Virus record (IMG/VR): IMGVR_UViG_2885028616_000003
Coordinates: 32,001-96,000 of that record
Length of the DNA stretch: 64,000 nucleotides
Direction: 5' to 3' (one strand)
From: a virus
Lineage: Duplodnaviria > Caudoviricetes
Below are positions 1 through 64,000 of the stretch, piece after piece. Numbering within the stretch: position 1 is the stretch's first letter; each line of letters opens with the position of its first letter. The translations under genes and the position numbers were made by a program. Below the pieces are notes generated by a model, which saw only the letters and a list, made by a program, of their open reading frames with translations, was not told where the DNA came from and did no database searches.

Positions 1-271
1 CACCTGCCTGGCCAGGGCGCGGACACCGACTCCTTGCTCGTCCATGAGCTGACGGAGTGCCTGGCTGAAGGTCGTCATCGCCCCACCCGTTTCGCCCCGG
101 GTTGATCTGTTGGCCGTGTTGACCGGGCCGGTGGCCTACGGACAACGCCTTCCACGCTAACGCTCACTGCGGTCAGGTGAAGGGCGAAAGGTGTTCCAGG
201 ACACACAGACGGCCCCGGCCGGCGCGCGAACGCCGGGGGTTCCGGGGCCTGACCCGAAACGAGGTCGGGCT

Positions 272-721
272 ATGGGGAAGATACCCAACCCACCGACAGC
301 AGTGGGACCACCCGTGGACATCGAGGGGCGGCTCGCCGCGCTCCGTAAGGAGTTCCCCGGCTGGACGATCGAAGCCAGCACCATGCCGTTCTCCCCTTAC
401 CGCGCTGTCCGCGACGGCGATGACAAGGCGGCGATCCTCGGCGCCGGATCCTATGGCGCTCTGCGGCGACTGCTGCACGAGGCCGACGAGGTCGTCTGTG
501 CGCAGGCCCTCCTCGCCCTGCGCACCGCCCTCGCCAAGCGAGGCGCCGAGGCCTTACTGCACGGCGTCAGCGTCGTCACCCGCTCGCGAACCCGAGTCCA
601 GCGCACCATCGGGGCCCGCCGCGGCCGGTTCACCTGGCACGACGGCACCGACCTCGGCCCCATCAGCGACGTGGACGCCGTCGCCGACGAGATCCTGCAG
701 CAGCTGGAGCTGAAGCGATGA
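272..721 (+). CDS. Hypothetical protein with L-x3-FPGWxI motif
   Basis: ORF 191..721, likely ATG at 272 after GAGG. Stop overlaps the next ATG. Confidence 0.7.
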   Translation: MGKIPNPPTAVGPPVDIEGRLAALRKEFPGWTIEASTMPFSPYRAVRDGDDKAAILGAGSYGALRRLLHEADEVVCAQALLALRTALAKRGAEALLHGVSVVTRSRTRVQRTIGARRGRFTWHDGTDLGPISDVDAVADEILQQLELKR

Positions 722-1212
722 GCAGCGACCAGGAAAAGCAGCAGCTCGCCGACCTCACCACCGCCCACCCCGGCTGGTCGATCCAGCACCTGCCCGAGGC
801 GAACCTCCCCTGGGAAGCCCGCAGGCTCCCGTTCCAGCTGCCTGCTTCAGGTGGATACATGTGGCTGAACGCGCCCACCGCCGCGCGGCTCGCCGACCTG
901 ATCGACGGTGCCCTCCAGTTCGAAGCGCAGCTCGCCACCGAGGACGCCGCGAACGCCCGCCTCGAGGCGCTGCGACTGCGTGCGGTGGCGGCCGGGTTCC
1001 GCGCGGAGTTGGAGCAGGGCGTCCTGACGGTGACCGCGCCACCCGCAGACGACGGGCCCCGCGGGTCAGAGATGGTGACCTGTCGGTCGCGACTCGAGGA
1101 CAACGGGCGGCTGTGGTTCTTCGACGGCGATGGAGCACCGATCGAGCAGGCCGACCACGTGACGGACGCCGTGGTGATCCTCGGCGGGAAGCTGTGGCGG
1201 ATTCGGTCGTGA
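718..1212 (+). CDS. Hypothetical protein, N-terminus resembles the upstream gene (HPGWSI motif)
   Basis: 164-aa ORF coupled to the upstream gene. Confidence 0.7.
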   Translation: MSSDQEKQQLADLTTAHPGWSIQHLPEANLPWEARRLPFQLPASGGYMWLNAPTAARLADLIDGALQFEAQLATEDAANARLEALRLRAVAAGFRAELEQGVLTVTAPPADDGPRGSEMVTCRSRLEDNGRLWFFDGDGAPIEQADHVTDAVVILGGKLWRIRS

Positions 1213-1518
1213 ACCGCGCCGTCGTGGTTAGCGGCGGTCCAGTGCGCTGACCCCAAGACCGGAGGGCTCCGCCTCTGCCCGTCCCCCCGGGGTCCTCATC
1301 GGGGGTGGGGCTCTCCACCTGTCCCGCGGCTCCGGGAATCGCGCACGGACCGGAGTTGCGGCGGGGCGGCGCGGCCACACAGGGACTGGCCGCGCCGCCC
1401 CTTCCAGACGCGCGCCGACCGCGATCCGCTGCGTTATCCCCCAGTTCATCGCGGTCGGCGCGCACCGAGACGGCGGCGGCGCGGTCCCTGCGGACGCGCG
1501 CCAGCCACGGCTACACGT

Positions 1519-2877
1519 TCAAGCGGGCCGCAGGACGCTGGTCAGGAGTCTGTCAGCTTGGCGCACATCGGCGTCGCCTCGGTACGGCTGCCATGCGGTC
1601 CTGATCTGGCTGAGCACCCCCTGCACGCGCTCGGAGGAGACGGCAGTGAGGGTGTCCGACAGGTCCAGCAGTGTCCGGGCAGCCTGGTCGGGGTGCCGGC
1701 GGCGTAGTTGGACGTACGCCAATCGGGCGCCGATGAGCGCGCGGGTGCGCCGCTCGACAGGACGCCGAGAGTCCACCGACGCCGCGTAGTGCTCCTCCGC
1801 TCCAGCAAGGTCGCCGAGCTGGTGAAGGGTCAGACCTACCTGGTGGGCGAACGACTCGCGCCGGTAGGCTCCGGCGATCTCAGCTTCGGGCAGTGAGTCC
1901 GCGCGCTCCAGATCGGCCTCCGCCGCGTGCAGCAGCGATCGGGCGCGGGCACGGTCGCCGCTGGCTGCGGCGAGCGCCTCGGCGCACATCCCGGTGATCC
2001 ACGCGCGCGTGCGTACGGGTGCCCCGGTCCGGATCCCGTCGGCGGCGGCGTCGGCCAGGTCCCGGCCAGCCCGGTTGTGGCCGAGTTCGACTGCCTGGAC
2101 GGCCAGACCCCGCAGCGCCGTCGCGCGCATCACCGGGTGCTCCGCCTCGTCGGCCAGCCGCACCGACTGGACGTAGTAGCGCTGCGCGACGCCGGGCCGA
2201 CCCGAGTCGGCTGCCATGTAAGCCGCCAGGTAGGCCAGCTCGGCGGCGGCGACGAACAACGCGGGCCGGGCGGCGCCGGTGGTGCCGCGCAGGAGGGGCG
2301 CGACGTCGTGGGTGAGGTAGGCACCGAGCGCTGAGCGGGCGTGCCCGCCGCCGTACAGGTCGTCCAAGTCGCCGAAGTATCGGGTCGTTTCGCGGATGCG
2401 GGCGACGTCGGCGGCGCCAGCGCGGCGCGGCTCTCCAGCCCGGCGTGTGATTCGGTGAAGCCGGTCGGGTAGGGCTGCGGCGGCCAGGGAGTACAGGCCG
2501 GCCGCAAGGGCGTCGCGCCGGTCGAGGTCGAGCATCTCGCTCCGTCCGAGGGTTGTGATCCAGGTGACGGGGTCACCGCGCCAAGGGTCGTCAGGTCCGG
2601 TGACTGTTCCGGCCGGCCAGCCGAGGTCGCAGGCGGTGAGGCCGGGCTCGTCCAGCAGGCGCGAGAACGCTTCGACGGCGTACGCCATCGTCGCCTGGAC
2701 AGGCACCGCACCATTGAGCCATTTACCCAGAGTGGCGGCCGTGCATCGCAAGTTCTTGCCATCCTCAGCGGCCACGTTATTGATCAATATGGCGATTGAT
2801 GCGTAGGTGCGGCTACCGCGTTTGATCGCCGCGTCCAGTTCGACGTTACGTAAGATCCGCGTGCGTGGCCGTGACAT
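1519..2877 (-). CDS. Actinobacterial XRE-like HTH plus TPR/helical-repeat transcriptional regulator (NsdA-like)
   Basis: N-terminal 'TLGKWLNGAVP', then 'DRRDAL', 'LDDLYGGG', 'AQRYYVQSVRLADEA' and helical repeats. Start placed at MSRPR. Confidence 0.8.
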   Translation of the reverse strand: MSRPRTRILRNVELDAAIKRGSRTYASIAILINNVAAEDGKNLRCTAATLGKWLNGAVPVQATMAYAVEAFSRLLDEPGLTACDLGWPAGTVTGPDDPWRGDPVTWITTLGRSEMLDLDRRDALAAGLYSLAAAALPDRLHRITRRAGEPRRAGAADVARIRETTRYFGDLDDLYGGGHARSALGAYLTHDVAPLLRGTTGAARPALFVAAAELAYLAAYMAADSGRPGVAQRYYVQSVRLADEAEHPVMRATALRGLAVQAVELGHNRAGRDLADAAADGIRTGAPVRTRAWITGMCAEALAAASGDRARARSLLHAAEADLERADSLPEAEIAGAYRRESFAHQVGLTLHQLGDLAGAEEHYAASVDSRRPVERRTRALIGARLAYVQLRRRHPDQAARTLLDLSDTLTAVSSERVQGVLSQIRTAWQPYRGDADVRQADRLLTSVLRPA

Positions 2878-2930
2878 CACCCTCACCCTCCTATCAGGGC
2901 TTTTAACTCCATGTTCCTCGCACTTCACCA

Positions 2931-2970
2931 GCAAAGCAATACGAAGCAAAACGAGGAAAACGAAGCAAAA
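2931..2970. promoter_or_regulatory. Tandem ~10-bp A-rich direct repeats (ACGAAGCAAA-like) in a divergent promoter
   Basis: gcaaagcaat acgaagcaaa acgaggaaa acgaagcaaaa, between divergent genes. Confidence 0.55.
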
Positions 2971-3047
2971 TACTACGCCCTACCAGCGACGTGAACGGAG
3001 GTATTTCCTTAACCCAACCGCACAGTTTCTCTGACGAAGGGAAGCCA

Positions 3048-3326
3048 ATGACCATCACCACCGCCCAGCCGGTGCCAGCCACCCGCGAAGTGATCTCGCC
3101 GGCGCTGTTCGAGCTGGTCGCCGCCCGCGCCGCCGCCGAGCACTCCATGCCGCCCGGCCTCGCCGAGCGGTCCCTCACCCAGACCCTCACGATGCTCCAC
3201 GCGATCGCCGCCCACCCCGGCACGGTGATCCACCCGCCGCGCGTCATCGACGTCACGTGGCACATGCTGATCCTGCACACCGCCGAGTACATGGCTCTGT
3301 GCGACCGGCTGGCCGGGCACTACCTG
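3048..3326 (+). pseudogene. Truncated glycine-rich-domain/DUF1399-like protein
   Basis: 'IDVTWHMLILHTAEYMALCDRLAGHYL' motif, but the expected following HHxP is missing and the frame continues into unrelated sequence. Confidence 0.55.
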
Positions 3327-3666
3327 GCGCGGTACCGGAGCCGACTGGGCCAACGACTCTCTACGGCACAGCGACGCCGCGGACATCACCCCGTCCATGG
3401 TGCGGGCGTGGCTGCGCAAGAACTCGCGGCTGATCCGTACGGTGTGCTCGACGCCGGAGGAGGCCGCGGCGTGGGCGATGACGCAGTGGACGCGGGCCCG
3501 CGCAGAGTCGCTCACCCCGGTTCCCGAGTGGATCGTCGACGAGGAGCAGGAGCGCTCGAACCTGTATGAGCTGCGCGTGGGGAACGACATCTCGAAGGGG
3601 CTGTGGGTGAAAGGCCCGTCCATGGTGTCGTGGGGCGTGGTGGGGACTGCCGAGCGCTGCCACTGA
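3322..3666 (+). pseudogene. Actinobacterial hypothetical protein, apparently lacking its N-terminus
   Basis: Protein-like frame 'TWRGTGADWANDSLRH...VRAWLRK...PEEAAAW' begins at the junction with the previous gene. In-frame ATG at 3397. Confidence 0.45.
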
Positions 3667-3690
3667 GCACAGCGATCCAGGCAAAACGAA

Positions 3691-3721
3691 ACGGCCCACC
3701 CCCATGTGGAGGGTGGGCCGT
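3691..3721. terminator. Hairpin between convergent genes
   Basis: Perfect 11-bp stem acggcccaccc / gggtgggccgt. Confidence 0.7.
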
Positions 3722-3807
3722 CCCGTTGCCAGGCCCCGTATTCAGAAGGTCTGCGGCCGACGCTACGCCCGCACCCCCGCGCCGGTCTACCATCAGGCGG
3801 GGGCCGG

Positions 3808-4203
3808 TCACGGCCAGCGGTGCTCCGGCGCCGGATCCACCAGCGCGTACTCCGCCCGAGCCGCGCGGGCCCGGCCCACGCCGATCCAGTGGTCCAGCAG
3901 CCCCCGCGACGCGCCGGCCTCCACGAGCAGCTCGGCCGCCGCGCGGTTCGCCTCCGGATGGTCGGTGGGGGCGGTGCCGAGGAGGAGCCCGGCGACCTCG
4001 GCCAGCAGGTCCGCGCGCAGCACCGGGGCGGGCTGGTGCACTGCGCCGCGGCGTGCTGGCGGGTGCACGGTCGCGATGTCCCGGAGCTCCGCGACCGCTC
4101 GAGCGCGCGCTGCGCCGGTCGGGGGGTTCCATCCGGCGAGGCGGGTTGCGGTGCCGGTGAGGCGGGAGGCGATGACGCGGTCTGGGGTCTGGCGGTAACC
4201 CAT
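3808..4203 (-). CDS. Hypothetical protein, probably leaderless and LexA-regulated
   Basis: 131-aa ORF. TATCCT -10 element 6 nt upstream of the ATG, overlapped by an SOS-like box. Confidence 0.7.
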   Translation of the reverse strand: MGYRQTPDRVIASRLTGTATRLAGWNPPTGAARARAVAELRDIATVHPPARRGAVHQPAPVLRADLLAEVAGLLLGTAPTDHPEANRAAAELLVEAGASRGLLDHWIGVGRARAARAEYALVDPAPEHRWP

Positions 4204-4213
4204 CCGGCAAGGA

Positions 4214-4229
4214 TAGAACGTGTTTTCGA
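4214..4229 (-). promoter_or_regulatory. Putative LexA (SOS) box
   Basis: TCGAAA-ACAC-GTTCTA versus actinobacterial consensus TCGAAC-N4-GTTCGA (2 mismatches). Confidence 0.6.
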
Positions 4230-4332
4230 CGCAAGGTGGCGAGGGTGCGGCTGAGCTGGGCTAGTGGCGCGAGTGTGTCCATGCGGGGGACGGTAGGTGC
4301 GGCGCTGGCGGTGGCGTGGCCGAGCGGGATTC

Positions 4333-4341
4333 TGTGGATAA
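4333..4341 (-). promoter_or_regulatory. DnaA-box-like 9-mer (TTATCCACA)
   Basis: tgtggataa on + strand, intergenic. Confidence 0.4.
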
Positions 4342-4373
4342 CCAGGGGATCTTGGCAGGATGCGGACAGCCTC

Positions 4374-4401
4374 TAGACCTTACAGCGCAACGCTGTATAG
4401 T
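4374..4401 (+). promoter_or_regulatory. Promoter (TAGACC...TATAGT) with palindromic operator TACAGCG-caa-CGCTGTA
   Basis: Perfect 7-bp inverted repeat at 4381-4397 between the -35 and -10 elements. Confidence 0.7.
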
Positions 4402-4434
4402 TGAGGGTGTCAGCAGGACACAGGGGAGGCCGAG

Positions 4435-4989
4435 ATGGACACCACCACCGCCGCGCAGCAGGCAGGCGTCACCGTCGCCACCATCCGCACTTGGTGCCGA
4501 CGCAACGTCATCGCCGCCATCAAGCGCGCCGGCCGGTGGACCATCGACGCCGCCTCCCTCATCCGCCGCATTGAGATTGGCAGGAAGGGCGCCATGGAAG
4601 CCCCGATCCACCTGAGCAGCAAGCGAGTCCCCGGCATGCTCGTCGCTGTCGGCTCCGCCTCCACCCTGGCCTCCGCCTACAGCAACGGCACGCCCGTCAC
4701 CCTCGCCGGGAAGTTCGCCGGTGAGCGCGTCTACCTCGGCCACACCCGGCAGACCTGGGACGACGGTGTCACCGTCGAGACCCTCGGCCGGGCGGGCGAG
4801 ACCTGGACGCACGAGGGCATGCAGATCGCCGCCTACCACCTCGACCTCACCCGGCTCCAGGAGGCGCCCCGCCTCGCGGAGCTGGTCCGCCAGGTCGAGA
4901 ACCGCCGGATCCAGCGTGCGATGGACGTCGAGGCCCGCGCCGCCGCCAAGGAGCACGAGCTTGAGCACGGCAGCGAGGACGGTGCTTGA
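4435..4989 (+). CDS. Excisionase/MerR-like HTH domain protein
   Basis: N-terminal 'AAQQAGVTVATIRTWCRRNVIAAIKRAGRWTID' and GGAGG RBS. Confidence 0.8.
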   Translation: MDTTTAAQQAGVTVATIRTWCRRNVIAAIKRAGRWTIDAASLIRRIEIGRKGAMEAPIHLSSKRVPGMLVAVGSASTLASAYSNGTPVTLAGKFAGERVYLGHTRQTWDDGVTVETLGRAGETWTHEGMQIAAYHLDLTRLQEAPRLAELVRQVENRRIQRAMDVEARAAAKEHELEHGSEDGA

Positions 4990-5585
4990 TGACACTGCAC
5001 CTGTACCTGAGGGACGGCGCCCGTCAACCCGACGTCATCGATTCCGACCGTCTCAGTCCCCGGGCGCGTGCTCTGGCGGAGGCGATCGCGTCGGGCCCGG
5101 CCAGCGACACCGGCAAAGGGGTGATCACGTGCATGCGCCGTGACGCCCTGGAGGGGATGACCGTCGCCCAGGCGGCTAAGGCGATCATGGATGATGACCT
5201 GTCCCCGCAGTCGCTGGCGTCAGTGGGCTGGCGGTCATGGTCGCGGTATCCGGCCGCCTCGGCGATGGATCCGCACGAGTACCTGGAGATCCAGGCCCGG
5301 CGGATCCCCGGAGACTGGGTGATCATCGGGCATGCGTACGCGCCAGGACCGCAAGCGCAGGCGGCCGTGGCTGATCAGGGGATCACGGCGTCGGAGGTAC
5401 TGGAGACACTGCGGCGGCTGGGCCGTCCCGTGGCGCCAGGGACATGGCGGTCCTACGTCGCGCGGGGGCAAGCGCCTCGCCCGGTACGGCACGTCGGGAC
5501 CACTCCGCTGTGGGAACGGCAGGCCGTGGTCGACTGGGCACAAGCACCGCGCCGCCCTGGGACCCGCACCGACCTGACCCGCTGA
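4989..5585 (+). CDS. Protein with C-terminal AlpA-like HTH
   Basis: 'TWRSYVARGQAPRP...PLWERQAVVDW...RPGTRTDL'. Confidence 0.75.
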   Translation: MTLHLYLRDGARQPDVIDSDRLSPRARALAEAIASGPASDTGKGVITCMRRDALEGMTVAQAAKAIMDDDLSPQSLASVGWRSWSRYPAASAMDPHEYLEIQARRIPGDWVIIGHAYAPGPQAQAAVADQGITASEVLETLRRLGRPVAPGTWRSYVARGQAPRPVRHVGTTPLWERQAVVDWAQAPRRPGTRTDLTR

Positions 5586-5604
5586 CCTCAGGCACGACGA
5601 AGAG

Positions 5605-5649
5605 CGCCCCGCTCCCCCGGCCGCCGAAGCGGTCGAGAGAGCGGGGCGG
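5605..5649. terminator. Hairpin between convergent genes (end of late operon)
   Basis: Stem cgccccgctc ... gagcggggcg. Confidence 0.55.
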
Positions 5650-5689
5650 TTCCTCGCGTCGGGCTTCGCTGCCCGGCGAACAGTTCAGA

Positions 5690-5953
5690 TCAGGGCTGCA
5701 CCTTCGGATACGTCGCCGGCGCGCGGCGCAGCCCGAGAGCCACCAGGAACCGGCCCGCCTGCGGGTAGCGCTCCTCGATCGCGCGAGCCGCAGCGTAGTA
5801 GGCGCCGATCACCACAGCGGCAGAGCCGAGCTTCAGCATGGTGCTGGCGTCCTCGTCGACGATCACACCGAAGTGGACGGCGAGCCACGCCAGGGCGGCC
5901 CCGATCCCAGTCGAGACCCACGTCCTGATCAGGGACACGGCGTAGTCGGACAT
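5690..5953 (-). CDS. Putative holin
   Basis: Two hydrophobic segments, 'SLIRTWVS...YYAAARAIE', downstream of the endolysin. Confidence 0.75.
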   Translation of the reverse strand: MSDYAVSLIRTWVSTGIGAALAWLAVHFGVIVDEDASTMLKLGSAAVVIGAYYAAARAIEERYPQAGRFLVALGLRRAPATYPKVQP

Positions 5954-5996
5954 TGCGACCCCCTTCAGGCCATGGACGGCGCACGCCGCCCCATGT

Positions 5997-6170
5997 TCAT
6001 TCGCTGGCGACGGCGTCCGCGACGGCACGTGCGGCTGCGCGCCAGGCGTTCTGGATGCGGTCGCCCAGGTCCTCCCAGGCGGGCATCGGCTCGCCGCGGA
6101 AGTTCTTGCGGTCGGTGGTCTCGCCGTACGCGGCGTACGCGGCCTCGGCGAGCTGGTCGATGTCAGGCAC
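5997..6170 (-). CDS. Small phage protein (57 aa), absent from the ORF track
   Basis: GAGGAG RBS and GTG start. MPDIDQLAEAAYAAYGETTDRKNFRGEPMPAWEDLGDRIQNAWRAAA... Confidence 0.75.
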   Translation of the reverse strand: MPDIDQLAEAAYAAYGETTDRKNFRGEPMPAWEDLGDRIQNAWRAAARAVADAVASE

Positions 6171-6268
6171 AGGTCTCCTCCGGACAGGTTGCAGAGGGGC
6201 CGGAAAATATGACGGAGAATATGCCGACGCAGGTCAGGGAGCCCTCGGCTGCCCGGTGTTGGCGCCGG

Positions 6269-7006
6269 TCAGTGGACGCGCAGCAGGACCGGCCAGGTCT
6301 GCCGCCCGACGATCCCGTCGTCGTCGACACCGCCCCACCGTTGCACGGCCCTCACTGCCGCCTCAGTCTTGGCGTCGAACGTGCCCGTCATGCGCACCTC
6401 GGGGTGGCTGCGCGCGAGCAGCAGCCCCTGCAGCGACTCGACGTGCTCGCCGGTGTCGCCTCGGCTGAGCTCGGGGAGTTTCTTCATCATGACCTCCTGC
6501 CAGGTCTCTGCGGACGGAGCCGACGACGGGCTGCCGCCGCTGGGGTAGGCCGGGCGGCCGAGCCCGGCGATGACGCCGGCGTCGCGGACGCGGCGGCGCA
6601 CGGAGTCGCTGGTGTTGCCCTCGATCGTCTGAACCCGGCCGCCGCCGAGCACGGCCTCGACCAGGCCGACGTGGTCGATCGCGCCGATGCCGTCGGTGCC
6701 GCCCCAGTCGAAGAACACAATGTCGCCCGGCTTGGCGGCGTTGACGTTCGCGGTCGTCCCGGCGTGCCAGCGTCCGGCCTTCTGGAAGTCCTGCGCGTGC
6801 CACACCGTGTAGGCGCGGTCACCGCCCGGCAGCACCGCGCTGGTGTTCCCGCTGTGCCGCGCCCAGTAGGTGATGGCCATGTCGCACCAGGACGCGCGGA
6901 GGAACTCGTCGCCTTCCCGGGTCGCGTACTCCCTCGTGATCGCGTTCGGGCGCCCGGACATGCCCAGCGTCTTGCGGGCCTCGGCGATCATGCGCGCGGC
7001 GGTCAT
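6269..7006 (-). CDS. Endolysin: CHAP amidase plus C-terminal peptidoglycan-binding domain
   Basis: 'WCDM', 'PGDIVFFDW', 'HVGLVE', 'TIEGNT'. PG-binding motif 'DGIVGRQTW'. Confidence 0.92.
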   Translation of the reverse strand: MTAARMIAEARKTLGMSGRPNAITREYATREGDEFLRASWCDMAITYWARHSGNTSAVLPGGDRAYTVWHAQDFQKAGRWHAGTTANVNAAKPGDIVFFDWGGTDGIGAIDHVGLVEAVLGGGRVQTIEGNTSDSVRRRVRDAGVIAGLGRPAYPSGGSPSSAPSAETWQEVMMKKLPELSRGDTGEHVESLQGLLLARSHPEVRMTGTFDAKTEAAVRAVQRWGGVDDDGIVGRQTWPVLLRVH

Positions 7007-7146
7007 GCCGGGCCTTCCTCGTCGGCCTTGTCCTCGCCGCGGAAGACGCCGTCGGCGTCGGGCGGGCCGTACAGGTCTTTCAGCACGGCCTCCTCATCCC
7101 CCTCGGTCGGCCCCGCTTCCGGGTCCGGGATCTCCGTACGTGCCAT
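7003..7146 (-). CDS. Small acidic hypothetical protein
   Basis: AAGGAG RBS. Stop overlaps the endolysin start. Confidence 0.6.
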   Translation of the reverse strand: MARTEIPDPEAGPTEGDEEAVLKDLYGPPDADGVFRGEDKADEEGPA

Positions 7147-7175
7147 GGGTGGCTCCTTCCTTGCAGGAAGCGGCA

Positions 7176-7508
7176 TCAGCGCTTCCTCGCCTCGTCGCGG
7201 CGGAACGCGGGCCTGATCTGGCGGCGCCACAGCAGCCCGACGCGCCACACCATCAGGACAGCGACCACGCTGTAGACCGCCGTGCGGCCGACCTCGTCAC
7301 CGGCGGTGGGCGGCGGCGCCGCGAAGATCGACCGGTAGGCCAGCCAGGACAGAATGAGCGCGAGACCGCCGGTGAACGACATCAGGTGCCGGCCCTCGCC
7401 GGACCGCCACCACGGCGCGGTCAGGTGGTACAGGCCGCAGAACGCAACCGCGCTGGCCAGCGCCAGCCACAGCGCGATGGTCCCGGCCAGGTGCACTTCA
7501 TGGATCAA
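7176..7508 (-). CDS. Membrane protein of the lysis cassette (holin-like)
   Basis: Three hydrophobic segments, 'WWRSGEGRHLM'. Confidence 0.7.
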   Translation of the reverse strand: MIHEVHLAGTIALWLALASAVAFCGLYHLTAPWWRSGEGRHLMSFTGGLALILSWLAYRSIFAAPPPTAGDEVGRTAVYSVVAVLMVWRVGLLWRRQIRPAFRRDEARKR

Positions 7509-7708
7509 CGCCCCTCCTTCAACGCGCGCTCGATGGCCTCAGCGAGGTGGTTACGTTCGCGCATGGCGCGGATCCGTTCGGCGAGGCGGTGACCGGCCTC
7601 ATCTCGGCGACGACTCTCAGCGAGCCGCTCTGACGCACGCTCCAACGCCTCATCGGCGCGGGCCTGCTCGCCATCGTCCGGATGCTCGTGCTTCCACGGC
7701 CACCTCAT
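7505..7708 (-). CDS. Small coiled-coil phage protein
   Basis: MRWPWK...RERNHLAEAIERAL, with coupled start/stop overlaps. Confidence 0.7.
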   Translation of the reverse strand: MRWPWKHEHPDDGEQARADEALERASERLAESRRRDEAGHRLAERIRAMRERNHLAEAIERALKEGR

Positions 7709-7992
7709 CGGCGAGCCCTCTCGATCAGCGACGACAGCAGCTGCGTGTGGAGTTCCGCGGCCTCGGTAAGCGAGTCGAGGCGTCCTTCGAACGCGTCGAT
7801 GCGTTCTTCGGACTTGTGGCACGAGGCCTCCCACTTGTCGGCCCGGCGCTCTTCGCGTTCCAGAACGCTGCGCGGCACCAGGTCGCCTCTGACGATCGCG
7901 CGGACGACCAGACCCACAGCGCCGAGCAGGAGAAGGACCACTCCGCCGGCGACGAGGGTCTGCCATGGGATCTGCGCCAGGGCCGCGGTCAA
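7705..7992 (-). CDS. Membrane-anchored coiled-coil protein (lysis region)
   Basis: TTG start overlapping the upstream stop. TM helix followed by 'GDLVPRS'. Confidence 0.7.
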   Translation of the reverse strand: MTAALAQIPWQTLVAGGVVLLLLGAVGLVVRAIVRGDLVPRSVLEREERRADKWEASCHKSEERIDAFEGRLDSLTEAAELHTQLLSSLIERARR

Positions 7993-8909
7993 GTTGCCTC
8001 CGGGGTTTGGATCGTGGCGTCCCAGACGTTGCCGTCGCGCGCGGCCTTGATCCCCGAGTACGGGGGCTGGCCGCTCTTGGCGGGGGCCTTCAGCTTCACC
8101 TGGGAGATGCGGACCTCGCCGATGACCGCCTGCGGGACCGTGAGCTTCACCTGGGCGATGTGCAGCAGGGGCGCGTCGCCGGGGTTCGGGGCGAGGAGTT
8201 TGACCTGGGAGATCCGCAGCTCGGGTGGATCTGCTGGCGTGTACTTGTAGGTCGCGACGGCCGCGGTGTACGTGCTGGAGGACGACAGGGTGAGGGTCCC
8301 CTGCTGCGCGCCGGTCGCGTTGACGTACTGCCAGGCGACCTGGAGCGCGCGGTCGCTGGAGCCCGCGGAGGTCTCGACCTTCGCGCCGCCCGTCCACCCG
8401 GCCGGGATCGTCACGGTCCGGCCGCTGCCGAACCCGTAGATGGCGTAGACGAGTTCGTGCGCCTGCGCGGTGGTGGCGGTCGACCCCGTCGACAGCGAGG
8501 TCCCGGACGGTGCGGTGTTCCCGGTCGTCTGGGTCTGGTCCAGCGGCGAGGTGTCGACGTCATCGAACGCGTCGGCTTGCAGGCACCACCGTGAGCGGGT
8601 GCCGCCGGACACCGTGACCGTGATGGTGTCGCCAACCTGCAAGGCCGTCGTGAGTCTCGCACGCAACACCGCACCGGCGACCGTTGAGTTGGAGGTACCG
8701 CCGGCCGTCACATCTGGTGTCGTGCTCCAGGTGTTACTGCGCGAGTCGGCGACTGCGGAGATGGTCGCCACGCCGGTCCCACCGCCAGCCTCCCAGATGA
8801 TGCCGACCAGAACGGTCGACCCGACAGCGGCGCCGGCCGTCAGCGTGATCGCGACGCTCGAGGCTGCCGAGGACTGCGTCTTGGTGCCCAGGACACCCAG
8901 GTGCGCCAT
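7989..8909 (-). CDS. Minor tail/virion protein (beta-rich)
   Basis: S/T/G-rich with C-terminal 'RISQVKL' repeats, in the tail module. Confidence 0.7.
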   Translation of the reverse strand: MAHLGVLGTKTQSSAASSVAITLTAGAAVGSTVLVGIIWEAGGGTGVATISAVADSRSNTWSTTPDVTAGGTSNSTVAGAVLRARLTTALQVGDTITVTVSGGTRSRWCLQADAFDDVDTSPLDQTQTTGNTAPSGTSLSTGSTATTAQAHELVYAIYGFGSGRTVTIPAGWTGGAKVETSAGSSDRALQVAWQYVNATGAQQGTLTLSSSSTYTAAVATYKYTPADPPELRISQVKLLAPNPGDAPLLHIAQVKLTVPQAVIGEVRISQVKLKAPAKSGQPPYSGIKAARDGNVWDATIQTPEAT

Positions 8910-8921
8910 GTCCGCGCCCCG

Positions 8922-9971
8922 TCAGCTCAGGTCCGCGGCGAAGGTGAGCCGCAGCGCCGAGTAGTCGCTGATCGCGTTCGCCTCGCCGCTGCTGAGGGTG
9001 TGGGTGTAGGTCGCGAACGAGCCGGTCACGGCCTGCGTCCACGTGGCGATCGTCGTGGGGCCCTGCTTCAGGGTGACGATGACGTTCCCGGCCGACGCGC
9101 CTGCGGCATAGCAGCCTCGGAACTCGACCGTGTGACCGGACCCCGAGTTCGGGTCGATCAGCGCGGCCATGCCGACCTGGATGAACCCGCCGTCTGCGAG
9201 TTGGACGTAGCTGGTGTCAACGTTGGCTGCGAGGTTGGCGTACGGCCCGGAGCCGCCGCCCGGTGCAGGGACGCCCACCGCGCCGTCCGAGTCGATGTCG
9301 CTGACGGGGCGGGACACCTGCGTGGTCGAGATCGGCGTGAGGCCGATGGTGAACATCGCTGCCTTGCCGGACGCGGCGCCGGCGACGAGGGACTCTCCGC
9401 CGTAGGAGCCGAGGGTGGCCGCCGCCTTGTCCTGCACGGTCGCGGTCACGTGCCCGGACAGGTTGGTGTTGTCGAGGCTGTCTTGCCGCTTGGTGTAGCC
9501 ACTCACCGTGCCCCAGCTCTGTGTGGCGGAGTCGGACTGGACGGCGGCGATGATGATGCGGGCGTTGTCGACGGTGGTGGTCGCGGTCGGTGTGGTGTGT
9601 GACGCGGTCGCGATCGTCTCGGACGCCGCGGCGGCGACGTTGATGGGGCTGACGGGGTCCGTCCCGCTGTACGCGGCGATGATCGCGCAGGACTTGCCGG
9701 TGCCGGGGGTGATGAGGGTGACGGTGGCGCCTGGGTCGCCGGACTGCGCGACGCGGTAGTACGCCGCGGCGAAGAGGTTCGAGGGGACGCGGCGTGTGTC
9801 GATCGCGGTCCACCCGGCCGGGGTGGGCCAGTCGTTGCCCGAGACCCCGGCGTCGTTGAGGCCGCCGATGAGCAGCAGGCAGTCACCGGCCTGGACCCCG
9901 GAGGGGATGGTGATGCCGAGGGACCCGGTGGTCAGGTGCGCCTCAGCGCTGGCCCGGAACGCGATGGCCAA
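8922..9971 (-). CDS. Minor tail/virion protein
   Basis: 'PSGVQAGDCLLL...TPAGWT' domain. TTG start. Confidence 0.7.
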   Translation of the reverse strand: MAIAFRASAEAHLTTGSLGITIPSGVQAGDCLLLIGGLNDAGVSGNDWPTPAGWTAIDTRRVPSNLFAAAYYRVAQSGDPGATVTLITPGTGKSCAIIAAYSGTDPVSPINVAAAASETIATASHTTPTATTTVDNARIIIAAVQSDSATQSWGTVSGYTKRQDSLDNTNLSGHVTATVQDKAAATLGSYGGESLVAGAASGKAAMFTIGLTPISTTQVSRPVSDIDSDGAVGVPAPGGGSGPYANLAANVDTSYVQLADGGFIQVGMAALIDPNSGSGHTVEFRGCYAAGASAGNVIVTLKQGPTTIATWTQAVTGSFATYTHTLSSGEANAISDYSALRLTFAADLS

Positions 9972-10012
9972 GACGACCCCTTTCAGGCAGGGCGGCGCGC
10001 GACAATGGCGCC

Positions 10013-10438
10013 ATGGACGGGACCGAGGAGTTCCTGCAGCGCGCACGGCGCGAGGTACTCGGGGAGCAGTTGCGGCTGTTCGAAGAGCGATGGCGGCGGT
10101 CAAGCGGGGCAGTGATGCGGGACCTGGGCGCTATGCGCTGCCCTGCCTGTCAGGCGCCGCTCCGGCGAATTCACGGGACGCCTCAGTCCCAGACCCCAGG
10201 CGCATCCGAACCCGGCGACGAGTGGTGCCGCTGTCCGGAGTGCGACGTGTACTGGCGACTCGTCTTGCCGTCCGGGTGGGAGTGGTATCTGGTAGCCGAC
10301 AACCATCCCTGGCACGACGTTCTGGCTGCCAGGGCCAGAGCACGAGAAGCCGCCGACGAAGCGGCTGAGGTCTCGCGGATGGAGAGCGTGCTGTCTGACC
10401 GCTGTCGTGAAGCGACTCAGAGCACGAACTTGGTGTAG
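10013..10438 (+). CDS. Counter-oriented zinc-ribbon protein (moron)
   Basis: CPAC...CPEC motifs. Fills the gap between tail genes on the opposite strand. Confidence 0.55.
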   Translation: MDGTEEFLQRARREVLGEQLRLFEERWRRSSGAVMRDLGAMRCPACQAPLRRIHGTPQSQTPGASEPGDEWCRCPECDVYWRLVLPSGWEWYLVADNHPWHDVLAARARAREAADEAAEVSRMESVLSDRCREATQSTNLV

Positions 10439-11406
10439 TCGCTGTAGTGCGCCGCGCTCGCGGCCTTCGCCGCCGAGATCCACGCCGACACGTTCCCCGG
10501 CGTCGGATTCGAGATGGGGCCAGCCGTGTCGAACCAGCACGCGAACGCGCACCGGGTGTGGCTACCGCCGCCCGCCGTGGTGGTCAGGTACGCGACCTGC
10601 GCGTTAAGCCAGCTGACGTCCTGCGGGCCGGTGTTGCCGTAGCCGATCTCCGGAACGGCCCACGCGATCCCCTTCGAGCGGGCGAAGTCCACGGCCGGAC
10701 CCCACAGCGACGCGCCACTGCCGACGTGGCTGTAACCGTCCACGCCGAAGCAATCCACGAGGCCATCACCGGGCCAGGTGTCGGCATACGTGGTGCCTGC
10801 CTTCGGGTTCGTCCCGGACCAGGTGGTGAGGATCTGGATCGTGTAGAGATGGCTCCAGCCCTCGGACTGGACCTGCCTGACGAGCTGGCAGAACCGGCGG
10901 AGCGCCGCCTTGTAGGTGTTCAGCGAGAACGCCCCGTCACGGATCTTGCCGTCGCCCTCATGCCACACACTGACGAACGCCACGTGGCTCTTGGGGATGC
11001 TGCGCAAGAACGTCAGCGTCTGCGCGTCCAGGCTCCCGGCCGCCATGGCGTTGATGTCCGGCTTCCCCGACCAGCAGCTGGCGCGCAGCCCCACGTCCAC
11101 CCCGCCGTTGCACGCCGCCCACGACGCGGGCATCCCGGCGGCGGCGGGCTGGTAGCTGCGCCGGATCGTCAGCGGACCGTACGCGGTGTCCTTCGCCCCG
11201 AAGTCCGACCCCGACAGCGACTGCGGGCAGGTCCCCCACAAGATCGCGTTACGGTTCCCCACCACCGGACCGCCATCCCCAGGGCCTCCGGTCCCAGGAC
11301 TGCCATCACCGGGTGAGCCGGGCGACCCAGGGATGATGACGCCGGCGTCGCCGTTGAGCGGGAGGAGCCGCTGCTGGGAGGCGACGTAGACCTTCGCGTA
11401 CCTCAC
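10417..11406 (-). CDS. Tail-associated glycoside hydrolase (GH26-like, clan GH-A)
   Basis: 'WHEGD', 'WPGDGLVDCFGVDGY', 'WAVPEIG', preceded by a G/P linker. Confidence 0.7.
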   Translation of the reverse strand: MRYAKVYVASQQRLLPLNGDAGVIIPGSPGSPGDGSPGTGGPGDGGPVVGNRNAILWGTCPQSLSGSDFGAKDTAYGPLTIRRSYQPAAAGMPASWAACNGGVDVGLRASCWSGKPDINAMAAGSLDAQTLTFLRSIPKSHVAFVSVWHEGDGKIRDGAFSLNTYKAALRRFCQLVRQVQSEGWSHLYTIQILTTWSGTNPKAGTTYADTWPGDGLVDCFGVDGYSHVGSGASLWGPAVDFARSKGIAWAVPEIGYGNTGPQDVSWLNAQVAYLTTTAGGGSHTRCAFACWFDTAGPISNPTPGNVSAWISAAKAASAAHYSDYTKFVL

Positions 11407-11408
11407 CC

Positions 11409-11945
11409 TCAGCCTCCCGGCGTCGGGTTGATCCAGTAGTCCCCCGGGGGGATGAGCGCCGGAGCCGTCGGCCCGAACCACACATAGACGCGGCTGTCGT
11501 CCGGTCGGGCGGGCCAGGAGGAGGTGTCGGTGTTGTAGACGACCGCGCCCACCGAGTTGGACAGCAGGTCGATGGTGGCCTGCTGGGTCGCGACGGTCGC
11601 GGACAGGTCGGTGAGGACGTCCCCGACATCGGTCGCGATCATCTTGTAGCGGGCGCCTCCACCGGCGTCCGCCCACAGCGCGAACACACCATCAGGGCCC
11701 TGGAACTCGGGGATGGCGCCGACGGTGAACCCGCCGACGCCTGCCGAGGACACGACCTGGGTGATGGGGGCGCCGGCGGAGTCGAGGAGGTCGGTGTACT
11801 GCGTCCCGCCGGTTTTTGCCGACCAGAGCGTGATGGTGGCGGGCCCGGTCGCCAGCACTGACGCGGTGGTGACGTCATCGGTGGTGGTGGGCGCGTCGGT
11901 GTCCATCGTCCAGTCGCTCAAGGACTGTCCGAACCAGTGCCGCAT
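11409..11945 (-). CDS. Minor tail protein
   Basis: 'TGGTQYTDLLD...IPEFQGPDGV...WAD'. Confidence 0.7.
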   Translation of the reverse strand: MRHWFGQSLSDWTMDTDAPTTTDDVTTASVLATGPATITLWSAKTGGTQYTDLLDSAGAPITQVVSSAGVGGFTVGAIPEFQGPDGVFALWADAGGGARYKMIATDVGDVLTDLSATVATQQATIDLLSNSVGAVVYNTDTSSWPARPDDSRVYVWFGPTAPALIPPGDYWINPTPGG

Positions 11946-12886
11946 CAGGCCGCCCCCACCCACGACGTGGAGAACCCGAGCAGGGTCCCGCCGCTGCTGG
12001 GGATGGAGGCCCCGGCGGTGAACCAGATCTGCCCCGCACGGCTGTCACCGCTCGGGTAGATGGTGAGGCGTCTCAGGTCGGCGCCGGACCCGCCGGTGTA
12101 GGCGTACACCGCCTCGATGGGGACGAAGTCGGCCGGGATCGTCCCAGGGAGGCGCACGTCCGGGGACACGGCGCCGCCGGTACGGGTCAGTGACCCGTAC
12201 CGGCACGTCACCATGTCGCCGCGGCGCCGCACGACTGTGGACGCCGCACCGGAGGTCGACCAGCCCGACCCGGAGATGGTGAGGACCTGGTCCAGGGGTG
12301 GCTGGTAGATGGTGCGCCACACCGACCCGTCGGCGAACAGGACCTTGCCGGTGTCACGTTCGAACCCGACCCGCCGCAGCGTCGCGGCCGGCCGGGCTCC
12401 GGAGCGGAACTCCACCGGCGGCGCCGCGGCGAACACCCGCTCATCGGTCAGGCCCGACAGGGAACCGTTCGACGCCGCCGTCCACCGCGCGATCGGGATG
12501 TCGTAGTTCCCTCCGCCGGTCTGCGACAGCGCGGGGATCGCCGGGGACGTCGCAGGCGTGCCCTTGATCACCACGGGTTTGATCCAGTTCGCGGCCGCGC
12601 TCGCGGTCCGGTCCAGCCGCAACGCGAGCCGGTCGATGCGGTTCTGCGCGTCGGCCGCCGGGATCGAGGTGGCGGTCGTGGAGGGGTTGTCGACGTGGAA
12701 CCCGCGGATCTGCGCGGCCCCAGTGCCCAGGACCGCAGTGCGGGCACCGGTGTTCAGGGTGGCGGCGAGCTCGTTGAGGACGCCGGGGATCACCCCGTCG
12801 GCGGAGAAGCCGGTGAAGAACTTCTCCCACTGCGCCATCGTCGACAGCGTCGAGTCCGACGTCGGGAAGGCAGCGTCGATCGCCAA
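11945..12886 (-). CDS. Minor tail/baseplate-fiber protein
   Basis: 'NRIDRLALRLD...KGTPA...PALSQ...YDIPIA...TDER'. Confidence 0.8.
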   Translation of the reverse strand: MAIDAAFPTSDSTLSTMAQWEKFFTGFSADGVIPGVLNELAATLNTGARTAVLGTGAAQIRGFHVDNPSTTATSIPAADAQNRIDRLALRLDRTASAAANWIKPVVIKGTPATSPAIPALSQTGGGNYDIPIARWTAASNGSLSGLTDERVFAAAPPVEFRSGARPAATLRRVGFERDTGKVLFADGSVWRTIYQPPLDQVLTISGSGWSTSGAASTVVRRRGDMVTCRYGSLTRTGGAVSPDVRLPGTIPADFVPIEAVYAYTGGSGADLRRLTIYPSGDSRAGQIWFTAGASIPSSGGTLLGFSTSWVGAA

Positions 12887-12934
12887 GACGGCCCCTCTCA
12901 AGGTGGTGGTGGGCTGCGCCCGCACGGCGATGGG

Positions 12935-14188
12935 TCAGGCGCGGGAGCGGAGCAGCTGCTCGAGCTGCCGGACCCGGGCGGACAGCTGCGCGATCGCGGT
13001 CGCGTCGTCGGTCGCAGCGTCGGAGCCGGCGTCGTTGTCGCCGATCGTGGGGGTGACGGTCTCGGTGTAGGGGGCGGTGGTGGCGTCCGCGGTGAGCTGC
13101 ACGGCGGTGACGGTGTCGGTGTAGGTGATGCCGTCGCGGATGTCGGCGGCGACCAAGTCACCGATGCCGTAGCCCTGGATGCCGGTGGCGTCGCGGCCGA
13201 ACCGGACACGGGGGATGTCGCCTGCGGCGAGCGCCACGCGGGTCTGTGCGGCGCCGCGCGCGACCTCGTCGAGCTGCGCCTGGGTGATCTGCGCGGCCTC
13301 GGTCGTGGAGGACTGGTCGGTGTACCGCTCGACGCGGCGCCACGGGTCGGTGGCGCTCACACCGCCGTGGGTTTCGGTGAACGGCCCGACCGCCGCGGCG
13401 GACTGCATGAGGATCGCGTTCGCGGTCGGGGTCGCGTCCGTGATGGACCAGGAGCGCAGTGACCCGTACCGCTCGGAGAACACGACCCGATCGGTGAGGT
13501 CGCGGGGCTCGTAGCAGTCGAACACCAGTTGCCCGCCGACCAGCGCGATCGACACACCGATGTCGGCCTGCCGGGCGACGGCGCGGATCATGTCCATGAG
13601 GGACTCGCCGGCGGTGGAGGCCTGGTCGGTGCCGGGGTCGGCGGCGGGGTTCTTGATGGAGATGGTGTAGGTGACGGTGCCGCCGCGGGCCAGGTCGGGA
13701 GCGACGGTGAAGCCGGGGACACGGCGCGAGGTGTCGCCCGCGGTGACGATGTTCGCCTTGACCAGATCCTTGATCACGGTTTCGGCTTTGCCGGTCACCG
13801 GGGTGGACCCGATGGTCTGGCCGGCCCAGGTGGTCGCGGCGTTGCGGTACACGATCCGGTCGGCCAGGAGCGAGAAGTAGTCGGCGCCGGAGAACACGAT
13901 CGTCTCGACGATCTCCCCGTTCTCGCTGATCTGTTTGGAGGGGTTGACGGCCTCGGCCTTGAGCGGCACCTCGTAGACGCCGTTCCAGTCGACGAAGAAC
14001 CCCGTCCGGGGCTTCAGGACCCCGTCGGTGTCGAAGTCGACGAGATCCCAGGTGGTGTCGTTGGCGGGGACGGTGAGGGAGAACGCGCCGACGGCGTTGT
14101 AGCGGACGGCGTTGATGTCGAGCCGCAGCCACGGCAACGGCTTCAGCTTCGTCCAGCTGGTGGTGAGGGGCTCAACAGTGACCGCCAC
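12935..14188 (-). CDS. Siphovirus Gp37-like minor tail (hub) protein
   Basis: Position after Dit. 'RYNAVGAFSL', 'RFGRD...YGIGDLV'. Confidence 0.8.
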   Translation of the reverse strand: MAVTVEPLTTSWTKLKPLPWLRLDINAVRYNAVGAFSLTVPANDTTWDLVDFDTDGVLKPRTGFFVDWNGVYEVPLKAEAVNPSKQISENGEIVETIVFSGADYFSLLADRIVYRNAATTWAGQTIGSTPVTGKAETVIKDLVKANIVTAGDTSRRVPGFTVAPDLARGGTVTYTISIKNPAADPGTDQASTAGESLMDMIRAVARQADIGVSIALVGGQLVFDCYEPRDLTDRVVFSERYGSLRSWSITDATPTANAILMQSAAAVGPFTETHGGVSATDPWRRVERYTDQSSTTEAAQITQAQLDEVARGAAQTRVALAAGDIPRVRFGRDATGIQGYGIGDLVAADIRDGITYTDTVTAVQLTADATTAPYTETVTPTIGDNDAGSDAATDDATAIAQLSARVRQLEQLLRSRA

Positions 14189-14197
14189 AGGAGCCTC

Positions 14198-15157
14198 CTA
14201 GGCGCGGAGCCAGCGGCGGACGTAGGACAGTTCGATCCGCGACGCCGACGACGACCCCGACAGCGCGAGGTTCAGGTGGTTGGGGCCCTTCACCAGCTCC
14301 CACAGATCCCGCGGGCTGCTCTTCACCAGGTCGGTCCATCGGTCCTCGCCGTCCTGGTCGATGGCGTAGGCGGACCCGTCGGGGGCGGTGTCGATGGTGA
14401 CGGTCTCGCCCTCCGACAGCGCGGTCGCCAGGCCGAAGGACCGGCCTAGCGTCACGTTCTCCAGCGTCGGTGTCCCCGGGCCGGAGATCTTCCAGACGGG
14501 GTAGGCGGCCGCGTTGCCGGTGTTGTTGACGGTGGTGTCGCCGAGCACCGCGTACGGCGACAGCACGACGGGCGGCATCGGCGGCACTCCGGCGCCGCTG
14601 TCGGCGCCCTGGAAGGTGAGGGTGGTCGGGGTGGCGTCCGACCAGCACGCGTCCAGCGACTTGAACGTGATCACGAAGCTGGTCCAGGTGAGGCCGGACT
14701 TGTCGCGGTCGTCGTCGGACAGGTCCGGGCCGTCGGTCACCATCACCTTGATGCGGCGGCCCGTGCCGTCCGGCCGCTGGATCACCAGCGTCCCCGGCGC
14801 GGGTTCACCGAGCCGCTCGGTCCACAGCGCCTGCGCGAGCCGGTCGGACAGCCGCAGGAACTCGGTCTGGGTGTCGGCGCCGGCGACGATCCCGACGAGG
14901 ATGGTCCGGCCGCTGCCGACGTAGTTCTGCGGCAGCGACGCCCCGGACGGCATCCCCAGCGTCGTCAGCGACACCGGTGGTGAGCCGTGCCCAGCGACAT
15001 TGGTGACCTGCACCGGCCCGGCCAGGTCCGACCAGTCCCACTGCTCACCATCAGGGTCGATGTACAGGACCCGCAGCGGCCGGGCCCGTACGGCCCCCGG
15101 CCCGCCACCGCCCGGCGCCCCGGGCCCGGCGGCTCCTGCTCTTGCGGGAAGCGGCAT
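14198..15157 (-). CDS. Distal tail protein (Dit)
   Basis: Follows the tape measure gene. 'NTGNAAAYPVWKISGP', 'LWELVKGPN'. Confidence 0.85.
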   Translation of the reverse strand: MPLPARAGAAGPGAPGGGGPGAVRARPLRVLYIDPDGEQWDWSDLAGPVQVTNVAGHGSPPVSLTTLGMPSGASLPQNYVGSGRTILVGIVAGADTQTEFLRLSDRLAQALWTERLGEPAPGTLVIQRPDGTGRRIKVMVTDGPDLSDDDRDKSGLTWTSFVITFKSLDACWSDATPTTLTFQGADSGAGVPPMPPVVLSPYAVLGDTTVNNTGNAAAYPVWKISGPGTPTLENVTLGRSFGLATALSEGETVTIDTAPDGSAYAIDQDGEDRWTDLVKSSPRDLWELVKGPNHLNLALSGSSSASRIELSYVRRWLRA

Positions 15158-15167
15158 CCAGGGCCCC

Positions 15168-18100
15168 CTATCCCCGCCGGCCGATGCGCAGGCTCTGCGC
15201 CTGCGCCATCTGCATCGACTTGAAAGCGGTCCGGACCTCGCGGGACAGGGCGGCGGCGGTGATCCCGTCGAAGTGCGCGTGGTACTCGTCGCCGCCGCCC
15301 GCGGTCGAGGCGGAGTCGGACAGCTCCAGCGGCGCCGCGGCCGCCGAGAGCGCCATGCGCAGGGAGTCCTCGTGCGGGTACACCGCTTCCCCGCCGCGGA
15401 AGTCGACCAGTTCGGGGCCGCGCTCACCGACCCAGGCGAGGCCTCGGCGGGCGTGGTCGGTCCCTTGCGCGTACCAGCCGGTGCGCTGGGAGTGCGCCCA
15501 CGCCCCCGCCGGGCTGCCGTAGCGGTGCTTGATGTAGTCCAGGCCCCACCGGATCTGGGTGGCCCAATTCGTTCGCCAGTCGGACCCGAAGCTGGCCATC
15601 TTGCCTGGCGGGAGGGCCTGCGGGATGCCGTACGCGCCCGACGAGGGGTTGCGGGCGTTCCACCGCCAGCCCGACTCCCGCTCCCACAGCCGGTTCAAAG
15701 GGGCGAACTGCGCCGCGGACCAGCCGAGGTCACCGAGCTGCGCCTGCGCGAACGCCTTCGGGGTGCCGCCCCCGTACCACGACCCGCCCTTGCCTGCGAT
15801 GTGCCGGTAGGTTCCGCCGGACCGCCACCCGGCGTAGCGGACAACGTCGCCGGTGTGGGGGGCGTGGATGAGGGCGTGGTCACCGCCCATCCCGGTCACC
15901 ATCATCACGTGGCCGCGGTGCGGGAAATAGAGGTCGCCCGGCATCGCCGCGGACCTGGTCGTCGCGGAGCCGTAGGCGATCTGGTCGTAGGTGACGCGGG
16001 GGATGTTCACCCCGGCCGCCTGCCACGCCCGCATGGTCAGGCCTGAGCAGTCCCAGGAGTCTGGGCCCGTGGCGCCCCACACGTATGGCTCACCGAGCTG
16101 GGCTTTGGCGAAAGCGACGGCCTTGGCGCCGCTGCCGTACGCCCCCGACAGCAGCGTGGTGAGGATGCCCGCACCGATCGCGGCGTGCCCGGAGGCATAC
16201 CCCAGCATCGACGCCAGCCCGACCGCGTTGCCCTCCCGGGCCTTGTTGATGGTGGCGGGCGGGTCACCCCGGTAGTGGTAGTCCTTCTTGAAGGTCGATC
16301 CGATCAGCCCGCCGCCGGCGAACGCAGGCAGCGTGTCCCGCCGGGGTCCGGGGAGGCCGCCGCCGGCGAACGCACCGCCAGCGCCCGGTACCGGGCCGCC
16401 GCCGGTGGTGTAGCCCTGCCCCTTGTAGATCGTGCCCTTGTTGCCCTCGTCGTTGATCGCGGTCAGCAGCGGCAGATACCTGCTGGTGGCGGGGGCGTTG
16501 ATGACCATCTCGCCCGCGCTGATGCGGGTGACCTTGTCGTCGGCGCGGGGCCCGCCACCACCTGCGATGACGCCGCCGCCGGCGTTGCGCAGGCTCGGCG
16601 CGAGGAGGTCGGCAAGGCCTGGGATCTTCGCCAGGTTCCCCAGGCCTTTCATGGAGAACTTGCCCTTGGCGTTCACGCTGACGTCGGTGCTGGTCTTCTT
16701 GGGGATCTTCACCAGCTGGTCGACGTACTTCTCCGCAGCCTTCCGGGACCCCAGGAACCGGGTGGCGAGGTCGATGAGCTGCTCGCGTTGCCCCTTCAGC
16801 TTCTTGACGTTCGCGTCGGTGACGCGGTTGTTGGTCACCAGGTCGTCGGAGTAGCTGTTCAGGACGCGGGCGCCCTGGAGGATGGTCTGCCGGTTGTTCA
16901 GCGCCGCTTGGGAGTTGCCCCAGAACGCGCGGCCGTTGGTGTCCAGCGCGGTCCGCCCGGCGGCGAGCGCGCTGTTGAAGTCGATGACTTCTTGCTGGTC
17001 GGCGATGAACCGGTTGGCGTTGGTGAGCAGCGCCTGGTTCTGCTGGCGGATCTTCTCGGTGAAGATCTGCGTCTGGAACGCGCCGGACCCAACCAACGCG
17101 CTGTACTGCGGGAACAGCGACTTGATCTTCTCGATGGACAGGTTGCTGAGGTCCAGTTGCGCCGCCATCCGGGAGAACGAGGTCGCGGCCGCGTCGGCCT
17201 GCCCGTTCTGCGCCATCTGCGTCAGCGTCGTGTCGAGCTGCTTGAACTTGTTGACCGCCTCCGAAAGCGGCGTGTTGTAGGCGCCGAAGGAGATGACGTG
17301 GAAGAACTCCGCGGCGGGGTGGTCGATCCACCTCTGATTCCACGACGGATTCGCGATGGACTCCGCGGCGGCGCGGAACTCCTCCAGGTTCGTCTTCCCC
17401 GAAAGCGCCCCGGCCTTGAACTGGTCGAAGAACGCGCCACCGAACTTCCCGGTCGTGGCGAGGGTCTGCATGGACCGGGTCAGCGACTCGGTGGACTGCA
17501 CGGTGCCGTTCTGGGCGTGCTGGAGCGCGTTCATCGCGTAGCCCATGCCGACCACGACACCGACCACGGCACCCAGGCGCGCCAGGCCCATGAGCGCGAT
17601 GCGGGTGGTCACGGCCGACCCGGACACGCCCATCATGTAGCCGCCGGTCGCCCGCAGGATCACCCCGAGCCGCAGCAGCCCCCCGGACGCGACCCCGGCA
17701 GCCGCGCCCGTGCCGGTCAACCCGGCGATCAACGAGGTGAATCCCAGGACCCGGACGGCCTTGGACACCAGGAACGCGGCCGCAGCAAGCTGGATCAGGC
17801 CGGGCGCGGTCCGCGCCATCGCCGCGAGCCCGTCGGCGAGGATCCGGATCACGGCAAGCTGCACGGCCGCGAGGGGGGCCAAGGCTTGCCCGACGTCGAT
17901 CAGACCCGAGGCCAGCGACCCGATCGTGTGGATCACGTCGGGGCCGGTCTGCTGCACGTACCCCATAAACCGGATGAACCCGGAGGACCCGGCGAGGCTG
18001 GTGCCCCACCGCTCGAACCGCACCGTCAGGGCGTCGACCGCGCCGAGCAGCAGGTTCGTGTACGGCAGGAACGCCTCGAAGATCCCGCCGACGCCGGTGA

Positions 18101-19916
18101 GGGTGTGCCCGGTGATCGACCCGAACTTCTCGATCGCGCGGGGCGCCTCAATGCTGGTCCGGGCGATGAACCGTGACCAGAACGGCCCGTCCAGCGCGAG
18201 CGCGGCCCGCGTCTCCAGGATCCGCATCGCCGCCGCCGACGACCGGGTCAGCGGGGAGAACTTGTCGAGCTGCATCGTGATGAGGCCGAGCCCGCCGGAC
18301 AGCACCGGCAGGACGTCGGGCTCCAGGTCGTTGACCCACCCCCGGTACTCCTTCCGGAACCGCTGCCAACTGTCCAGCAGCCGGTTCTCGGCGGGGGTGA
18401 GCTTGTCCATGGCGCGCCCCAGCCGCACGGTCGCGGCGGACGCGCCGTCCGCGGCGTGCGCGGACTGGCGCTGCGCGTCGGCCTGCTGCAACGCGGCGAT
18501 ACGGTCCTGGATCTGCTGGGTCCGCACCGCGCGCTGCGCGTCGGCGACCTGCTGCAGCGCGTCCTTCAGCCGCTCCTTCGCGGCGACGACCTCCTGGGTG
18601 CCCTCGACGCCGGCCTTGCGGGCCTTGGCCTCATCGGCGCGGAGCCGGTTGACCAGGATCCGCTGCTCTTTGAGCTGCTGGACCGCCTGGTCGTAGGCGA
18701 GTTTGGCTTCCTTTCGGTCGAGGTCGCGGTCTTTGCGCTGCTGCTGCGCGGCGGCGACCGCCTGCTTGGCCAGGTCGACCGCGAGCTGCGCCTGGTCCTT
18801 GTCGAGCTGGGTGGAGCGGGAGTCGCCGAGGACCTTGGCCTGCTTGGCCTGCGCGGCCGCGAGGCCGACCTGGGCCTTCTGGACGGCGAGGTCGTCCTGC
18901 CGTGTCGACCCGAGCTTCTCCAGTTCCCGCCGTGCCCGCTCGACTGCGAGTTCGTCACCGCGCAGGGACAGACCGGCGTCGATGAGCGAGTTCTGCATGT
19001 CCTGCAGCGACCGCGCGCCGTCCTGCCGGGCGCGGTTGAGATCGGTCTGGGCCTGGCGGGCGGCGGCCTGGGCCTGGGTGACCTGCCGTTCGGCCTGCGC
19101 CATCTGCATGGCCCGCAGCCGCGCCTGCTCGGTGGCGATCGCCGCGGTGTTCAGCGCGACCGCCCGGCCCCGCGTCGAGGTGGCGACCTGGTTGTCGGCG
19201 GTCTTCTGCGCCTGCAGCGCCTCGGAGATCCGGTGGACACCGGGAACCGCGACGGCGAGCATCCCGCCGATCCCGAGCCCGGCGGAGGTCGCGGCCGCGG
19301 CGATCCCGCCGATGCCCGCGGCCAGGGTCGCGCCGAGCGGGATGGACGCCAGCGCGGCCATCTGGATCCCAAGCATCATCAGCGCCGACGACGCCCCAGC
19401 AGTGTTCGCGCCGACCTGCACGTTCACCGACCGGCCGAACAGCCTGTCCGCCTCAGCCCGCAGCGCCAGCAGCCGCGCCATCGCGGCCGCGGTGTCGGCG
19501 TCCACGTTGATCGTGGCGTGGAACGGGCCGAGGTTCTCCAGCCGGCGGCGGACCCGTTCCAGCGACGCCTCGTCCAGCTTCACGCGGACATTGACGTTGG
19601 CGCGCGGCAGGTTCTTCAGCTTCGCTTCAAGCTCGGCCTTGGCGGCGCGCGCGATCTCAGCGCCGATCTTGCGGCCGAGACGCCCCCCGGCGAGCTCCAG
19701 CCGCGGTGTGGCGTCCCGCATCGCCTCCTCGAGGCGCCGCGGCGAGAACCCCGCCTTGGCGCCCTCGGCGATCGCGCGGCCCAGCACCCGGCCCGACGAC
19801 CGGCCGACCCTGTCGAGGGTCGGGTCGAGCCGCCGTTTGATCTCCTGCCCCCACGCCGCAGGATCGATCCGGGGCAGGACATCGATCTTGACTGATCCGC
19901 CGTCGTGCTCCGCCAC
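15168..19916 (-). CDS. Tape measure protein with C-terminal NlpC/P60 and lytic transglycosylase domains
   Basis: 1582-aa helical protein. 'GEPYVWGATGPDSWDCSGL' and 'RESGWRWNARNPSSGAYGIPQALP'. Confidence 0.95.
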   Translation of the reverse strand: MAEHDGGSVKIDVLPRIDPAAWGQEIKRRLDPTLDRVGRSSGRVLGRAIAEGAKAGFSPRRLEEAMRDATPRLELAGGRLGRKIGAEIARAAKAELEAKLKNLPRANVNVRVKLDEASLERVRRRLENLGPFHATINVDADTAAAMARLLALRAEADRLFGRSVNVQVGANTAGASSALMMLGIQMAALASIPLGATLAAGIGGIAAAATSAGLGIGGMLAVAVPGVHRISEALQAQKTADNQVATSTRGRAVALNTAAIATEQARLRAMQMAQAERQVTQAQAAARQAQTDLNRARQDGARSLQDMQNSLIDAGLSLRGDELAVERARRELEKLGSTRQDDLAVQKAQVGLAAAQAKQAKVLGDSRSTQLDKDQAQLAVDLAKQAVAAAQQQRKDRDLDRKEAKLAYDQAVQQLKEQRILVNRLRADEAKARKAGVEGTQEVVAAKERLKDALQQVADAQRAVRTQQIQDRIAALQQADAQRQSAHAADGASAATVRLGRAMDKLTPAENRLLDSWQRFRKEYRGWVNDLEPDVLPVLSGGLGLITMQLDKFSPLTRSSAAAMRILETRAALALDGPFWSRFIARTSIEAPRAIEKFGSITGHTLTGVGGIFEAFLPYTNLLLGAVDALTVRFERWGTSLAGSSGFIRFMGYVQQTGPDVIHTIGSLASGLIDVGQALAPLAAVQLAVIRILADGLAAMARTAPGLIQLAAAAFLVSKAVRVLGFTSLIAGLTGTGAAAGVASGGLLRLGVILRATGGYMMGVSGSAVTTRIALMGLARLGAVVGVVVGMGYAMNALQHAQNGTVQSTESLTRSMQTLATTGKFGGAFFDQFKAGALSGKTNLEEFRAAAESIANPSWNQRWIDHPAAEFFHVISFGAYNTPLSEAVNKFKQLDTTLTQMAQNGQADAAATSFSRMAAQLDLSNLSIEKIKSLFPQYSALVGSGAFQTQIFTEKIRQQNQALLTNANRFIADQQEVIDFNSALAAGRTALDTNGRAFWGNSQAALNNRQTILQGARVLNSYSDDLVTNNRVTDANVKKLKGQREQLIDLATRFLGSRKAAEKYVDQLVKIPKKTSTDVSVNAKGKFSMKGLGNLAKIPGLADLLAPSLRNAGGGVIAGGGGPRADDKVTRISAGEMVINAPATSRYLPLLTAINDEGNKGTIYKGQGYTTGGGPVPGAGGAFAGGGLPGPRRDTLPAFAGGGLIGSTFKKDYHYRGDPPATINKAREGNAVGLASMLGYASGHAAIGAGILTTLLSGAYGSGAKAVAFAKAQLGEPYVWGATGPDSWDCSGLTMRAWQAAGVNIPRVTYDQIAYGSATTRSAAMPGDLYFPHRGHVMMVTGMGGDHALIHAPHTGDVVRYAGWRSGGTYRHIAGKGGSWYGGGTPKAFAQAQLGDLGWSAAQFAPLNRLWERESGWRWNARNPSSGAYGIPQALPPGKMASFGSDWRTNWATQIRWGLDYIKHRYGSPAGAWAHSQRTGWYAQGTDHARRGLAWVGERGPELVDFRGGEAVYPHEDSLRMALSAAAAPLELSDSASTAGGGDEYHAHFDGITAAALSREVRTAFKSMQMAQAQSLRIGRRG

Positions 19917-19933
19917 CGCACCTCCCCCGGGTT

Positions 19934-20385
19934 TCAGTCGGGCGGGGTGTCCGCCGGAGGCTGGTAGGAGGGGCTGAACTTGCGGAGCGCCGCAACACGG
20001 GCGGCGTGCACGGCCTGCTTGTGCTTCTCCTCCGCGGTCGGCTCAGGGCGGGCGTAGACGGGCACCTGCACCGGCGCCGCCTTGGGCGGCCGGCCCTTGA
20101 GCCGGAGCCCGACCCACAGGATCGAGATCACCGTCTGCAGGTAGGTGATCTGCGCCGCCGCCATCCATTCCCGCTCGGACCAGCGGCGGCCCTTCTCATC
20201 GCCGGCCTGCGCGGACTTGGTCGCCGACTCCTCGGGCAGCCAGTCGTACAGGGCGGCCAGCTCGATCAGCGGCGCGTCCCCGGCCCGCCACTCCATCAGC
20301 GGGTCCCGGCCGGGGAAGTAGTGCGCGAAGTCGGCCCAGAGTTTGGAAGGGTGCTCCTCTACCGCGTGGAGGAGCCCTGCGATTC
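19934..20385 (-). CDS. Tail assembly chaperone, C-terminal (-1 frameshift) segment
   Basis: Open -1 frame 'IAGLLHAVEEHPSKLWADFAHYF...' overlapping the end of the upstream chaperone gene. Confidence 0.7.
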
Positions 20386-20694
20386 CGGGCGCTTGATGTC
20401 CCTCATGACCTCTTCGAGGAGGTCACGCATGTCACCGAGCTCCAGGTTCAGGTCCTTGAGCTTGGCGAACTCCTCGGCGGGCATGATCCGCTCCAGGGTC
20501 GCCATGTCTCCGGTGACCTCACCGGACAGCACGACGTCCTCGTACGTCGCGGCGTCCCAGAACGCCTGCCGCGGGATCTGCACCAGGACGTTGCCGTCGT
20601 CGTCCTCGATCTCGACGTGGCGGCCACCGAGGGCCTTGGCGCGCTGCTCGCGCATCTCCGACAGCTTGAACCGGGTCTTGTTGGGCTTGGGCAT
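20359..20694 (-). CDS. Tail assembly chaperone
   Basis: Acidic 111-aa ORF between the major tail and tape measure genes. Confidence 0.8.
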   Translation of the reverse strand: MPKPNKTRFKLSEMREQRAKALGGRHVEIEDDDGNVLVQIPRQAFWDAATYEDVVLSGEVTGDMATLERIMPAEEFAKLKDLNLELGDMRDLLEEVMRDIKRPESQGSSTR

Positions 20695-20738
20695 GGGTCA
20701 CCTCGCGGGTCTTGCGTCGCGGGTCTTGCGGGGTTGAT

Positions 20739-20782
20739 GGGCGGCCGGGGCGAAGACCCGCGAAGGAAGACCCCGGCCGCCC
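20739..20782 (-). terminator. Hairpin downstream of the major tail gene
   Basis: 12-bp stem gggcggccgggg / ccccggccgccc. Confidence 0.55.
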
Positions 20783-20788
20783 GGCTCA

Positions 20789-21367
20789 TCAGGTGGGAAG
20801 CGGAACCTTCGACACGAACCGCTTCACGGGGGTGCCGCCCACGGTCGGGACCATCGCGGTCATCGTGAGGCCGTACTGGTGCAGGCTGTCGGCCTTGTCC
20901 TCGATGTTGTCCCGTTCGGAGACCTTCGCGCGGGGGACGACGTAGCGGAACTGGCGGCCGGTCTGCTCGTCGATGACGTCGAGGCCGAGCGCGACGTAGA
21001 TCGCGAGGGCGGTCTCGGGGTCGTCGAACTGGACACCGATGTCGTCGCCGGACCCGACGGTGGTCATGTCGGCGATCGGCACCGAGTAGTAGAGGCTCAG
21101 GGCCCGCGCGGTCGTCTGCGTCAGGGTGAGCTTGAAGGTGATCGTCCGCGACTTGGGCTGGATGCGGATCGGGCCGTTGTAGCCCCAGCCGCCGAAGCTC
21201 GTCTCGTCCTCGGCGAGGGCCTCGGTGAGGCCGTCGTCCAGGATGATCCCGGCGTCCTCCCAGCCGGTGCCCCAGGCCGTCGCGATGTCGGTGGGCGGGG
21301 TCACCCCGACCTCACCGAAGTAGGCGTAGCCCTTACCGCCGACTGTGATCTCGTCCGTGTTGGCCAC
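20789..21367 (-). CDS. Major tail (tube) protein
   Basis: 'WEDAGIILDDGLTE', 'RYVVPRAKVSER', 'YGLTMTA'. Confidence 0.9.
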   Translation of the reverse strand: MANTDEITVGGKGYAYFGEVGVTPPTDIATAWGTGWEDAGIILDDGLTEALAEDETSFGGWGYNGPIRIQPKSRTITFKLTLTQTTARALSLYYSVPIADMTTVGSGDDIGVQFDDPETALAIYVALGLDVIDEQTGRQFRYVVPRAKVSERDNIEDKADSLHQYGLTMTAMVPTVGGTPVKRFVSKVPLPT

Positions 21368-21450
21368 GGTGAATCCCCCTTCATGCGGGCATGCGGAAAC
21401 GCCCGCCGACCTGGCGGGACATGGGATTCGCGGGTCTTACGAGGTGGCCG

Positions 21451-21867
21451 TCAGGGGCCGACGAACCGGACCGTCAGCGAGACGGTGAACCCGATCCGGG
21501 TGATGTTCTGCGAGGCGTCCGGCCGTCGCCCAGGGCCCGCGGTCTCTTCGGGGTCGCTGAACGCGACACCGCCCGTGACGGTCCCGGCGATGCCCAGCAG
21601 CGCCGCGCGCAGCGCCTTCACGGCGAGGTTGGCCTGCTCGCGGGACCCGCCGTACACGTCCACGTCGATGCGGGGACGGTCCATCAGGTACCCGTTGCCC
21701 CAGGTGCGGCGGATCGCCGCCCCGCCGATGCGGGTGTACTGCGCGACGGGCAGGCGGGCGTTGAACTCGTCGACCGGTGGGAGCTCCAGGCACGAGTGCA
21801 CGGACGGCACCGTCTCGAGCTGGTAGGCGACGATCACGGGTTCGACGTCGGGGAACTCGTCCTGCAC
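21451..21867 (-). CDS. Tail terminator protein
   Basis: 'FPDVE', 'RIGG', 'DRPRIDVDVY'. Confidence 0.8.
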   Translation of the reverse strand: MQDEFPDVEPVIVAYQLETVPSVHSCLELPPVDEFNARLPVAQYTRIGGAAIRRTWGNGYLMDRPRIDVDVYGGSREQANLAVKALRAALLGIAGTVTGGVAFSDPEETAGPGRRPDASQNITRIGFTVSLTVRFVGP

Positions 21868-21892
21868 GGTGGCTCCCCTCGCCGCGCCTGAG

Positions 21893-22297
21893 TCAGGACC
21901 CGGCGTAGTGCGCGGCGAGCTGGCCGCGGGTCATGGCCTTGGCGTCCTCGTGGTCCATGCCCTGGCCAATCGCGTAGGCGATCCAGTCGTCGTGGGAGGC
22001 GCCGCGGCCCGGCTTGGGGCGCGTGCCGTCCCCGGCTGTCTTGCCGGCGGCCGTCCCGTCGCCCTCGCCGTCGGGCTGGGCGCCTTCGGTGGGCTCGCCG
22101 GCGAGCCCCGCATCGACCTGCGCGGCCCTCTCGGATGCGGCGGGCCCCCCGGCGAGCGGCTCCGGGGTTCCGACCGGGCGGGCCTGCCCCTCGCGGATCA
22201 GCATCCTCGCGAGCGCGGCGTCGTCGACGTCGACCACATCGCCCGGGTTGCGCTTCTCACCATGGATCCGGGGCCAGGCAGTGACCTTGAGTTGCAC
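21893..22297 (-). CDS. Hypothetical virion-module protein
   Basis: 'PGDVVDVDD...LIREGQA' plus C-terminal 'ASHDDWIAYA...MTRGQL'. Confidence 0.7.
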   Translation of the reverse strand: MQLKVTAWPRIHGEKRNPGDVVDVDDAALARMLIREGQARPVGTPEPLAGGPAASERAAQVDAGLAGEPTEGAQPDGEGDGTAAGKTAGDGTRPKPGRGASHDDWIAYAIGQGMDHEDAKAMTRGQLAAHYAGS

Positions 22298-22313
22298 GGG
22301 GTCTTCTCCTTCG

Positions 22314-22730
22314 TCAGGCGGTGCGGGCGGCTTCGAGCGCGGCCCCGGACATGACCCGGTAAGGGCGCGTCCCGGGGTGGTCGACCTTCCGCGCGAAGAT
22401 CACGCGGCCGGTCGCCGGGTCGACCCACCGCAGGTATTTGCCTTTGCGCGGATAGATCATGTGGCGGCGGGAACCCCACTCGATGATCACGGCGTAGGAG
22501 GCGGTGGTGTCGTTGCCGTACAGCACCCGACGAGCGAAACCGCGGCGCTCGACGCGGATGGTCGAGGCGAGATGCCCTGCGTCCTGACCGTTGCGGCCGT
22601 CCTCGCTGCGCGGGCACACCGCGTCGGCTGCGGCGCGGGCGGCCTCAGCGCGGCGGTCCAGGTCGGCTTGGACGTTCTGGCTCTCGGGGAGGCGCTCGAA
22701 GGTCCGGTAGTTCAGGTTCCAGTCGGCCAC
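22314..22730 (-). CDS. HK97 gp10-like neck/tail completion protein
   Basis: 'GHLASTI', 'YAVIIEWGS', 'VDHPGTRP'. Confidence 0.8.
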   Translation of the reverse strand: MADWNLNYRTFERLPESQNVQADLDRRAEAARAAADAVCPRSEDGRNGQDAGHLASTIRVERRGFARRVLYGNDTTASYAVIIEWGSRRHMIYPRKGKYLRWVDPATGRVIFARKVDHPGTRPYRVMSGAALEAARTA

Positions 22731-22734
22731 CGCG

Positions 22735-23076
22735 CTAGGGGTGCTGGAGCAGCGCGACCGTGACCGACGAGACGGCCGAGAAGTCCACGTACATGACCGC
22801 GGTCGAGGCGAGCTGCCGGTAAACCCCCTCGTCGAACGGGCCCAGGTACTTCGTGGCGCCCGCGGCGACGGTCCGGGCCGGAGACGTCGGGGTCACCCCC
22901 TCGATCGTCTTGGCGATCTTCGGGGTGACGGTGATGTCGTTGCCGCTGCCGTTGGTCACCTTCAGGATCATGCGGCCGTTGTTGCGGAACGACACGCCGG
23001 AGGCGTCCGGGGTGACCGTGGTCGGGACGAGCCCGGCGGTCGTGAACGGCTGCGGCGTCAGGCTGGTCCTGGCCAA
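22735..23076 (-). CDS. Small structural protein
   Basis: 'FRNNGRMILKVTN...YLGPF'. In the head-tail module. Confidence 0.7.
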   Translation of the reverse strand: MARTSLTPQPFTTAGLVPTTVTPDASGVSFRNNGRMILKVTNGSGNDITVTPKIAKTIEGVTPTSPARTVAAGATKYLGPFDEGVYRQLASTAVMYVDFSAVSSVTVALLQHP

Positions 23077-23119
23077 TGTGGATCACCAATCTACGAGAAC
23101 GGACAGAATGTGCGGGCGG

Positions 23120-23821
23120 TCAGCCGCCCTCGTCGATGCGGATCCGGAACTGGATGTGGTGGCCGCCGCCGGTCTCGGGCTGCGGCCACGCGCGCGGCTC
23201 ACCGTCGACCTCCCAGACGCGGCCGTCCCACTCCACCCGGTCCGTCACGCGCACGTCGGTGCCGGCGGCGACGAAGCACAGGTAGAAGCTGGTGACCTTG
23301 TCGCGGCCGCCGGTCTCCTCAATGGTGGAGCCCGGCTCGAGCCCGGCCGGCACGGTGGTGCGGGTCGCGTTCGCCCAGTCGAAGACGAGGCTGTTGCCGT
23401 ATCCGGTGACCAGCGGCGCCCGGACGATGGTGATCTCGTCGGACAGGACCGGCAGGCCGGCCATCTGGTCGTCGGCGTACAGGTCCCGCTCCCATTCCTG
23501 GGTGCCGTAGCGGACTTGCTTGACGATCAGGGTGCGGCCGACCAGGCCCCCGTCGACCGCTGCGGTGACGGTGACGACGTCACCGACCTCCACGGTGTCG
23601 GTGTCGTACCGGACCGTCACCAGGTACCGGACCACCAGGAGTTTCTGGTCGCCGATCATCGCGACCTCGTTGGAGCCGTCCGCGATGATCCGGCACGGGC
23701 CCGCGTAAACCTGGGTGGCGCCGCGGGTGATGGTGCACTCCCCCGTCATGGTCCCGGTCGCGACCGGACGGTGGTGCTGGCTCCAGTCAGGGTGGAACAC
23801 CCGCGTCGTGGGGAGCGGCAT
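23120..23821 (-). CDS. Head closure protein, apparently two tandem stopper-like domains
   Basis: First half 'VYAGPCRI' (DUF6093-like). Second half 'TDRVEWDGRVWEVDGEP'. Confidence 0.7.
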   Translation of the reverse strand: MPLPTTRVFHPDWSQHHRPVATGTMTGECTITRGATQVYAGPCRIIADGSNEVAMIGDQKLLVVRYLVTVRYDTDTVEVGDVVTVTAAVDGGLVGRTLIVKQVRYGTQEWERDLYADDQMAGLPVLSDEITIVRAPLVTGYGNSLVFDWANATRTTVPAGLEPGSTIEETGGRDKVTSFYLCFVAAGTDVRVTDRVEWDGRVWEVDGEPRAWPQPETGGGHHIQFRIRIDEGG

Positions 23822-24462
23822 CAGAACGACTCCAGCTCGGTGCCCTCAGGCCCGAGCACGCGGCTGAACGGGTCCACGAAGTCAACGACGTCGAAGAACC
23901 CGCCGATTTCGGGGTCTTCCTCGTTGGCCTGGCGGCGCAGCTCGGCGGCACGGGCCCGCAACTCCGCGGCGAGCTTCGCGCCGTCGGTGGTGAGGTCCTT
24001 GGTGCGGATGACCTTGGAGATCAGCGCCTCGGACGTCGCGATGACCCCGAGGGCGCTCGCCGCAGCGAGCTTGACGCTTCCGCCCTCCATCGCGAGGAAG
24101 TCAGCGAGCTCGTCCACGCGGAACGTGCGCGCTGTCGGGTCGGTGTCGGCGATGAGCAGCCGCACCCTGCGCAGATCGCTGGTGAGGGGCGGGGGTGCGG
24201 CGACGATGACGGTGTAGTGCTGCACACCGGCGCCGGTCCCGGTTGTGGTGAACACGGCGGTGTATTCGCCGGGGGTGGTGAGGGTGGGGCCGATGCCGGT
24301 CCAGGTCGCGCCGTCGTCGCCGGTCGTCATGGCGAACGACGTCGGCGTGCCGACCGCGCTGGTGATGGTCGCGCTCATCGCGGTCGTGCCGTCGGCCGGG
24401 TCAACAGCGACGGTGAACGCGGGGGCGTCGCCCGCGTCGATCTCGATCAGCCCCACGGTCAT
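23821..24462 (-). CDS. Head-tail adaptor with N-terminal Ig-like extension
   Basis: 'RVRLLIADTD...F..DELADFL...KLAAASAL'. Confidence 0.75.
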   Translation of the reverse strand: MTVGLIEIDAGDAPAFTVAVDPADGTTAMSATITSAVGTPTSFAMTTGDDGATWTGIGPTLTTPGEYTAVFTTTGTGAGVQHYTVIVAAPPPLTSDLRRVRLLIADTDPTARTFRVDELADFLAMEGGSVKLAAASALGVIATSEALISKVIRTKDLTTDGAKLAAELRARAAELRRQANEEDPEIGGFFDVVDFVDPFSRVLGPEGTELESF

Positions 24463-26039
24463 CGGGCGGACACCTCCAGTCGGGATCGGGGGGTCGCGGT
24501 GGCCGCCAGGCTGGTGCGCGCGGTCACCGTCAGCGCGGCAGAGGAGGCCGTGACGGCGATGGCCCCGGGTACGTCTGGTGGAGGGGCGCCGGTGGTGCTG
24601 CCGACGGCTGCGTCGGCCAGGGCGAGCATGTCGACCGCGGCGGCGTACAGGGTGACGGTGGCGGTCGCGGTGTCGTCCAGCACCACGCCGTCGTCGGCGG
24701 TCCGGGTGCGGCTGCCCACGGCGGTAGCGCTGCCGGTGAGGGTGAGCGTGTCGGCCACCGGCGCCCGCGCGGCGAGGATCCGCGCGGCGGTGTCGGTGAC
24801 GGTGAGCGTGTCGTCCGCAGTCACGGTGTGCCCGGTGAAGGCGTCGGCCACGTCGCCCAACTCGAGGCCGTCGTCGGCGGTCCGCGCGGTCGCGGTCGCG
24901 CGGCTGGTGGCGTCGGCGAGGGCGAGGCCTTCGGCGCAGGTGCGGTTGGTGGCCGTGGCCGCGGCGGCGGCGTCGGCCGCCGTGAGGGAGTCGGTGGCTG
25001 TCGCGGTGTGGCCGGTGAAGGCCTCGGCGGCGTCGGCCAGGCCGAGGCCCTCGGTGACGGGGCGGGAGGCTGCCCAGACGCGGGCTGGGCTGTCGTCGAG
25101 GGTGAGCTGGTCACTGCCAGCGCGGACGGCGGTGGTCGCCGCGGTGGCCGCGTCGGTGGCAGTGAGGGCGTCGCTCGCCGAGCGGGCCCCCGCACTTGCT
25201 CGGTTGGCCGCGTCGCCGAGCGTGAGGGCGTCAGTGCCAGCGCGCGCTCGGGTGCCCGATGCGCTGGCCGCATCCCCGACGGTGAGGGTGTCGGTGCCGG
25301 TCCGGGCGGTCGCAGCCGAGCGGCCCACGGAGTCGGTGAGGGTGAGGGTGTCGGTCGCGGTGCCGGTCGACGCGACGGCGGCGGTGGGGACCGCGAGCGT
25401 CCACGTCGTCACCCCGATCACCGCAGCCGACCCGATGAGGTTGTCGGGGGTGGCCGCGATGTTCGCAGCGTGGCTGGTGGTGAGGTCGTCGGCGATCCCG
25501 GAGAACGTGCCGCCCGACCCGCTGCCTGCGGAGCCTGAGTGGACGCGCACGGTGTAGGTGCTGCCGCCCGGGACCGACAGTGACGTCGACCCGGACGAGG
25601 ACCGCTCCCCCATCATCGTGACGATCACACAGGTCGCGATGGTGGGCGTCACCGCAGGGCACGGATGCGAGGTGACCGATGACGTCTCGTCCAGGAACGC
25701 GATCTTGTGGATGGGGGTGGCGGTGTCGACACCTCGCAGCACCCGCACCGAGAGGGTCTGCCGGTTCGTGCCCGCCGCCGTCACGCTGATGCTTCCGGAC
25801 TCCGAGCCCGTACAGACCCGGCTGTAGATCCGGCTCCGCATCGACCCGCTCGCGGAGTCGCGGGTTCCCTCGAGGGTCCACCCAGACGGATCACCGGTGA
25901 CCGTCTGCGCGGACCCGAGCGTCCAGATCAGATACGCGCAGTCGCCCGCCGCAGGGGTCGCGGTGAGGGCGGACCAGGCGAGGGTGAGGGTCTGGACGTT
26001 TCCGCCGGCAGTGCCGGTCGCGACGCCCGAGACCGCCAC
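24459..26039 (-). CDS. Virion protein with ~18-aa D-x-L-x-L-x-D repeats
   Basis: Many 'TDTLTLTD'-like repeats. N-terminal domain resembles the 8922 tail protein. Confidence 0.75.
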   Translation of the reverse strand: MAVSGVATGTAGGNVQTLTLAWSALTATPAAGDCAYLIWTLGSAQTVTGDPSGWTLEGTRDSASGSMRSRIYSRVCTGSESGSISVTAAGTNRQTLSVRVLRGVDTATPIHKIAFLDETSSVTSHPCPAVTPTIATCVIVTMMGERSSSGSTSLSVPGGSTYTVRVHSGSAGSGSGGTFSGIADDLTTSHAANIAATPDNLIGSAAVIGVTTWTLAVPTAAVASTGTATDTLTLTDSVGRSAATARTGTDTLTVGDAASASGTRARAGTDALTLGDAANRASAGARSASDALTATDAATAATTAVRAGSDQLTLDDSPARVWAASRPVTEGLGLADAAEAFTGHTATATDSLTAADAAAAATATNRTCAEGLALADATSRATATARTADDGLELGDVADAFTGHTVTADDTLTVTDTAARILAARAPVADTLTLTGSATAVGSRTRTADDGVVLDDTATATVTLYAAAVDMLALADAAVGSTTGAPPPDVPGAIAVTASSAALTVTARTSLAATATPRSRLEVSAR

Positions 26040-26052
26040 CCCGCCACCCAGG

Positions 26053-26445
26053 TCAGGAAGCGGTGACGGTGTCGGTGATGGTGATGCTGTCGCCGCTGGC
26101 CGACAGCGTAGCCGTCGCGCTGAGCAGGGTCTCGTTCGTCATCGTCCCGCTCGACGCCGCATTGAAGATCCCGATCTTGGCGATGACCACTGGCAGTGAG
26201 TCGGACCCGTTCGCCGTGAATGTCTTGCTGAGGGTGGCTGTGGCCTGCCCGTTGGTGTGCGCGTACGTCGCCTGCGCCCGCACCAGCCCACCACCCGAAG
26301 TGGTGATCTCCCCCGACAGCGACGTGTTCGACGCCGACGGCGACGTGCTGTTCGCGGTCAGGGCGATGTAGTTCGCCGCGGCGGGCTGCGCGCTGGTGCC
26401 GTACACGCACGCCAGCGCGTGATCCCGGCCGCCGTTGGTCAGCAT
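26053..26445 (-). CDS. Virion structural protein
   Basis: 'LTNGGRD...YIALT...IGIFNAASSGTM'. Confidence 0.75.
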   Translation of the reverse strand: MLTNGGRDHALACVYGTSAQPAAANYIALTANSTSPSASNTSLSGEITTSGGGLVRAQATYAHTNGQATATLSKTFTANGSDSLPVVIAKIGIFNAASSGTMTNETLLSATATLSASGDSITITDTVTAS

Positions 26446-26448
26446 CCC

Positions 26449-26757
26449 TCAGCCCTCCTCGTCCGGCTCGGGGTCGCGGACCTCGCAGCGGTAGTGCGCC
26501 GCGAGGAACTGAGCGACCGCCGGGTTCGTGGACGCCACCCACGCCGGCGCGCCATCGGAGTGGTACGCCCACGCCCCACCCGGCGCCGTGATCGTCGTGA
26601 AGATCTCACCGAGCGATGTCCCGGCCGGGGGCCGCACGGTGGTGCACCGCCGCCCTTCCGGCAGTGGCGTCCGCGTCACGGTGCCGTCGTCGCCGCGGCG
26701 GATGTCGACCGCGGCCCGGTTCCCCAGGTACACCACGACCTGCTCGTCGTCGCCCAT
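26449..26757 (-). CDS. Hypothetical phage protein
   Basis: 102-aa ORF tightly packed in the operon. Confidence 0.65.
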   Translation of the reverse strand: MGDDEQVVVYLGNRAAVDIRRGDDGTVTRTPLPEGRRCTTVRPPAGTSLGEIFTTITAPGGAWAYHSDGAPAWVASTNPAVAQFLAAHYRCEVRDPEPDEEG

Positions 26758-26762
26758 GCTCG

Positions 26763-27005
26763 TCAGGTCTCGATGATCCCGGCGGCCCGCAGCGACGCGA
26801 GCAGCGAGTTCAGCTTGGTCTTCAGTTCGTTGATCAGGTCGGCTTCGGGCTGGCCGTACGTCGCGTCCGCGTTGGCGGTGGCGACGTCGGCGACGGCGTC
26901 GCCCTGGCTGAGGCCGCCCGCGTCGCCGAGCTGGGCGGCGGGGACGTGGCCGTCGGAATCGAGAGTGGCGAGCCCGTTCGGCTGGCCCTTGGCAGTGGAG
27001 CCCAC
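26763..27005 (-). CDS. Head fiber/decoration-like protein
   Basis: 'KGQPNGLATLD' and 'INELKTKLNSLLASLRAAGII'. Confidence 0.7.
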   Translation of the reverse strand: MGSTAKGQPNGLATLDSDGHVPAAQLGDAGGLSQGDAVADVATANADATYGQPEADLINELKTKLNSLLASLRAAGIIET

Positions 27006-27006
27006 G

Positions 27007-27261
27007 TCAGGCCCCCTTCCTGGATCGGGTGCGCGGCGCGCCCGCCTGTGCGGGTGCCTTGCGCGCGGAGGGCTTGCGGGCCGGCTCGGTGAGCGGCCGG
27101 GCCGGGGTGGCCGGTGGCGCAGGTTCCCGCAGTTCCACCGGCTCACCCTCGGCCGGGTCCGGCGCGGGTGCGGGGAGCCGGTCACGGATCTCGCCCAGCC
27201 GGTCGTGGATCGCGGCGAGGTACACGTCGGTGACCGTGACCGGCGGCGGCAGCGTGCTCAC
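27007..27261 (-). CDS. Hypothetical protein
   Basis: 84-aa ORF following the major capsid gene. Confidence 0.65.
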   Translation of the reverse strand: MSTLPPPVTVTDVYLAAIHDRLGEIRDRLPAPAPDPAEGEPVELREPAPPATPARPLTEPARKPSARKAPAQAGAPRTRSRKGA

Positions 27262-27292
27262 TGCCGCCTGCCTGCCCGTATCGCGAGGGTTG

Positions 27293-28453
27293 TCACGAAC
27301 CGGAACCGTTCGAGGCCACCGAGGACTTCGGGTCCATCAGCGTCCCGCCGAACACATACCGGACCTTGTAGTCGATGCTGTCGGTGCGGAAGTCGCCGTC
27401 CATCGGGTCGACCGCACCGCCACCGACGCGGACGGCGTTCGGGGACTGCATGAACAGTTCCGGGGTCTCGTGCCCGGTGAGGAACCCGATCTCCATCGCC
27501 GGGCGGCCCACGCTCGGGTTGGCGAACAGGTACCAGGCGGTGTTCCCCGAGGTGGAGTCGATGATCGGGAGCCACGGGTCCACGACCAGCTTGACCCTGT
27601 TCCGCATCCAGTTGGTGACGCGGAGCTGGTTGTTGCCGGTGCCGTCGCCGCCGCCAGCCGCGGCGATGATCTCGGTGGCGTTGATGATGTTCAGCGCCGT
27701 GATCTCCAGCGCCGGCGGCACGACCAGGGTGACGGCGTCGATGTAGATCGGGTTGCCGTCCGAGTCCTTCTGCGCGGCGAGGACCCGGAACGCGGTGTTC
27801 AGGCCCTCGATGCCCAGGGCGGGGTTGCCGGTGACCTGGTTGGCGTTGCCGGAGGAGTAGAACGTCGCGTTCGGGCCGCTGCTGGAGGCGAACAGGGTGG
27901 TGAAGAACTTCTCCTCGGAGAACTTCGCGGAGTTGGCGAGCCGGTCGGGCATGTCGCGCAGCGCGTCGAGGTCGTCGTTGATGAAGTCCTCCCACGTGAA
28001 GGGGAGGCGCTTGCCGAACTTCTTGACCGAGTACTCGTACTTGCCGTCGGTGACGGCGGCCGCCGGGTACTCGGTGTTCTGCGGCACCTCGTCCAGGACG
28101 GCCTCGCCGCCGTCGAGGGTGAACCGCTTGACCTTCCTGAAGTCCCGGACGCGGCCGCGGCGGGCGATCTGGTCCCACATCACGTTCCGGTGCTGGTACT
28201 TGGCCAGGAGCTGCCGGTCGAGGATGTCGGCGAACAGGTACTGGAAGTCGCTGGTGGTCATCGCCTCCTGGAGGCGGTCGACCTTCTGGCGGCCGTTGAG
28301 GACGTCGGCGTACAGGCGGCCGGCCTCCAGGAGCGCCCGCTTGTAGTTGGGGTCGTTGCGGCCGCCGCGGACCCGGCGGCCCTCCCGGGCGTACAGGGCG
28401 CGCTCGGAGGCGTCCCTGTGGTTGTAGCTCTCGATCAGGTCGAGGATTTCCAT
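27293..28453 (-). CDS. Major capsid protein (Mu gpT-like)
   Basis: 'TTSDF', 'DFR', 'KFGKRLPFTWEDFINDDL', 'LVVPPALE', 'IDYKVRYVFG'. Confidence 0.92.
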   Translation of the reverse strand: MEILDLIESYNHRDASERALYAREGRRVRGGRNDPNYKRALLEAGRLYADVLNGRQKVDRLQEAMTTSDFQYLFADILDRQLLAKYQHRNVMWDQIARRGRVRDFRKVKRFTLDGGEAVLDEVPQNTEYPAAAVTDGKYEYSVKKFGKRLPFTWEDFINDDLDALRDMPDRLANSAKFSEEKFFTTLFASSSGPNATFYSSGNANQVTGNPALGIEGLNTAFRVLAAQKDSDGNPIYIDAVTLVVPPALEITALNIINATEIIAAAGGGDGTGNNQLRVTNWMRNRVKLVVDPWLPIIDSTSGNTAWYLFANPSVGRPAMEIGFLTGHETPELFMQSPNAVRVGGGAVDPMDGDFRTDSIDYKVRYVFGGTLMDPKSSVASNGSGS

Positions 28454-28562
28454 GGGTGATCCTTCTGCTGCGGGCGCTCCGCGCCGAGGGCATGCGAAAG
28501 CCCCCGGACCCGTGGGGGCGGAGGCGAGGAGAAGAGAGGAGACCGCCGGGGCGGTCAGACGG

Positions 28563-28937
28563 TCAGTTGGACAGGCGGACCCGGATCGTGCCGGTCGCGC
28601 CGGCCGCGATGAGGTTCCCCGAGGTGTAGCCGGCGGGCTCGACCGCGTGGCCGACGAACCGGCCGCTGGAGGTCTTGGAGATCGGCGGGTCGTTGGCGTC
28701 GACGTAGTACAGCTTGTCGCCGGGCGCGACCGCGGAGTCGGATCCGGTGGTGCCCTTCACGCTCAGCAGGTGCACGCCCTGGAAGGTCACGGACGTCTTG
28801 CCGTTGGCGTCCTCGGTCGTGGTGGCGACGCCGACGAGCTCGCCGTAGCGGACCGGGTCGCCCGACACCGGGGACGTGGGGTGGGAGCAGGTGACCGACA
28901 GGTCGGCGCCCTGCTTGAAGACCTCGTTCTTCGCCAT
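28563..28937 (-). CDS. Capsid cement/decoration protein (DUF2190-like)
   Basis: 'MAKN...SGDPVRYGELVGVA...GTIRVRL'. Confidence 0.85.
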   Translation of the reverse strand: MAKNEVFKQGADLSVTCSHPTSPVSGDPVRYGELVGVATTTEDANGKTSVTFQGVHLLSVKGTTGSDSAVAPGDKLYYVDANDPPISKTSSGRFVGHAVEPAGYTSGNLIAAGATGTIRVRLSN

Positions 28938-28950
28938 GCTGCTGTCTCCT

Positions 28951-30732
28951 TCAGCGGCCCGTGGCCGCGATCTTCGCTTCGTCGGCGGTCATGCCGATGT
29001 CCTGGAGCGACTCGGCCAGCGCCTTGTCCAGGTCGCCGTCGCTGTCGCCCGCCGGGGTCGGGTCGGAGGTAAGGCCGCGGGGCAGGCCGTAGCCGCGGGC
29101 CTCGTCCAGCTCGGCCAGGTAGGACTTGTGGTCCTGGATCGCGGTCTTGACGGCCTCGCCGAAGGCGGTCTCGTCGAGGGCGCCGTCGTCGCCGGTCGGG
29201 AGCGTGACGGTGGCCTCGCGCAGGACGCGGGGGTGCGCCTGCGTCGGCAGCCCGGACGTGGCGAGCGACGCCTCGCACAGGGTGCGGGCGCGCACGAGGT
29301 TGTCGCGGGCCTGGTCGCGCTTGCCGGCCTCGGCGAGCGCGGTCTCCAGCGTCTCGATCTTCTGGCCCTGCGACTCGATGAGCTGCGCCGCCTGGTCCAG
29401 GCGGCCGATCGCCTCGTCGAGGCGGGTCTTGGTCGCGGCAGCCTCGTTGAGCGTGCTGAGCTGCTCGTCGCTGATCTCGGGCATCGCGCCCTCCTTCATC
29501 GTCTTGGGCGCGGGCTTGCTGCCCGGCGCGTCCTTGGCCTTGGCCTTCTTGGCCTTCGGGTCGTCCTCGCCCTCACCGTCGGCGGGGGCGTCCTTGCCGG
29601 CATCGCCGGTGTCCTCGTCGTCCTTCTTGGCGAACAGGAAGGGCGGCTTCTTCCCCGCCTCCGACATCGGCTCCTGCCCGCCGTCCTCGTCGGGCGGGAA
29701 GGACCAGGGGCCGCGCTGATACAGCTGCGGCGCGTCCTTCTCCAGCCGGGCGACGAGTGTGCCGAGCGCGTCCCCAAGCGCCGAGGAGAGAGTGATGCGC
29801 TCGTCGCGGGTGAGGCGCCCGTCGCAGTACATGTCGTCGGCGAGGATCGTGAAGGCCGTGTGGGTGCGCGCTTCGATCCGGGCCCCGATCGTGGCGCCGG
29901 CCTCCCGCAGCTCCTCGCGGCTGGGCGGGACGGCCGACTCCTTCGCCGACGACTTCGTCCAGTCGGCGGGGATCAGGTCGCTCTTCCCGAGCGCCTTGGC
30001 GCGCTTGATGATGTGCGCGCGGATCTTGTCGTGGTCGGCGCCGCCGCGACCGACCGCGCGGATCGCGTTGCGGAGGTCCTGCTCGTCGGCGATCGGGTAC
30101 GCGGGGTCACCGTCGGGGTTCTTCATCGCGTGGCCCTTGCCGAGCATGGCCTTCATCTGGGCGGCGTCGTACTTCGCCTCCCACAGCCGCACGGCCTGAG
30201 CATTGGCGTCGGTCTGCTCGCGGGCGGACTCGATCAGCTCCAGCACCCGACCACCCGCTCCAGCGCGGGTGACCCAGTCGACGGAGATGCCCTCGTTCAG
30301 GGACTTCACGATCGGGCCCTCACGCCCTTCGGCCTCACCGTGCTCTGCGACACCCGTGGCCCTGATCGACAGGCCAACGTGTTCGGCGAACGTCGGGTTC
30401 AGCAGTTCCTGCCACTGCGGGAAGACCTGCACGTCCGCGACCAGACCGTTCTCGGCCTCGTCCCAGACGGGGTCGGAGACGAACACGCCTGCCCAGTCCT
30501 TCACTGACCGTTCCGGCCGCTCGGCGGACTCGGTCAGGGTCGGGTGGTCCAGGTATTGCTGGGTGCCTGCAGGCCAGACCTTGGGGCCGTCGCGCTCCAG
30601 TACCTCGGGGCCGTAATAGCCCGATGAGCCCCATCCCGCCCGGATCAGGAGCACTCGGTACCGGCCGGACCCGTCGCCCTTCGGAGTGAGGGTGGCAGTG
30701 GGGAACGCTTCGTTGAGCGTAAGCCGGTCCAT
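28951..30732 (-). CDS. Capsid maturation protease/scaffold fusion
   Basis: 'YLDHP', 'GLSI', 'SVDWVTRAGAGG', with a coiled-coil C-terminus. Confidence 0.85.
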   Translation of the reverse strand: MDRLTLNEAFPTATLTPKGDGSGRYRVLLIRAGWGSSGYYGPEVLERDGPKVWPAGTQQYLDHPTLTESAERPERSVKDWAGVFVSDPVWDEAENGLVADVQVFPQWQELLNPTFAEHVGLSIRATGVAEHGEAEGREGPIVKSLNEGISVDWVTRAGAGGRVLELIESAREQTDANAQAVRLWEAKYDAAQMKAMLGKGHAMKNPDGDPAYPIADEQDLRNAIRAVGRGGADHDKIRAHIIKRAKALGKSDLIPADWTKSSAKESAVPPSREELREAGATIGARIEARTHTAFTILADDMYCDGRLTRDERITLSSALGDALGTLVARLEKDAPQLYQRGPWSFPPDEDGGQEPMSEAGKKPPFLFAKKDDEDTGDAGKDAPADGEGEDDPKAKKAKAKDAPGSKPAPKTMKEGAMPEISDEQLSTLNEAAATKTRLDEAIGRLDQAAQLIESQGQKIETLETALAEAGKRDQARDNLVRARTLCEASLATSGLPTQAHPRVLREATVTLPTGDDGALDETAFGEAVKTAIQDHKSYLAELDEARGYGLPRGLTSDPTPAGDSDGDLDKALAESLQDIGMTADEAKIAATGR

Positions 30733-30991
30733 GGTCAGACCTCCGTATGGGGCGTGAGCTGCGTGGTCGAGGACGCGACGCTAGGTGGGACGGCCCCGTA
30801 CGGTCGCCGCATGGATGAAGAGCAGTGCCCCGAGGGGCTGTGGGAATGCCGGAGCATCCGGTGGTGAACGGGGTTGTGCTCTATGACCGCGTCACCGAGC
30901 GGACTTGCCCGAACGAGGCGGAGCACCAGCGGGCTGTCCAGCGTCGAAAGCCGGTCTACTTCTTCAAACCGCGCGAGGACGGCGACGGCTC

Positions 30992-31138
30992 CTAGCGGAT
31001 CCAGTCGCCGCTGGCGGGAAGGCCAGCCAGCGCCAGCAGGACGACGGCGGCGGCCAGCAGCGCGAGCTGCCAGCCGCGGTCGACGGCGGCCCAGACCAGC
31101 GCGATGACGGCGATGATGAGCGCTGCGAGCGTCATCAT
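30992..31138 (-). CDS. Small membrane protein
   Basis: 48 aa, two hydrophobic stretches, coupled to the upstream stop. Confidence 0.6.
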   Translation of the reverse strand: MMTLAALIIAVIALVWAAVDRGWQLALLAAAVVLLALAGLPASGDWIR

Positions 31139-31488
31139 CGGACCGTCCTGCTGGCGAGCTCGGCCGCGGCCTGGGCGAGGCCCTGCAGCGCGGCCGCGGC
31201 GTCGCTGCACGCCATGGGCAGCCGGCGCACGGCGTCGGCGGCGGCGTGGTCGTCGCCGGGGTCGGTCTGGTTGAGGTCGTTGCAGCGGTCGACCAGGTCG
31301 TCGAGGGCGGCGCGGGTGTCCTCGCTGAACGCGCGGGCGTCGACCGCGATCTTGTTGGCCTGGTCGGCGTAGCTCTCGGACGCCTTCTGGTCCTCGGTCG
31401 GCGCCTTGTCCTCGGAGGCCTTGCTCTCGTTGGCCTTGTTCTTGGCCGGGGTCCGGTTCTGGCTGGTGTCGGTCTTGCGCGTGGCCAT
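31135..31488 (-). CDS. Hypothetical protein
   Basis: GAGGAG RBS, 117 aa. Confidence 0.7.
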   Translation of the reverse strand: MATRKTDTSQNRTPAKNKANESKASEDKAPTEDQKASESYADQANKIAVDARAFSEDTRAALDDLVDRCNDLNQTDPGDDHAAADAVRRLPMACSDAAAALQGLAQAAAELASRTVR

Positions 31489-31499
31489 GCTGCTCCTCC

Positions 31500-32534
31500 T
31501 CAGGTGAGGTCTTTGAGCGGGACGACGGTGTACGAAGGGCGCCAGCCGGGGTTGTCGCGGCGCCGCGCGAGGTCTGTCCAGGCGACCTGGCCGGTGTCGA
31601 GCAGGTGCAGCCGGCCGGGGCCCATGATGCGGAGCTGGTCGGCGCGGGGCAGCGCACGGAACACGGCCTCGGCGTCCGGGGTCGCGTCGGTGGGCTCAGT
31701 GCCGGGGAGGCCGAGGTCGGCCCAGGATTTGAGGACGGGGACGCGGCGGCAGCGGCCGGCGGGGTGGTCGAGCGGCCCCGGTTCGGACAGCGGGTAGGTC
31801 GTGCCGTGCAGCGCCCAGCAGCTCGGGCATACATCGGTGTCCAGGCGGGAGATCCAAGCCCAGCCGGACAGCAGGTCCGCGGCCGTGTCCTGGGTAGCTT
31901 GGGCGGCGGCGCGGTGCGCGTCCATGATCTCGGTGCGGGCGACCAGGAGCGTCCGGGCGAGCGCGGCGCTGGAGTGCTGCTGCGCGCCGTTGAGGACCTG
32001 CTCGATCGCGCGCCGCGGGTCAGTGGAGCGGTGCCCGCGGATGACCTCGCCGCGGATCGCATCGCCGATCTGGCCAGGCATCGACTGCAGCGTCTCGGCC
32101 GCGGCCTTGCGCGCACGGCGGGCGAGGTCGGTGATGTCGTCGTCGGCGAGGGCGGCGACGCCGTCGGTGAGGCCCACCCCGGGCGGTAGCTGCGAGACGA
32201 TCATGGCGGCTTGTGCGGCGGCCGCGGATCTGGCGGCTTCCTGCGCGGCGGTCTCGATCAGCGCGGCGGCGAGGTCGGCGAGCCGGACGAACGTGAACTG
32301 GAGGCCGGCGAACGCGATCTGGAGCCGGAACGAGGCGTTGAGCTGGCGGCGGGTCGGCCACGCTGCGGCGGCCGCGGCGACCAGCCCGGCGAGGATCGCC
32401 GTGAGCTGCGCGTCCTGCGCTGCCCACGAGGTCGCCCAGGCGGCGGTGAGGTCGCGGGTGACCTGGTCGAGGCGGGTGTCGGTCGCGGCGCGGTCGGCCG
32501 CGACGGCCTGAAGCGTCGCCGGTGTCGGCGGCAT
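31500..32534 (-). CDS. Minor head protein (Mu gpF/SPP1 gp7-like)
   Basis: 'ARTE', 'CPSCWALHG', 'DHPAGRC'. Confidence 0.9.
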   Translation of the reverse strand: MPPTPATLQAVAADRAATDTRLDQVTRDLTAAWATSWAAQDAQLTAILAGLVAAAAAAWPTRRQLNASFRLQIAFAGLQFTFVRLADLAAALIETAAQEAARSAAAAQAAMIVSQLPPGVGLTDGVAALADDDITDLARRARKAAAETLQSMPGQIGDAIRGEVIRGHRSTDPRRAIEQVLNGAQQHSSAALARTLLVARTEIMDAHRAAAQATQDTAADLLSGWAWISRLDTDVCPSCWALHGTTYPLSEPGPLDHPAGRCRRVPVLKSWADLGLPGTEPTDATPDAEAVFRALPRADQLRIMGPGRLHLLDTGQVAWTDLARRRDNPGWRPSYTVVPLKDLT

Positions 32535-34228
32535 CAGGCGTTCGCGGGCTCGGGGACCTCGGCGTCCTTGGCCGTGGGGTCGTTGTCTCGCCGGAGCCCT
32601 GCCCGCTTCTGGCCGAGCGCTCCGGCAGGGTCTTCGCCGCGGTTGAACGCATCGATCGCGGCCTGCCCCGCCGCGCCGAGCGAACCCTGCGGTGAGAGGA
32701 ACTCTCCGTCGTCGCCGGTGAGCTGGTCGATGATCTCGTCGATGTTCTTCACGCCGAGGGCGTCCAGCAGCAGACGCGCCACCACGAGAGGCGGCAGGTA
32801 GGTGGTCTGGTCGGCGAGGGTGATGGCCTCGATGACCTGGGCGGGGTTGACGTCATCGAGGTCGGGCCAGGTGATGTCGACCGTGCGGTCGGTGTCGCCG
32901 TCGAGTTCGATGCGTTCGAGGCCGTCCTCGTCGAGGGTGACCGTGCCGGACAGGGCGCCCATCGGGGCTTTCACGGCCTGGTCGATGACGTAGTCGAGGA
33001 TGGTGCGGCGGACGTCGGTCCATAGTTCGCGGCGCATCTGCATGGCCAGCTCGGTGGGCTGGTCGAGGGTTTGTGCGGTGGCGCGGGAGCCGGTGACGCC
33101 GGGGTCGCCAAGCAGCATCGTGACCGGGAGGTCGAGCGCGGCGGCGATCATCGCGGCGAGCGGCCTCCCGGACTCGGAGTCGATCGTCGCGCCGCTCTTG
33201 GGGATGCTTTCCAGGGCCATGTCGGGCGGCAGCATCGCGGTCGCGCCGGCGGAGTTCGGCTCCCCCGTGAGGCGGTCGTGGCTCGGCGCGGCGGCGATGC
33301 GTGCGCGGGCCTGCGCCTGCTTGCGGCCCGGCGTGGTGAGCCGCCACGCGAACCGGCTCAACGACTTGATGAGGCGGGCCCAGTCCGTCAGGAACTCGGT
33401 GTAAGCGCGAGCCCAGTCGACGGCGGCGTAGGAGTCGGGGATGCCCCACTTCCAGTGGAGCGGCGAGTTCACGGCGACGTGCAGGACCGGGGCGTCCCAG
33501 AACACCTCGACGAGACCGCCGTCGCCCTGCCCGGCGAACGACATGCGGCGGGGGCGGAGGCGTGGCCGGTAGCCGAGCGCCGGGTAGTAGGCGATGCGGC
33601 GCCGGTCCACGACACCGGAACCCGTCTGCTCTTCCTCGTACCACTCACGCCGGTAGAACCACGGCTCGCTGCGGTCCTGCGGGTTGGTGATCACATCAGT
33701 GATCTCGTCCCACGGAATCGTCCGCACCTGCACCCGGCCGGTCTTCGGTCGGGTGAACAGCGCGAAGAACAGGTTCCCGTCGCTCCCGAGGGCCCGCTCC
33801 AGGTCCTCGCACGCACCCAGGGAGGAGAACGTTCGCCGGTTCGACGGGTCGGCCAGGAACCGCTGGACGACGTCGTTGACGTCCTGCTCCCCCGGCCGCT
33901 TGCCCTGCGCGCGGGCGGAGGTCTGGACGCCCTGCCCGAACACGTAGCTCGCGCGGAGCGACAGCCCTCTTTTGATCAGTGGGTTCTTCAGGGCCATGAT
34001 CCGGCACACGGCCGTGATCTGCCGCAGCCCGTCCCGGCTGAACTCCTGGTCCGCCATGGCGGTGAGCCGCTGCCAGCCCGGCTCGTTCATCCGGCTTTCG
34101 AGATCGGACAGCGTCTCGGTGAGGTGGGACACCATCGCCCGCTCAGCGCGCACAGCCTCAGCCAGCTCGGTGCGGCCGGTCACCCGGTAGAAGGTCTCCT
34201 GAAGACGGTCGAGGACGGGCACGGCCAC
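32534..34228 (-). CDS. Portal protein
   Basis: ~565 aa between TerL and the minor head gene. 'NPLIKRG', 'DGNLF'. Confidence 0.85.
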   Translation of the reverse strand: MAVPVLDRLQETFYRVTGRTELAEAVRAERAMVSHLTETLSDLESRMNEPGWQRLTAMADQEFSRDGLRQITAVCRIMALKNPLIKRGLSLRASYVFGQGVQTSARAQGKRPGEQDVNDVVQRFLADPSNRRTFSSLGACEDLERALGSDGNLFFALFTRPKTGRVQVRTIPWDEITDVITNPQDRSEPWFYRREWYEEEQTGSGVVDRRRIAYYPALGYRPRLRPRRMSFAGQGDGGLVEVFWDAPVLHVAVNSPLHWKWGIPDSYAAVDWARAYTEFLTDWARLIKSLSRFAWRLTTPGRKQAQARARIAAAPSHDRLTGEPNSAGATAMLPPDMALESIPKSGATIDSESGRPLAAMIAAALDLPVTMLLGDPGVTGSRATAQTLDQPTELAMQMRRELWTDVRRTILDYVIDQAVKAPMGALSGTVTLDEDGLERIELDGDTDRTVDITWPDLDDVNPAQVIEAITLADQTTYLPPLVVARLLLDALGVKNIDEIIDQLTGDDGEFLSPQGSLGAAGQAAIDAFNRGEDPAGALGQKRAGLRRDNDPTAKDAEVPEPANA

Positions 34229-34241
34229 CCCCTCGGGCTGC

Positions 34242-35684
34242 TCAGTACGGGCTAATCTCGAAGTCGAGCTCTTCGTCGAGGTCCTCGTCCTCGACCAGCT
34301 CATCCGGTGGCGGGACGTGTGCCTTGGCGAGCATCACCGCGTCCGCCCGGTCCGGGGACGGGACGCCGCGCTTCTTCATGTCGTCCTTGGACTCGATCAG
34401 GACCTGGCCGCGGGCGGTGAACTTGTACTTCACCGTGCCGAGCTGCGCGGCGAGCTCGTCGTCATCGGGGTCGATGTCGATGTCGCCGTCCTCGAACCGC
34501 TGCCGCAGCCCCCACCACCACTCGGCGCGCGCGTTGGCGTAGTGCTCGGAGTCGAGCGCGGCGGCACCGGACTGCATGTCGACGACGTCGTGGCCGGCCT
34601 CGAGGAGCTGGTCGACGACGCCGGAGCCGACGCCGACACCGTCCACGCGGATCTCGTCGACGCCGTGTTCGCGTTTGGCGACGATGACGTGGCCGGTGGT
34701 CTCGGTGGTGCGCTGCTTGGCATGCTCGCCCACGACCCGGACGACGGGCCCCCGGGCGAGGGCGAGGATGGTCTCGTCCGCCCCGAACCGGGCGACGTCC
34801 ACACCGAGAACCGAGTGGGGGCCGGGCTCCAGCGCGCGGGCCTGCGCGGCTTCGATCCACCGCGGGGAGATGAGGGTGTCGTCGCCGATCTCGGGGAACT
34901 CGCCGAGGCACTTGGCGACGAATCGTGGTGAGTTCTCGCCCCACCGCTTGCGCTTGTCCTCGACCCATTCCGGGGACAGCATCAGGTCCCGGACGTTGTC
35001 GGGGACGTCCTCGCCGGTGAAGTTCGGGGTGTCGTATCCGCTGATGCGGATGACCTTCCACCCGGAGCCGGGCTTGCAGACGTTCCCGAACTCGGTGTTG
35101 GGGTCGTCGGGGTTCCCGATCGCGAGGATCCGGCACGTGTCGGTGGTGGTGATCGCTTCGATGGCGGTCCACAGCTGTTCCGGCACGCCGCAGGCTTCGT
35201 CGATGACCACCAGGACGTACTTGCGGTGGATGCCCTGGAAGCCGTGCTGGTCTTGGTCGGCGGGCTTGCGGCCCCACCCGACGAGGGTGCCGTCGTCGAG
35301 TTTCCACTCGTCCGATTGAAGGACCCGGCCGGGCAGCGGCTCGCCCTTGGCGTTCTTGGCGGCCTTGCGGATCTCTTCCCAGAGGATCGCGTGGACCTGC
35401 GCGTAGGTCGGTGCAGTCGAGACCACAAAGGCTTCGCCCGGCGGGTGGACGTCGATCCACCAGCATGCGATCTGGGCCGCGATGTGGGACTTCCCGGCGT
35501 TGTGGCAGGACTTGACGGCCGTCCGTTTGTGGTCGACGACCGCTTCGGCGATCTCCCGCTGTTTCGACCACAGGTAGCCGCCGAGCCGGTTCTGGACCCA
35601 TCCCACGGGATTGCGGAGGTAGGGGCTGACCGGCGGCGGGTCGAACTGCCGCGCGGCGTACTCCCATGCGAGGTCAACGGCCAC
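34242..35684 (-). CDS. terL: Terminase large subunit
   Basis: Walker A 'SCHNAGKS', Walker B 'VVIDEA', 'IGNP', nuclease motifs 'GVDVARFG' and 'SPDRADA'. Confidence 0.96.
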   Translation of the reverse strand: MAVDLAWEYAARQFDPPPVSPYLRNPVGWVQNRLGGYLWSKQREIAEAVVDHKRTAVKSCHNAGKSHIAAQIACWWIDVHPPGEAFVVSTAPTYAQVHAILWEEIRKAAKNAKGEPLPGRVLQSDEWKLDDGTLVGWGRKPADQDQHGFQGIHRKYVLVVIDEACGVPEQLWTAIEAITTTDTCRILAIGNPDDPNTEFGNVCKPGSGWKVIRISGYDTPNFTGEDVPDNVRDLMLSPEWVEDKRKRWGENSPRFVAKCLGEFPEIGDDTLISPRWIEAAQARALEPGPHSVLGVDVARFGADETILALARGPVVRVVGEHAKQRTTETTGHVIVAKREHGVDEIRVDGVGVGSGVVDQLLEAGHDVVDMQSGAAALDSEHYANARAEWWWGLRQRFEDGDIDIDPDDDELAAQLGTVKYKFTARGQVLIESKDDMKKRGVPSPDRADAVMLAKAHVPPPDELVEDEDLDEELDFEISPY

Positions 35685-35878
35685 GGTGCACCTCCCCCGG
35701 GCGTGCCGGCGAAGGGATGGTCAGAGCGGGCGGCCGGGGCGGCACTGGGCGGGGTCGCGGGTCATGGCTTCGCGGGCCTTTCGGTGTCTTGCTGGCGGCC
35801 CGGGCGGGCACGCGGCTCTAGCGCCCGCCCGGGTTGTCGCGGGTGGGGCTGGTCCGGCCTGGGGCTGCGGGGCGGCCC

Positions 35879-35913
35879 GGGCATGCGAAAGCCCGGCTCG
35901 AGGGCCGGGCTTT
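35879..35913. terminator. Terminator-like hairpin upstream of terL
   Basis: aaagcccggc-tcgagg-gccgggcttt, followed on the minus strand by CGCATGCCC. Confidence 0.65.
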
Positions 35914-35935
35914 GGAGACACGGGTGGTACTGCGA

Positions 35936-36163
35936 TCAGGGTGCTATAAGGACATCCGTTTCCGCAAGTTTCCGGCGCCGCTTCGGTGTGGCGAGTGTCA
36001 TTTCGCGTACTTCATGCGACCAGTACAGGGTCCTGCGGGTGGCGACGTCGCATGCTGCGGGCCGGCACCGGGCGCGGATGGTGGCCTGGGAGCGGCTGTG
36101 TTCCACCGAGAGGGCTTCGCGGTCGGCGAGGATCCCGTGGCCGGGGATGAGTCGGACGATCAC
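35936..36163 (-). CDS. Small hypothetical protein
   Basis: 75-aa ORF only. Confidence 0.45.
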   Translation of the reverse strand: MIVRLIPGHGILADREALSVEHSRSQATIRARCRPAACDVATRRTLYWSHEVREMTLATPKRRRKLAETDVLIAP

Positions 36164-36300
36164 ACCCCCATGATGCGTCAGTGATTGCTCTCTGGCACCT
36201 CTCCCGGACTTCGGCCTTTGGCGTTGCGGCCTCCTGCGGAGGGCTCAGCGTACGACTTAAATGACGAGCTTTCTCAAATACGGGCGCATATGCTCGAACC

Positions 36301-37248
36301 ATGTCAACTCCTCCACGGTCCGCATTCGATGTCATGGCCGACGGCCTTGACCTCCTGGCGGAGGCCGTGATTGCTATGACAGAGGCGAACGGCGCTCCTC
36401 GACTCTTGTCCCCTGCCCATACAGACGAAGCCGCAGGGATAAAGCTGAAGGGAGACTGGAGCAGCAACCCAGGCCTTGATTCGACTCTCGCGGCCAGGTT
36501 GCTCGTCACCTCCGCGACGGACCATTTGCAGTCCTTGGCAGCCGTGCTGCGCATGCCGGGTGGCGGGGGCATTTTTGGGACGTACACGGTTGCACGCGGT
36601 GCGCTGGAAACGTCTGCCCGAGCATGGGACCTGCTCGGCCCTGGGCTGCCCATACGCGAGCGCGTCCGACGACACATGAACGAACGCCTCCACAGCCTGA
36701 ACGAGGCTCGCGCGCTTCTTAGCGGCATCGACGGCACCCATGCCCAGCAAGATGACCAAGAGGAGAAGATCCTTCGCTCTGCGAAGCAACACTCCTTTGA
36801 GGTCCACCGTGCACGGAAGTACAAAGCCGCGTATCTCGATACGCCAAGACCAAGAGTCGGCTCCCTCGCCGACGTATGCCTCCAGGCGTACACCGGCGAA
36901 AAGCAGTTCGGCCACATGGTCTACCGACTACTTTCAGCCCACGCACACGGAGTGAGCTATGGCCTGCTGCAACTACTGGGGCCACCCGAGGACCTTCAGC
37001 AGGCAACACGGCCCGGAGTCGTGGCCCAGCAGGTGCGACACTCTTCCATCGAGGTCGCCACACGGCTTCTAGTCCCATTGGTTGTATACACCGCGATGAT
37101 GCAGCGGTTCCTGGTCCACTACGGCTGGAGGGACGCGCGGTACGAGGTCGCGTTGCAGCGAGCATTGCGTGTCTGGCTCGACGTCGCGCTGGCGTCCGAA
37201 ACAGATGGGCGTGATGCTGCCGGAGGCGCTGACCGACCCGACCAGTGA
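36301..37248 (+). CDS. Counter-oriented moron, DUF5677/HEPN-like helical protein
   Basis: 'ARGALE', 'YRLLSAHAHG'. Visibly lower GC than neighbouring genes. Confidence 0.65.
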   Translation: MSTPPRSAFDVMADGLDLLAEAVIAMTEANGAPRLLSPAHTDEAAGIKLKGDWSSNPGLDSTLAARLLVTSATDHLQSLAAVLRMPGGGGIFGTYTVARGALETSARAWDLLGPGLPIRERVRRHMNERLHSLNEARALLSGIDGTHAQQDDQEEKILRSAKQHSFEVHRARKYKAAYLDTPRPRVGSLADVCLQAYTGEKQFGHMVYRLLSAHAHGVSYGLLQLLGPPEDLQQATRPGVVAQQVRHSSIEVATRLLVPLVVYTAMMQRFLVHYGWRDARYEVALQRALRVWLDVALASETDGRDAAGGADRPDQ

Positions 37249-37336
37249 CAGACGTCCGCCGCTGGATCGAGTTGCCTTCCTGACCGCTACCGGCAACAAC
37301 GCCCACTGCCTGCCGGCCGTAAGGCACGCTTCGTCC

Positions 37337-37930
37337 GTGGTTACTCCAAGTCGCCGCTGGGTCGCCCCAGGCATCGCAGCGTTGGCCGGCGCGCTCTGCC
37401 TCACCCTCGGAGCGTGTGGGTCCTCCAGTGGCAAGTCGGCTGCGCCGGCGGCGCCGAGCTCGCCGAAGCCTGCCGCGCCGCCGGCCCCGTCCCCCAGTGA
37501 GACGCCGCGGCTGGGGAAGCCTGTGCATCTCCAGACTGGCGAGTACAGGTCCAGCGCGGCAGTGTTCGCGTTCCGGCAGCCGCTCAGCAGCCGGTTCCCG
37601 CCGGACCGTGAGGGATACGTCTTCGCGGGCCTGGACGTCCGCGTCTGCCTGGACAAGGGGCCGGGACCCTCGACGGTGTCGTGGGAGCCGTGGTCGTTGA
37701 CCTACCCGGACGACACGACGATCGACCCGGTCAACTCCTGGTCGGACGACTGGTTCACGGTCCCGCTGTTCCCGGGCGCCGGGTTCGAGAAGACGCTCCG
37801 CCCGGGCAGGTGCATGCGGGGCTGGGTGCTGTTCGAGGTACCGAAGGGGAAGCGGCCGTCCCTGGCCGAGTACGCGCCGACGGATCTCGACGGGGAGCGG
37901 ATCACCGACGGGCCGTCGTGGAAGCTGTGA
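37337..37930 (+). CDS. Lipoprotein (DUF4352-like)
   Basis: Lipobox 'LGAC', P/S/A linker, 'LRPGRCMRGWVLFEVP'. Confidence 0.75.
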   Translation: MVTPSRRWVAPGIAALAGALCLTLGACGSSSGKSAAPAAPSSPKPAAPPAPSPSETPRLGKPVHLQTGEYRSSAAVFAFRQPLSSRFPPDREGYVFAGLDVRVCLDKGPGPSTVSWEPWSLTYPDDTTIDPVNSWSDDWFTVPLFPGAGFEKTLRPGRCMRGWVLFEVPKGKRPSLAEYAPTDLDGERITDGPSWKL

Positions 37931-38126
37931 GATCTGGCGTGGGGCTGTCGGATCGGCGGGGGCGGCCGTATTCTGGGCGGTGACTCTGTTGAGGGGTCAA
38001 TCTGCGATGGGGCCGGCGGTGTCTCACCAGGCGTTCGCGCCTGTACCGCCGGCCCCGTTTCGCGTTCCGCAGCTGGGCTCGTGTGGAGGAGGTGCCGCCC
38101 CGGCCGGGGCCGGGGCGGCGGGTCAC

Positions 38127-38504
38127 TCAGTCCTGGTGGCCTCGTAGGTCCAGGATCACGTCCCAGCGAATGATGATCCGCGTGAGTTGAGTGACGACGA
38201 ACTCGACTTTCCACCACTCGAAGTCCTGCTCGACTTGGAAGAGGTAATCGGCTGCGGTCATCCAGTCGATCACCAGTCCCCGGACGTGTTCGCGGTGCTT
38301 GGTGTCCATGGGGATGTCGTTGAGGAGTGCGAGTGCCCTGGTGAGGGTTCCTTCGAGATCGGCGCTGAGGTAGGGGTCCACCGTCGCGGGGATCTCGATG
38401 GGGATCGGGAGGCCTTGCAGGGCCTTGATCACGAACCCGAAGGCTGTGACCAGTTTGAGGGTGACCTCTGCGAGCAGGTCGTCCCGGTCGTCGCGGTAGT
38501 CCAT
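38127..38504 (-). CDS. Hypothetical protein
   Basis: 125 aa, GGAGG RBS. Confidence 0.75.
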   Translation of the reverse strand: MDYRDDRDDLLAEVTLKLVTAFGFVIKALQGLPIPIEIPATVDPYLSADLEGTLTRALALLNDIPMDTKHREHVRGLVIDWMTAADYLFQVEQDFEWWKVEFVVTQLTRIIIRWDVILDLRGHQD

Positions 38505-38762
38505 CGGACTTCCTCCACTGTTGAGTTTTCAATCTGCGGGTGCCGGTCCGGGGGTCTCACTCCCCGTCCCGACACCACTAACTATACCATGTTTCTGTAC
38601 CTAGCGGGAATGGTCCGGCAGCGAAATCGCGGCCGCTTTGGTGGCCCTATCCGTTTCCGCGAGTACAGATTCATGGTATAGTTAGTGATGTCAGGGCGAG
38701 GGAGTGAGACCCCGAACCCCGGCGAACGCAGATTGACAACTCAACAGTGGAGGAATCCATGG
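38501..38762. repeat. ~110-bp imperfect inverted repeat: duplicated promoter and 5'UTR driving divergent genes
   Basis: Both arms read CATGGTATAGTTAGTG-TGTC...GGGAGTGAGACCCC...CGCAGATTGA(A/C)AACTCAACAGTGGAGGAA, then ATG. Confidence 0.9.
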
Positions 38763-39283
38763 GGAAGCGAACGTCCACCCACGAGGTATCCCTCGCGGTC
38801 CGGCTCGTCGGCTGGCACGAGGCGACCACCGAACGCACCGACTCGGCGGTACAGGTCCTGATCCCCGGAGCGGCCATCACCCTCTCCGACCGGCGCGCCG
38901 TCAGCGCCGTGTTCAGGGCGTGGATCGAAGCCCGGCTCGTCGGCCGGAAGGTGTTCAACGACCAAGGCGCCCGGTCCTACCTCGCGGTCCGGCCGCAGAT
39001 CACCGCGGCGGTCCACTTCCAGGACTGGCCGTACGAGTTCCAACCGGTGATCACCGGCAAGGGGCCGCTTTACAGCCCGAGCGGGTGCGGCCAGGTCATC
39101 GTCCAGATGCGCCAGTTCACGGTCGTCTGCGACGACCGGGCCGCCTGGGAGGTCCAGTACCAGGTGTGGCGACACGCCTACGAACTGGCCGCCGACCTCT
39201 GGGAGCTCTACCCGGTCCACATCTACGAACCGATGATCGCCGAACGGATCGCCGACCGGCTGTTCGGGGACGGCCCGGGATGA
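38759..39283 (+). CDS. Hypothetical protein
   Basis: GGAGG RBS and ATG at 38759. Confidence 0.75.
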   Translation: MGKRTSTHEVSLAVRLVGWHEATTERTDSAVQVLIPGAAITLSDRRAVSAVFRAWIEARLVGRKVFNDQGARSYLAVRPQITAAVHFQDWPYEFQPVITGKGPLYSPSGCGQVIVQMRQFTVVCDDRAAWEVQYQVWRHAYELAADLWELYPVHIYEPMIAERIADRLFGDGPG

Positions 39284-39329
39284 CAGCAAAGGGGGCGGGC
39301 ACCCGCCCGCCCCCGCCTCTCCCCAACGG

Positions 39330-39338
39330 TTATCCACA
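39330..39338 (+). promoter_or_regulatory. DnaA-box-like 9-mer TTATCCACA
   Basis: Exact match in an intergenic region. Confidence 0.4.
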
Positions 39339-39410
39339 AACACGGAACCCCGGGCCCCCGAAGCCCGCAGGCCCGCACAGTGACATACGCACCCACACGC
39401 AGGAGGAGAG

Positions 39411-39668
39411 ATGTTCGAGATCTGGGAGACCGGCGCGCCCGGGCGCCGGCTCGGCGAGGCCGACGACTGGGATGCCGCCGTCGGTGAGCTGGACGCTGAG
39501 TGCGAGCGGCGGTACCGCCAGGCCGCCGCAGCCGGCGGGGCCGGCCGGTGCCGGTTCGAGATCCGCGAGGACGGCCAGACCGCAGCGGTCCTGTCGTGGG
39601 CACCGGACCTCACCCGGCCGTACGAGTCCGCCGTCGCGGCGCTACGCGAGTACGGGGAGATGCCGTGA
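39411..39668 (+). CDS. Hypothetical protein
   Basis: AGGAGG RBS, 85 aa. Confidence 0.7.
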   Translation: MFEIWETGAPGRRLGEADDWDAAVGELDAECERRYRQAAAAGGAGRCRFEIREDGQTAAVLSWAPDLTRPYESAVAALREYGEMP

Positions 39669-40081
39669 TCCCGCAGGGCCGGGCCGTGGTGGACGCCGCA
39701 GGTGCGGCGCAACTGCTCGGGATGGCTTATCAGACGTTCCGGAACCAGGGGGTGACGGGCGAGCCGGGGTTCCCCGCGCCGGTGAACCGCGGCCGCCGCA
39801 AGCTGCTGTACGACCGCGCCCAGGTCGAGGCGTACAGCGACGGTCGGCCGCTGCCGCCGCTGCCCGAGCCCGGCCACCCGGATGATCTGCTGGACGAGCG
39901 GGACATCGCCGACGCGCGCGGGGTCGCGCACCCGACGGTGACCAAGGAGCGCCACACGGGCCGGCTGGTCGATTTCGTCGAGGTGTGCGGCGTGCCGCAC
40001 CTGCGGCGCGGCGCGTTGGAAGAGCAGTTGCGCGAGCGTCCGGGACGCGGCGTCGGCGGCGGCCGGCCGCGGAAGAGATAG
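39665..40081 (+). CDS. AlpA-like HTH DNA-binding protein
   Basis: 'AAQLLGMAYQTFRN...FPAPV...LLYD', C-terminal 'RPGRGVGGGRPRK'. Confidence 0.75.
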   Translation: MIPQGRAVVDAAGAAQLLGMAYQTFRNQGVTGEPGFPAPVNRGRRKLLYDRAQVEAYSDGRPLPPLPEPGHPDDLLDERDIADARGVAHPTVTKERHTGRLVDFVEVCGVPHLRRGALEEQLRERPGRGVGGGRPRKR

Positions 40082-40160
40082 CAGAGAGTGGTGTTCGGCT
40101 GCCTGGGGGGCGGCCGCCCCACCTGAGTCCACCTGTTGAGGCATCTGCCTTGCTCGACAT

Positions 40161-40206
40161 GAAGGGGCCGATGCCCGGGGCCGCAGCCTCGGGCATCGGC
40201 CCCTTC
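40161..40206. terminator. Long hairpin between convergent genes
   Basis: gaaggggccgatgcccg ... cgggcatcggccccttc. Confidence 0.8.
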
Positions 40207-40240
40207 GCTGTTGCCGCGCGCCTCGCCGCTCGTGGGGCGC

Positions 40241-40708
40241 TCAGAGGCGCGGATCGTTGAGGAGCCGGAAGTCCCGGTATCCCTCGCCGGCCCGCACCGC
40301 AGTGAAGAACCTGCCGGGCAGCTCGTTGGCCGGCAGGCCAGCGTCGGAGGCGATGACGTCCGCGGGGATCCGCAGGGGGGCGCGGTGGTCGTGGTCGGGT
40401 GTGATGAGTTCGGCGGTGTCGCCGAAGGTGAGGAGCACCCGAACCGTCACCCGGCCCGGCTCCGCGGCCTCGGCCGAGTGGTCCTGCAGGTCGGTGCGGG
40501 CTCCCTGGCCTGGGCGTTTGTGGTTGAGGATCGTGAGGGGTCTCCACACCGGCGACTGGCCGAAGCGGTCGTCTTCCTTGGGAAGCTCGCCGCGCCGGCG
40601 GGAGCGGTAGACCCGGACGGTGTCCGCGCTGACGCCCAGGAAGGCGGCGACGTCGGCCACGGTCCAGAACTCCTTGTCCGGGTCGCCCAGCGGGCGGTCT
40701 TCGCCCAT
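40241..40708 (-). CDS. AlpA-like HTH regulator (start could be 40804)
   Basis: 'WTVADVAAFLGVSADTVRVY...PVW...RPGQGARTDL'. Confidence 0.8.
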   Translation of the reverse strand: MGEDRPLGDPDKEFWTVADVAAFLGVSADTVRVYRSRRRGELPKEDDRFGQSPVWRPLTILNHKRPGQGARTDLQDHSAEAAEPGRVTVRVLLTFGDTAELITPDHDHRAPLRIPADVIASDAGLPANELPGRFFTAVRAGEGYRDFRLLNDPRL

Positions 40709-40720
40709 GGCGCCGCCTCT

Positions 40721-40745
40721 CTTTGTTAGTGCAGGAGAAGCAAAG
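40721..40745. promoter_or_regulatory. Operator CTTTGYT-N11-ARCAAAG (copy 1)
   Basis: 21/25 identical to the reverse complement of 43571-43595. Adjoins a TACACT -10 element on the minus strand. Confidence 0.7.
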
Positions 40746-40911
40746 TGTAGGGCGGCCGCGGCCGGGTGAGGCGGTAGGGGGCGGGCGGGTGTCGCGGTGG
40801 GCATGACGGTTCCTCTCCATGTCGGACGCAGGGCTGGCGCTCGAGCGGGGCGGCGCGCGGGCCGGGCGCCGACGGTTCGGCCGACGCCCGGCGGACGAGG
40901 TGCCGCGCGGG

Positions 40912-41139
40912 TCAGCCGGCGCGGCCCGCGCTCGGCGGGTTGCTTGCCCAGGCGGCGAGGACCTCGCCGCCGAGCGGCCCGGCCATGTGCTTGCGGTGGG
41001 CGGCGTCGGCCAGGTGCGCGAGGGCCTCGGCAGCCTCGCCGGCCGTGACCGGCGGGCGGCCCGGCCCGCGCAGCTCCGGGAGCAGGAAGCCGGTCAGCTT
41101 GTTGATGGCGTAGACGTCGTCGTTCGTGGTGACGGCCAT
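40912..41139 (-). CDS. Hypothetical protein
   Basis: GAGGA RBS, 75 aa. Confidence 0.6.
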   Translation of the reverse strand: MAVTTNDDVYAINKLTGFLLPELRGPGRPPVTAGEAAEALAHLADAAHRKHMAGPLGGEVLAAWASNPPSAGRAG

Positions 41140-41233
41140 GTGGTGTTTCCTCGGGGTTTTTGTGCTGTGTCGCGCGGGGTGCCCGGGGGGGGGCGACGTG
41201 CAGTCGGCCCCCCGGGGCCTGGTCGGCGTCGTG

Positions 41234-41602
41234 TCACCTGGGCGGCTTGGTGGCGGCCGTGGCCGTCAGTTCCACCCAGATGGTTTCGGCGAGGTCGGCG
41301 TGCTCGACGCGGACGCCGGTGCCGGTGACCGCGCCGGTGATGGCGTGGTCGAGGTCGGTCGCGTCGAGGGGCCAGTGCGAGGTGCATTCGACCTCGACGA
41401 GGCGCCGGTACCGGTGGGGCGGGTCGTCGGCGGGCGGGAGGTCCTCGGCCGGGGTTTCCGGGGCGACGCCGTGGTCGGTGAGCCACCTGTTGACGGTGTT
41501 GACCGTGTCGGAGCCGGGCCAGGACCCGTCGCTGTGCTCGATGTCCTTCAGGCGGCGCAGCAGGCCGATTACGGGGCCCGGGACGCGGTTCCAGTTCGTC
41601 AT
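41234..41602 (-). CDS. Hypothetical protein
   Basis: AAGGA RBS. 'DGSWPGSDTV'. Confidence 0.65.
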   Translation of the reverse strand: MTNWNRVPGPVIGLLRRLKDIEHSDGSWPGSDTVNTVNRWLTDHGVAPETPAEDLPPADDPPHRYRRLVEVECTSHWPLDATDLDHAITGAVTGTGVRVEHADLAETIWVELTATAATKPPR

Positions 41603-41679
41603 GTGTCGCTGTCCTTTCGGGGCATGGGGTGGAGGCCGGTGGCCGTCCCGGGCGGGGGGCGGGGGCGGCCACCGGCGGG

Positions 41680-41919
41680 TCAGGCGACCAGTTCCAGCCC
41701 TTCGGGCTTGATCTCGGTGATGGAGCGGTCGAGCGTGTAGTCGTAGGTGTCGTCGCCCTCGATCTCCGCGCACAGCGACGCCAGTTCGTCCGGGTCGAGG
41801 CAACCGTTCTCGTCGAGGGCGTTTTCGAGGTCCTCGCGGGTGAAGCGGTGGCTGTGCTCCTCGGTCAGCGTCCAGGTGAGGGTGACAGCCTCGGCCTCGC
41901 AGACCACGCGGATACTCAC
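41680..41919 (-). CDS. Acidic hypothetical protein
   Basis: Coupled to the upstream gene. Confidence 0.65.
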   Translation of the reverse strand: MSIRVVCEAEAVTLTWTLTEEHSHRFTREDLENALDENGCLDPDELASLCAEIEGDDTYDYTLDRSITEIKPEGLELVA

Positions 41920-42227
41920 CGCTGGCTCTCTGCGGCCAGGCGCGCGATGGCGTCGGAGGCGGCGGCCAGGGCGGTCATGTCGGCCGGGGTGAGCGCGGCG
42001 AGGAGGCCGCCCAGCCCGGCGCGCTGAAGCGCGAGGAAGGCGCGGACCTTCTCCACGTGCTTGTCGTCGATGTGCGGGTCACTCGGGCGGCGGAATCGGT
42101 AGTGCGGGCAGGTGCAGGTCATCTCGCCGCTGGGGGTGCGGGTGACGGTGTAGACGATGCCGAGGTGCTCTTCGGAGGGCACCTGCCAGGCGGTCGCCTG
42201 GATCTCGTCGGTCAGGTTCGGGGGCAT
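41916..42227 (-). CDS. SWIM zinc-finger protein
   Basis: 'VPSE...YTVT...TCTCPHYRFR...DKH'. Confidence 0.75.
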   Translation of the reverse strand: MPPNLTDEIQATAWQVPSEEHLGIVYTVTRTPSGEMTCTCPHYRFRRPSDPHIDDKHVEKVRAFLALQRAGLGGLLAALTPADMTALAAASDAIARLAAESQR

Positions 42228-42311
42228 CGGGCGTGTTCCTTCCTGGTGGGGTGTGCGGCTCGGGGTGGGACCGTCCCCGGGGCCAGCCGCACCCGGCCCC
42301 GGGGACGGTGG

Positions 42312-43550
42312 TCAGCGGCGGACGAGGGTCATCAGGCGGCGGTGCGCGCGGGTCTTGAGGGCGTCGTCGCTGCCCTCGACCAGCGCGGTCGCGCGGGCGA
42401 TCTCCTCGCTCATCGACTTGCCGGGCCGCTTGGGGGCGACGTGGTCGAGGTAGTCGGTGATGGCGCGCTCGGCGGCGTAGGCGGTGCGGCCCGCCCGCTG
42501 CTCCTCGGCGCGGAACATCGCGACGAGCTGCTCGGTGCGGCGGGCCTCGTTGTTGCGGGCCCGCTGGCTGTCGTCGTCGCCGGTGGGCTCCCACACGTCC
42601 GCGATCACCTTGTGGAACTCGGCCAGCGCCAGGTCGGTGCGGGCCAGCGCGGTCTCCTCGGCCGCGAACGCGTCGGCGTACCTGACGGTGAGGCCGAGGG
42701 TGCGGCGGGCCTCGTCGATGCGGTCCAGCGCGCCGGAGGTGTGGCGGATCGTCCAGCGGTACTTGGCGTCGCGGACCGCGAACCGCTCGGTGTTGCCGCA
42801 GACGGGCCGCCACGGGGTCACGACCGCCTGGGCGGACGAGGACCCGTCGTGGGAGTTGATCGCGACGATGAACAGGGCGATCTCGTCGGCGATGCCGCCG
42901 GGGTCGACGGTGACGTTGCTCGGGACGCGCATGGACACGAACACGCGGCGGCCGCCCCGGACCGCTCCGGCGGACTGCCAGATCACGCCGTGGCGGGCGA
43001 CGAGGTCTTCCAGGAAGGTGAACAGGCGCCGGTTCTGGATCTCGGTGTATTTGCGGCCGACGACGCCGAGGGGGGCGCCGGTGTCGTCGCGGAGGGTGAC
43101 GTACTGGTCGCCCATGACGTGAAGGTCGCCGCCGAAGGAGTAGCGGACGGGGCGCTTCTCGACCTGCCAGTTGATGCCGCCGAGGCGGAGCACTTCGGTG
43201 ATGTCGGAGGTGCCGCCGGGGATGTGGTTGCCGAGGCTGTGCCAGGCGGGGACGGCGGTGTAGAGGGCGACGTCGCCGGTGGCGGTGGTGTCCAGGCCGT
43301 GGTCGGCGACGATCGCGGCGATGTGGCCTGCGGCGTTGCGGTTGACGGTGAAGGTCTCGCCCGCGTCCCAACCTTGGGTGACGCGGTAGCGGTTGGGGGC
43401 GATCTGGGTCATGCGGCCTTCGGCGACCTCGGACTCCAGCCAGGCGATCCGATCCGTGTGGGCCTTGATCTGCTGTTCGCGTGCGGTGCGTCTGGCGTTG
43501 AGCTGGTCGGTCTTCTCGGTGGCGAACGCGGCGTTCACGTCGATGGCCAT
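42312..43550 (-). CDS. DUF932/DUF945 phage/plasmid-like protein
   Basis: 'AWHSLG', 'IQN', 'SAGAVRGGRRVF', 'NSHDGSS', 'RPVCGNT', 'IRHT'. Confidence 0.9.
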   Translation of the reverse strand: MAIDVNAAFATEKTDQLNARRTAREQQIKAHTDRIAWLESEVAEGRMTQIAPNRYRVTQGWDAGETFTVNRNAAGHIAAIVADHGLDTTATGDVALYTAVPAWHSLGNHIPGGTSDITEVLRLGGINWQVEKRPVRYSFGGDLHVMGDQYVTLRDDTGAPLGVVGRKYTEIQNRRLFTFLEDLVARHGVIWQSAGAVRGGRRVFVSMRVPSNVTVDPGGIADEIALFIVAINSHDGSSSAQAVVTPWRPVCGNTERFAVRDAKYRWTIRHTSGALDRIDEARRTLGLTVRYADAFAAEETALARTDLALAEFHKVIADVWEPTGDDDSQRARNNEARRTEQLVAMFRAEEQRAGRTAYAAERAITDYLDHVAPKRPGKSMSEEIARATALVEGSDDALKTRAHRRLMTLVRR

Positions 43551-43570
43551 GGGGTGCCTCCCGTCCAGAA

Positions 43571-43620
43571 CTTTGCTTCTTCCGTATTAACAAAGTAACT
43601 CTATGTAGCAACCTTGTCAA
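43571..43620 (-). promoter_or_regulatory. Sigma70-type promoter TTGACA-N17-TACTTT with operator copy 2
   Basis: Minus strand reads TTGACAaggttgctacatagagtTACTTTgttaatacggaagaagcaaag. Confidence 0.8.
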
Positions 43621-43878
43621 CACGATTGAGGCGAAGGCGAGCAGACGGCGAGCGCAAGGGAAGACGCCGAGCAGCAGCTAAGCCGTCAATCAGCACACCG
43701 GACGCGCAGCGCCACCTGGCAACGCCAGGGACACTGCCCAGCACGAAGGGTGACCATCACACGGATGGCGAGCCGCCGACCTGAAGGAGCGCCAGCCGCC
43801 GGGGCGCCCGAACCGCTCCGACCGCGAAGCCTTTATTCGCTATGTATGGCTAAAGAATCCGGAGCATCATGGTTTGCT

Positions 43879-44871
43879 ATGGAATCTGACGCCCCAGAGG
43901 GCGACTCGGAAGAGTCAGAGGAGACTGCGACTCAGGAGAGCGCCGTTCCCCCCGAAGAAGCTGCGCCACGCACGGAGCGCCCAGCGCGTCCTCTCGCCGA
44001 CGCCTTCCAAGGGGCCGGCTTCAAGATCAGACCTATCGGTTTCAGGTTTCCCGTGCCGAAGTATCCGCTGGTCGACACCAGCCTCATCCTCCGCACCCAC
44101 AATGAGCTGCTGATCGATTTCGGGAAGATCACCGAATCCTGGCTGCAGGACTTTCGGCTGCGGATCCCCCTCGACCTCGGTATCCCCGACGACTGGGAAC
44201 CGCCGAACTGGGGCGACCGGTGCTTCTACGAGAACGGAATCTTCAACCTCGACCTGTTCGACGCTGCAGAAACGATCATGAAGGAGGAAGGGCTGCCCCT
44301 CGCTTACGTCCCCCACAGCGAGTTGGTCAACGCGCTGCTCCTCGCCGAGAACAAGGACGCAAGGCGAGCGCTCCTCGTCTCCCACCGAGGCGACGTGATC
44401 GAGGACTGCACCGAGACCCTCAAGGAGATCACGCACCCCGATCTCCAAGGGCACCGGGCAGCGATTCAGGATGCCCTGGCTGCGCTGGCTCAAGGGATCG
44501 ATGGACCGGCCCAGTCGCACGCTGCCAACGTCTTCGACCAACTGCTACGTCACATCATGCGCAACGGGGTTCTCTTCCCGGAGAGCCTCGGCGAGTTCTT
44601 CTACCACGACAAGACCGCGAAGCGCCTGAAGCGCCGGTGGGTCCATGACGACATCGACATCGCCGAGTTCCGGGCTGGGTGTGTCCTCACCCCTGCTGTT
44701 CCTGCGCTCCGCAAGTACACCTCTGGCAGGGACCCCATTCCGGACACCTTCAATCGCCACGCAACCAGCCACGCGGTTCATTCCGCAGTCCAGTTCACCG
44801 AAGCAAACGCCATCATCGGCTGTATGCTCGCGACTTCCCTGCTCCGCGAGATCCACGACTCCGGCTGGTGA
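43879..44871 (+). CDS. Counter-oriented moron with HEPN-like RxxxxH motif (candidate Abi/toxin)
   Basis: Helical protein with C-terminal 'FNRHATSH'. Start uncertain (43846 or 43879). Confidence 0.65.
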   Translation: MESDAPEGDSEESEETATQESAVPPEEAAPRTERPARPLADAFQGAGFKIRPIGFRFPVPKYPLVDTSLILRTHNELLIDFGKITESWLQDFRLRIPLDLGIPDDWEPPNWGDRCFYENGIFNLDLFDAAETIMKEEGLPLAYVPHSELVNALLLAENKDARRALLVSHRGDVIEDCTETLKEITHPDLQGHRAAIQDALAALAQGIDGPAQSHAANVFDQLLRHIMRNGVLFPESLGEFFYHDKTAKRLKRRWVHDDIDIAEFRAGCVLTPAVPALRKYTSGRDPIPDTFNRHATSHAVHSAVQFTEANAIIGCMLATSLLREIHDSGW

Positions 44872-45137
44872 CCGGTCTCCTTGGCCCGTGACGGCCGCGT
44901 CGGAGACCGGTCCCCCGGGCCACGCCGTTTCCACTCAGCTTCGGGTCACGGCAGTCACGTGCCCTGAGCGCGGGACGGCTCGCACCAACCCGGACCGTGT
45001 CTCTGACCCGTCTCGAACGGGTCGTGCTCCCCCGCCGGCTACCCGGGTGCCACGGTTGCCCGTGGCAGCAGCAGAGACGACCACCACCATCATCATGTCG
45101 CGCAACGACTTCCCCAGCGGCACTCTTCAGGGGCATG

Positions 45138-46064
45138 TCACCCCAACGACGCTGCCAACTCCAGGGCGCCGGCGGCAATGAGGTTGCCGAGTGCTCCGGC
45201 AGCAGCCGTGTTCAGGTGCGCGCCGACGAACTGAAGGCCGCGCCGGATCCGCCCGACGTCCGGGGTGCCGCTGTTGACCTCCCGTTCCAGCTCCTCCAGG
45301 ACTTCCACGACTTCAGCCTCGGCCTCGGCGGGGAGGTTGATGGTCGGCTTGGCCTGCCGGTACTGCTCGACCACACTCATGACCTGGGCGACTTTTTCGC
45401 CCTCGAAGACGGTCACGTGCTGCTCGAAGTGCTGGCTATCGACAGCGAAGGCGCCTTTGTTGTCCCCGCCGAACGTGATGTTCGTGCCGGCCTTGTGCTT
45501 CGCCTGCTCGTACGCCATGACGTCTCCCGAGTACTGCTCGATGCAACGGTCGCCTTCGTTGGTCGGTTCTGCCCGTACCGGGCCACGGCGCTGAGCGACC
45601 TCGACGCCGTGGATCAGGCCGCTATCCCTCAGCGATGCCGCCGCTCGGTCAATCTCGTTCTCCGAGAGGATGTCGCCCTCAAACTTGGCCTTTGGGCTCT
45701 TACGGAAGCTGTCGACGAGCGGATAACCTCTCCCCGCCTCCTTCTGCTCCCACAGCCAGACCAGGAGACCGTTGCGCGCGGCGATCTTCCGCTGGATCTT
45801 GTCGCCACGGCGGCTCTTACGCGCTTCGGCCCATTCGCGGCCGTAGTTCGTGATGTTGGCCACCGGGGTCCCGAGGGTGCTGTGCTTGTCGTCCACGAAG
45901 CCGCGCTCTTTGCAGTGCCTCAGCAGCGTCCAGCACGCCTCGCTGGTGAGGTTGTGCATGCTGCCGAACCCTGCCACTTCCACTTCCCCGAGCGGGTTGT
46001 CATTCGAGTGGTCGAACACCCACTCGACGAACAGCTCGTAGAGGTCGGAGAGGTTTTCGGTCAT
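45138..46064 (-). CDS. Moron: two winged-helix-like repeats plus C-terminal helical domain
   Basis: 'ITNYGRE' and 'PTNEGDR' wing motifs, G/N-rich linker. Confidence 0.7.
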   Translation of the reverse strand: MTENLSDLYELFVEWVFDHSNDNPLGEVEVAGFGSMHNLTSEACWTLLRHCKERGFVDDKHSTLGTPVANITNYGREWAEARKSRRGDKIQRKIAARNGLLVWLWEQKEAGRGYPLVDSFRKSPKAKFEGDILSENEIDRAAASLRDSGLIHGVEVAQRRGPVRAEPTNEGDRCIEQYSGDVMAYEQAKHKAGTNITFGGDNKGAFAVDSQHFEQHVTVFEGEKVAQVMSVVEQYRQAKPTINLPAEAEAEVVEVLEELEREVNSGTPDVGRIRRGLQFVGAHLNTAAAGALGNLIAAGALELAASLG

Positions 46065-46204
46065 CCGTGCTCCGTTTCGTTCACGGCGGGGGGCTCGGAC
46101 TCGAAACAGTCTGCATGCCCGAAACGAGCGATCCGTCCAGAAAGGATCTGTGGATCTTGATAACTGCCTGAATTGACTAGGAGGCCGTCACCCTCGCGGA
46201 CTAC

Positions 46205-46294
46205 TCAAAGGCCGAACGGCATTCTCGTATTGATGCGCTCGCAGCGCTCGTCGGCGTCGAGCTGCACGCCGAGCCACTGAACAAGATCGTTCAT
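46205..46294 (-). pseudogene. N-terminal remnant of a second DUF6221 gene
   Basis: 'MNDLVQWLGVQLDADER' matches 'MNEPLVKFLRAQLDRDER' of 47289-47888, then stops at codon 30. Confidence 0.7.
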
Positions 46295-46295
46295 G

Positions 46296-47249
46296 TCAGC
46301 CTGCCTTCGCTGCTTGTTCGAGGAGCCTGATCCACGACCCGCGCGGGTACCGTTCGCCGCAGCCGGGCTCGGCCGGGTACTCGACCGGCCCCCACTCGGT
46401 CCAGGGACCGCCCGGCCCGTGCACCGTGGCGGCCGGGAAGCCAGCGCACCAGACGGCGGTGGAGGCGTCGGCGCGGACGTGAAGGTCTCCCCCGCAGGCG
46501 CCGCACACCAGGTCCTTGAGGCGGACGATGGGGGCGTCGTAGCCGAGGAAGATCCGGCACGTCGACACCCACCCCCGCACCTGTCGGATGGCGTCGCGGG
46601 CGGTGTCGTCGTCGACGTCCAGGAGCAGCCCGACGCACTCGTGGAGCGCCGCCGAAGGGGCCTTGCGGCCGCCCCAGGTTCGTTCGGCAGCGTGGCGGAG
46701 ATCGCGGCGGAGACGGTCGATACCGCGGCGGATGTCGTCGTACAACTCGACCGCGGACGTGGCGGGGGTCGCGGACTCGAAACCGAGGGAGCGCAGCGGG
46801 TTGAGGGCGCCGTCGCGGTCCCATCCGGGTGACCCGCCGGGGACGGCGGCGCCTCCGGCGACGACACCGAGGCGTGCGGCGGGGCGCTGCTCGGTACGGG
46901 CGTGGACCCACTTCCCGTGCGAGCACCGCAGGCCTTGGCGCGCCGCCCCGCACCGGTCGTCCCAGCCGACGCCGTCGGGGCCGCGGTGAGCACTGGCCCA
47001 CTGGTACACCTTCACCGGCACGGTCGCCTTCGCGGACTTGATGGCGTGGAGCTGGTCGAGGAGGCCGACGTCGCGGGTGCGGTGCCGCGCGTCGGGGTCG
47101 ACGACCGTCACGGTGCGGCCGGCGCCTCGGTTGACGTCCTTGTAGCGGGTGACGGCTTCGTCGGTGGTGACTTCGTCGACGAGCTCGCGGACGAGCTGGG
47201 CGAGTTCCTCGGCCGGGCTGGTCGGGATGGTGGCGGCGGGTTCTGTCAA
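46296..47249 (-). CDS. Phage protein with C-terminal Zn ribbon (possible late regulator)
   Basis: 'GLLDQL', 'CGACGG', 'GCGERY'. Last gene of the middle operon. Confidence 0.7.
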   Translation of the reverse strand: MTEPAATIPTSPAEELAQLVRELVDEVTTDEAVTRYKDVNRGAGRTVTVVDPDARHRTRDVGLLDQLHAIKSAKATVPVKVYQWASAHRGPDGVGWDDRCGAARQGLRCSHGKWVHARTEQRPAARLGVVAGGAAVPGGSPGWDRDGALNPLRSLGFESATPATSAVELYDDIRRGIDRLRRDLRHAAERTWGGRKAPSAALHECVGLLLDVDDDTARDAIRQVRGWVSTCRIFLGYDAPIVRLKDLVCGACGGDLHVRADASTAVWCAGFPAATVHGPGGPWTEWGPVEYPAEPGCGERYPRGSWIRLLEQAAKAG

Positions 47250-47288
47250 TGCGGGCTCCCCTCGGCGGCGGGCGGTGGTCGAGCGGGG

Positions 47289-47888
47289 TTAGGGACGCCA
47301 TTCGGGCCGGTAGCCGGGCTGGTCTGCGTAGATCGCGGCCAGCTCCAGCAGTTCGCGGGGCGGTCGCTCCATCCGGCGGTGCCTCTCGGCGGCCTTCTCT
47401 GGTGGGAGGCGGCGACGCCAGTAGGACTCTTCGATGTAGTCGAACCGCTCCCAGCCGTCCCGGCCCTCTTCGACGTTCCGTTCCCATGAGGGGTCCGGCT
47501 TGCCGTCAGGACCGTCCGGCGGCTCGTCGGCTTCGTCCCACGCTTTCCGCGGGCCCTCGGTGGTCTCGTACTCGTAGTCCGGGTGCGCACAGCGGGCGTG
47601 TAGCTCGGCGTCGGTTTCGGTGGGGCGGTTGATCCACCAGTCGTGGCGGTCGAGGACGGCTCGCTTGTGGGCGACCTCGGCCAGCACCCGGCGGGGAACT
47701 GCGGTGGCGCGGATCAGGTTGGCGGCGTCGGTGGCGATGCGGGCGCACAGCGGGTGGGTTCGGTCGTCCAGCCAGGCTGCGTCTTCGAACCCGCCGTCCT
47801 GGCCACCGTCGTCAGCGATCGCCGCTCGGGCGATGCGCTCGTCCCGGTCCAGTTGGGCCCGCAGGAACTTCACCAGGGGCTCGTTCAT
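47289..47888 (-). CDS. DUF6221 family protein
   Basis: 'FLRAQLDRDE', 'PRRVLAEVAHKRAV', 'LAAIYADQPGYRPEWRP'. Confidence 0.88.
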   Translation of the reverse strand: MNEPLVKFLRAQLDRDERIARAAIADDGGQDGGFEDAAWLDDRTHPLCARIATDAANLIRATAVPRRVLAEVAHKRAVLDRHDWWINRPTETDAELHARCAHPDYEYETTEGPRKAWDEADEPPDGPDGKPDPSWERNVEEGRDGWERFDYIEESYWRRRLPPEKAAERHRRMERPPRELLELAAIYADQPGYRPEWRP

Positions 47889-48166
47889 TGGTGCTGGTCC
47901 TTCAGGTAGCCGGGGTGGGCGAGGGTGAGGTGCGCTCGTAGGACGGTCTCGACGCGCCGGGCCTGGGCTGTGGCCAGCTTGCAGGCCATGGCGGTGAGCG
48001 CCTGGTCGAGGTTCTCGGGTGTGAAGTTGATGGGGAGCGGGATCGGGCCGGACGGTTCGAGGCCGGGCCGCTCGTCCCAATGCCAGCGGCACCTGGTGAC
48101 CGGGCAGTGGTAGCGGACGGTGCCGCTTCCGAGCGGGCGGGTGAGTTCAGCGACCGGAACCTTCAT
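47885..48166 (-). CDS. Small Cys/His protein
   Basis: 'YHCPVTRCRW...HLTLAH'. Confidence 0.65.
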   Translation of the reverse strand: MKVPVAELTRPLGSGTVRYHCPVTRCRWHWDERPGLEPSGPIPLPINFTPENLDQALTAMACKLATAQARRVETVLRAHLTLAHPGYLKDQHQ

Positions 48167-48233
48167 GATCCTTCTCTCCCGGAGGTGAAGGAACCTGACC
48201 CGACGCAGGTCAGGACGGTGCGCGCTCTCGGGG

Positions 48234-48614
48234 TCACGGCTTGATCCCCATGTCGTTGCGGGTGGCCCACTGCGCGCGCTGTTCGCTGAACACCTTCATG
48301 ACCCGCTCGCGGTCCCAGCCCTCCACGCGGAGGAACGGCACGTGGCGGCCGGTTTTGCCCCACTCGTGGCGGGCGTAGTTCGGGTGCCCGTCGAAGGTCC
48401 GGCGGTCGGAGGTCACGACCGGGTCGGGGCCGTGCTGCCCCTGCGGGTGCCACCACAGGGTCCACCAGTCCCGCACCTCCAGCGGCCCGTCGTGGACCTC
48501 GTACTCCTCGAAGTCCTCGCCGAGCTCGAAGTCGCGGGCGTCCTCCGGGCGGGTGAACACGGCTTCGATCCGGTAGTCGGAGTAGCTGCCGGAGGTGGCG
48601 ATCCAGACCTTCAC
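48234..48614 (-). CDS. Hypothetical phage protein
   Basis: 'VWIATSGSYSDYRIEAVF'. GTG start overlaps the upstream stop. Confidence 0.7.
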   Translation of the reverse strand: MKVWIATSGSYSDYRIEAVFTRPEDARDFELGEDFEEYEVHDGPLEVRDWWTLWWHPQGQHGPDPVVTSDRRTFDGHPNYARHEWGKTGRHVPFLRVEGWDRERVMKVFSEQRAQWATRNDMGIKP

Positions 48615-49276
48615 GGTGCCTCCAGCTCGACTATCTCTGGGCCGTGCTCGCTCTGCCACTCGTACGGCTGGCCGACGAGCTGTCGCGCGGCTTCCGTGGC
48701 CGCCGGGCTGGACGCGAACTCGGGAGGCATGTCCGTCCGCTTGAGCTTCGCGTGGCGCCCGTCTGGGTGCCACCAGACGATCCCCTCGTACGGGCGGGCG
48801 AGGAGCCAAAGGGCGAGGCCGTCGAAGTCGAGCGGGACGTCTCCGAGGTCGTGCGCGCCGTGCGGGATCAGGACGTGCGCCTCGAACCCCTCAGGGTTCC
48901 GGTTGATCTTCGGGCCGCACAGCTCGTAGGTGCCGGGCTCGAACCGGTGCCCGTCCTCATACAGGGCCGGGTTAAGCGCCTCGGCGTGGATCTTGGCGTA
49001 CGAGGTGTCCTCGATCGGGAGCCACCCCGTCCGCTTCCCCGTCCGGTCATCGACCTGCACGAGAGAAAAGTTCGGCGGCGGGGTCTTGCCCGGCTTGACC
49101 TCGCGGCGGCCGTGCCACCGACCGCCTGCGTCCAGCAGCGTGCACGTCCCGTCGAGCTTGCGCGTCGCGCGGCCTTCGCCGGCGAACACCCAGGCGCAGT
49201 CGGGGTTGGGTTCGCGGGTGACGCGGGAGCGGTCGTTCTCCCAGTCCCGGATGAAGATCGTCGGCATCTTACGCAT
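48611..49276 (-). CDS. RNA ligase-like nucleotidyltransferase (DUF5565-like)
   Basis: Motif I 'ATRKLDGT', 'GTYELCGPKINRNP', 'EGIVW', 'AKLK'. Confidence 0.8.
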   Translation of the reverse strand: MRKMPTIFIRDWENDRSRVTREPNPDCAWVFAGEGRATRKLDGTCTLLDAGGRWHGRREVKPGKTPPPNFSLVQVDDRTGKRTGWLPIEDTSYAKIHAEALNPALYEDGHRFEPGTYELCGPKINRNPEGFEAHVLIPHGAHDLGDVPLDFDGLALWLLARPYEGIVWWHPDGRHAKLKRTDMPPEFASSPAATEAARQLVGQPYEWQSEHGPEIVELEAP

Positions 49277-49517
49277 GTCGTGCTCCGTTCTCGGTGGGTG
49301 TCCCGGCCGGGATCGTCTCGACGCGGTACGTGGGGTCGCCGGTGCCGGTGTACGTGGGCGTGAGGTTGCTCATCAGCGTGTGGGTGTGCTCCTCGCAGTA
49401 CGGTCCGCAGCGCTTCCGGTCGGTCCCGTCCGGGCCGACCAGTACGACCTGCCGCGGGCCGTGCGGCTGGCCGCAGCCGGACCGGCGGCAGTCGGCGGAG
49501 TCCTCGGTGAGCGTCAT
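49269..49517 (-). CDS. Small Cys-rich protein
   Basis: 'CRRSGC...YCEEH'. Confidence 0.55.
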   Translation of the reverse strand: MTLTEDSADCRRSGCGQPHGPRQVVLVGPDGTDRKRCGPYCEEHTHTLMSNLTPTYTGTGDPTYRVETIPAGTPTENGARHA

Positions 49518-49873
49518 CGGGTCGAGTCCTTTCGCGCCGCGGCGAGGATGCGGAGGACCTCGGCGGCCGCCTGGTCGCGGTCGATGACGGGCTCTGCGCT
49601 GATGAGCCATCCGGGCGGGTGGATCGGGTCGCAGCCACCGGCGGCGGCCGCTCCGGCGGGCACGGGTTGCCGGTCGAGGGCGTGGACGCGGTCGGGCGCG
49701 AGCGGCGGCGTGCGGTCGTCATGGTCGAGCCCGACCTCCGAGGCGGCGGGCTGCCACACGGGTCTGGCGGGCAGGCAGTTGGTGCAGCCGCGGCCCCTGC
49801 ACTCGGCGCAGTAGTCGTCGAGCGCCTGGAGGAGGCCGGGGTCCTCGTCGAAGATGTAGAGGGTCGGCTTCAT
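49514..49873 (-). CDS. Hypothetical protein with CxxCxGxGCxxC
   Basis: GGAGG RBS, coupled overlaps. Confidence 0.6.
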   Translation of the reverse strand: MKPTLYIFDEDPGLLQALDDYCAECRGRGCTNCLPARPVWQPAASEVGLDHDDRTPPLAPDRVHALDRQPVPAGAAAAGGCDPIHPPGWLISAEPVIDRDQAAAEVLRILAAARKDSTR

Positions 49874-50637
49874 CCGTTCGCCTCCTGGATGATGCACGCG
49901 GCCATCTGGACCATCGCGCCGACGTGCGCCGGGATCGCCTCGTCCGGGACGGCCTTCACCAGCGCGGTGAACGCGTCGCGGTCGCCATTGGCCCGCGCGG
50001 CGATGAGTCGGCACGCCCACTGCTCTGTGATCGGGACACCGGCGTCGGTGGTCTGGACCCGGCCGGTTTCGGTGTCCAGCCATGACAGTCCGACCGGGCC
50101 GTCTCGGACGGGCATGACCTCCAGGGCGGCGTCGCACCAGTGCATGAGGGCGGTGGTGATGCCTGCCATGCCGTGGTCGTTCTGGAGCTGGTTGAGGGCG
50201 CGGTTGGTTGCGCTGCGGTCGCCGGCGCGCATGGCATCCAGCGCGGCCGAGGCGGCGTGTTGAATCCCCAGGTCGGCGCTCGCTGCGTCGGTCCCTTCGG
50301 TCAGCTCGTACCGCTCACCGCGCACCACTGCGACGCCGGGCTCGATCTCGGCGTCCCGGAGTTCGAAGAGGTGCCAGACGAGGCCCTCGCGGGTGCGGGG
50401 CGCGGTTCCCCGCCACAGTGCGCAGGGCGGGATGGGCTGCCCGGTGCCGAACACCTGGAAGGTGAACGGGAGCGGCCGGTGGGCGTACTCGTCGGAGTGC
50501 AGCGCCCAGAACTCGACCTCGCTGGCGGTGGCGGACAGGTGGAGCGGTCCCAATTCGGCGGCGCGGCCGGGCGCCAGTTCGATCGTGTGGGGCTTGTCGT
50601 CGACGGGGACGACGTACCGGTACATCCGCTCAGCCAT
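49870..50637 (-). CDS. Hypothetical two-domain phage protein
   Basis: 'FQVFGTGQPIP...LVWHLFE' N-terminal domain. Confidence 0.7.
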   Translation of the reverse strand: MAERMYRYVVPVDDKPHTIELAPGRAAELGPLHLSATASEVEFWALHSDEYAHRPLPFTFQVFGTGQPIPPCALWRGTAPRTREGLVWHLFELRDAEIEPGVAVVRGERYELTEGTDAASADLGIQHAASAALDAMRAGDRSATNRALNQLQNDHGMAGITTALMHWCDAALEVMPVRDGPVGLSWLDTETGRVQTTDAGVPITEQWACRLIAARANGDRDAFTALVKAVPDEAIPAHVGAMVQMAACIIQEANG

Positions 50638-50932
50638 GGTCGTCCTTCTTCGGGGTGGTGCAGCCGCAGCAGCACCAGGTGCGGTCGACGCCGCGGCGCT
50701 CGCCGTGTTCGTTCAATGGCCGGGCTGGGTGTGCGGCGAGCCGAGCCAGCAGCCCCTCGAGGGCGTCGGTTGGGAGGTCGAGCAGGACGGTGTCGATGGG
50801 GCCGGGCTGGGTGATGCAGGCGTGGGCGATGCCGTGGTCGGCGCACGCCTTGCAGAGCGGGCAGAACCCGCCGCCGACGCTGGCGCGGTCGTCGAGCGCG
50901 GCCGCGGTGGCGGGGATGGTGTGGTCGGGCAT
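50630..50932 (-). CDS. Cys-rich hypothetical protein
   Basis: ORF fills a gap in the operon. Confidence 0.55.
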   Translation of the reverse strand: MPDHTIPATAAALDDRASVGGGFCPLCKACADHGIAHACITQPGPIDTVLLDLPTDALEGLLARLAAHPARPLNEHGERRGVDRTWCCCGCTTPKKDDHG

Positions 50933-50934
50933 GG

Positions 50935-51411
50935 TCAGCCCCAGTAGGAGACGAGGAGCCACGCGGGCTCGGGCTGCTTGGGTGTGAGGCCGAGGGCGCG
51001 GAGCGCGGCGGTGAGCTTGTCGTCCAAGCCGTTCTCGCTGGGCAGTCGGGCGAGTTCGTCGAGGTTGAGGAGCTTGCAGTCGCCTCGGTGCACGGTGATC
51101 ACGTGCGCGGCGATCGTGTAGATCGGGTAGTCACCCGAGCAGTAAGTCTCGAACTCGACGCCGAGCGCCTTCTTGGCCGCGCGCTCGCGGCCGAAGTAGC
51201 CGTCACGGCCGTCTTCGTAGGTCTCGGTGAACCCGGCCGCCTTGAGGAGGTGCTTCTCGGCGGCGTCGATGAAGTCGTCGTCGCCTTCTTCGTCGAACCA
51301 GTCGAGTTGGAGTTCGCCGTACTTGCCATTGGCTTCCTCGACGAGCCAGTCGATCTCGCCGCCGCCGAGGTTGTAGCCGTAGACGAGCACGGCGTTGGTG
51401 GACTGTCCCAT
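50935..51411 (-). CDS. Hypothetical phage protein
   Basis: 'MGQSTNAVLVYGYNLGG...WLLVSYWG'. AAGGA RBS. Confidence 0.75.
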   Translation of the reverse strand: MGQSTNAVLVYGYNLGGGEIDWLVEEANGKYGELQLDWFDEEGDDDFIDAAEKHLLKAAGFTETYEDGRDGYFGRERAAKKALGVEFETYCSGDYPIYTIAAHVITVHRGDCKLLNLDELARLPSENGLDDKLTAALRALGLTPKQPEPAWLLVSYWG

Positions 51412-51429
51412 AGTCAGGGTTCCTTTCGG

Positions 51430-52140
51430 TCAGGCGGCGGGGTTGCCGGGGGCGAGGGCGCGGAGGACGGGCGGGACGAGCTGCGGGACGACCTGCCGCT
51501 GCTCGGGTGAGAGGTTGAGGCCGTCGAGGATCTGCCGGATGGCGCCCGCGAGCTGCTCGCCCTGCTGCTCGGCGACGCGGACGTGGCGTTCGGCGATGCC
51601 CATGTCGTGCGCGGCCTTCGCGTACTTCACGACCCGGTCGCGTTCCTGTCCCTCGAGGAGCACGAGTCCGCGGATGGCTTCCCCGGATGCGAAGATCCCG
51701 TGTTCCTTGTCGGCGCTGTAGGTGTGGCCGATGAGGCCGGCGCCTTCTCCCACTGGGGGCGCGCCCTTGCCGTAGGGGTCGCCTGTCTCTTCGCGGTCTT
51801 CCTGCGCTTGGAGGACCTGCTCCTCGAGGAGGCCGGCGTAGAAGTTCGCGCGGAAAACTGCCAGGTTCAGCATGCCGATGACGGCTTGGGCGGGGTCGAC
51901 GGCGGGCTGTCCGTAGGTGGCGGACCAGGCGTCCATGGCTGCGCCTTGGACTTCGGCGAGTTCGAGGGTGACGCCGGCGTGGTTGCGGCAGCGGTCGAGG
52001 CCGGTGACTGCTGGGCTGTGGCAGCGGCCTCCGCCGCGTGATTGCTTGCGGTTCTTGATGCACTCCCAGCGTTGGTGTTCGTCGCACCAGTGGGCGCCGC
52101 CGTTCCGGACGCGAGGCGGGGGCGTGTCCTGGTCGCTCAC
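51430..52140 (-). CDS. Putative terminase small subunit-like protein (HGGxSTG-type Cys/His N-domain)
   Basis: 'C..PAVTGLDRCRNHAG', 'ERDRVVKYAKAAHDMGIAERHVRVAE'. Confidence 0.55.
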   Translation of the reverse strand: MSDQDTPPPRVRNGGAHWCDEHQRWECIKNRKQSRGGGRCHSPAVTGLDRCRNHAGVTLELAEVQGAAMDAWSATYGQPAVDPAQAVIGMLNLAVFRANFYAGLLEEQVLQAQEDREETGDPYGKGAPPVGEGAGLIGHTYSADKEHGIFASGEAIRGLVLLEGQERDRVVKYAKAAHDMGIAERHVRVAEQQGEQLAGAIRQILDGLNLSPEQRQVVPQLVPPVLRALAPGNPAA

Positions 52141-52667
52141 CGAATCCCCCCTTCGCTTTCCGGAGTCATCCTGTCGCTATGCGTGACTTCCTTGGACATG
52201 CGAACGTCAGCGGCGCCGTTCTCGTTCCCCTCCACCGGGTCGAGGCGGCGGCCGCACCTTTGGCAGCGCGGCCCGGCCACGAAGGGTTCGGTGAAGCCCC
52301 AGGCGACCACTTCGATGAGGCCGTGGTCCGGCCCGGGGTCGTGACCGAGCGCATCGCATTCCGCAGCGGCGATGCGGTCGGCGAAGGCCTGCGCATCGTC
52401 GTGGCGGTGCTGTTCGCTGGCGGCTTCGAGCGCGGCCAGGGCCGGGCCCACATCTGGCGCCAGGGTGGGCGGCCGATCGGGGCGTCGAGCCCGCGACCCT
52501 ACCCAGAGGCCCAGTGGCACGGCAGGTGCTCCGAGCAGGACACCGGCGACGCTTCCTACGATTACGCCGAGGAAGACGGCGGTGAGCGTGGCCGTGATGC
52601 TGGCGGTGATGGTGACCGCTGCGGCGGTCAGCGCACCGTAGACAAACCGCCTGGGTGTGGCGGTCAC
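52137..52667 (-). CDS. Membrane protein with C-terminal Zn motif
   Basis: Hydrophobic N-terminus, 'CQRCG'. Confidence 0.6.
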   Translation of the reverse strand: MTATPRRFVYGALTAAAVTITASITATLTAVFLGVIVGSVAGVLLGAPAVPLGLWVGSRARRPDRPPTLAPDVGPALAALEAASEQHRHDDAQAFADRIAAAECDALGHDPGPDHGLIEVVAWGFTEPFVAGPRCQRCGRRLDPVEGNENGAADVRMSKEVTHSDRMTPESEGGIR

Positions 52668-52966
52668 TTGGCCTCCTGGGTACGGAGTTTGTCGATCAGG
52701 TCGCGCGGTGGGCGCGGTGCGGGTGCTCCTCCGCGGGCGAGGCGCCGGAGCACGCGGTCGTATCGGCGGACGGCCCGGTCGGGGCCGGTCGCGGTGATCA
52801 GGTGGAGGCGGAGGAGCCATCCGCCGTCGTGCTCGGTGTCGACGGTGAGACCGCACGCTCGGGCGGTGAGGGCGAGACGTCGGGGCGCGTACCGGGTCCA
52901 GGGCCAGGACCAGACGGCGTGGGTCAGGGACGGCATCGCCATCGGGAGATCGGGGTTGCTAGGCAT
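52664..52966 (-). CDS. Hypothetical protein
   Basis: Coupled overlaps. Confidence 0.6.
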   Translation of the reverse strand: MPSNPDLPMAMPSLTHAVWSWPWTRYAPRRLALTARACGLTVDTEHDGGWLLRLHLITATGPDRAVRRYDRVLRRLARGGAPAPRPPRDLIDKLRTQEAK

Positions 52967-53462
52967 CGGCGGCTCCCTCGATCGCCTTGTTGAGCATGTT
53001 CATCTGGGTGGCGTAGAAGGCGAGCGCCATGTTCTCGGCGGCGTCTTCGGACCAGCCGTCGGCGATGAGCTGGGTTCGGTAGCCGCGCGCGGCTTCGTCG
53101 AGCGGGGCGAGGTTCTCTCTGAATTCAGCCAGGTTCTGCGCGAACATGTGCGGCAGGTCCTTATCGGGCTCGGCCTCGTCCGGCTCCTCGGGTCGGCCAG
53201 TGGGCCCCTGGTCTCGTCGCGCCAGCCAGATCATGAGGACGACCACGGTGAGGCCGATGACGATCGCGGCCAGCATGAGGATGTCCAGCACATCCAGGAC
53301 TGGCCCCGGTGAAATGGTTCCGGTTTCGAGCAGCATCACGGCCGCGAGGACGAACAGGAACCATATGAGGCTGACGATCCGGCGAGGGGGCGGCCCGGTC
53401 GGTGTAGGGCGGTCGAGGAGCCATTGCCAAGCCCGTCGTGCTCGCGGAGCTGTGGTGTCCAT
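52959..53462 (-). CDS. Membrane protein
   Basis: Two TM segments, AAGGAG RBS. Confidence 0.65.
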   Translation of the reverse strand: MDTTAPRARRAWQWLLDRPTPTGPPPRRIVSLIWFLFVLAAVMLLETGTISPGPVLDVLDILMLAAIVIGLTVVVLMIWLARRDQGPTGRPEEPDEAEPDKDLPHMFAQNLAEFRENLAPLDEAARGYRTQLIADGWSEDAAENMALAFYATQMNMLNKAIEGAADA

Positions 53463-54205
53463 CAGGACTCCTTCGGCGGGGTGTGGTCGAGTGCGGGGCG
53501 GAGGTCGGCGACGGTGATGCCGCGGTCGGCGTCGCGGTTGATGCGGTCGCGGAGCGCGACGAGCTGGGTGTCGTCGACGGTGAGGGCCAGGCGTGCGGCG
53601 TCTTCGGTGGCGTAGGTGCCGGTGAGCCAGCCGCCGTGGTCGGCGATGACGTAGCGGCCGGTGTCGGTGAGGTAGGCGACGCCGTGCTCGGCCATGCGCG
53701 GCGGGCCTGCGGCGGTGGCCTGCGGTTCGAGTGTGGCGCGGGGCACGCCGAGCGCGGAGGCGAGGGCGTCCAGGCTCTCGGGCAGCGGCGCCGTGTCGCC
53801 GGTCTCGATGTTGCGGACGGTCTCGCGGGTCAGCCCGGCGGCCCTGCCGAGTTCGGCGAGCGTCCATCCCCGGGCGGTGCGGAGTTCGTGCACGCGGAGG
53901 CCGGGGCGGGGCGCGGTTCCGGTGAGGGCCGTGTCGAGGCGGTCGGCCCATGCGCGGGTTCCGGGGGTCTTGCGCATGGCGTCGAGCACCTCGCGCACGC
54001 GCTCGACGGCGGCCTCGGCCTGGTCGGCGTACTTGCCGAGCTGCTCGACGGCGTACAGAAGGAGCGGCACGTCCTCCACGTTGATCTGGATCAGGAGGCG
54101 CAGGTCGGGCTCGAACGCTGCCCGCGCGTTGCGGCGCCGCATCTCGGCGATGCGCTCGGCGTCGGGCAGCAGAGGATCTGTGCGGGCCGTTGTCGGCTCG
54201 GTCAT
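53462..54205 (-). CDS. XRE-family HTH domain protein
   Basis: 'LRTARGWTLAELGRAAGLTRETVRNIETG'. Confidence 0.85.
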   Translation of the reverse strand: MTEPTTARTDPLLPDAERIAEMRRRNARAAFEPDLRLLIQINVEDVPLLLYAVEQLGKYADQAEAAVERVREVLDAMRKTPGTRAWADRLDTALTGTAPRPGLRVHELRTARGWTLAELGRAAGLTRETVRNIETGDTAPLPESLDALASALGVPRATLEPQATAAGPPRMAEHGVAYLTDTGRYVIADHGGWLTGTYATEDAARLALTVDDTQLVALRDRINRDADRGITVADLRPALDHTPPKES

Positions 54206-54798
54206 GCCATCACCCACCACGCGATGCCTACGACTCCCCAGATCACGAAGCCGATGAGCGTGGCAGCGAGGGCGCGCTTCAGCCACCGGTCGACGCGGCT
54301 GCGGGCGTCCCGCTCGGCCTCGGTGAGCACCTCCTCTACGACGGGAAGCACGGCGTCGGCGAACCGTGCGCGGTCCTCCGGTAGCAGTTGCGCCCAGGCG
54401 TCGGCCTGTTGGAGCGCTTCGGTGAGCCGCTCGCGCAGGCCACCAGCGGGCGGGCACAGCGCGGCCAGGTCGCCCGCCTTGGCCGGGCGCGGGTCGGTCC
54501 ACTGCGTCCCGTTGGCGTCCTCGTGGACGGGCCCGTCGTGGTCGCGGCGCAGGACGCAGGGGCCGATGTAGGGCACGAGGTAGTGGAACCCGATGCGGCT
54601 GGACGCGCCGCACCGCTCGTGGGGTGCATCGGGGCGGGGCTCGGTCGGCTCGGTCTCGTGGTCCTTGCGGTCGAGCAGGTTCCGCTCCCAGTCGGCGAGG
54701 GGTTCGTCGAGGCATGCGGCGCCGTCCGGGTGGCGGCCGAGGCAGTCGGGGCACACGTTCCAGCGGACCGGCGGTCGGGGCGTGGTCGGCTCAGCCAT
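54202..54798 (-). CDS. Hypothetical protein with C-terminal TM segment
   Basis: 198 aa, coupled overlaps. Confidence 0.6.
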   Translation of the reverse strand: MAEPTTPRPPVRWNVCPDCLGRHPDGAACLDEPLADWERNLLDRKDHETEPTEPRPDAPHERCGASSRIGFHYLVPYIGPCVLRRDHDGPVHEDANGTQWTDPRPAKAGDLAALCPPAGGLRERLTEALQQADAWAQLLPEDRARFADAVLPVVEEVLTEAERDARSRVDRWLKRALAATLIGFVIWGVVGIAWWVMA

Positions 54799-55093
54799 GG
54801 TCGGGCTCCTCGTCTGGGAACTCGCGGTCGCGCTCTGCCTCTACGGACTTGGCGGCGTCACGGAGGAGTGCGGCGAGGTCGGTCATCGCCTGGCGTTCGT
54901 CGCTGAGGCTGATCTGTCCGGTGGCGATGGGGTTGAGGTAGACGCCGTCGTCGATCGCGATCGTGATCTCTTTGCGTGCCGTCGTGCGGGCCGCTGTGGG
55001 CCCCGCGCCCGCCCCGCCTTCTCCATGCCCGCCCGTGGGGCCGTTCGCGGCTGTGGGGGCGTCTGAGGCGCGCGTGGCGGGTGTGTCGCTCAC
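54791..55093 (-). CDS. Hypothetical protein
   Basis: Coupled overlaps. Confidence 0.55.
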   Translation of the reverse strand: MSDTPATRASDAPTAANGPTGGHGEGGAGAGPTAARTTARKEITIAIDDGVYLNPIATGQISLSDERQAMTDLAALLRDAAKSVEAERDREFPDEEPDHG

Positions 55094-55386
55094 CGGGCCT
55101 CCTCGTACGTCTCGGTGAACACGTCATCCGCGCACGGGTAGAACTCTCCCTTGATGCCCCGGATCACCCACTGGCCGGTCTCGACGCCGACCCAGGTGTG
55201 GTGCAGCTTGTCGTACACCTGCGCCGTGTTCGGGGGCGGCGGGAGGTGCTCCAGATGCGGCGGGTAGGGCGTGGGCGGCAGCACCGTGAAACCGCCCTCG
55301 GTGAAGGCGATCAGCTCCATCTCGTTGTGGCCGTCCCAGCGGACGGCCTCGATCTCGACGGGCTTCTTACGGAAACGCTCAGGCAC
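55090..55386 (-). CDS. Widespread small phage protein ('RKKPVEIEA...GEFYPC' family)
   Basis: 'FRKKPVEIEAVRW...GIKGEFYPCADDVFTETYE'. Confidence 0.85.
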   Translation of the reverse strand: MPERFRKKPVEIEAVRWDGHNEMELIAFTEGGFTVLPPTPYPPHLEHLPPPPNTAQVYDKLHHTWVGVETGQWVIRGIKGEFYPCADDVFTETYEEAR

Positions 55387-55645
55387 GGGGCTCTCCTTCG
55401 GGTGGGCGGCGGAGGCGCCGCGGGAACTGGATGACGTCGCGCCGACCATCCGACCGGCGCACGAGGACGTTCCGCGGCCCCGCCTTCACCCGACCGTGCC
55501 AGTGCAGCCAGGACGGGCACGGCGCCGGCGGATGCGCGCGGGAGGTGCCACGCCACTGCGCGAGGACGGTCACGGGCTCGGGCGGGCGCCGGTAGCCGGA
55601 GAGGCGGTCGCCCGGGTCGAGGTAGGTCCGGCCAAGGATGCTCAC
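55379..55645 (-). CDS. Hypothetical protein
   Basis: 'GPRNVLVRRSDG...PRRLRR'. Confidence 0.65.
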   Translation of the reverse strand: MSILGRTYLDPGDRLSGYRRPPEPVTVLAQWRGTSRAHPPAPCPSWLHWHGRVKAGPRNVLVRRSDGRRDVIQFPRRLRRPPEGEPRA

Positions 55646-56094
55646 GACCCGGCCCCTGACGTTCCGGGCCCGGAGACCAGCCGGTACCCGGTCCGCCGCT
55701 CCAGCCCGGCCGCCGTCACCCCGGACGCGTAGAGCTGACGCGTGGCCAGCGACCGCTCACGGACCCCGCGGCCGTCCTCGAGGAGGGTGACGACCTGGAC
55801 TTTGCTGTAGCCGGGGAGCCACCGGTCGCCCGGGTCACCGACGACCCGGATCCGGGTGCGGACGGGTTCGCCGTCCACGAGGTAGGTGGGCTGGCAGGAC
55901 TCGTACACCTGCCCCGGCGCGATGGCGTGCGCGGACTCGGCGTTCCGAGCCTCGCGCGGCGCTGAGATCGCCTGTGACGGCTCCGGAGCGTCCCGGCCCT
56001 GTCGCGATACGTGATCGGCGGTGCTCGCGGCGCCGTGATCGGATCCGGGGCTGCCAGCCCCATCCCCGCCCCGCCAGGTCCCTTCTCCGGTCAC
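55642..56094 (-). CDS. Hypothetical protein (SH3-like, 'PGQVY...RRTGY')
   Basis: Coupled overlaps. Confidence 0.6.
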   Translation of the reverse strand: MTGEGTWRGGDGAGSPGSDHGAASTADHVSRQGRDAPEPSQAISAPREARNAESAHAIAPGQVYESCQPTYLVDGEPVRTRIRVVGDPGDRWLPGYSKVQVVTLLEDGRGVRERSLATRQLYASGVTAAGLERRTGYRLVSGPGTSGAGS

Positions 56095-56363
56095 AGGTCG
56101 CCGCCCATCGCCGCCACCAGGCCGGCCACGGCGTCGGCGTCGGAGCGGGACCGGACCACCACGCGTGGCGTCATGCCGGGGCGCGGGACGGTCAGCACGA
56201 TCTGCTGGTCGCCCTTCCCGATCTGTTCGGCGCGGGTCACGAGGTCGTGGACTTGGGGCAGGGGGAGGGTGGCGGTTGCGGTGGTCATTTCTCCGGTTGT
56301 GGTGATCACGGTGAGGGTGATCTGTCGGGTGTCGGTGGTGGGTTGGGGTGTGGCGTCGTTCAT
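56091..56363 (-). CDS. Hypothetical protein
   Basis: ATG after AAGGGA. Confidence 0.55.
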   Translation of the reverse strand: MNDATPQPTTDTRQITLTVITTTGEMTTATATLPLPQVHDLVTRAEQIGKGDQQIVLTVPRPGMTPRVVVRSRSDADAVAGLVAAMGGDL

Positions 56364-56463
56364 GCGTTGTGTCCCTTTTTGACGGTGGTGGGTTCTCATG
56401 GGGCGTACGGCTTTTATAGGCGTTTGTGTCCGTTTAAGTTCGTTCGTTCCTTCTGGCAGTCGG

Positions 56464-56820
56464 TTATGGCGCGGCCCCGTGGTCGTCCTCGTACGAGACC
56501 GGCTGCTCGTTGCTCATCAGCGCGTTCATTGCCGTTTCGTCGACGCCGCGTCGTTCGGCCCGGATGTGGTCGCGTGCGGCTTCGCGGGCGACGAGGGCTG
56601 TGATCCATTCGGTGAGGGCGAGCGCCCAGGAGCTTCGCGCCCGTTCGGTTTGGATGCCCTTGGGGTTGCGGCGACGGCGTGCGTCGTATGCGCGGCTGGC
56701 GGAGCGTTCGCTGGCGCGTGCTGCGGCGAGACGTCGGTCGGCGTCGTCGGCGGCGGCCTGGGCGGCGCGCAGCTCCGCGCTGAGGTCTCTGCTCACGGCG
56801 ATCAGATCTCGCTTTTCCAC
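56464..56820 (-). CDS. Helical hypothetical protein downstream of the origin
   Basis: 118-aa ORF. Confidence 0.55.
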   Translation of the reverse strand: MEKRDLIAVSRDLSAELRAAQAAADDADRRLAAARASERSASRAYDARRRRNPKGIQTERARSSWALALTEWITALVAREAARDHIRAERRGVDETAMNALMSNEQPVSYEDDHGAAP

Positions 56821-56880
56821 ATCGGCTTCGGCCCGCTTCGCCGCCTTCCAGTTCAGCCACCGGAGACAGAAGCGGGGTCT

Positions 56881-57109
56881 GGTGCAGTTGTTTGAAGAGG
56901 TGCAGTTGATCTCTTAGGTGCTTGTAAACGTCTGGGGGGGTACGGGGCCCACCCCCTTTAGGACCTAAGGGGGTACACAGCCCACCCCCTTTGAAGCGGT
57001 TAGGGGGTACAGGGCCCACCCCCTTAGTCCAAAGGGGGTATGGAGCCCACCCCCTTTGGACTGGCGGGCGCCCGGTTGTCCACAGGCCCGAGACGCCGGG
57101 TTGTCCACA
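56881..57109. other. Putative phage replication origin: four palindromic iterons, two DnaA boxes and an AT-richer strip
   Basis: GGGGGTA-N4-GCCCACCCCCTT four times at 56935-57057 with ~31-34-bp spacing. TTGTCCACA at 57076 and 57101. GGTGCAGTTG repeats at 56881 and 56899. Confidence 0.8.
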
Positions 57110-57113
57110 GGGA

Positions 57114-57488
57114 TCACGCGACCTCCTCGGCTGCCACGATCCGCGCGAACGCGGGCAGTTCGGGCAGCCGGAAGTCCATCGCGTGCCCCTTGGCCGCGTA
57201 CACCGGATCGCCGTTCTTGTCCCGCTTCCACACCACGCGGACATCCAGCCCGCGCTCGGCGAGCCGCTGGAGGATCTTCTTGAGCCCCTGCGGGGACACC
57301 TTCGCTACCTGGCACAGCCGGTCGTACAAGTCGCAGTCGTCGTTCTTGAAACGGCGCATGTCCCGGGCCCGCTCGTCCAGGACACGGTCCGCGATCGTCA
57401 GGAGCACGGCGAACTCCTTGTCCGACAGCTCCGCGCCCGCAGGCGTACGACGCCACTCGATGACGTCGCCCACGAGCTTCCCGCTCAA
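57114..57488 (-). CDS. Replication initiator-like winged-helix protein
   Basis: 'LSDKEFAVLLTIAD...VSPQGLKKILQRLAERGL'. Adjacent to the iterons. Confidence 0.7.
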   Translation of the reverse strand: MSGKLVGDVIEWRRTPAGAELSDKEFAVLLTIADRVLDERARDMRRFKNDDCDLYDRLCQVAKVSPQGLKKILQRLAERGLDVRVVWKRDKNGDPVYAAKGHAMDFRLPELPAFARIVAAEEVA

Positions 57489-57686
57489 TCCGCAGCCCTC
57501 CCACCTCTCTCAGCGCCTGGCTAGCCGTCATATGAGGGCTGGACCTCCTGTCGCTACGACCTGCTGAGAGTCACGTTGCGTAGATTGAACATGACCAACT
57601 GTAGCGATCTCGGAGCATGATGTCAGGTCATGGCGTATGGTCATTCGGTGATGCTGTGATCGACGCCCCCGAAGCGAGGACATGCC

Positions 57687-57956
57687 GTGACTGCACTCCC
57701 TCTCCGTGCGAGCATGGCCACCGTGAGTGAGGGAGAGGACTCCGTGGAGACCAGGCTGAAGAAGGCCGTGCGCGGGTACCGGCGCGCCACCCAGGCGCGG
57801 ATCGAGCTGCACGAAGCCATCAAGGCCGCCGCCGCCGGCGGCAAGACGCCGAAGCAGATCACGTTCCTGATCGACCACGAGTACGACGTCGCGCACGTCT
57901 CGCGGATCATCCACGGCAAGGTCGGCGGCAAGCGGAAGCCCCCCGCCAAGGACTGA
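57687..57956 (+). CDS. Small basic HTH-like regulator, divergent from the rep-like gene
   Basis: 'LHEAIKAAAAGGKTPKQIT...YDVAHVSRII'. Confidence 0.7.
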   Translation: MTALPLRASMATVSEGEDSVETRLKKAVRGYRRATQARIELHEAIKAAAAGGKTPKQITFLIDHEYDVAHVSRIIHGKVGGKRKPPAKD

Positions 57957-58034
57957 CCTGCTCGCGCGCCCTCCAGCGCGGCTCGTGCTGTCCGTCTCCC
58001 CCATCGATCCCCCGATCGTCGTTTTTCCTCATGT

Positions 58035-59050
58035 GGTCTGGTCTGTCGGCTAGGCCGGGGACGGTCAGCGGCGACCAGGCCTGGCTAGTCGTTCCGGCGC
58101 GGTCCGGCTTGCTGCGGTCCGGCTTGTCGTTCTGGCGAGGCCCGTGCAGGGCGCGGCTAGTCGGTTCAGGGGCGGGCACGAGACGGGATGGGTAGTCGGG
58201 ATGGCAGGGCGAGGCTGGTTCTGGCAAGGCAAGTCGTTGCGGCATGGCGAGGACGGGCAGGGCCAGACAAGGCATGTCGGTGTGGCGAGGTGCGGCTGGG
58301 GTCGACGTGAGCTGTCGATCTGGTATGGCATGGCGAGGGCAGGCGAGGATCGGCAAGGCATGGCCTGGGTTGGCGAGTCGGCATGGGATGGCGAGGCCGG
58401 ATTAGGTACGTCGACGCGGTCTGGCGAGGCCGGGCTAGGCCTGTCGGCAGCGGGCAGACGGGGAAAGCAGGAGAAGGGACATGTCGGACTGAAAGGACCA
58501 GGCATGGCGAGTCGGCAAGGGCAGGCTTGGTCGAGACTTGGCGAGAAATGGCGAGTCGTGGCTATGTGGCGAGGACGGGCGGGGCCAGGCAAGGCAAGTC
58601 GGCGCGGCGAGCAGGGGCGGGGCCTGACTTGTCGAACGGGCACGGCGAGGTAAGGCGTGAGTTGGCAAGTCGAAGCGGCCTGGCATAGCTCGACATGTCG
58701 CTGAGGCCGGGCGGGTGCGAGGCATGGCACGTCGGATGGGCACGGCATGGCACGGTCTGGCATGGCCCGTTCGGGGCCGGGCGAGAAGGGGCATGTCGGT
58801 GTGGCACGGCCCGGGTCGGCGGGGACAGGCGCCGGCGGGACGCGGCAAGGCTTGTCGCCGGAGGCGAGGGCGGGACGCGATGGGGGCGGGTGCACGTCAT
58901 GACAAGTCGGCATGGCGAGGCGAGGGTTAGGCACGGACCGGCGAGGCGCGTCGGGCACGGTGCGGCGGGGTCCAAGCGTGGCGCGATTGGGGCTGTCGGC
59001 ACGGCCGGGTCTGACCAGGGCGGGCGGGACTGGGCCTGTCGTGTTGGCTA
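58035..59050 (+). repeat. Non-coding array of 24 units GTCG-N4-(GGYNN)n, candidate guide-RNA array
   Basis: 25 GTCG delimiters from 58045 to 59038, with a 5-nt GGY period inside units. 14 of 24 units are exactly 8+5n nt long. Confidence 0.9.
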
Positions 59051-59114
59051 GCCGCATCGTGGTTCGCGGCGTCGCGGGTAGGCCGCCCGGACTGTGCCGG
59101 GCGGCCCGGTCACG

Positions 59115-59831
59115 CTACTGCTTGTCGAACGCGAGGAGCTCGAACTTGCCGTCCGAGCGGCCCCGGTCCGCGCCGATCCCGATGTCCTCGCCGCGCTCCC
59201 AAATCCGGCCCCAGGCCTCCATCGGCAGGAAGTCGTCGTGGACCCGGACCGTGAACTCCAGAAGCGGCTGCTCCACGTACTCGACCCGGTTGATCGAGGA
59301 ACGCGGCCCCTGCGGGGTCTTCACGTGCTTGATGCGCTCCTCGACCCCGTGCGGCTCCGTCACCCCGAGGTCGATGTACACCTCGGGGACGAACACCCTT
59401 TCGGCGAGGGTGGACATCAGCCCCTTCCGGAACCCCTTGGTGATCTTCGACTTGCCGGGGAAGTCCGTGCCCGGGTAGGCGGAGTTGGCCCACTCCTTCA
59501 GCGCGGCCTTCATGCACCGCCCCTCGTACCCCAGCGCCCCCGTGCCGGGGATGCGCTTGAAGCCGTTGACCGACACTTCCGCGTCCCCCGACTCCATCAC
59601 CGCCTGCGCCAGCTCGTCCGCCGACGGCTGCCGGTCGGGGAACCGCTCCTTCAGCGTCGCGTCCGCCAGCTCCTGCAGGTCCCGGTCCCCCAGCTCCAGG
59701 CGGGTCTTCAGCCAGCCCTTGATCACGCTCGGGGACGAGGGGACCCCACCGACCAGCTTGTCGAGAACCTGCAGCCGCACCACGTACACCGCGACGTCCG
59801 ACTTGGTCCCGAACACGTCCGTAGCACTCAT
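59115..59831 (-). CDS. Solo Cas7/RAMP-like protein
   Basis: N-terminal strand then 'LVGGVP', 'YEGRCMKAALKE' helix, thumb-like hairpin 'ERIKHV...RSSINRVEYV', C-terminal G-rich loop 'GIGADRGRSDGKF'. Confidence 0.8.
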   Translation of the reverse strand: MSATDVFGTKSDVAVYVVRLQVLDKLVGGVPSSPSVIKGWLKTRLELGDRDLQELADATLKERFPDRQPSADELAQAVMESGDAEVSVNGFKRIPGTGALGYEGRCMKAALKEWANSAYPGTDFPGKSKITKGFRKGLMSTLAERVFVPEVYIDLGVTEPHGVEERIKHVKTPQGPRSSINRVEYVEQPLLEFTVRVHDDFLPMEAWGRIWERGEDIGIGADRGRSDGKFELLAFDKQ

Positions 59832-60244
59832 CGTCCCGTCCCCTCCGAATGGACCGCCATCGCCGGCGCGGCGATCGCGTTCTGCGTCTTCACGCGCTCG
59901 GCTTCGAGTGCGCGCTTCAGAGACCCGTTCACGGTCTCCAAGTCCTTGATCTCGTTGCGGGCCGCCTCCAGGTCCGCCTCCACCGCAGAGCGGCCCTCGA
60001 CCTCGCGGCGGACCTCGTCGAGCACGACGCCGGCGCGGCCGTAGGCGGCGAACGTGGCCTTCACCTCGGTCGCCTTCTGCACCGTCAGGTACAGGTCGAA
60101 CACCTCGCGCGGGGTCTTGCCGCGCAGGCTCTTGCCGGTGATCGCCTCGATGTTCCGGCGCGCTTTCTCGTCGGTCTTCAGCAGCTCCACCACGGCGTCG
60201 AACTCCTCCGCCGAGTACTCCTGCGCCCTGCGTCGTCTCGCCAT
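59828..60244 (-). CDS. Helical/coiled-coil protein translationally coupled to the Cas7-like gene
   Basis: AGGAG RBS and ATGA overlap at 59828-59831. Confidence 0.75.
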   Translation of the reverse strand: MARRRRAQEYSAEEFDAVVELLKTDEKARRNIEAITGKSLRGKTPREVFDLYLTVQKATEVKATFAAYGRAGVVLDEVRREVEGRSAVEADLEAARNEIKDLETVNGSLKRALEAERVKTQNAIAAPAMAVHSEGTGR

Positions 60245-60292
60245 CCCGTCTCCTAACTCGTTGTCTCGCCTGGTGAGGTTCGTGTGCCGGGC

Positions 60293-60652
60293 TCACCCCG
60301 GCGCGGCCTGGTCCAGGTGCGCCCACTGAGGGCCGGTCGGGCACTCGATGTGCCGCGCGGCGCACCAGTGCAGCCCGGCGACGGTGACGCCGCCCTCCAC
60401 GTACGCCAGCGCCGCCAACCCGCGGACCAGAGCGGCGAACGCCGCAGCCGGGCGGCCGTCCTTCGCCCCGTACAGCAGCACGTCACCGGCCGCCCCGGCG
60501 CGCATCAGCTCCACCACCCACGCGGCGTCGTTCGCGCGCTGCTCGGGGGTCCAGCCGCGGATCTCCTGCATGCGCTGCGGCACCGCCACCAGCAGGCCAG
60601 CGGCGAGGTTCTCGTCCAGGCCCTCGTGCCGGGCGCGCTCGTCCTGCATCAC
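60293..60652 (-). CDS. Hypothetical protein
   Basis: 'GDVLLYG...LAALAYVEGGVT..GLHWC'. Confidence 0.7.
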   Translation of the reverse strand: MMQDERARHEGLDENLAAGLLVAVPQRMQEIRGWTPEQRANDAAWVVELMRAGAAGDVLLYGAKDGRPAAAFAALVRGLAALAYVEGGVTVAGLHWCAARHIECPTGPQWAHLDQAAPG

Positions 60653-61401
60653 AGCCCCCGTTCCGCGCGGTACTGCGCCGCGAGCCGCTGCACCGTCCGG
60701 TAGCTGAGCCCCATACGCGCGGCAATCTCCTTCTGCACCAAGCCCTGCTCGTGCAGCTCGGTGAACCGGTCGAGCCGCCTCTTGGCCACATGCGCGGGCG
60801 TCTTCTGCGTACCGGCGTTGGCACGGAGTTCGATCCGCCACAACCAGGACGGCTCCTCGCCCTCGTGCCACAGAGCCAGGAAACGACGGCGGGCGGCGGT
60901 GAGCCGCTGCGCGAATGCGCTGTAGCTGATGCCAAGGGCATCGGCGGCGGCCTGGTGGGTGCCACGCGCAGCGAGAGCGTGCACGGCGGACCGCTCGACC
61001 GGGGTGAGCTGGGGCCAGATCTGCCACAGGGCCGCCTGGTCGACGATGCGGGCCTCGGGGCTGGGGGTGTGACGGATGACCGTTTCCCAGTAGATGGCGT
61101 ACTTGGGCATCGGCCGGTAGTCCTTGGCGGTGCCGTGGTGGTGGAGCTCCTTCTGCAGGTTCCGGGCGATGGCGTTCTGCGCGGTGATGATCAGTTCGTT
61201 GGGGGTGGGGCGCTCGTCGGCGCTGTAGAGGTGTTCGGCGATCGCTGACCAGGCGATGGCGTAGCGGTCGCGGGGATCGGTGGTGATGCCGTAGAGACGC
61301 CGGGTGGAGAACGATGCGAGGCGTTCGAGGTCGGCGAGGTTGTAGCCGTGCCGCAACTCGTGGACGTCGCTGGAGGGTGGAGAGCAGGCGAGCTGGGTCA
61401 T
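60649..61401 (-). CDS. Sigma-factor-like/HTH transcription regulator
   Basis: Region-4-like 'QLTPVERSAV...AADALGIS...RLTAARRRF' plus a second HTH 'QKEIAARMGLSYRTVQR'. Confidence 0.75.
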   Translation of the reverse strand: MTQLACSPPSSDVHELRHGYNLADLERLASFSTRRLYGITTDPRDRYAIAWSAIAEHLYSADERPTPNELIITAQNAIARNLQKELHHHGTAKDYRPMPKYAIYWETVIRHTPSPEARIVDQAALWQIWPQLTPVERSAVHALAARGTHQAAADALGISYSAFAQRLTAARRRFLALWHEGEEPSWLWRIELRANAGTQKTPAHVAKRRLDRFTELHEQGLVQKEIAARMGLSYRTVQRLAAQYRAERGL

Positions 61402-61808
61402 CCGGGCGTTCCTTCCGGGTGGGGCTGGCTGGTGCGGCGGTGTGCGGCGTCGCGGTCCTTCTGCTCCTGCACCGCCCGCTTCGCCGCCTCCTGCTCGCCG
61501 GGTGAGGCGCGGCGCTTACCGGACGCGACCGCGCGGGCGTCCACCGCCTGCCACGCCAGGCCGCCCTGCGCGGCGTAGGAGTCACGCCCGTAGGTCTCGA
61601 ACGCCGGGCACGACGGGCGCCCGCAGTAGCACCGCGCCGGCGCGCACCGCCCCTCCGGTGGCTCGGGCAGGCCTCGCTCGGCCGACGGAGTGTGGTCCAA
61701 GCAACGGGGGCCCTGGATGAACAGGCGAGTCGGCGTTGCCCCGCAGGTGCGCTGCTCGGCGTCGGAGTAGTGGACGCATGGTTTGTCCCACCTGCCGATA
61801 CCGCTCAT
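61398..61808 (-). CDS. Cys-rich hypothetical protein
   Basis: 'CGATPTRLFIQGPRCLDHTP', 'AVASGKRRAS'. Confidence 0.7.
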   Translation of the reverse strand: MSGIGRWDKPCVHYSDAEQRTCGATPTRLFIQGPRCLDHTPSAERGLPEPPEGRCAPARCYCGRPSCPAFETYGRDSYAAQGGLAWQAVDARAVASGKRRASPGEQEAAKRAVQEQKDRDAAHRRTSQPHPEGTPG

Positions 61809-62308
61809 CGGCGCCTCGCAGCGCTGGGGGTGCCGCCAGCCTCGACGAGCACGGTCACCGACGCCGAGATCTCCTCGACCGTGAGCAGCAGCCCGAGAGC
61901 GTCCGCATAGCCGTGGGCCTGGTCGAGCTGGATGCGGCGCTCCCCGTTCTCCCACATCGTCACGGCCGGGCGCGTCACCCCCACCGCTGCCGCGACCTGC
62001 GCGACCGGGAGCTCGCGGACGAGGCGGGTCGCGCGGAGCTGCCGCAGCACCGGCAGCCGCCTGTCGTCCTGGGCGCAGGCGGCGAGCGGCACCGGCACCC
62101 CGCTAGCGCCCGGCAGCAGCGCCAGCTCCAGCCCGAGCACCCCGGCGTAGCCGCAGGCACGTTCCAGCGACGGGCACCGGTCTCCTCGCTCCCAAGACGC
62201 CGGCACGCAAGCGGACAACCCGGCGCGTGCGGCGGCGGCGCGCACGCTCAGCCCGAGTGCGCGGCGACGTGCTCGCAGCGCCCGCACGATCGGCAGCGGC
62301 TCACCCAC
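61805..62308 (-). CDS. Tandem XRE HTH protein
   Basis: Two HTH_3-like repeats, each ending 'YAxxLGL'. Confidence 0.8.
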   Translation of the reverse strand: MGEPLPIVRALRARRRALGLSVRAAAARAGLSACVPASWERGDRCPSLERACGYAGVLGLELALLPGASGVPVPLAACAQDDRRLPVLRQLRATRLVRELPVAQVAAAVGVTRPAVTMWENGERRIQLDQAHGYADALGLLLTVEEISASVTVLVEAGGTPSAARRR

Positions 62309-62344
62309 CGGTGCCTCCGCAGCCGGTGCAAGTGCCCTGGCCGT

Positions 62345-62437
62345 TCAACGCCACCACCCGACCAGCAGCTCGACAGCCAGTTCGGTGAGGTCGGCGAGCC
62401 ACTCCCAGCGACGGCTCTTGTCCTTCTTCTTCCGCAT
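62345..62437 (-). CDS. Possible 30-aa peptide
   Basis: AGGAG RBS. MRKKKDKSRRWEWLADL... Confidence 0.4.
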   Translation of the reverse strand: MRKKKDKSRRWEWLADLTELAVELLVGWWR

Positions 62438-62445
62438 TGCGTCTC

Positions 62446-62694
62446 CTAGAACAGGGCGTGCTGGACGACGGGGAGGCCCAGCTCGAAGGTGTCGATGGCC
62501 CAGCCGTCCGCGCGGGCCCGCAAGACCCACTCCTCGGCCATGGCCTGCGCGTTCCTGACCGCCTGCTCGAACCCGACGCCGTGGTTCTCACCTGCACAGA
62601 CACAGCGGCAGGTCTTGTACTCGGCGTCATAGCAGGACTTCCCGCACGACCCCGCCACGGAGCCGCCGGCGCGGACGGTCAGGACCGCCGTCAT
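62446..62694 (-). CDS. Small Cys/His zinc-binding protein
   Basis: 'CGKSCYDA...CRCVCAGENHG'. Confidence 0.75.
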   Translation of the reverse strand: MTAVLTVRAGGSVAGSCGKSCYDAEYKTCRCVCAGENHGVGFEQAVRNAQAMAEEWVLRARADGWAIDTFELGLPVVQHALF

Positions 62695-62743
62695 CGGGCC
62701 CGGCCTCCGCGCTCCGTGCAGGAACGGCCCTTCGTGCGTGCCC

Positions 62744-63415
62744 TCACGAACGTCCTCCCGCCTGCTGGTCCGGGGGTTCGAAGCCGGGCTTGGAGGTGAT
62801 GGCGTCGAGGAACTCGGTGACGGTGATGACTCCGTCGGGAGTGTCGACCTCGATCAGGTCAAGGGCGCGCCACAGCTCGACGTCGTGCTCGTCGGGGACG
62901 ATTCCCTGCCGCAGGGTCTCGGCGCGGTGCTCGGAGATCACCCAGGCGAGGCGGAACACCGACGTCACCTGCCGGACCTTGCGCGCCGGGTTCGGCGGGG
63001 CCGGAACGGGCAGGGCTGGTTTCGGGCGGGCGGGCGCCGCCGCGTTGCCGGCGGCGTGTTTGGCCTCGGCGAGACGGCGGCTGAGGATGCGGCGGTACCC
63101 GATCGCGCGGCGCCGCCACTCCTGGTGCTCGCCCTGCGCAGCGAACCACTTGCCCTTGCCCGCAGCCCCCTCCACGTGGCATTCCTGCCGGTAGCTCTCC
63201 ATGTCGGCGCGGCGCTCGGCGAGCTGGTCCTCCACGTCCCGGAACGCCGCCCCGAGCACGCCGTGAGTGCGGCGCGCCAACTGCGGCGACAGCAGCAGAT
63301 CCCACATGGCGGGCTGCTCGGTGCGGTCGAGGTTGCTCACGATGAGCGTGCGGAACGCGTCGTCGGGCAGGCCGAGCAGGTTCTGCAGCTGCGCCCCCTC
63401 GTCTGTCACGGTCAC
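62744..63415 (-). CDS. Hypothetical helical protein
   Basis: 223 aa, AGGAGG RBS. Confidence 0.7.
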   Translation of the reverse strand: MTVTDEGAQLQNLLGLPDDAFRTLIVSNLDRTEQPAMWDLLLSPQLARRTHGVLGAAFRDVEDQLAERRADMESYRQECHVEGAAGKGKWFAAQGEHQEWRRRAIGYRRILSRRLAEAKHAAGNAAAPARPKPALPVPAPPNPARKVRQVTSVFRLAWVISEHRAETLRQGIVPDEHDVELWRALDLIEVDTPDGVITVTEFLDAITSKPGFEPPDQQAGGRS

Positions 63416-63621
63416 GGTTTCCTCCTGTTGCGCCGCTTCTTCCTGCTGGCGGGCTTGGTCCAGCCGCGGCCCCGCAGGCGGCCGGGGCGCCGTCGGCGGG
63501 ACTGGGCGGCCTCGCAGGCGCGGCAGCCGATCGTCGGGGCGGTATGCCCGCAGCGGGTCCGGCCCTCGGGCACCGACGGCGCGACCTGTGTGAGGACGGC
63601 GCTGCTCTTGCGGGCCATCAC
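63412..63621 (-). CDS. Small basic protein
   Basis: Coupled overlaps. Confidence 0.5.
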   Translation of the reverse strand: MMARKSSAVLTQVAPSVPEGRTRCGHTAPTIGCRACEAAQSRRRRPGRLRGRGWTKPASRKKRRNRRKP

Positions 63622-64000
63622 GCCCCCTGCTCTCGCGTGGGGGCCTGCGGTTCCGGCGTCTTCGGCGGGACCGACGGCGTTCCGGTATCGGTGGGCGGGG
63701 TACTCGGCCCGGACGGGCGCCCCGTTGGCGACGGAGACTGCGACGGGCTCGCCGACGATGGCGACGGTGACCGCGTGGGGGCCGTCTTCTTCGTGCGGGT
63801 CGGGCGGGGATGCACCACCGGCGCCGGACGCTTCACCTGCGGGGTGCGGGTCCGGGTCGGCGCGGGGGCGGCGGGCGGAGCGTCCAGGGTCCGCGTCGGC
63901 TCCTCGGACACCTCGGCCGCCGGCGGTCGGGCCGGTGGGTCGGCTCCGGCGGGCGCACCGGCGAGGTATCCGCCGGCCAGCGCGGCCGCGGCCGCGGCGG
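63618..64000 (-). CDS. Pro/Thr-rich protein, 5' end outside the window
   Basis: Frame open to the window edge. Confidence 0.55.
   Translation of the reverse strand, partial: AAAAAALAGGYLAGAPAGADPPARPPAAEVSEEPTRTLDAPPAAPAPTRTRTPQVKRPAPVVHPRPTRTKKTAPTRSPSPSSASPSQSPSPTGRPSGPSTPPTDTGTPSVPPKTPEPQAPTREQGA

Follow-up and report, generated by a model that had tools for sequence, protein, structure and literature searches.

A probable VIPR locus with a GTC-punctuated pentamer array in a Streptosporangiales prophage

VIPR (Viral Interference Programmable Repeat) systems are built from three components: the Vipr protein, the vrRNA and the accessory Vap (bioRxiv 10.64898/2026.04.26.720920, 10.64898/2026.04.26.720927). 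Filaments of Vipr grip the GGY of each repeat, and the NN that follows reads dsDNA, one target base being skipped per repeat (bioRxiv 10.64898/2026.04.26.720920, 720927). The seven types described in these preprints are all reported to rely on GGY and NN in alternation, or on a related consensus, together with DNA-interacting accessory proteins, and about 71% of the published systems are viral or proviral. Experiments have been done mainly on type II systems of Proteobacteria--those of Escherichia phage SUSP1 and of a prophage in Pseudomonas fulva are examples--and type III and type V loci have been subjected to small-RNA sequencing in E. coli (bioRxiv 10.64898/2026.04.26.720920, 720927).

The locus considered here lies in a prophage of a Streptosporangiales actinomycete, and shares the window (the whole 64-kb stretch of DNA that was analysed) with portal, large terminase, capsid protease and minor tail genes; XRE and HTH regulators are found nearby (Table 1). 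It is very probably a VIPR locus, an assignment that draws on protein fold, profile homology, the array, synteny, prophage context, the hypervariability of the array and the published mechanism. The initial annotation had pointed to a likeness to 'VIPR' systems: the likeness is real, the systems having been published in the 2026 preprints and the protein being related to SUSP1 Vipr at the level of sequence profiles. By the same token, the novelty that the annotation implied for the system as a class fails, since those preprints already describe it.

Table 1. Features of the vipr locus (coordinates are those of the window)
Feature	Position	Strand	Remarks
Small basic gene, 89 aa	57687..57956	+	just upstream of the array and on the array strand
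Array leader region	57957..58044	+	57942-58164 shares 76% identity with L037, the closest relative
Weak terminator-like hairpin in leader	58005-58018		
Candidate vrRNA array	58045..59037	+	about 27 units of 4-8 GGYNN pentamers, every unit headed by GTC
Array-terminal motif, candidate common 3' tail	59046..59075	+	GGCTAGCCGY ... RCGGCGTCGC
GC-rich inverted repeat	59081..59106	n/a	10-bp arms, 6-nt loop; between array and vipr
vipr	59115..59831	-	238-aa minimal RAMP (Cas7-like); from translation, AF2 and profile comparison
vap-like accessory gene	59828..60244	-	138 aa; stop overlaps vipr start by 4 nt (59828-59831)

The vipr gene, its product and its neighbours

The 238-aa reading frame that the initial annotation singled out is there in translation, with all of its quoted motifs, and structure prediction confirms the RAMP/Cas7 fold that was claimed for its product. 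The AF2 model (pLDDT 91.1, pTM 0.86) has an RRM core with a helical insertion at approximately residues 34-80. Predicted secondary structure places VGG (residues 27-29) after a strand at 13-22, puts GRCMKAALKE (residues 104-113) within a helix spanning 104-118, and makes residues 162-187 a long, thumb-like β-hairpin; the G-rich loop GIGADRGRSDGKF occupies residues 218-230. Foldseek returns 154 matches to the model at E ≤ 1e-3. The highest-scoring structural matches are Csm3, type VII Cas7, Cas7-11, Cmr4 and Csf2 (Z 12.6 to 10.5); CRISPR RAMPs fill all of the top 36 rows of structural matches, and viral RAMP-like proteins of BFVD also match. The PDB matches include no solved Vipr structure. The protein has no match in Pfam, PHROG or PADLOC, and a PDB search with the single sequence yielded only repeat-protein matches, which are spurious.

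Is this, then, merely an orphan: a solo Cas7, of type III or IV, stranded in the prophage by the decay of a CRISPR-Cas system and lying by accident next to unrelated, G-rich low-complexity DNA? The fold is certainly what such a fragment would have (the top solved-structure matches being Csm3 and Cas7), the sole matches found by searching PDB with a sequence profile are the G-loops of Csm4 (E 0.04-0.9), and there is a Cas1 in the host genome. That Cas1 is, however, about 4.1 Mb away, and no repeat-spacer array was found in the 64-kb window. No cas model of PADLOC matches the protein or four neighbouring products: Vipr, Vap and two neighbours match nothing, and the fifth product has only weak, non-cas matches. 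(The statement of the initial annotation that the window holds neither cas genes nor CRISPR accordingly stands for CRISPR arrays throughout the 64 kb and, for cas genes, among the five products scanned.) The Class 1 Cas7 backbones (Csm3, Cmr4, Csf2, type VII Cas7 and the domains of Cas7-11) match the fold over 130-180 residues at Z 10-12.6, have a similar G-rich loop motif and presumably have fixed-step polymerization along RNA in common with it, but share only 9-19% sequence identity. The presumed step of Vipr is 5 nt with three bases sequestered, in contrast to 6 nt with one base flipped for Cas7; unlike Cas7, the protein is prophage-encoded and comes without CRISPR repeat handle, Cas5, Cas6, Cas10, Cas11 or Cas1-2. 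Class 1 effectors are recognized by the company of Cas5, Cas6, Cas10 or Cas8, and Cas11 genes and of a CRISPR array; what this locus shares with them is the fold alone. The orphan Cas7 explanation is very improbable on these grounds, on the profile comparison that follows and on the genomic company that the gene keeps, which is taken up below.

The SUSP1 VIPR locus was located in KT454805.2. When 80 homologues of the 238-aa protein are compared with 34 homologues of SUSP1 Vipr, as profiles, by hhalign, the two families align over 132 columns with a probability of 95.8% and E 6.6e-9, and no Cas protein comes near this in sequence alignment; the aligned columns cover helix-1, thumb and G-loop. 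At the profile level, these alignments indicate, the family is homologous to the experimentally tested Vipr. The depth of the alignment is essential: a shallow one of 41 sequences gave no link to SUSP1 Vipr in hhalign, and the single SUSP1 sequence scored against the family profile gives only a weak match (E 0.0024, probability 12%). Arg223, invariant across the 80-sequence alignment, pairs with Arg179 of SUSP1 Vipr, which touches Y3 of the pentamer (bioRxiv 10.64898/2026.04.26.720920, 720927). The two residues that contact G1 and G2 in SUSP1, Asp177 and Trp178, align instead with Ala221 and Asp222, and RNA recognition may consequently differ in detail between the two proteins. At 238 aa, the protein is also longer than SUSP1 Vipr (195 aa).

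The locus resembles VIPR in several respects: its protein is a minimal RAMP that has a G-loop, a thumb and a helical bundle; a non-coding GGY/NN pentamer array adjoins the gene; and it lies in a provirus, with a hypervariable guide region, no CRISPR array in the window and no cas gene among the products scanned. With the Vap-like gene, vipr would form a two-gene operon. This candidate accessory gene is conserved: in 9 of 10 actinobacterial loci a homologue of 39-49% identity immediately precedes vipr, and in L037 the 138-aa gene, which is called there, falls within a stretch of 91.7% DNA identity. AF2 (pLDDT 73) predicts a product made of helices only, a helical domain at the N terminus and then a long coiled coil, and this product matches nothing detectable: PADLOC has no match, Pfam and PHROGs offer sub-threshold coiled-coil matches only, and a fold search with the model found nothing significant. 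(A likeness to small terminase, at E about 0.4-1, is too weak to serve as evidence and was set aside.) The 89-aa frame on the other side of the array has a coding-type GC3 of 0.89, and in L002/L008 and in L005 the same position is taken by a small gene whose C-terminal motif is similar. Tblastn produced no significant match to it, and its Pfam matches are sub-threshold; whether it belongs to the VIPR system is uncertain.

The pentamer array: register, punctuation and turnover

The approximately 1-kb tract of GGY and variable dinucleotides that the initial annotation described near the vipr stop is upheld as a non-coding array. It ends at about 59037, and its tail at about 59075, respectively 78 and 40 bp from the stop codon at 59115. 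Autocorrelation of GG is 0.32 at lag 5 and 0.20 at lag 10, and is negative at lags 2-3; the lag-5 excess has a z-score of 10.6, compared with 3.4 for the 99th percentile of a background made up of every 300-nt window on either strand of the 64 kb. In-register runs of 4-11 pentamers succeed one another over the tract, which falls within the preprint's definition of an array (at least four tandem YNNGG/GGYNN units). Pooling this array with nine related ones, in-register pentamers have G (97%), G (70%) and Y (61%), followed by two near-uniform positions. A 330-aa open reading frame does run over the array on the minus strand, but its GC content is flat across codon positions (0.69/0.70/0.71), so it is not coding.

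What the earlier description lacked is the punctuation: GTC interrupts the tract every 4-8 pentamers, with 28, 33, 38 and 43 nt as frequent unit lengths. Among 150 GTCG-to-GTCG intervals, pooled from the same ten arrays, 64 are congruent to 3 modulo 5 where 30 would be expected (p = 2.6e-10). These 3-nt inserts break the register, and Tandem Repeats Finder, like a coherent period-5 power scan, consequently picked up less of the array than is there. An Rfam scan of the window found no known RNA family, hammerhead ribozymes included.

Since GGY is read on the strand that does not encode vipr, array and gene converge. The initial annotation had made its proposal depend on whether such an array always flanks homologues of the gene, and an opposite-strand array does follow the gene in 11 of the 11 homologous loci that have enough downstream DNA (two metagenome contigs, too short to judge, are outside this count). 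Loci with the array directly after the gene are L001-L005, L008-L012, L037 and that of Microcystis phage Mae-JY09, whose Vipr homologue has 36.6% protein identity. The array thus stays beside the gene while protein identity falls from 95% to 37%, as unrelated low-complexity DNA would not, and the consistency of this two-gene-plus-pentamer-array context likewise speaks against an orphan Cas7. The gene itself is patchily distributed (6 of 201 genomes of the family). Its close homologues number more than 300; one, from Actinomadura bangladeshensis (contig JAAGLI010000213.1), is 95% identical.

Both ends of the array are conserved and its interior is hypervariable. The comparison with L037, whose Vipr is 95% identical, makes the point: vap, vipr and tail share 91.7% DNA identity over 1234 bp, while the interior of the array, approximately 850 bp, gives no alignment. 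Near-complete turnover of the interior at this level of protein identity would imply an unknown mechanism for renewing guides. The conserved terminal motif consists of two blocks that are invariant in 9/9 aligned loci and can form a hairpin of 5-7 bp; its consensus fold contains one covarying pair, U:A in eight loci and C:G here. The GC-rich inverted repeat that separates the motif from vipr, which is the main stem of the centroid RNA fold, is likely to be a bidirectional terminator; a consensus terminator scan missed it for lack of a T-run.

Repeats of this kind also invite the thought that the DNA itself is what matters, as a G-quadruplex-prone minisatellite or recombination hotspot devoid of guide function, with the RAMP protein next to it serving some other role. 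GG runs 3 nt apart could form two-tier G-quadruplexes, and one related array, L009, contains a pure (GGCTT)x10 expansion that is typical of slippage. Slippage alone would homogenize the repeats, however, whereas the NN positions are near-uniform in composition and G1 is 97% fixed. Different genera retain both the GTC punctuation and the terminal motif, and the partner protein is homologous to one that has been shown to bind exactly such repeat RNA. A purely structural element is scarcely credible in the face of this, and the array is taken in what follows as a candidate vrRNA array.

Proposed mode of action and the search for targets

How might a VIPR locus of this form work? Taking transcription, filament assembly, the 1-nt skip and silencing over from the published type II systems, we infer the following sequence: 1) The + strand at 58045-59075 would be transcribed into an RNA of GGYNN pentamers. 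2) Vipr would polymerize on this RNA, one protomer per pentamer, its G-loop, thumb and helix-1 burying each GGY and leaving the NN dinucleotides exposed. 3) The exposed NN pairs would read dsDNA, one target base being skipped per repeat. 4) Once bound, the complex would repress transcription in a competitor, whether phage, prophage or satellite. 5) The co-translated helical Vap-like protein would assist. The initial annotation had proposed a scaffold of GGY and a gapped guide of NN; this is the published VIPR mechanism, which homology would extend to the present locus. Where the annotation allowed gaps of 0-3 nt in a target search, published VIPR skips 1 nt on dsDNA.

In layout, the locus departs from type II as exemplified by SUSP1 in unit length, in tails and in array strand. 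SUSP1 vrRNAs are about 100 nt long, with 9-16 repeats, and each has a structured pseudoknot tail; here, approximately 27 units of 4-8 pentamers are split only by GTC, and the array as a whole has one conserved hairpin, at its end. The SUSP1 arrays are on the strand of the gene, the present one opposite to it. The second G of the pentamer is relaxed, at 70%, and the SUSP1 residues Asp177 and Trp178 are not conserved. The description of 'staggered' vrRNA arrays (fig. S18 of the same preprint) fits contiguous units delimited by GTC such as these; according to that source, small-RNA sequencing confirmed only the ribozyme-interspersed and single-vrRNA architectures, not the 'staggered' one (10.64898/2026.04.26.720920).

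The punctuation may be specific to this clade: GTC can be regarded as a GGY with its second G replaced, which would end a filament or mark a cut. The array would then yield some 27 mini-guides, each about one helical turn long with a mode of 6 protomers and about 12 specified bases. The idea that host RNase E makes the cut, at GU/C, is based on mycobacterial cleavage motifs and is not adopted here; finding the same punctuation in a phage reported from a cyanobacterium weakens it. More broadly, the Streptosporangiales/cyanophage clade could constitute a variant of VIPR with one long convergent transcript and about 27 GUC-delimited mini-guides lacking a structured tail, either cleaved or coated as a string of short filaments, many weak guides being jointly specific. 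We put this forward as a tentative scheme that may well prove wrong.

A further departure would be a VIPR relative that does not work like type II: its RNA of approximately 1 kb would stay uncut and be covered by short filaments, strung together and acting jointly, or the target would be RNA, or the skip rule would differ. The spacing of GTC every 4-8 pentamers with one conserved tail per array, the convergence of array and gene, the divergence from SUSP1 of the residues contacting G1 and G2 (along with the relaxed G2) and the failure of the searches described below to find 1-nt-skip targets would all suit it, as would the report, in the preprint, of non-type-II architectures, among them 'staggered' arrays that small-RNA sequencing did not confirm. 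Against it stand the reported agreement of all seven published types in repeat consensus and in DNA-interacting accessory proteins, and the small scale and low power of the target searches, whose failure weighs little. On balance, a mode of action so different is unlikely.

The searches were as follows. With 14 clean units and a 1-nt skip, the 9.5-Mb genome of the host contains 13 perfect matches, compared with 11.0 for order-shuffled guides, a result not above chance in this low-powered search. Skips of 0 and 2 gave no enrichment over shuffled guides in the same genome, and the matches at a skip of 3 are the array itself. The 24-base pattern of a 12-pentamer unit has no match in IMG/VR, nor, with up to two mismatches, in 401 genomes of the order; one 16-base pattern has none in 71 genomes of the genus. 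Two 16-base patterns do match IMG/VR (10 and 9 times), and these matches are taken as chance because the hosts range in GC from 30% to 69% and the ORFs are unrelated. Equally attributed to chance is the one match, of a cyanophage guide to a Nonomuraea locus, that resulted from comparing 44 guides of 10 arrays with the homologous loci and the window. Being small and low-powered, these searches carry little weight against targeting. For a single unit of 4-8 pentamers, specificity in a 9.5-Mb genome is in any case marginal.

As a probable VIPR locus, it brings a high-GC actinomycete prophage into the class and documents a different array grammar: convergent, with GTC-punctuated units of 4-8 pentamers, one common terminal hairpin and a hypervariable interior between two conserved ends. 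If the short units are independent guides, what is the minimum specificity of a gapped code, and how are its guides renewed without Cas1-Cas2? There is also a plainer consequence for annotation: a large protein family (658 cluster representatives at 50% identity), for whose members every source name shown in the protein search is 'hypothetical protein', could now be given a name.

The Vipr protein and its published relatives

The translation of vipr is indeed the 238-residue protein quoted in the initial annotation. It finds no match in Pfam, PHROGs, PADLOC or a PDB sequence search; a profile search of PDB sequences yields the G-loops of Csm4 alone, and weakly (E 0.04-0.9), while a BFVD search brings up a few RAMP-like proteins of viruses. 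Its family comprises 307 close homologues and 658 cluster representatives at 50% identity; all the named close homologues come from Streptosporangiales genera (Actinomadura, Nonomuraea, Microbispora, Streptosporangium and others). The RAMP/Cas7 fold proposed from sequence motifs is confirmed by modeling: the AlphaFold2 model, built from an alignment of 80 diverse homologues, has a pLDDT of 91.1 and a pTM of 0.86; Foldseek finds 154 PDB matches at E<=1e-3, those listed being without exception RAMP subunits of type III or type VII CRISPR effector complexes, Csm3/Cas7 first; an independent all-against-representatives structure alignment gives Csm3 (Z 12.6; 153 residues, 3.8 A), followed by type VII Cas7, Cas7-11, Cmr4 and Csf2, the top 36 entries being CRISPR RAMPs throughout.

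The name VIPR (Viral Interference Programmable Repeat), which the initial annotation had mentioned, belongs to a real class of systems: four preprints describe or recover it, covering its discovery, code and seven types (bioRxiv 10.64898/2026.04.26.720920), 21 cryo-EM structures (bioRxiv 10.64898/2026.04.26.720927), competition with satellites (10.64898/2026.10.15.759431), and the recovery of 99 VIPR-like clusters via entropy periodicity (10.64898/2026.10.21.760802). In the published systems each YNNGG repeat is bound by one Vipr protomer, and each GGY is sequestered by two adjacent protomers; the NN dinucleotides pair with one strand of the DNA, every third target base being skipped, and transcription is repressed upon binding. 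In nature the systems are directed at competing phages, prophages and satellites; the typical locus, mostly proviral, consists of vipr and one vap (accessory protein) gene.

The characterised type II VIPR locus of Escherichia phage SUSP1 was found in KT454805.2 (genes 28031-29061, with GGTNN arrays on either side). Profile-profile comparison of the window family (80 sequences) with the SUSP1-Vipr family (34 sequences) gives a probability of 95.8% and an E-value of 6.6e-9 over 132 columns, which span helix-1, the thumb hairpin and the G-loop. R223, invariant in the 80-sequence alignment, aligns with SUSP1 R179, which stacks on Y3; SUSP1 D177 and W178, the G1 and G2 contacts, align with A221 and D222, a substitution that may be linked to the relaxed second G of the pentamers (see below).

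Features of the window
Feature	Position	Strand	Remarks
vipr	59115-59831	-	238-aa ORF
vap-like gene	59828-60244	-	138-aa ORF; its stop shares four bases with the vipr start
G-rich pentamer array	~58045-59037	opposite vipr	without coding signature
Inverted repeat, 10-bp, GC-rich	59081-59106		between array and convergent vipr
118-aa gene	60293-60649	-	coding GC3 0.95; between HTH/sigma-r4-like and vap-like genes
HTH/sigma-r4-like gene	60649-61401		250 aa
Structural module	12935-35684	-	prophage genes
Large terminase	34242-35684	-	
Portal	32534-34303	-	
Head maturation protease	28951-30732	-	
Capsid/protease-like protein	27293-28453	-	
1582-aa ORF	15168-19916	-	likely tape measure
Minor tail protein	12935-14188	-	

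Grammar and descent of the array

A 330-aa minus-strand ORF runs across the array with flat GC by codon position (0.69/0.70/0.71). The GG dinucleotides are strongly periodic: their autocorrelation is 0.32 at lag 5, 0.20 at lag 10 and negative at lags 2-3. The lag-5 excess reaches z = 10.6 (99th percentile for the full 64 kb, counting both strands: 3.4), which bears out the GGY-periodic array of about 1 kb first noticed beside the gene. (A technical note: because 3-nt inserts disrupt the register, neither Tandem Repeats Finder nor a coherent period-5 power scan detects much array signal.) GTC splits the array into ~27 units, each consisting of GTC and then pentamers. Pooling the window with nine related arrays, the pentamer reads G 97%, G 70%, Y 61% (C 50%) and two near-uniform positions, the final NN ahead of each GTC being A/T-rich; of the 150 GTCG-to-GTCG intervals in these ten arrays, 64 leave a remainder of 3 on division by 5 (30 expected; p = 2.6e-10). 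Unit lengths peak at 28, 33, 38 and 43 nt, corresponding to 5-8 pentamers, with 6 the most frequent. The array-terminal motif has two invariant blocks (GGCTAGCCG ... CGGCGTCGC) in 9/9 aligned loci and is able to fold as a short hairpin, with one covarying pair that is C:G in the window and U:A elsewhere. In one related array (L009:2371-2449, reverse strand) a unit is pure (GGCTT)x10, then normal variable pentamers, which suggests that replication slippage can expand pentamers within an array.

The adjacency of array and homologue that the RNA-guided reading called for holds throughout: a GTC-punctuated array directly follows vipr, on the opposite strand, in all ten actinobacterial genome loci, in the closest relative (L037, Actinomadura bangladeshensis) and in Microcystis phage Mae-JY09 (L033, PP395641.1), whose Vipr homologue is 36.6% identical. 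In Mae-JY09 the homologue, an overlapping upstream gene and an opposite-strand GTCG-punctuated G-rich array occupy 4001-5264, where the linear record ends. The deposited genome annotates all of them as hypothetical, and the pentamer periodicity of this array falls far short of that in the actinobacterial ones. The vap-like gene lies upstream of vipr in 9 of the 10 actinobacterial loci, and a 138-aa gene is called at the equivalent position in A. bangladeshensis; the product of the vap-like gene in the window is modeled as helical (pLDDT 73), a fold search with that model giving no significant match.

Comparison with A. bangladeshensis, whose Vipr is 95% identical, separates the parts of the locus. 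Over the 1234 bp that hold vap, vipr and the terminal motif, DNA identity is 91.7%; over the first ~220 bp of the array region it is 76%. The ~850 bp array interior is unalignable except for a single stretch of 143 bp (71%). Of the units, only the terminal one and two near the 5' end can be matched between the two arrays. Conserved ends and a divergent interior are the pattern that would be expected of fast-evolving guides in a conserved scaffold. Within the window array, two 43-nt units (58233-58275 and 58555-58597) have related NN strings, GC-AT-GA-CG-AG-CA-AA-AT and GC-GT-GA-CG-GG-CA-AA-AA; a 36-nt repeat (58241-58276 and 58327-58362) is 78% identical; several units carry GGCGA as their second or third pentamer. 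This kinship points either to units that were duplicated and then diverged or to guides that address homologous sites.

Prophage and host

Genes for portal, terminase, capsid protease and minor tail proteins mark the window as a prophage, and XRE and HTH regulators surround the VIPR locus. The 118-aa gene, overlooked when only the longest ORF in frame is taken, encodes a product with no Pfam or PADLOC match. Four quasi-palindromic ~30-nt units (56931-57058; core GGGGGTAC...CCCACCCCC, spacing 31-34 bp), just downstream of a 124-aa gene (57114-57488, minus strand), have the look of iterons or operators in the replication/regulatory region of the prophage. Occurrence of vipr is sporadic (6/201 genomes of the family). 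As initially reported, no CRISPR array lies within the window. A gene for full-length Cas1 (PF01867, E 9.8e-89; C1:4847478-4848347, L036) lies on the host chromosome ~4.1 Mb from the prophage, so the host is likely to possess a CRISPR-Cas system of its own that has no linkage to the VIPR locus.

Targets and class

Searches for targets under the 1-nt skip rule of the published systems (NN pairs read DNA, one target base being passed over per repeat) found none above chance in the host genome, IMG/VR, 401 order genomes, 71 genus genomes or the homologous loci. As a check of the expectation that NN strings would match host or phage DNA better than chance, these searches had little power, since each unit specifies 10-16 bases and few patterns were scanned.

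The original reading of a Cas7-like RNA-guided system, with GGY as scaffold and NN as gapped code, gains its support from homology to the published, tested VIPR. On this comparative evidence the locus is a VIPR system, of a class already published and not a new kind of system. Unlike characterised type II VIPR, its array has short GTC-delimited units, is convergent with vipr and has one tail common to the whole, and in the window family G2 of the pentamer is relaxed. The "staggered arrays" of the discovery paper (fig. S18, 10.64898/2026.04.26.720920) lie outside the two architectures that sRNA-seq confirmed there. It is possible, if rather doubtful, that the Streptosporangiales/cyanophage clade constitutes an undescribed variant of VIPR, working with mini-guides.

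What the first reader, a model, noticed from the sequence alone, without database searches (positions are those of the whole stretch)
58045..59041. Array grammar: GTCG delimiters cut the tract into 24 distinct units of quantised length
Seen: GTCG begins at 58045, 58088, 58126, 58160, 58195, 58233, 58276, 58314, 58377, 58410, 58443, 58483, 58511, 58555, 58598, 58631, 58669, 58697, 58731, 58795, 58854, 58906, 58950, 58995 and 59038. Spacings are 28-64 nt, and 14 of 24 are 8+5n (28/33/38/43/63). Example: GTCG ttgc GGCat GGCga GGAcg GGCag GGCca GACaa GGCat GTCG. No two units are identical, so this is not a simple slippage microsatellite: phase is conserved while NN varies. Inference: GTCG-N4 is a processing or handle site yielding about 24 separate small RNAs, and the off-phase units (e.g. 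58443-58483, 58854-58906) may be decaying.
Basis: partly seen in the sequence, partly recalled or inferred. Interest (0 to 1): 0.85.

Follow-up and report, generated by a model that had tools for sequence, protein, structure and literature searches.

The report
Prophage VIPR guide-RNA array
The GTCG-punctuated five-base-repeat tract is the guide-RNA array of a VIPR system, a CRISPR-related, phage-borne RNA-guided DNA silencer first described in 2026 preprints; it is a real further example of a known kind, with an unusually compact, tail-less array layout.

Summary
All 25 GTCG positions are correct, although 3 further GTCGs inside the tract were not listed. The tract is strongly strand-asymmetric: GTCG 28 against CGAC 4, and G 467 against C 238. 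It has a strong 5-nt GG periodicity and no 3-nt periodicity. It is the strongest GG lag-5 signal in the whole 9.5 Mb genome.

The adjacent minus-strand gene (59115-59831) folds as a Cas7/Csm3-like RAMP. By profile-profile comparison it is homologous to the experimentally characterised Vipr of Escherichia phage phiSUSP1 (93.5%, E 2e-7). A small helical partner gene (59828-60244) precedes it.

All 29 related loci examined carry the same array directly after the gene: 11 genomes, 16 IMG/VR viral contigs, Microcystis phage Mae-JY09 and an Actinomadura contig.

This is therefore a VIPR locus (bioRxiv 10.64898/2026.04.26.720920): Vipr, a vap-like gene and GGY/NN pentamer vrRNAs. The scan has met VIPR on other DNA before (118 notes in at least 103 genomes).

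Three features differ from the characterised type II locus:
- Units are short (GTC plus 5-8 pentamers), contiguous and without tails.
- There is one conserved hairpin, at the array's 3' end.
- The array is antisense to vipr.

Processing at GTCG and the targets remain untested; my target searches found nothing convincing. The 330-aa ORF is not coding.

The parts
58045..59041 (+). vrRNA-like array: about 24 contiguous units, each GTC + 5-12 (mostly 5-8) GGYNN pentamers; the G-rich strand is the presumed RNA strand
   Evidence: positions, periodicity, position-specific composition. (same array next to the homologous gene in all 29 related loci). (top GG lag-5 signal of the whole genome).
59046..59076 (+). 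Conserved element at the 3' end of the array: GGCTAGCC, then a 5-bp hairpin (59051-59055 pairs with 59066-59070), then GTCGC. It occurs once per array and is a candidate tail.
   Evidence: The stem is paired in 100% of 19 loci; four pairs are invariant and one covaries (U:A 14, C:G 4).
59081..59106 (.). GC-rich inverted repeat (10-bp stem, 6-nt loop) between the convergent array and the vipr gene; a terminator-like hairpin without a T-run
   Evidence: Read directly. Comparable hairpins sit at the same place in L002, L004, L008 and L040.
59115..59831 (-). vipr homologue (P0001, 238 aa): a lone Cas7/Csm3-like RAMP
   Evidence: AlphaFold2 model, pLDDT 86. Foldseek PDB top hits are all Csm3, Cmr4, type VII Cas7 or Cas7-11, E about 1e-6. 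BFVD returns viral RAMP-like proteins, best E 4.5e-13. hhalign against the phiSUSP1 Vipr family gives 93.5%, E 2.3e-7. No Pfam or PHROG hit.
59828..60244 (-). vap-like accessory gene (P0002, 138 aa): a short N-terminal helical bundle followed by a long helix. Its stop overlaps the vipr start (ATGA).
   Evidence: Conserved directly upstream of vipr in at least 9 related loci. Model pLDDT 74. No fold match, no Pfam hit and no similarity to phiSUSP1 vap1.
57714..57956 (+). Small HTH-like gene (P0003) upstream of the array and co-oriented with its G-rich strand. It is present in only some related loci, so its membership of the system is uncertain.
   Evidence: Homologous small genes are visible in L004, L012 and L040. 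A weak terminator-like hairpin at 58005-58018 lies between it and the array.
58065..59057 (-). 330-aa ORF overlapping the array: an artefact of composition, not a gene
   Evidence: GC by codon position is 0.69/0.70/0.71, against 0.67/0.42/0.96 for vipr. No period-3 signal. No Pfam or PHROG hit. The translation is 22% proline.

Best explanation
The tract is the guide-RNA (vrRNA) array of a VIPR system carried by a prophage of a Streptosporangiales-type actinomycete.

Inferred mechanism, by homology to the published system:
- The G-rich (+) strand is transcribed.
- Protomers of the Vipr protein (59115-59831) bind one GGYNN pentamer each. They sequester GGY and present the NN dinucleotides.
- The NN dinucleotides pair with double-stranded DNA, skipping every third target base.
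- The bound filament silences genes of competing phages or other mobile elements.
- The small helical protein encoded at 59828-60244 is the accessory (vap-like) partner.

Shown here: the array grammar, its strict association with the gene across 29 loci, the RAMP fold, and the homology to a characterised Vipr.

Inferred only: transcription and its strand, cutting at or near each W-W/GTC junction into about 24 short guides, target pairing, and the biological targets.
For: - Grammar and statistics.
- The array is unique in the genome and is its strongest GG lag-5 signal; vipr is single-copy.
- Fold: Csm3, Cmr4, Cas7 and Cas7-11, probability 1.00, TM 0.45-0.54; viral RAMP-like proteins.
- Homology to the phiSUSP1 Vipr family (gene KT454805 28474-29061) covers the G-loop; R223 aligns with SUSP1 R179 and R182 with the thumb residue R138: read against the structure preprint.
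- Every related locus carries a GTCG-punctuated, pentamer-periodic, C-rich tract right after the vipr stop: 11 of 11 genome loci, 16 of 16 IMG/VR viral loci, Mae-JY09 and an Actinomadura contig. This holds down to 34-37% protein identity and at 60-63% GC.
- The array evolves much faster than the genes. Against L040, vap + vipr are 92.8% identical in DNA. Only about 200 nt at the 5' end (75%) and about 100 nt at the 3' end (80%) of the array align.
- The setting is a prophage: late genes at 5-35 kb, early genes at 40-64 kb, neighbours are HTH regulators and no cas genes.
- The published definition of VIPR matches: Vipr RAMP + vap + at least 4 YNNGG repeats, mostly proviral (bioRxiv 10.64898/2026.04.26.720920).
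Against: - There are no RNA data, so transcription, strand and processing are not shown.
- Units (mostly 5-8 pentamers) are shorter than the 9-16 repeats of characterised vrRNAs, and they lack the per-vrRNA 3' tail.
- The array is antisense to vipr, whereas in phiSUSP1 the vrRNAs are co-directional with it.
- In 16 homologous unit pairs from related loci, GTC and the first G never changed (0/48 and 0/97). The second G and the Y changed as often (14%) as the NN positions (9-10%). At short distances NN is therefore not visibly more variable than positions 2-3; the sample is small.
- P0002 shows no similarity to phiSUSP1 vap1.
Confidence: 0.85

Rival explanations
1. The array is a scaffold or sponge RNA for the RAMP protein rather than a set of guides. 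Only the GG phase matters and the NN letters carry no target information.
For: - Positions 2-5 of the pentamer vary about equally between close relatives.
- A perfect (GGCTT)x10 run in L007 shows that pentamers arise by slippage.
- No convincing targets were found under the 1-nt skip rule.
Against: - The protein is homologous to a Vipr whose NN positions were shown experimentally to program DNA binding.
- No two units are alike, and array interiors are replaced between phages whose genes are 93% identical. That pattern fits diversifying guides.
- My target databases were small, or required exact matches.
Confidence: 0.08
2. The tract acts as DNA, not RNA. It would be a G-skewed, R-loop-prone or protein-binding region (origin, centromere or packaging site) next to the putative replication module at about 56.9-57.5 kb.
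For: - GC skew is extreme at 0.31.
- It lies beside a wHTH gene with iteron-like repeats, which another first-stage note reported and I did not test.
- In the Mae-JY09 record the array lies at the right end of the linear sequence.
Against: - The constant partner is the RAMP gene, not any replication or packaging gene; the other neighbours differ between loci.
- A 5-bp period puts successive sites on opposite faces of duplex DNA.
- The published family binds RNA of exactly this repeat.
Confidence: 0.04
3. The 330-aa minus-strand ORF (58065-59057) encodes a proline-rich protein, and the periodicity reflects a peptide repeat.
For: It is an open frame of 330 codons.
Against: - GC by codon position is flat (0.69/0.70/0.71), against 0.67/0.42/0.96 in neighbouring genes.
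- There is no period-3 signal, and a 5-nt period cannot keep a reading frame.
- No family matches.
- Related arrays differ in length and sequence.
Confidence: 0.01

Closest known systems
VIPR systems (Viral Interference Programmable Repeat): Vipr + vap + vrRNA. bioRxiv 10.64898/2026.04.26.720920; structure in 10.64898/2026.04.26.720927; biology in 10.64898/2026.10.15.759431. The characterised example is the type II locus of Escherichia phage phiSUSP1 (KT454805, about 27.6-29.2 kb).
   Same: - A lone small RAMP protein, homologous by profile comparison.
- A two-gene operon with a small partner gene.
- GGY/NN pentamer repeats in the flanking non-coding DNA.
- A proviral setting, with no CRISPR array and no cas genes.
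   Different: - Here about 24 contiguous units of GTC + 5-8 pentamers carry no tails between them, and one 5-bp hairpin element closes the array. In phiSUSP1 four separate vrRNAs of about 100 nt have 12-14 pentamers each, with their own leader and a tail of about 45 nt.
- The array is antisense (convergent) to vipr; in phiSUSP1 it is co-directional.
- The gene order is vap-like then vipr; in phiSUSP1 the 195-aa Vipr comes first.
- The vap-like protein is unrelated to phiSUSP1 vap1.
- The preprint mentions 'staggered arrays with overlapping vrRNAs' (its fig. S18), and the passage that names the sRNA-seq-confirmed array kinds does not include them. This locus may be of that kind. The figure and tables are not held, so I could not check.
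Type III CRISPR-Cas backbone subunits (Csm3/Cmr4, Cas7)
   Same: The predicted fold matches: RRM core, G-loop and thumb.
   Different: About 10-12% sequence identity. There are no other cas genes and no repeat-spacer array. The RNA period is 5 nt rather than 6 nt.
Non-canonical VIPR arrays recovered by periodic token entropy (bioRxiv 10.64898/2026.10.21.760802)
   Same: A 5-nt period next to a Vipr-like fold; degenerate pentamer variants such as GAC/NN are also seen here in the lower-GC locus L026.
   Different: That text describes repeats of about 10 units and does not mention a GTC punctuation.

Membership tests
VIPR system | Vipr protein: a small stand-alone RAMP (RRM core, G-loop, thumb) related to the published Viprs | tested here: met
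   Foldseek returns Csm3, Cas7 and Cas7-11 and viral RAMP-like proteins. hhalign of the P0001 family against the phiSUSP1 Vipr family gives 93.5%, E 2.3e-7 over 135 columns including the G-loop. A single-sequence comparison was negative.
VIPR system | Tandem YNNGG (GGY/NN) pentamer repeats, at least 4 units, in non-coding DNA flanking vipr | tested here: met
   G 74-83% at position 1, G 55-71% at position 2, C or G at position 3, near-uniform at positions 4-5. The same holds in all 29 related loci.
VIPR system | Minimal locus: vipr plus one accessory (vap) gene, with no CRISPR array and no other cas genes | tested here: met
   P0002 is conserved upstream of vipr and overlaps its start. There are no long repeats. 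Neighbours are HTH or unknown proteins. P0002 could not be assigned to any of the six published vap families.
VIPR system | Viral or proviral context | tested here: met
   The window has a prophage gene layout. There are 16 IMG/VR viral contigs and one isolated phage.
VIPR system | Each vrRNA ends in a conserved structured 3' tail | tested here: not met
   Only GTC separates the units. A single conserved hairpin element follows the last unit. The preprint allows other array architectures, so this argues against type II and not against VIPR.
VIPR system | vrRNAs are expressed and co-purify with Vipr | not testable with these tools
   No RNA or protein data are available.
VIPR system | NN dinucleotides match natural targets under the 1-nt skip rule | tested here: inconclusive
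   Searches gave no match above controls. The units are short, the databases were small, or exact matching was required.
VIPR with hammerhead-interspersed array | Hammerhead ribozymes between vrRNAs | tested here: not met
   An Rfam scan of 57000-60000 at E <= 1 found no ribozyme. The units are contiguous.
CRISPR-Cas | Identical direct repeats of 23-50 nt alternating with unique spacers, together with cas1/cas2 or effector cas genes | tested here: not met
   Tandem Repeats Finder gives only short, low-scoring rows. The only fixed element is GTC(G). No cas Pfam families occur nearby.

The most novel reading that the evidence does not exclude
This Streptosporangiales and cyanophage clade would represent a distinct VIPR array architecture. 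It would be one convergent transcript in which a 3-nt GTC phase shift, with the W-W before it, marks the guide boundaries in place of per-guide tails. That would yield about 24 very short guides of 5-8 pentamers, roughly one turn of the six-subunit Vipr helix. A single terminal hairpin would serve as the only tail or nucleation site. If it corresponds to the preprint's 'staggered arrays', it would supply the sequence rule for boundaries that the passage listing the sRNA-seq-confirmed array kinds does not cover.
Probability: 0.3. Interest if true: 0.5.

Novelty: new member of a known kind. Interest (0 to 1): 0.3.

Why it matters
The finding adds a well-populated actinomycete-prophage clade to a class of RNA-guided DNA silencers that is only months old. 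That clade also includes one isolated phage annotated as infecting Microcystis.

It shows that the class can pack two dozen guides into 1 kb without tails or ribozymes. How such arrays are cut, and how short a working guide can be, are open questions. Both become directly testable with this locus, by small-RNA end mapping at the GTC junctions.

For genome annotation, the 330-aa ORF over the array should not be called as a gene.

Tried and rejected
- DNA similarity of 57600-59500 to 50,697 phage records: no match.
- Rfam scan: nothing relevant.
- Pfam and PHROGs on P0001, P0002, P0003 and the 330-aa ORF: no significant hits.
- A second candidate period-5 region at about 432 kb of the genome is a different, GTCGG-rich sequence with no Vipr gene nearby, so it is not an array of this kind.
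- Direct search of the phiSUSP1 record with the narrow P0001 profile, and single-sequence hhalign: negative. Only the broadened profiles of both families connect.
- Target prediction with the published 1-nt skip rule:
  - Own genome, skips 0-3: only self-hits at skip 3 and no clear skip-1 excess.
  - 163 decoded units from all arrays against all fetched loci plus the window: exact hits were 6 (skip 1), 5 (skip 2) and 1 (skip 0), all from 6-pentamer units, so at chance level.
  - Exact 24-nt and 20-nt specified patterns of the two longest units in IMG/VR: 0 hits.
  - The 12-pentamer unit with up to 3 mismatches in 401 genomes of the same order: 0 hits.
  - Unit 58233 has five 14/16 matches in the own genome, against 1.0 +/- 1.1 for shuffled NN order (maximum 4), all with the skipped base at the wobble position. 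This is too weak to call a target.
- Sigma-70-type promoter scan around the array: none found.
- Fold search for P0002: no match.
- Supplementary tables of the VIPR preprint are not held, so the VIPR type could not be assigned.

Full report
**Observation**

The tract at 58045-59041 lies between a small + strand gene (57714-57956) and the stop of a minus-strand gene (59115). Three further GTCGs inside the tract (58301, 58530, 58815) were left out.

- The tract has 467 G against 238 C, and 28 GTCG against 4 CGAC. First-order Markov simulations of the same composition give 10.3 +/- 3.1 GTCG.
- GG autocorrelation is 0.335 at lag 5, against 0.000 +/- 0.035 simulated. It is 0.22 at lag 10 and then re-peaks at 28, 33, 38, 43 and 48. 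There is no period-3 signal.
- Fourteen of 24 spacings are 3 mod 5 (P = 4e-5). Pooled over related arrays the figure is 80 of 214 (P = 3e-9).
- Position-specific composition over 177 units from 13 loci shows the grammar is GTC followed by GGYNN pentamers. The G at position 4 is already the first G of a pentamer, and units end GGC-W-W.
- Parsed this way, most window units are in phase. The off-phase units differ by single-base indels.

**Not a gene**

The overlapping 330-aa ORF has flat GC over codon positions (0.69/0.70/0.71), whereas the neighbouring genes show 0.67/0.42/0.96. It has no family hit.

**Context**

The genome is a single 9.5 Mb contig of 72% GC. The closest relatives of the flanking protein are in Actinomadura, Nonomuraea, Streptosporangium and allied genera.

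The window is a prophage. A GC3-based gene list puts structural-looking genes on the minus strand at 5-35 kb and small early genes at 40-64 kb. Neighbours of the tract are HTH regulators and unknown proteins, with no cas genes.

The tract is the strongest GG lag-5 signal in the whole genome. Both it and the flanking gene are single-copy.

**The partner gene**

P0001 (59115-59831, minus strand, 238 aa) has no Pfam or PHROG match.

- Its AlphaFold2 model (pLDDT 86) matches Csm3, Cmr4, type VII Cas7 and Cas7-11 domains in the PDB (E about 1e-6, probability 1.00, TM 0.45-0.54).
- It also matches viral RAMP-like proteins in BFVD (best E 4.5e-13).
- Upstream, with an ATGA overlap, lies P0002 (138 aa, helical). 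It is conserved at that position in at least 9 related loci and has no recognisable fold or family.

**Comparative evidence**

I fetched 11 loci from reference genomes, 16 from IMG/VR viral contigs, Microcystis phage Mae-JY09 and the Actinomadura bangladeshensis contig that encodes a 95%-identical protein.

Every one has a C-rich tract beginning right after the stop of the P0001 homologue. On the opposite strand it reads as GTCG-punctuated GG-pentamers, 400 to over 1000 nt long. This holds down to 34-37% protein identity and in contigs of 60-63% GC.

The array sequence itself is not conserved. Against the Actinomadura locus, the vap-like and vipr genes are 92.8% identical in DNA. Only about 200 nt at the 5' end (75%) and about 100 nt at the 3' end (80%) of the array align.

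All arrays of the high-GC clade end, on the vipr side, with one conserved element. It is GGCTAGCC overlapping a 5-bp hairpin GCCGY...RCGGC, followed by GTCGC. The stem is paired in all 19 aligned loci and one pair covaries, U:A 14 and C:G 4.

**Identification**

A literature search found bioRxiv 10.64898/2026.04.26.720920, which describes VIPR systems.

- A VIPR system is a small, stand-alone, ancestral RAMP (Vipr), an accessory vap gene, and vrRNAs made of YNNGG (GGY/NN) pentamers.
- The NN letters pair with double-stranded DNA while every third target base is skipped.
- The systems are mostly proviral and silence competing mobile elements.
- Seven types and several array layouts are described. 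These include 'staggered arrays with overlapping vrRNAs', which are absent from the array kinds the text says were confirmed by sRNA-seq.

A structural preprint (10.64898/2026.04.26.720927) shows one protomer per pentamer, with G-loop and thumb contacts to GGY.

I tested homology directly. The phiSUSP1 record holds GGY pentamer runs at 27.6-28.0 kb and 29.17-29.23 kb, flanking two minus-strand genes. The narrow P0001 profile does not detect the phiSUSP1 protein. Broadened profiles of the two families do align, with 93.5% probability and E 2.3e-7 over 135 columns. The alignment covers the G-loop: P0001 G218, G220 and R223 align with SUSP1 G174, G176 and R179. It also covers the thumb arginine: R182 aligns with R138.

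P0001 is therefore a distant Vipr homologue, and the locus meets the published definition.

**How this locus differs from the characterised type II example**

- In phiSUSP1 each vrRNA has its own leader, 12-14 pentamers and a structured tail of about 45 nt, and is co-directional with vipr.
- Here the units are contiguous. They are mostly 5-8 pentamers long (the modal unit in the clade is 33 nt, that is GTC + 6) and are separated only by GTC.
- The G-rich strand is antisense to vipr in every locus, so the array and the operon converge on a GC-rich hairpin (59081-59106).
- Only one tail-like hairpin exists per array.
- No hammerhead ribozyme is present.

Whether this is the preprint's 'staggered' type cannot be decided, because its figures and tables are not held.

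**What remains unshown**

There are no RNA data. No sigma-70-type promoter was found by the consensus scan.

Among 16 homologous unit pairs from related phages, GTC and the first G never changed. Positions 2-5 changed at similar rates of 9-14%. The expected contrast between conserved GGY and hypervariable NN is thus visible in composition but not in this small set of recent substitutions.

Target prediction by the 1-nt skip rule gave nothing above controls. The searches covered the own genome, the pooled loci, IMG/VR (exact patterns) and 401 genomes of the same order. Short guides carry only 10-16 specified bases, so these searches had little power.

**Verdict**

It is unproven in its specifics: the GTCG-N4 handle and 24 processed RNAs.

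The element is a new member of the VIPR class, which was published in 2026 and which this scan has already met in at least 103 other genomes. The compact, tail-less, convergent array layout is the only part that may go beyond what is in print.

Noticed in passing
L007:6850-6930 (G-rich strand): One unit of a Streptosporangium array contains a perfect run of ten GGCTT pentamers. This shows that new pentamers arise by slippage before they diverge.
   Followed up: no
L013:6750-7130 (Microcystis phage Mae-JY09, PP395641.1, about 38460-38850): The same CGAC-punctuated array follows the Vipr homologue (37% identity) in an isolated phage annotated as infecting Microcystis. It lies within about 500 nt of the right end of the linear record. 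The locus is high-GC for a Microcystis phage.
   Followed up: partly
window 57970-58164 and 59014-59114, compared with L040: Between two prophages whose vipr and vap genes are 93% identical, only the two ends of the array align and the interior units are replaced. This suggests cassette-like turnover of the interior, with constrained ends.
   Followed up: partly
genome C1 about 432000-432900 (outside the window): This is the second-strongest CC lag-5 signal in the genome. It is a GTCGG/GGGCGG-rich stretch with no Vipr gene nearby, probably a different repeat or a coding low-complexity region.
   Followed up: partly
window 56881-57488: A wHTH gene (57114-57488, minus strand) lies just beyond the array. 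Another first-stage note reports iteron-like repeats and DnaA boxes there. I did not examine them.
   Followed up: no
genome C1 28092 and 9511240 (outside the window): An identical 24-mer, GCCAACGAGCGCAGCCAGAAGCTC, occurs near both chromosome ends. It matches decoded unit 58233 at 14 of 16 NN letters, with the skipped base at the wobble position. The excess over shuffled controls is weak.
   Followed up: partly
window 60649-61401 and 61805-62140 (minus strand): The early-region neighbours upstream of the vap-like gene are HTH proteins: an HTH_23/sigma-70 region 4-like C-terminus, and an HTH_3 domain.
   Followed up: no
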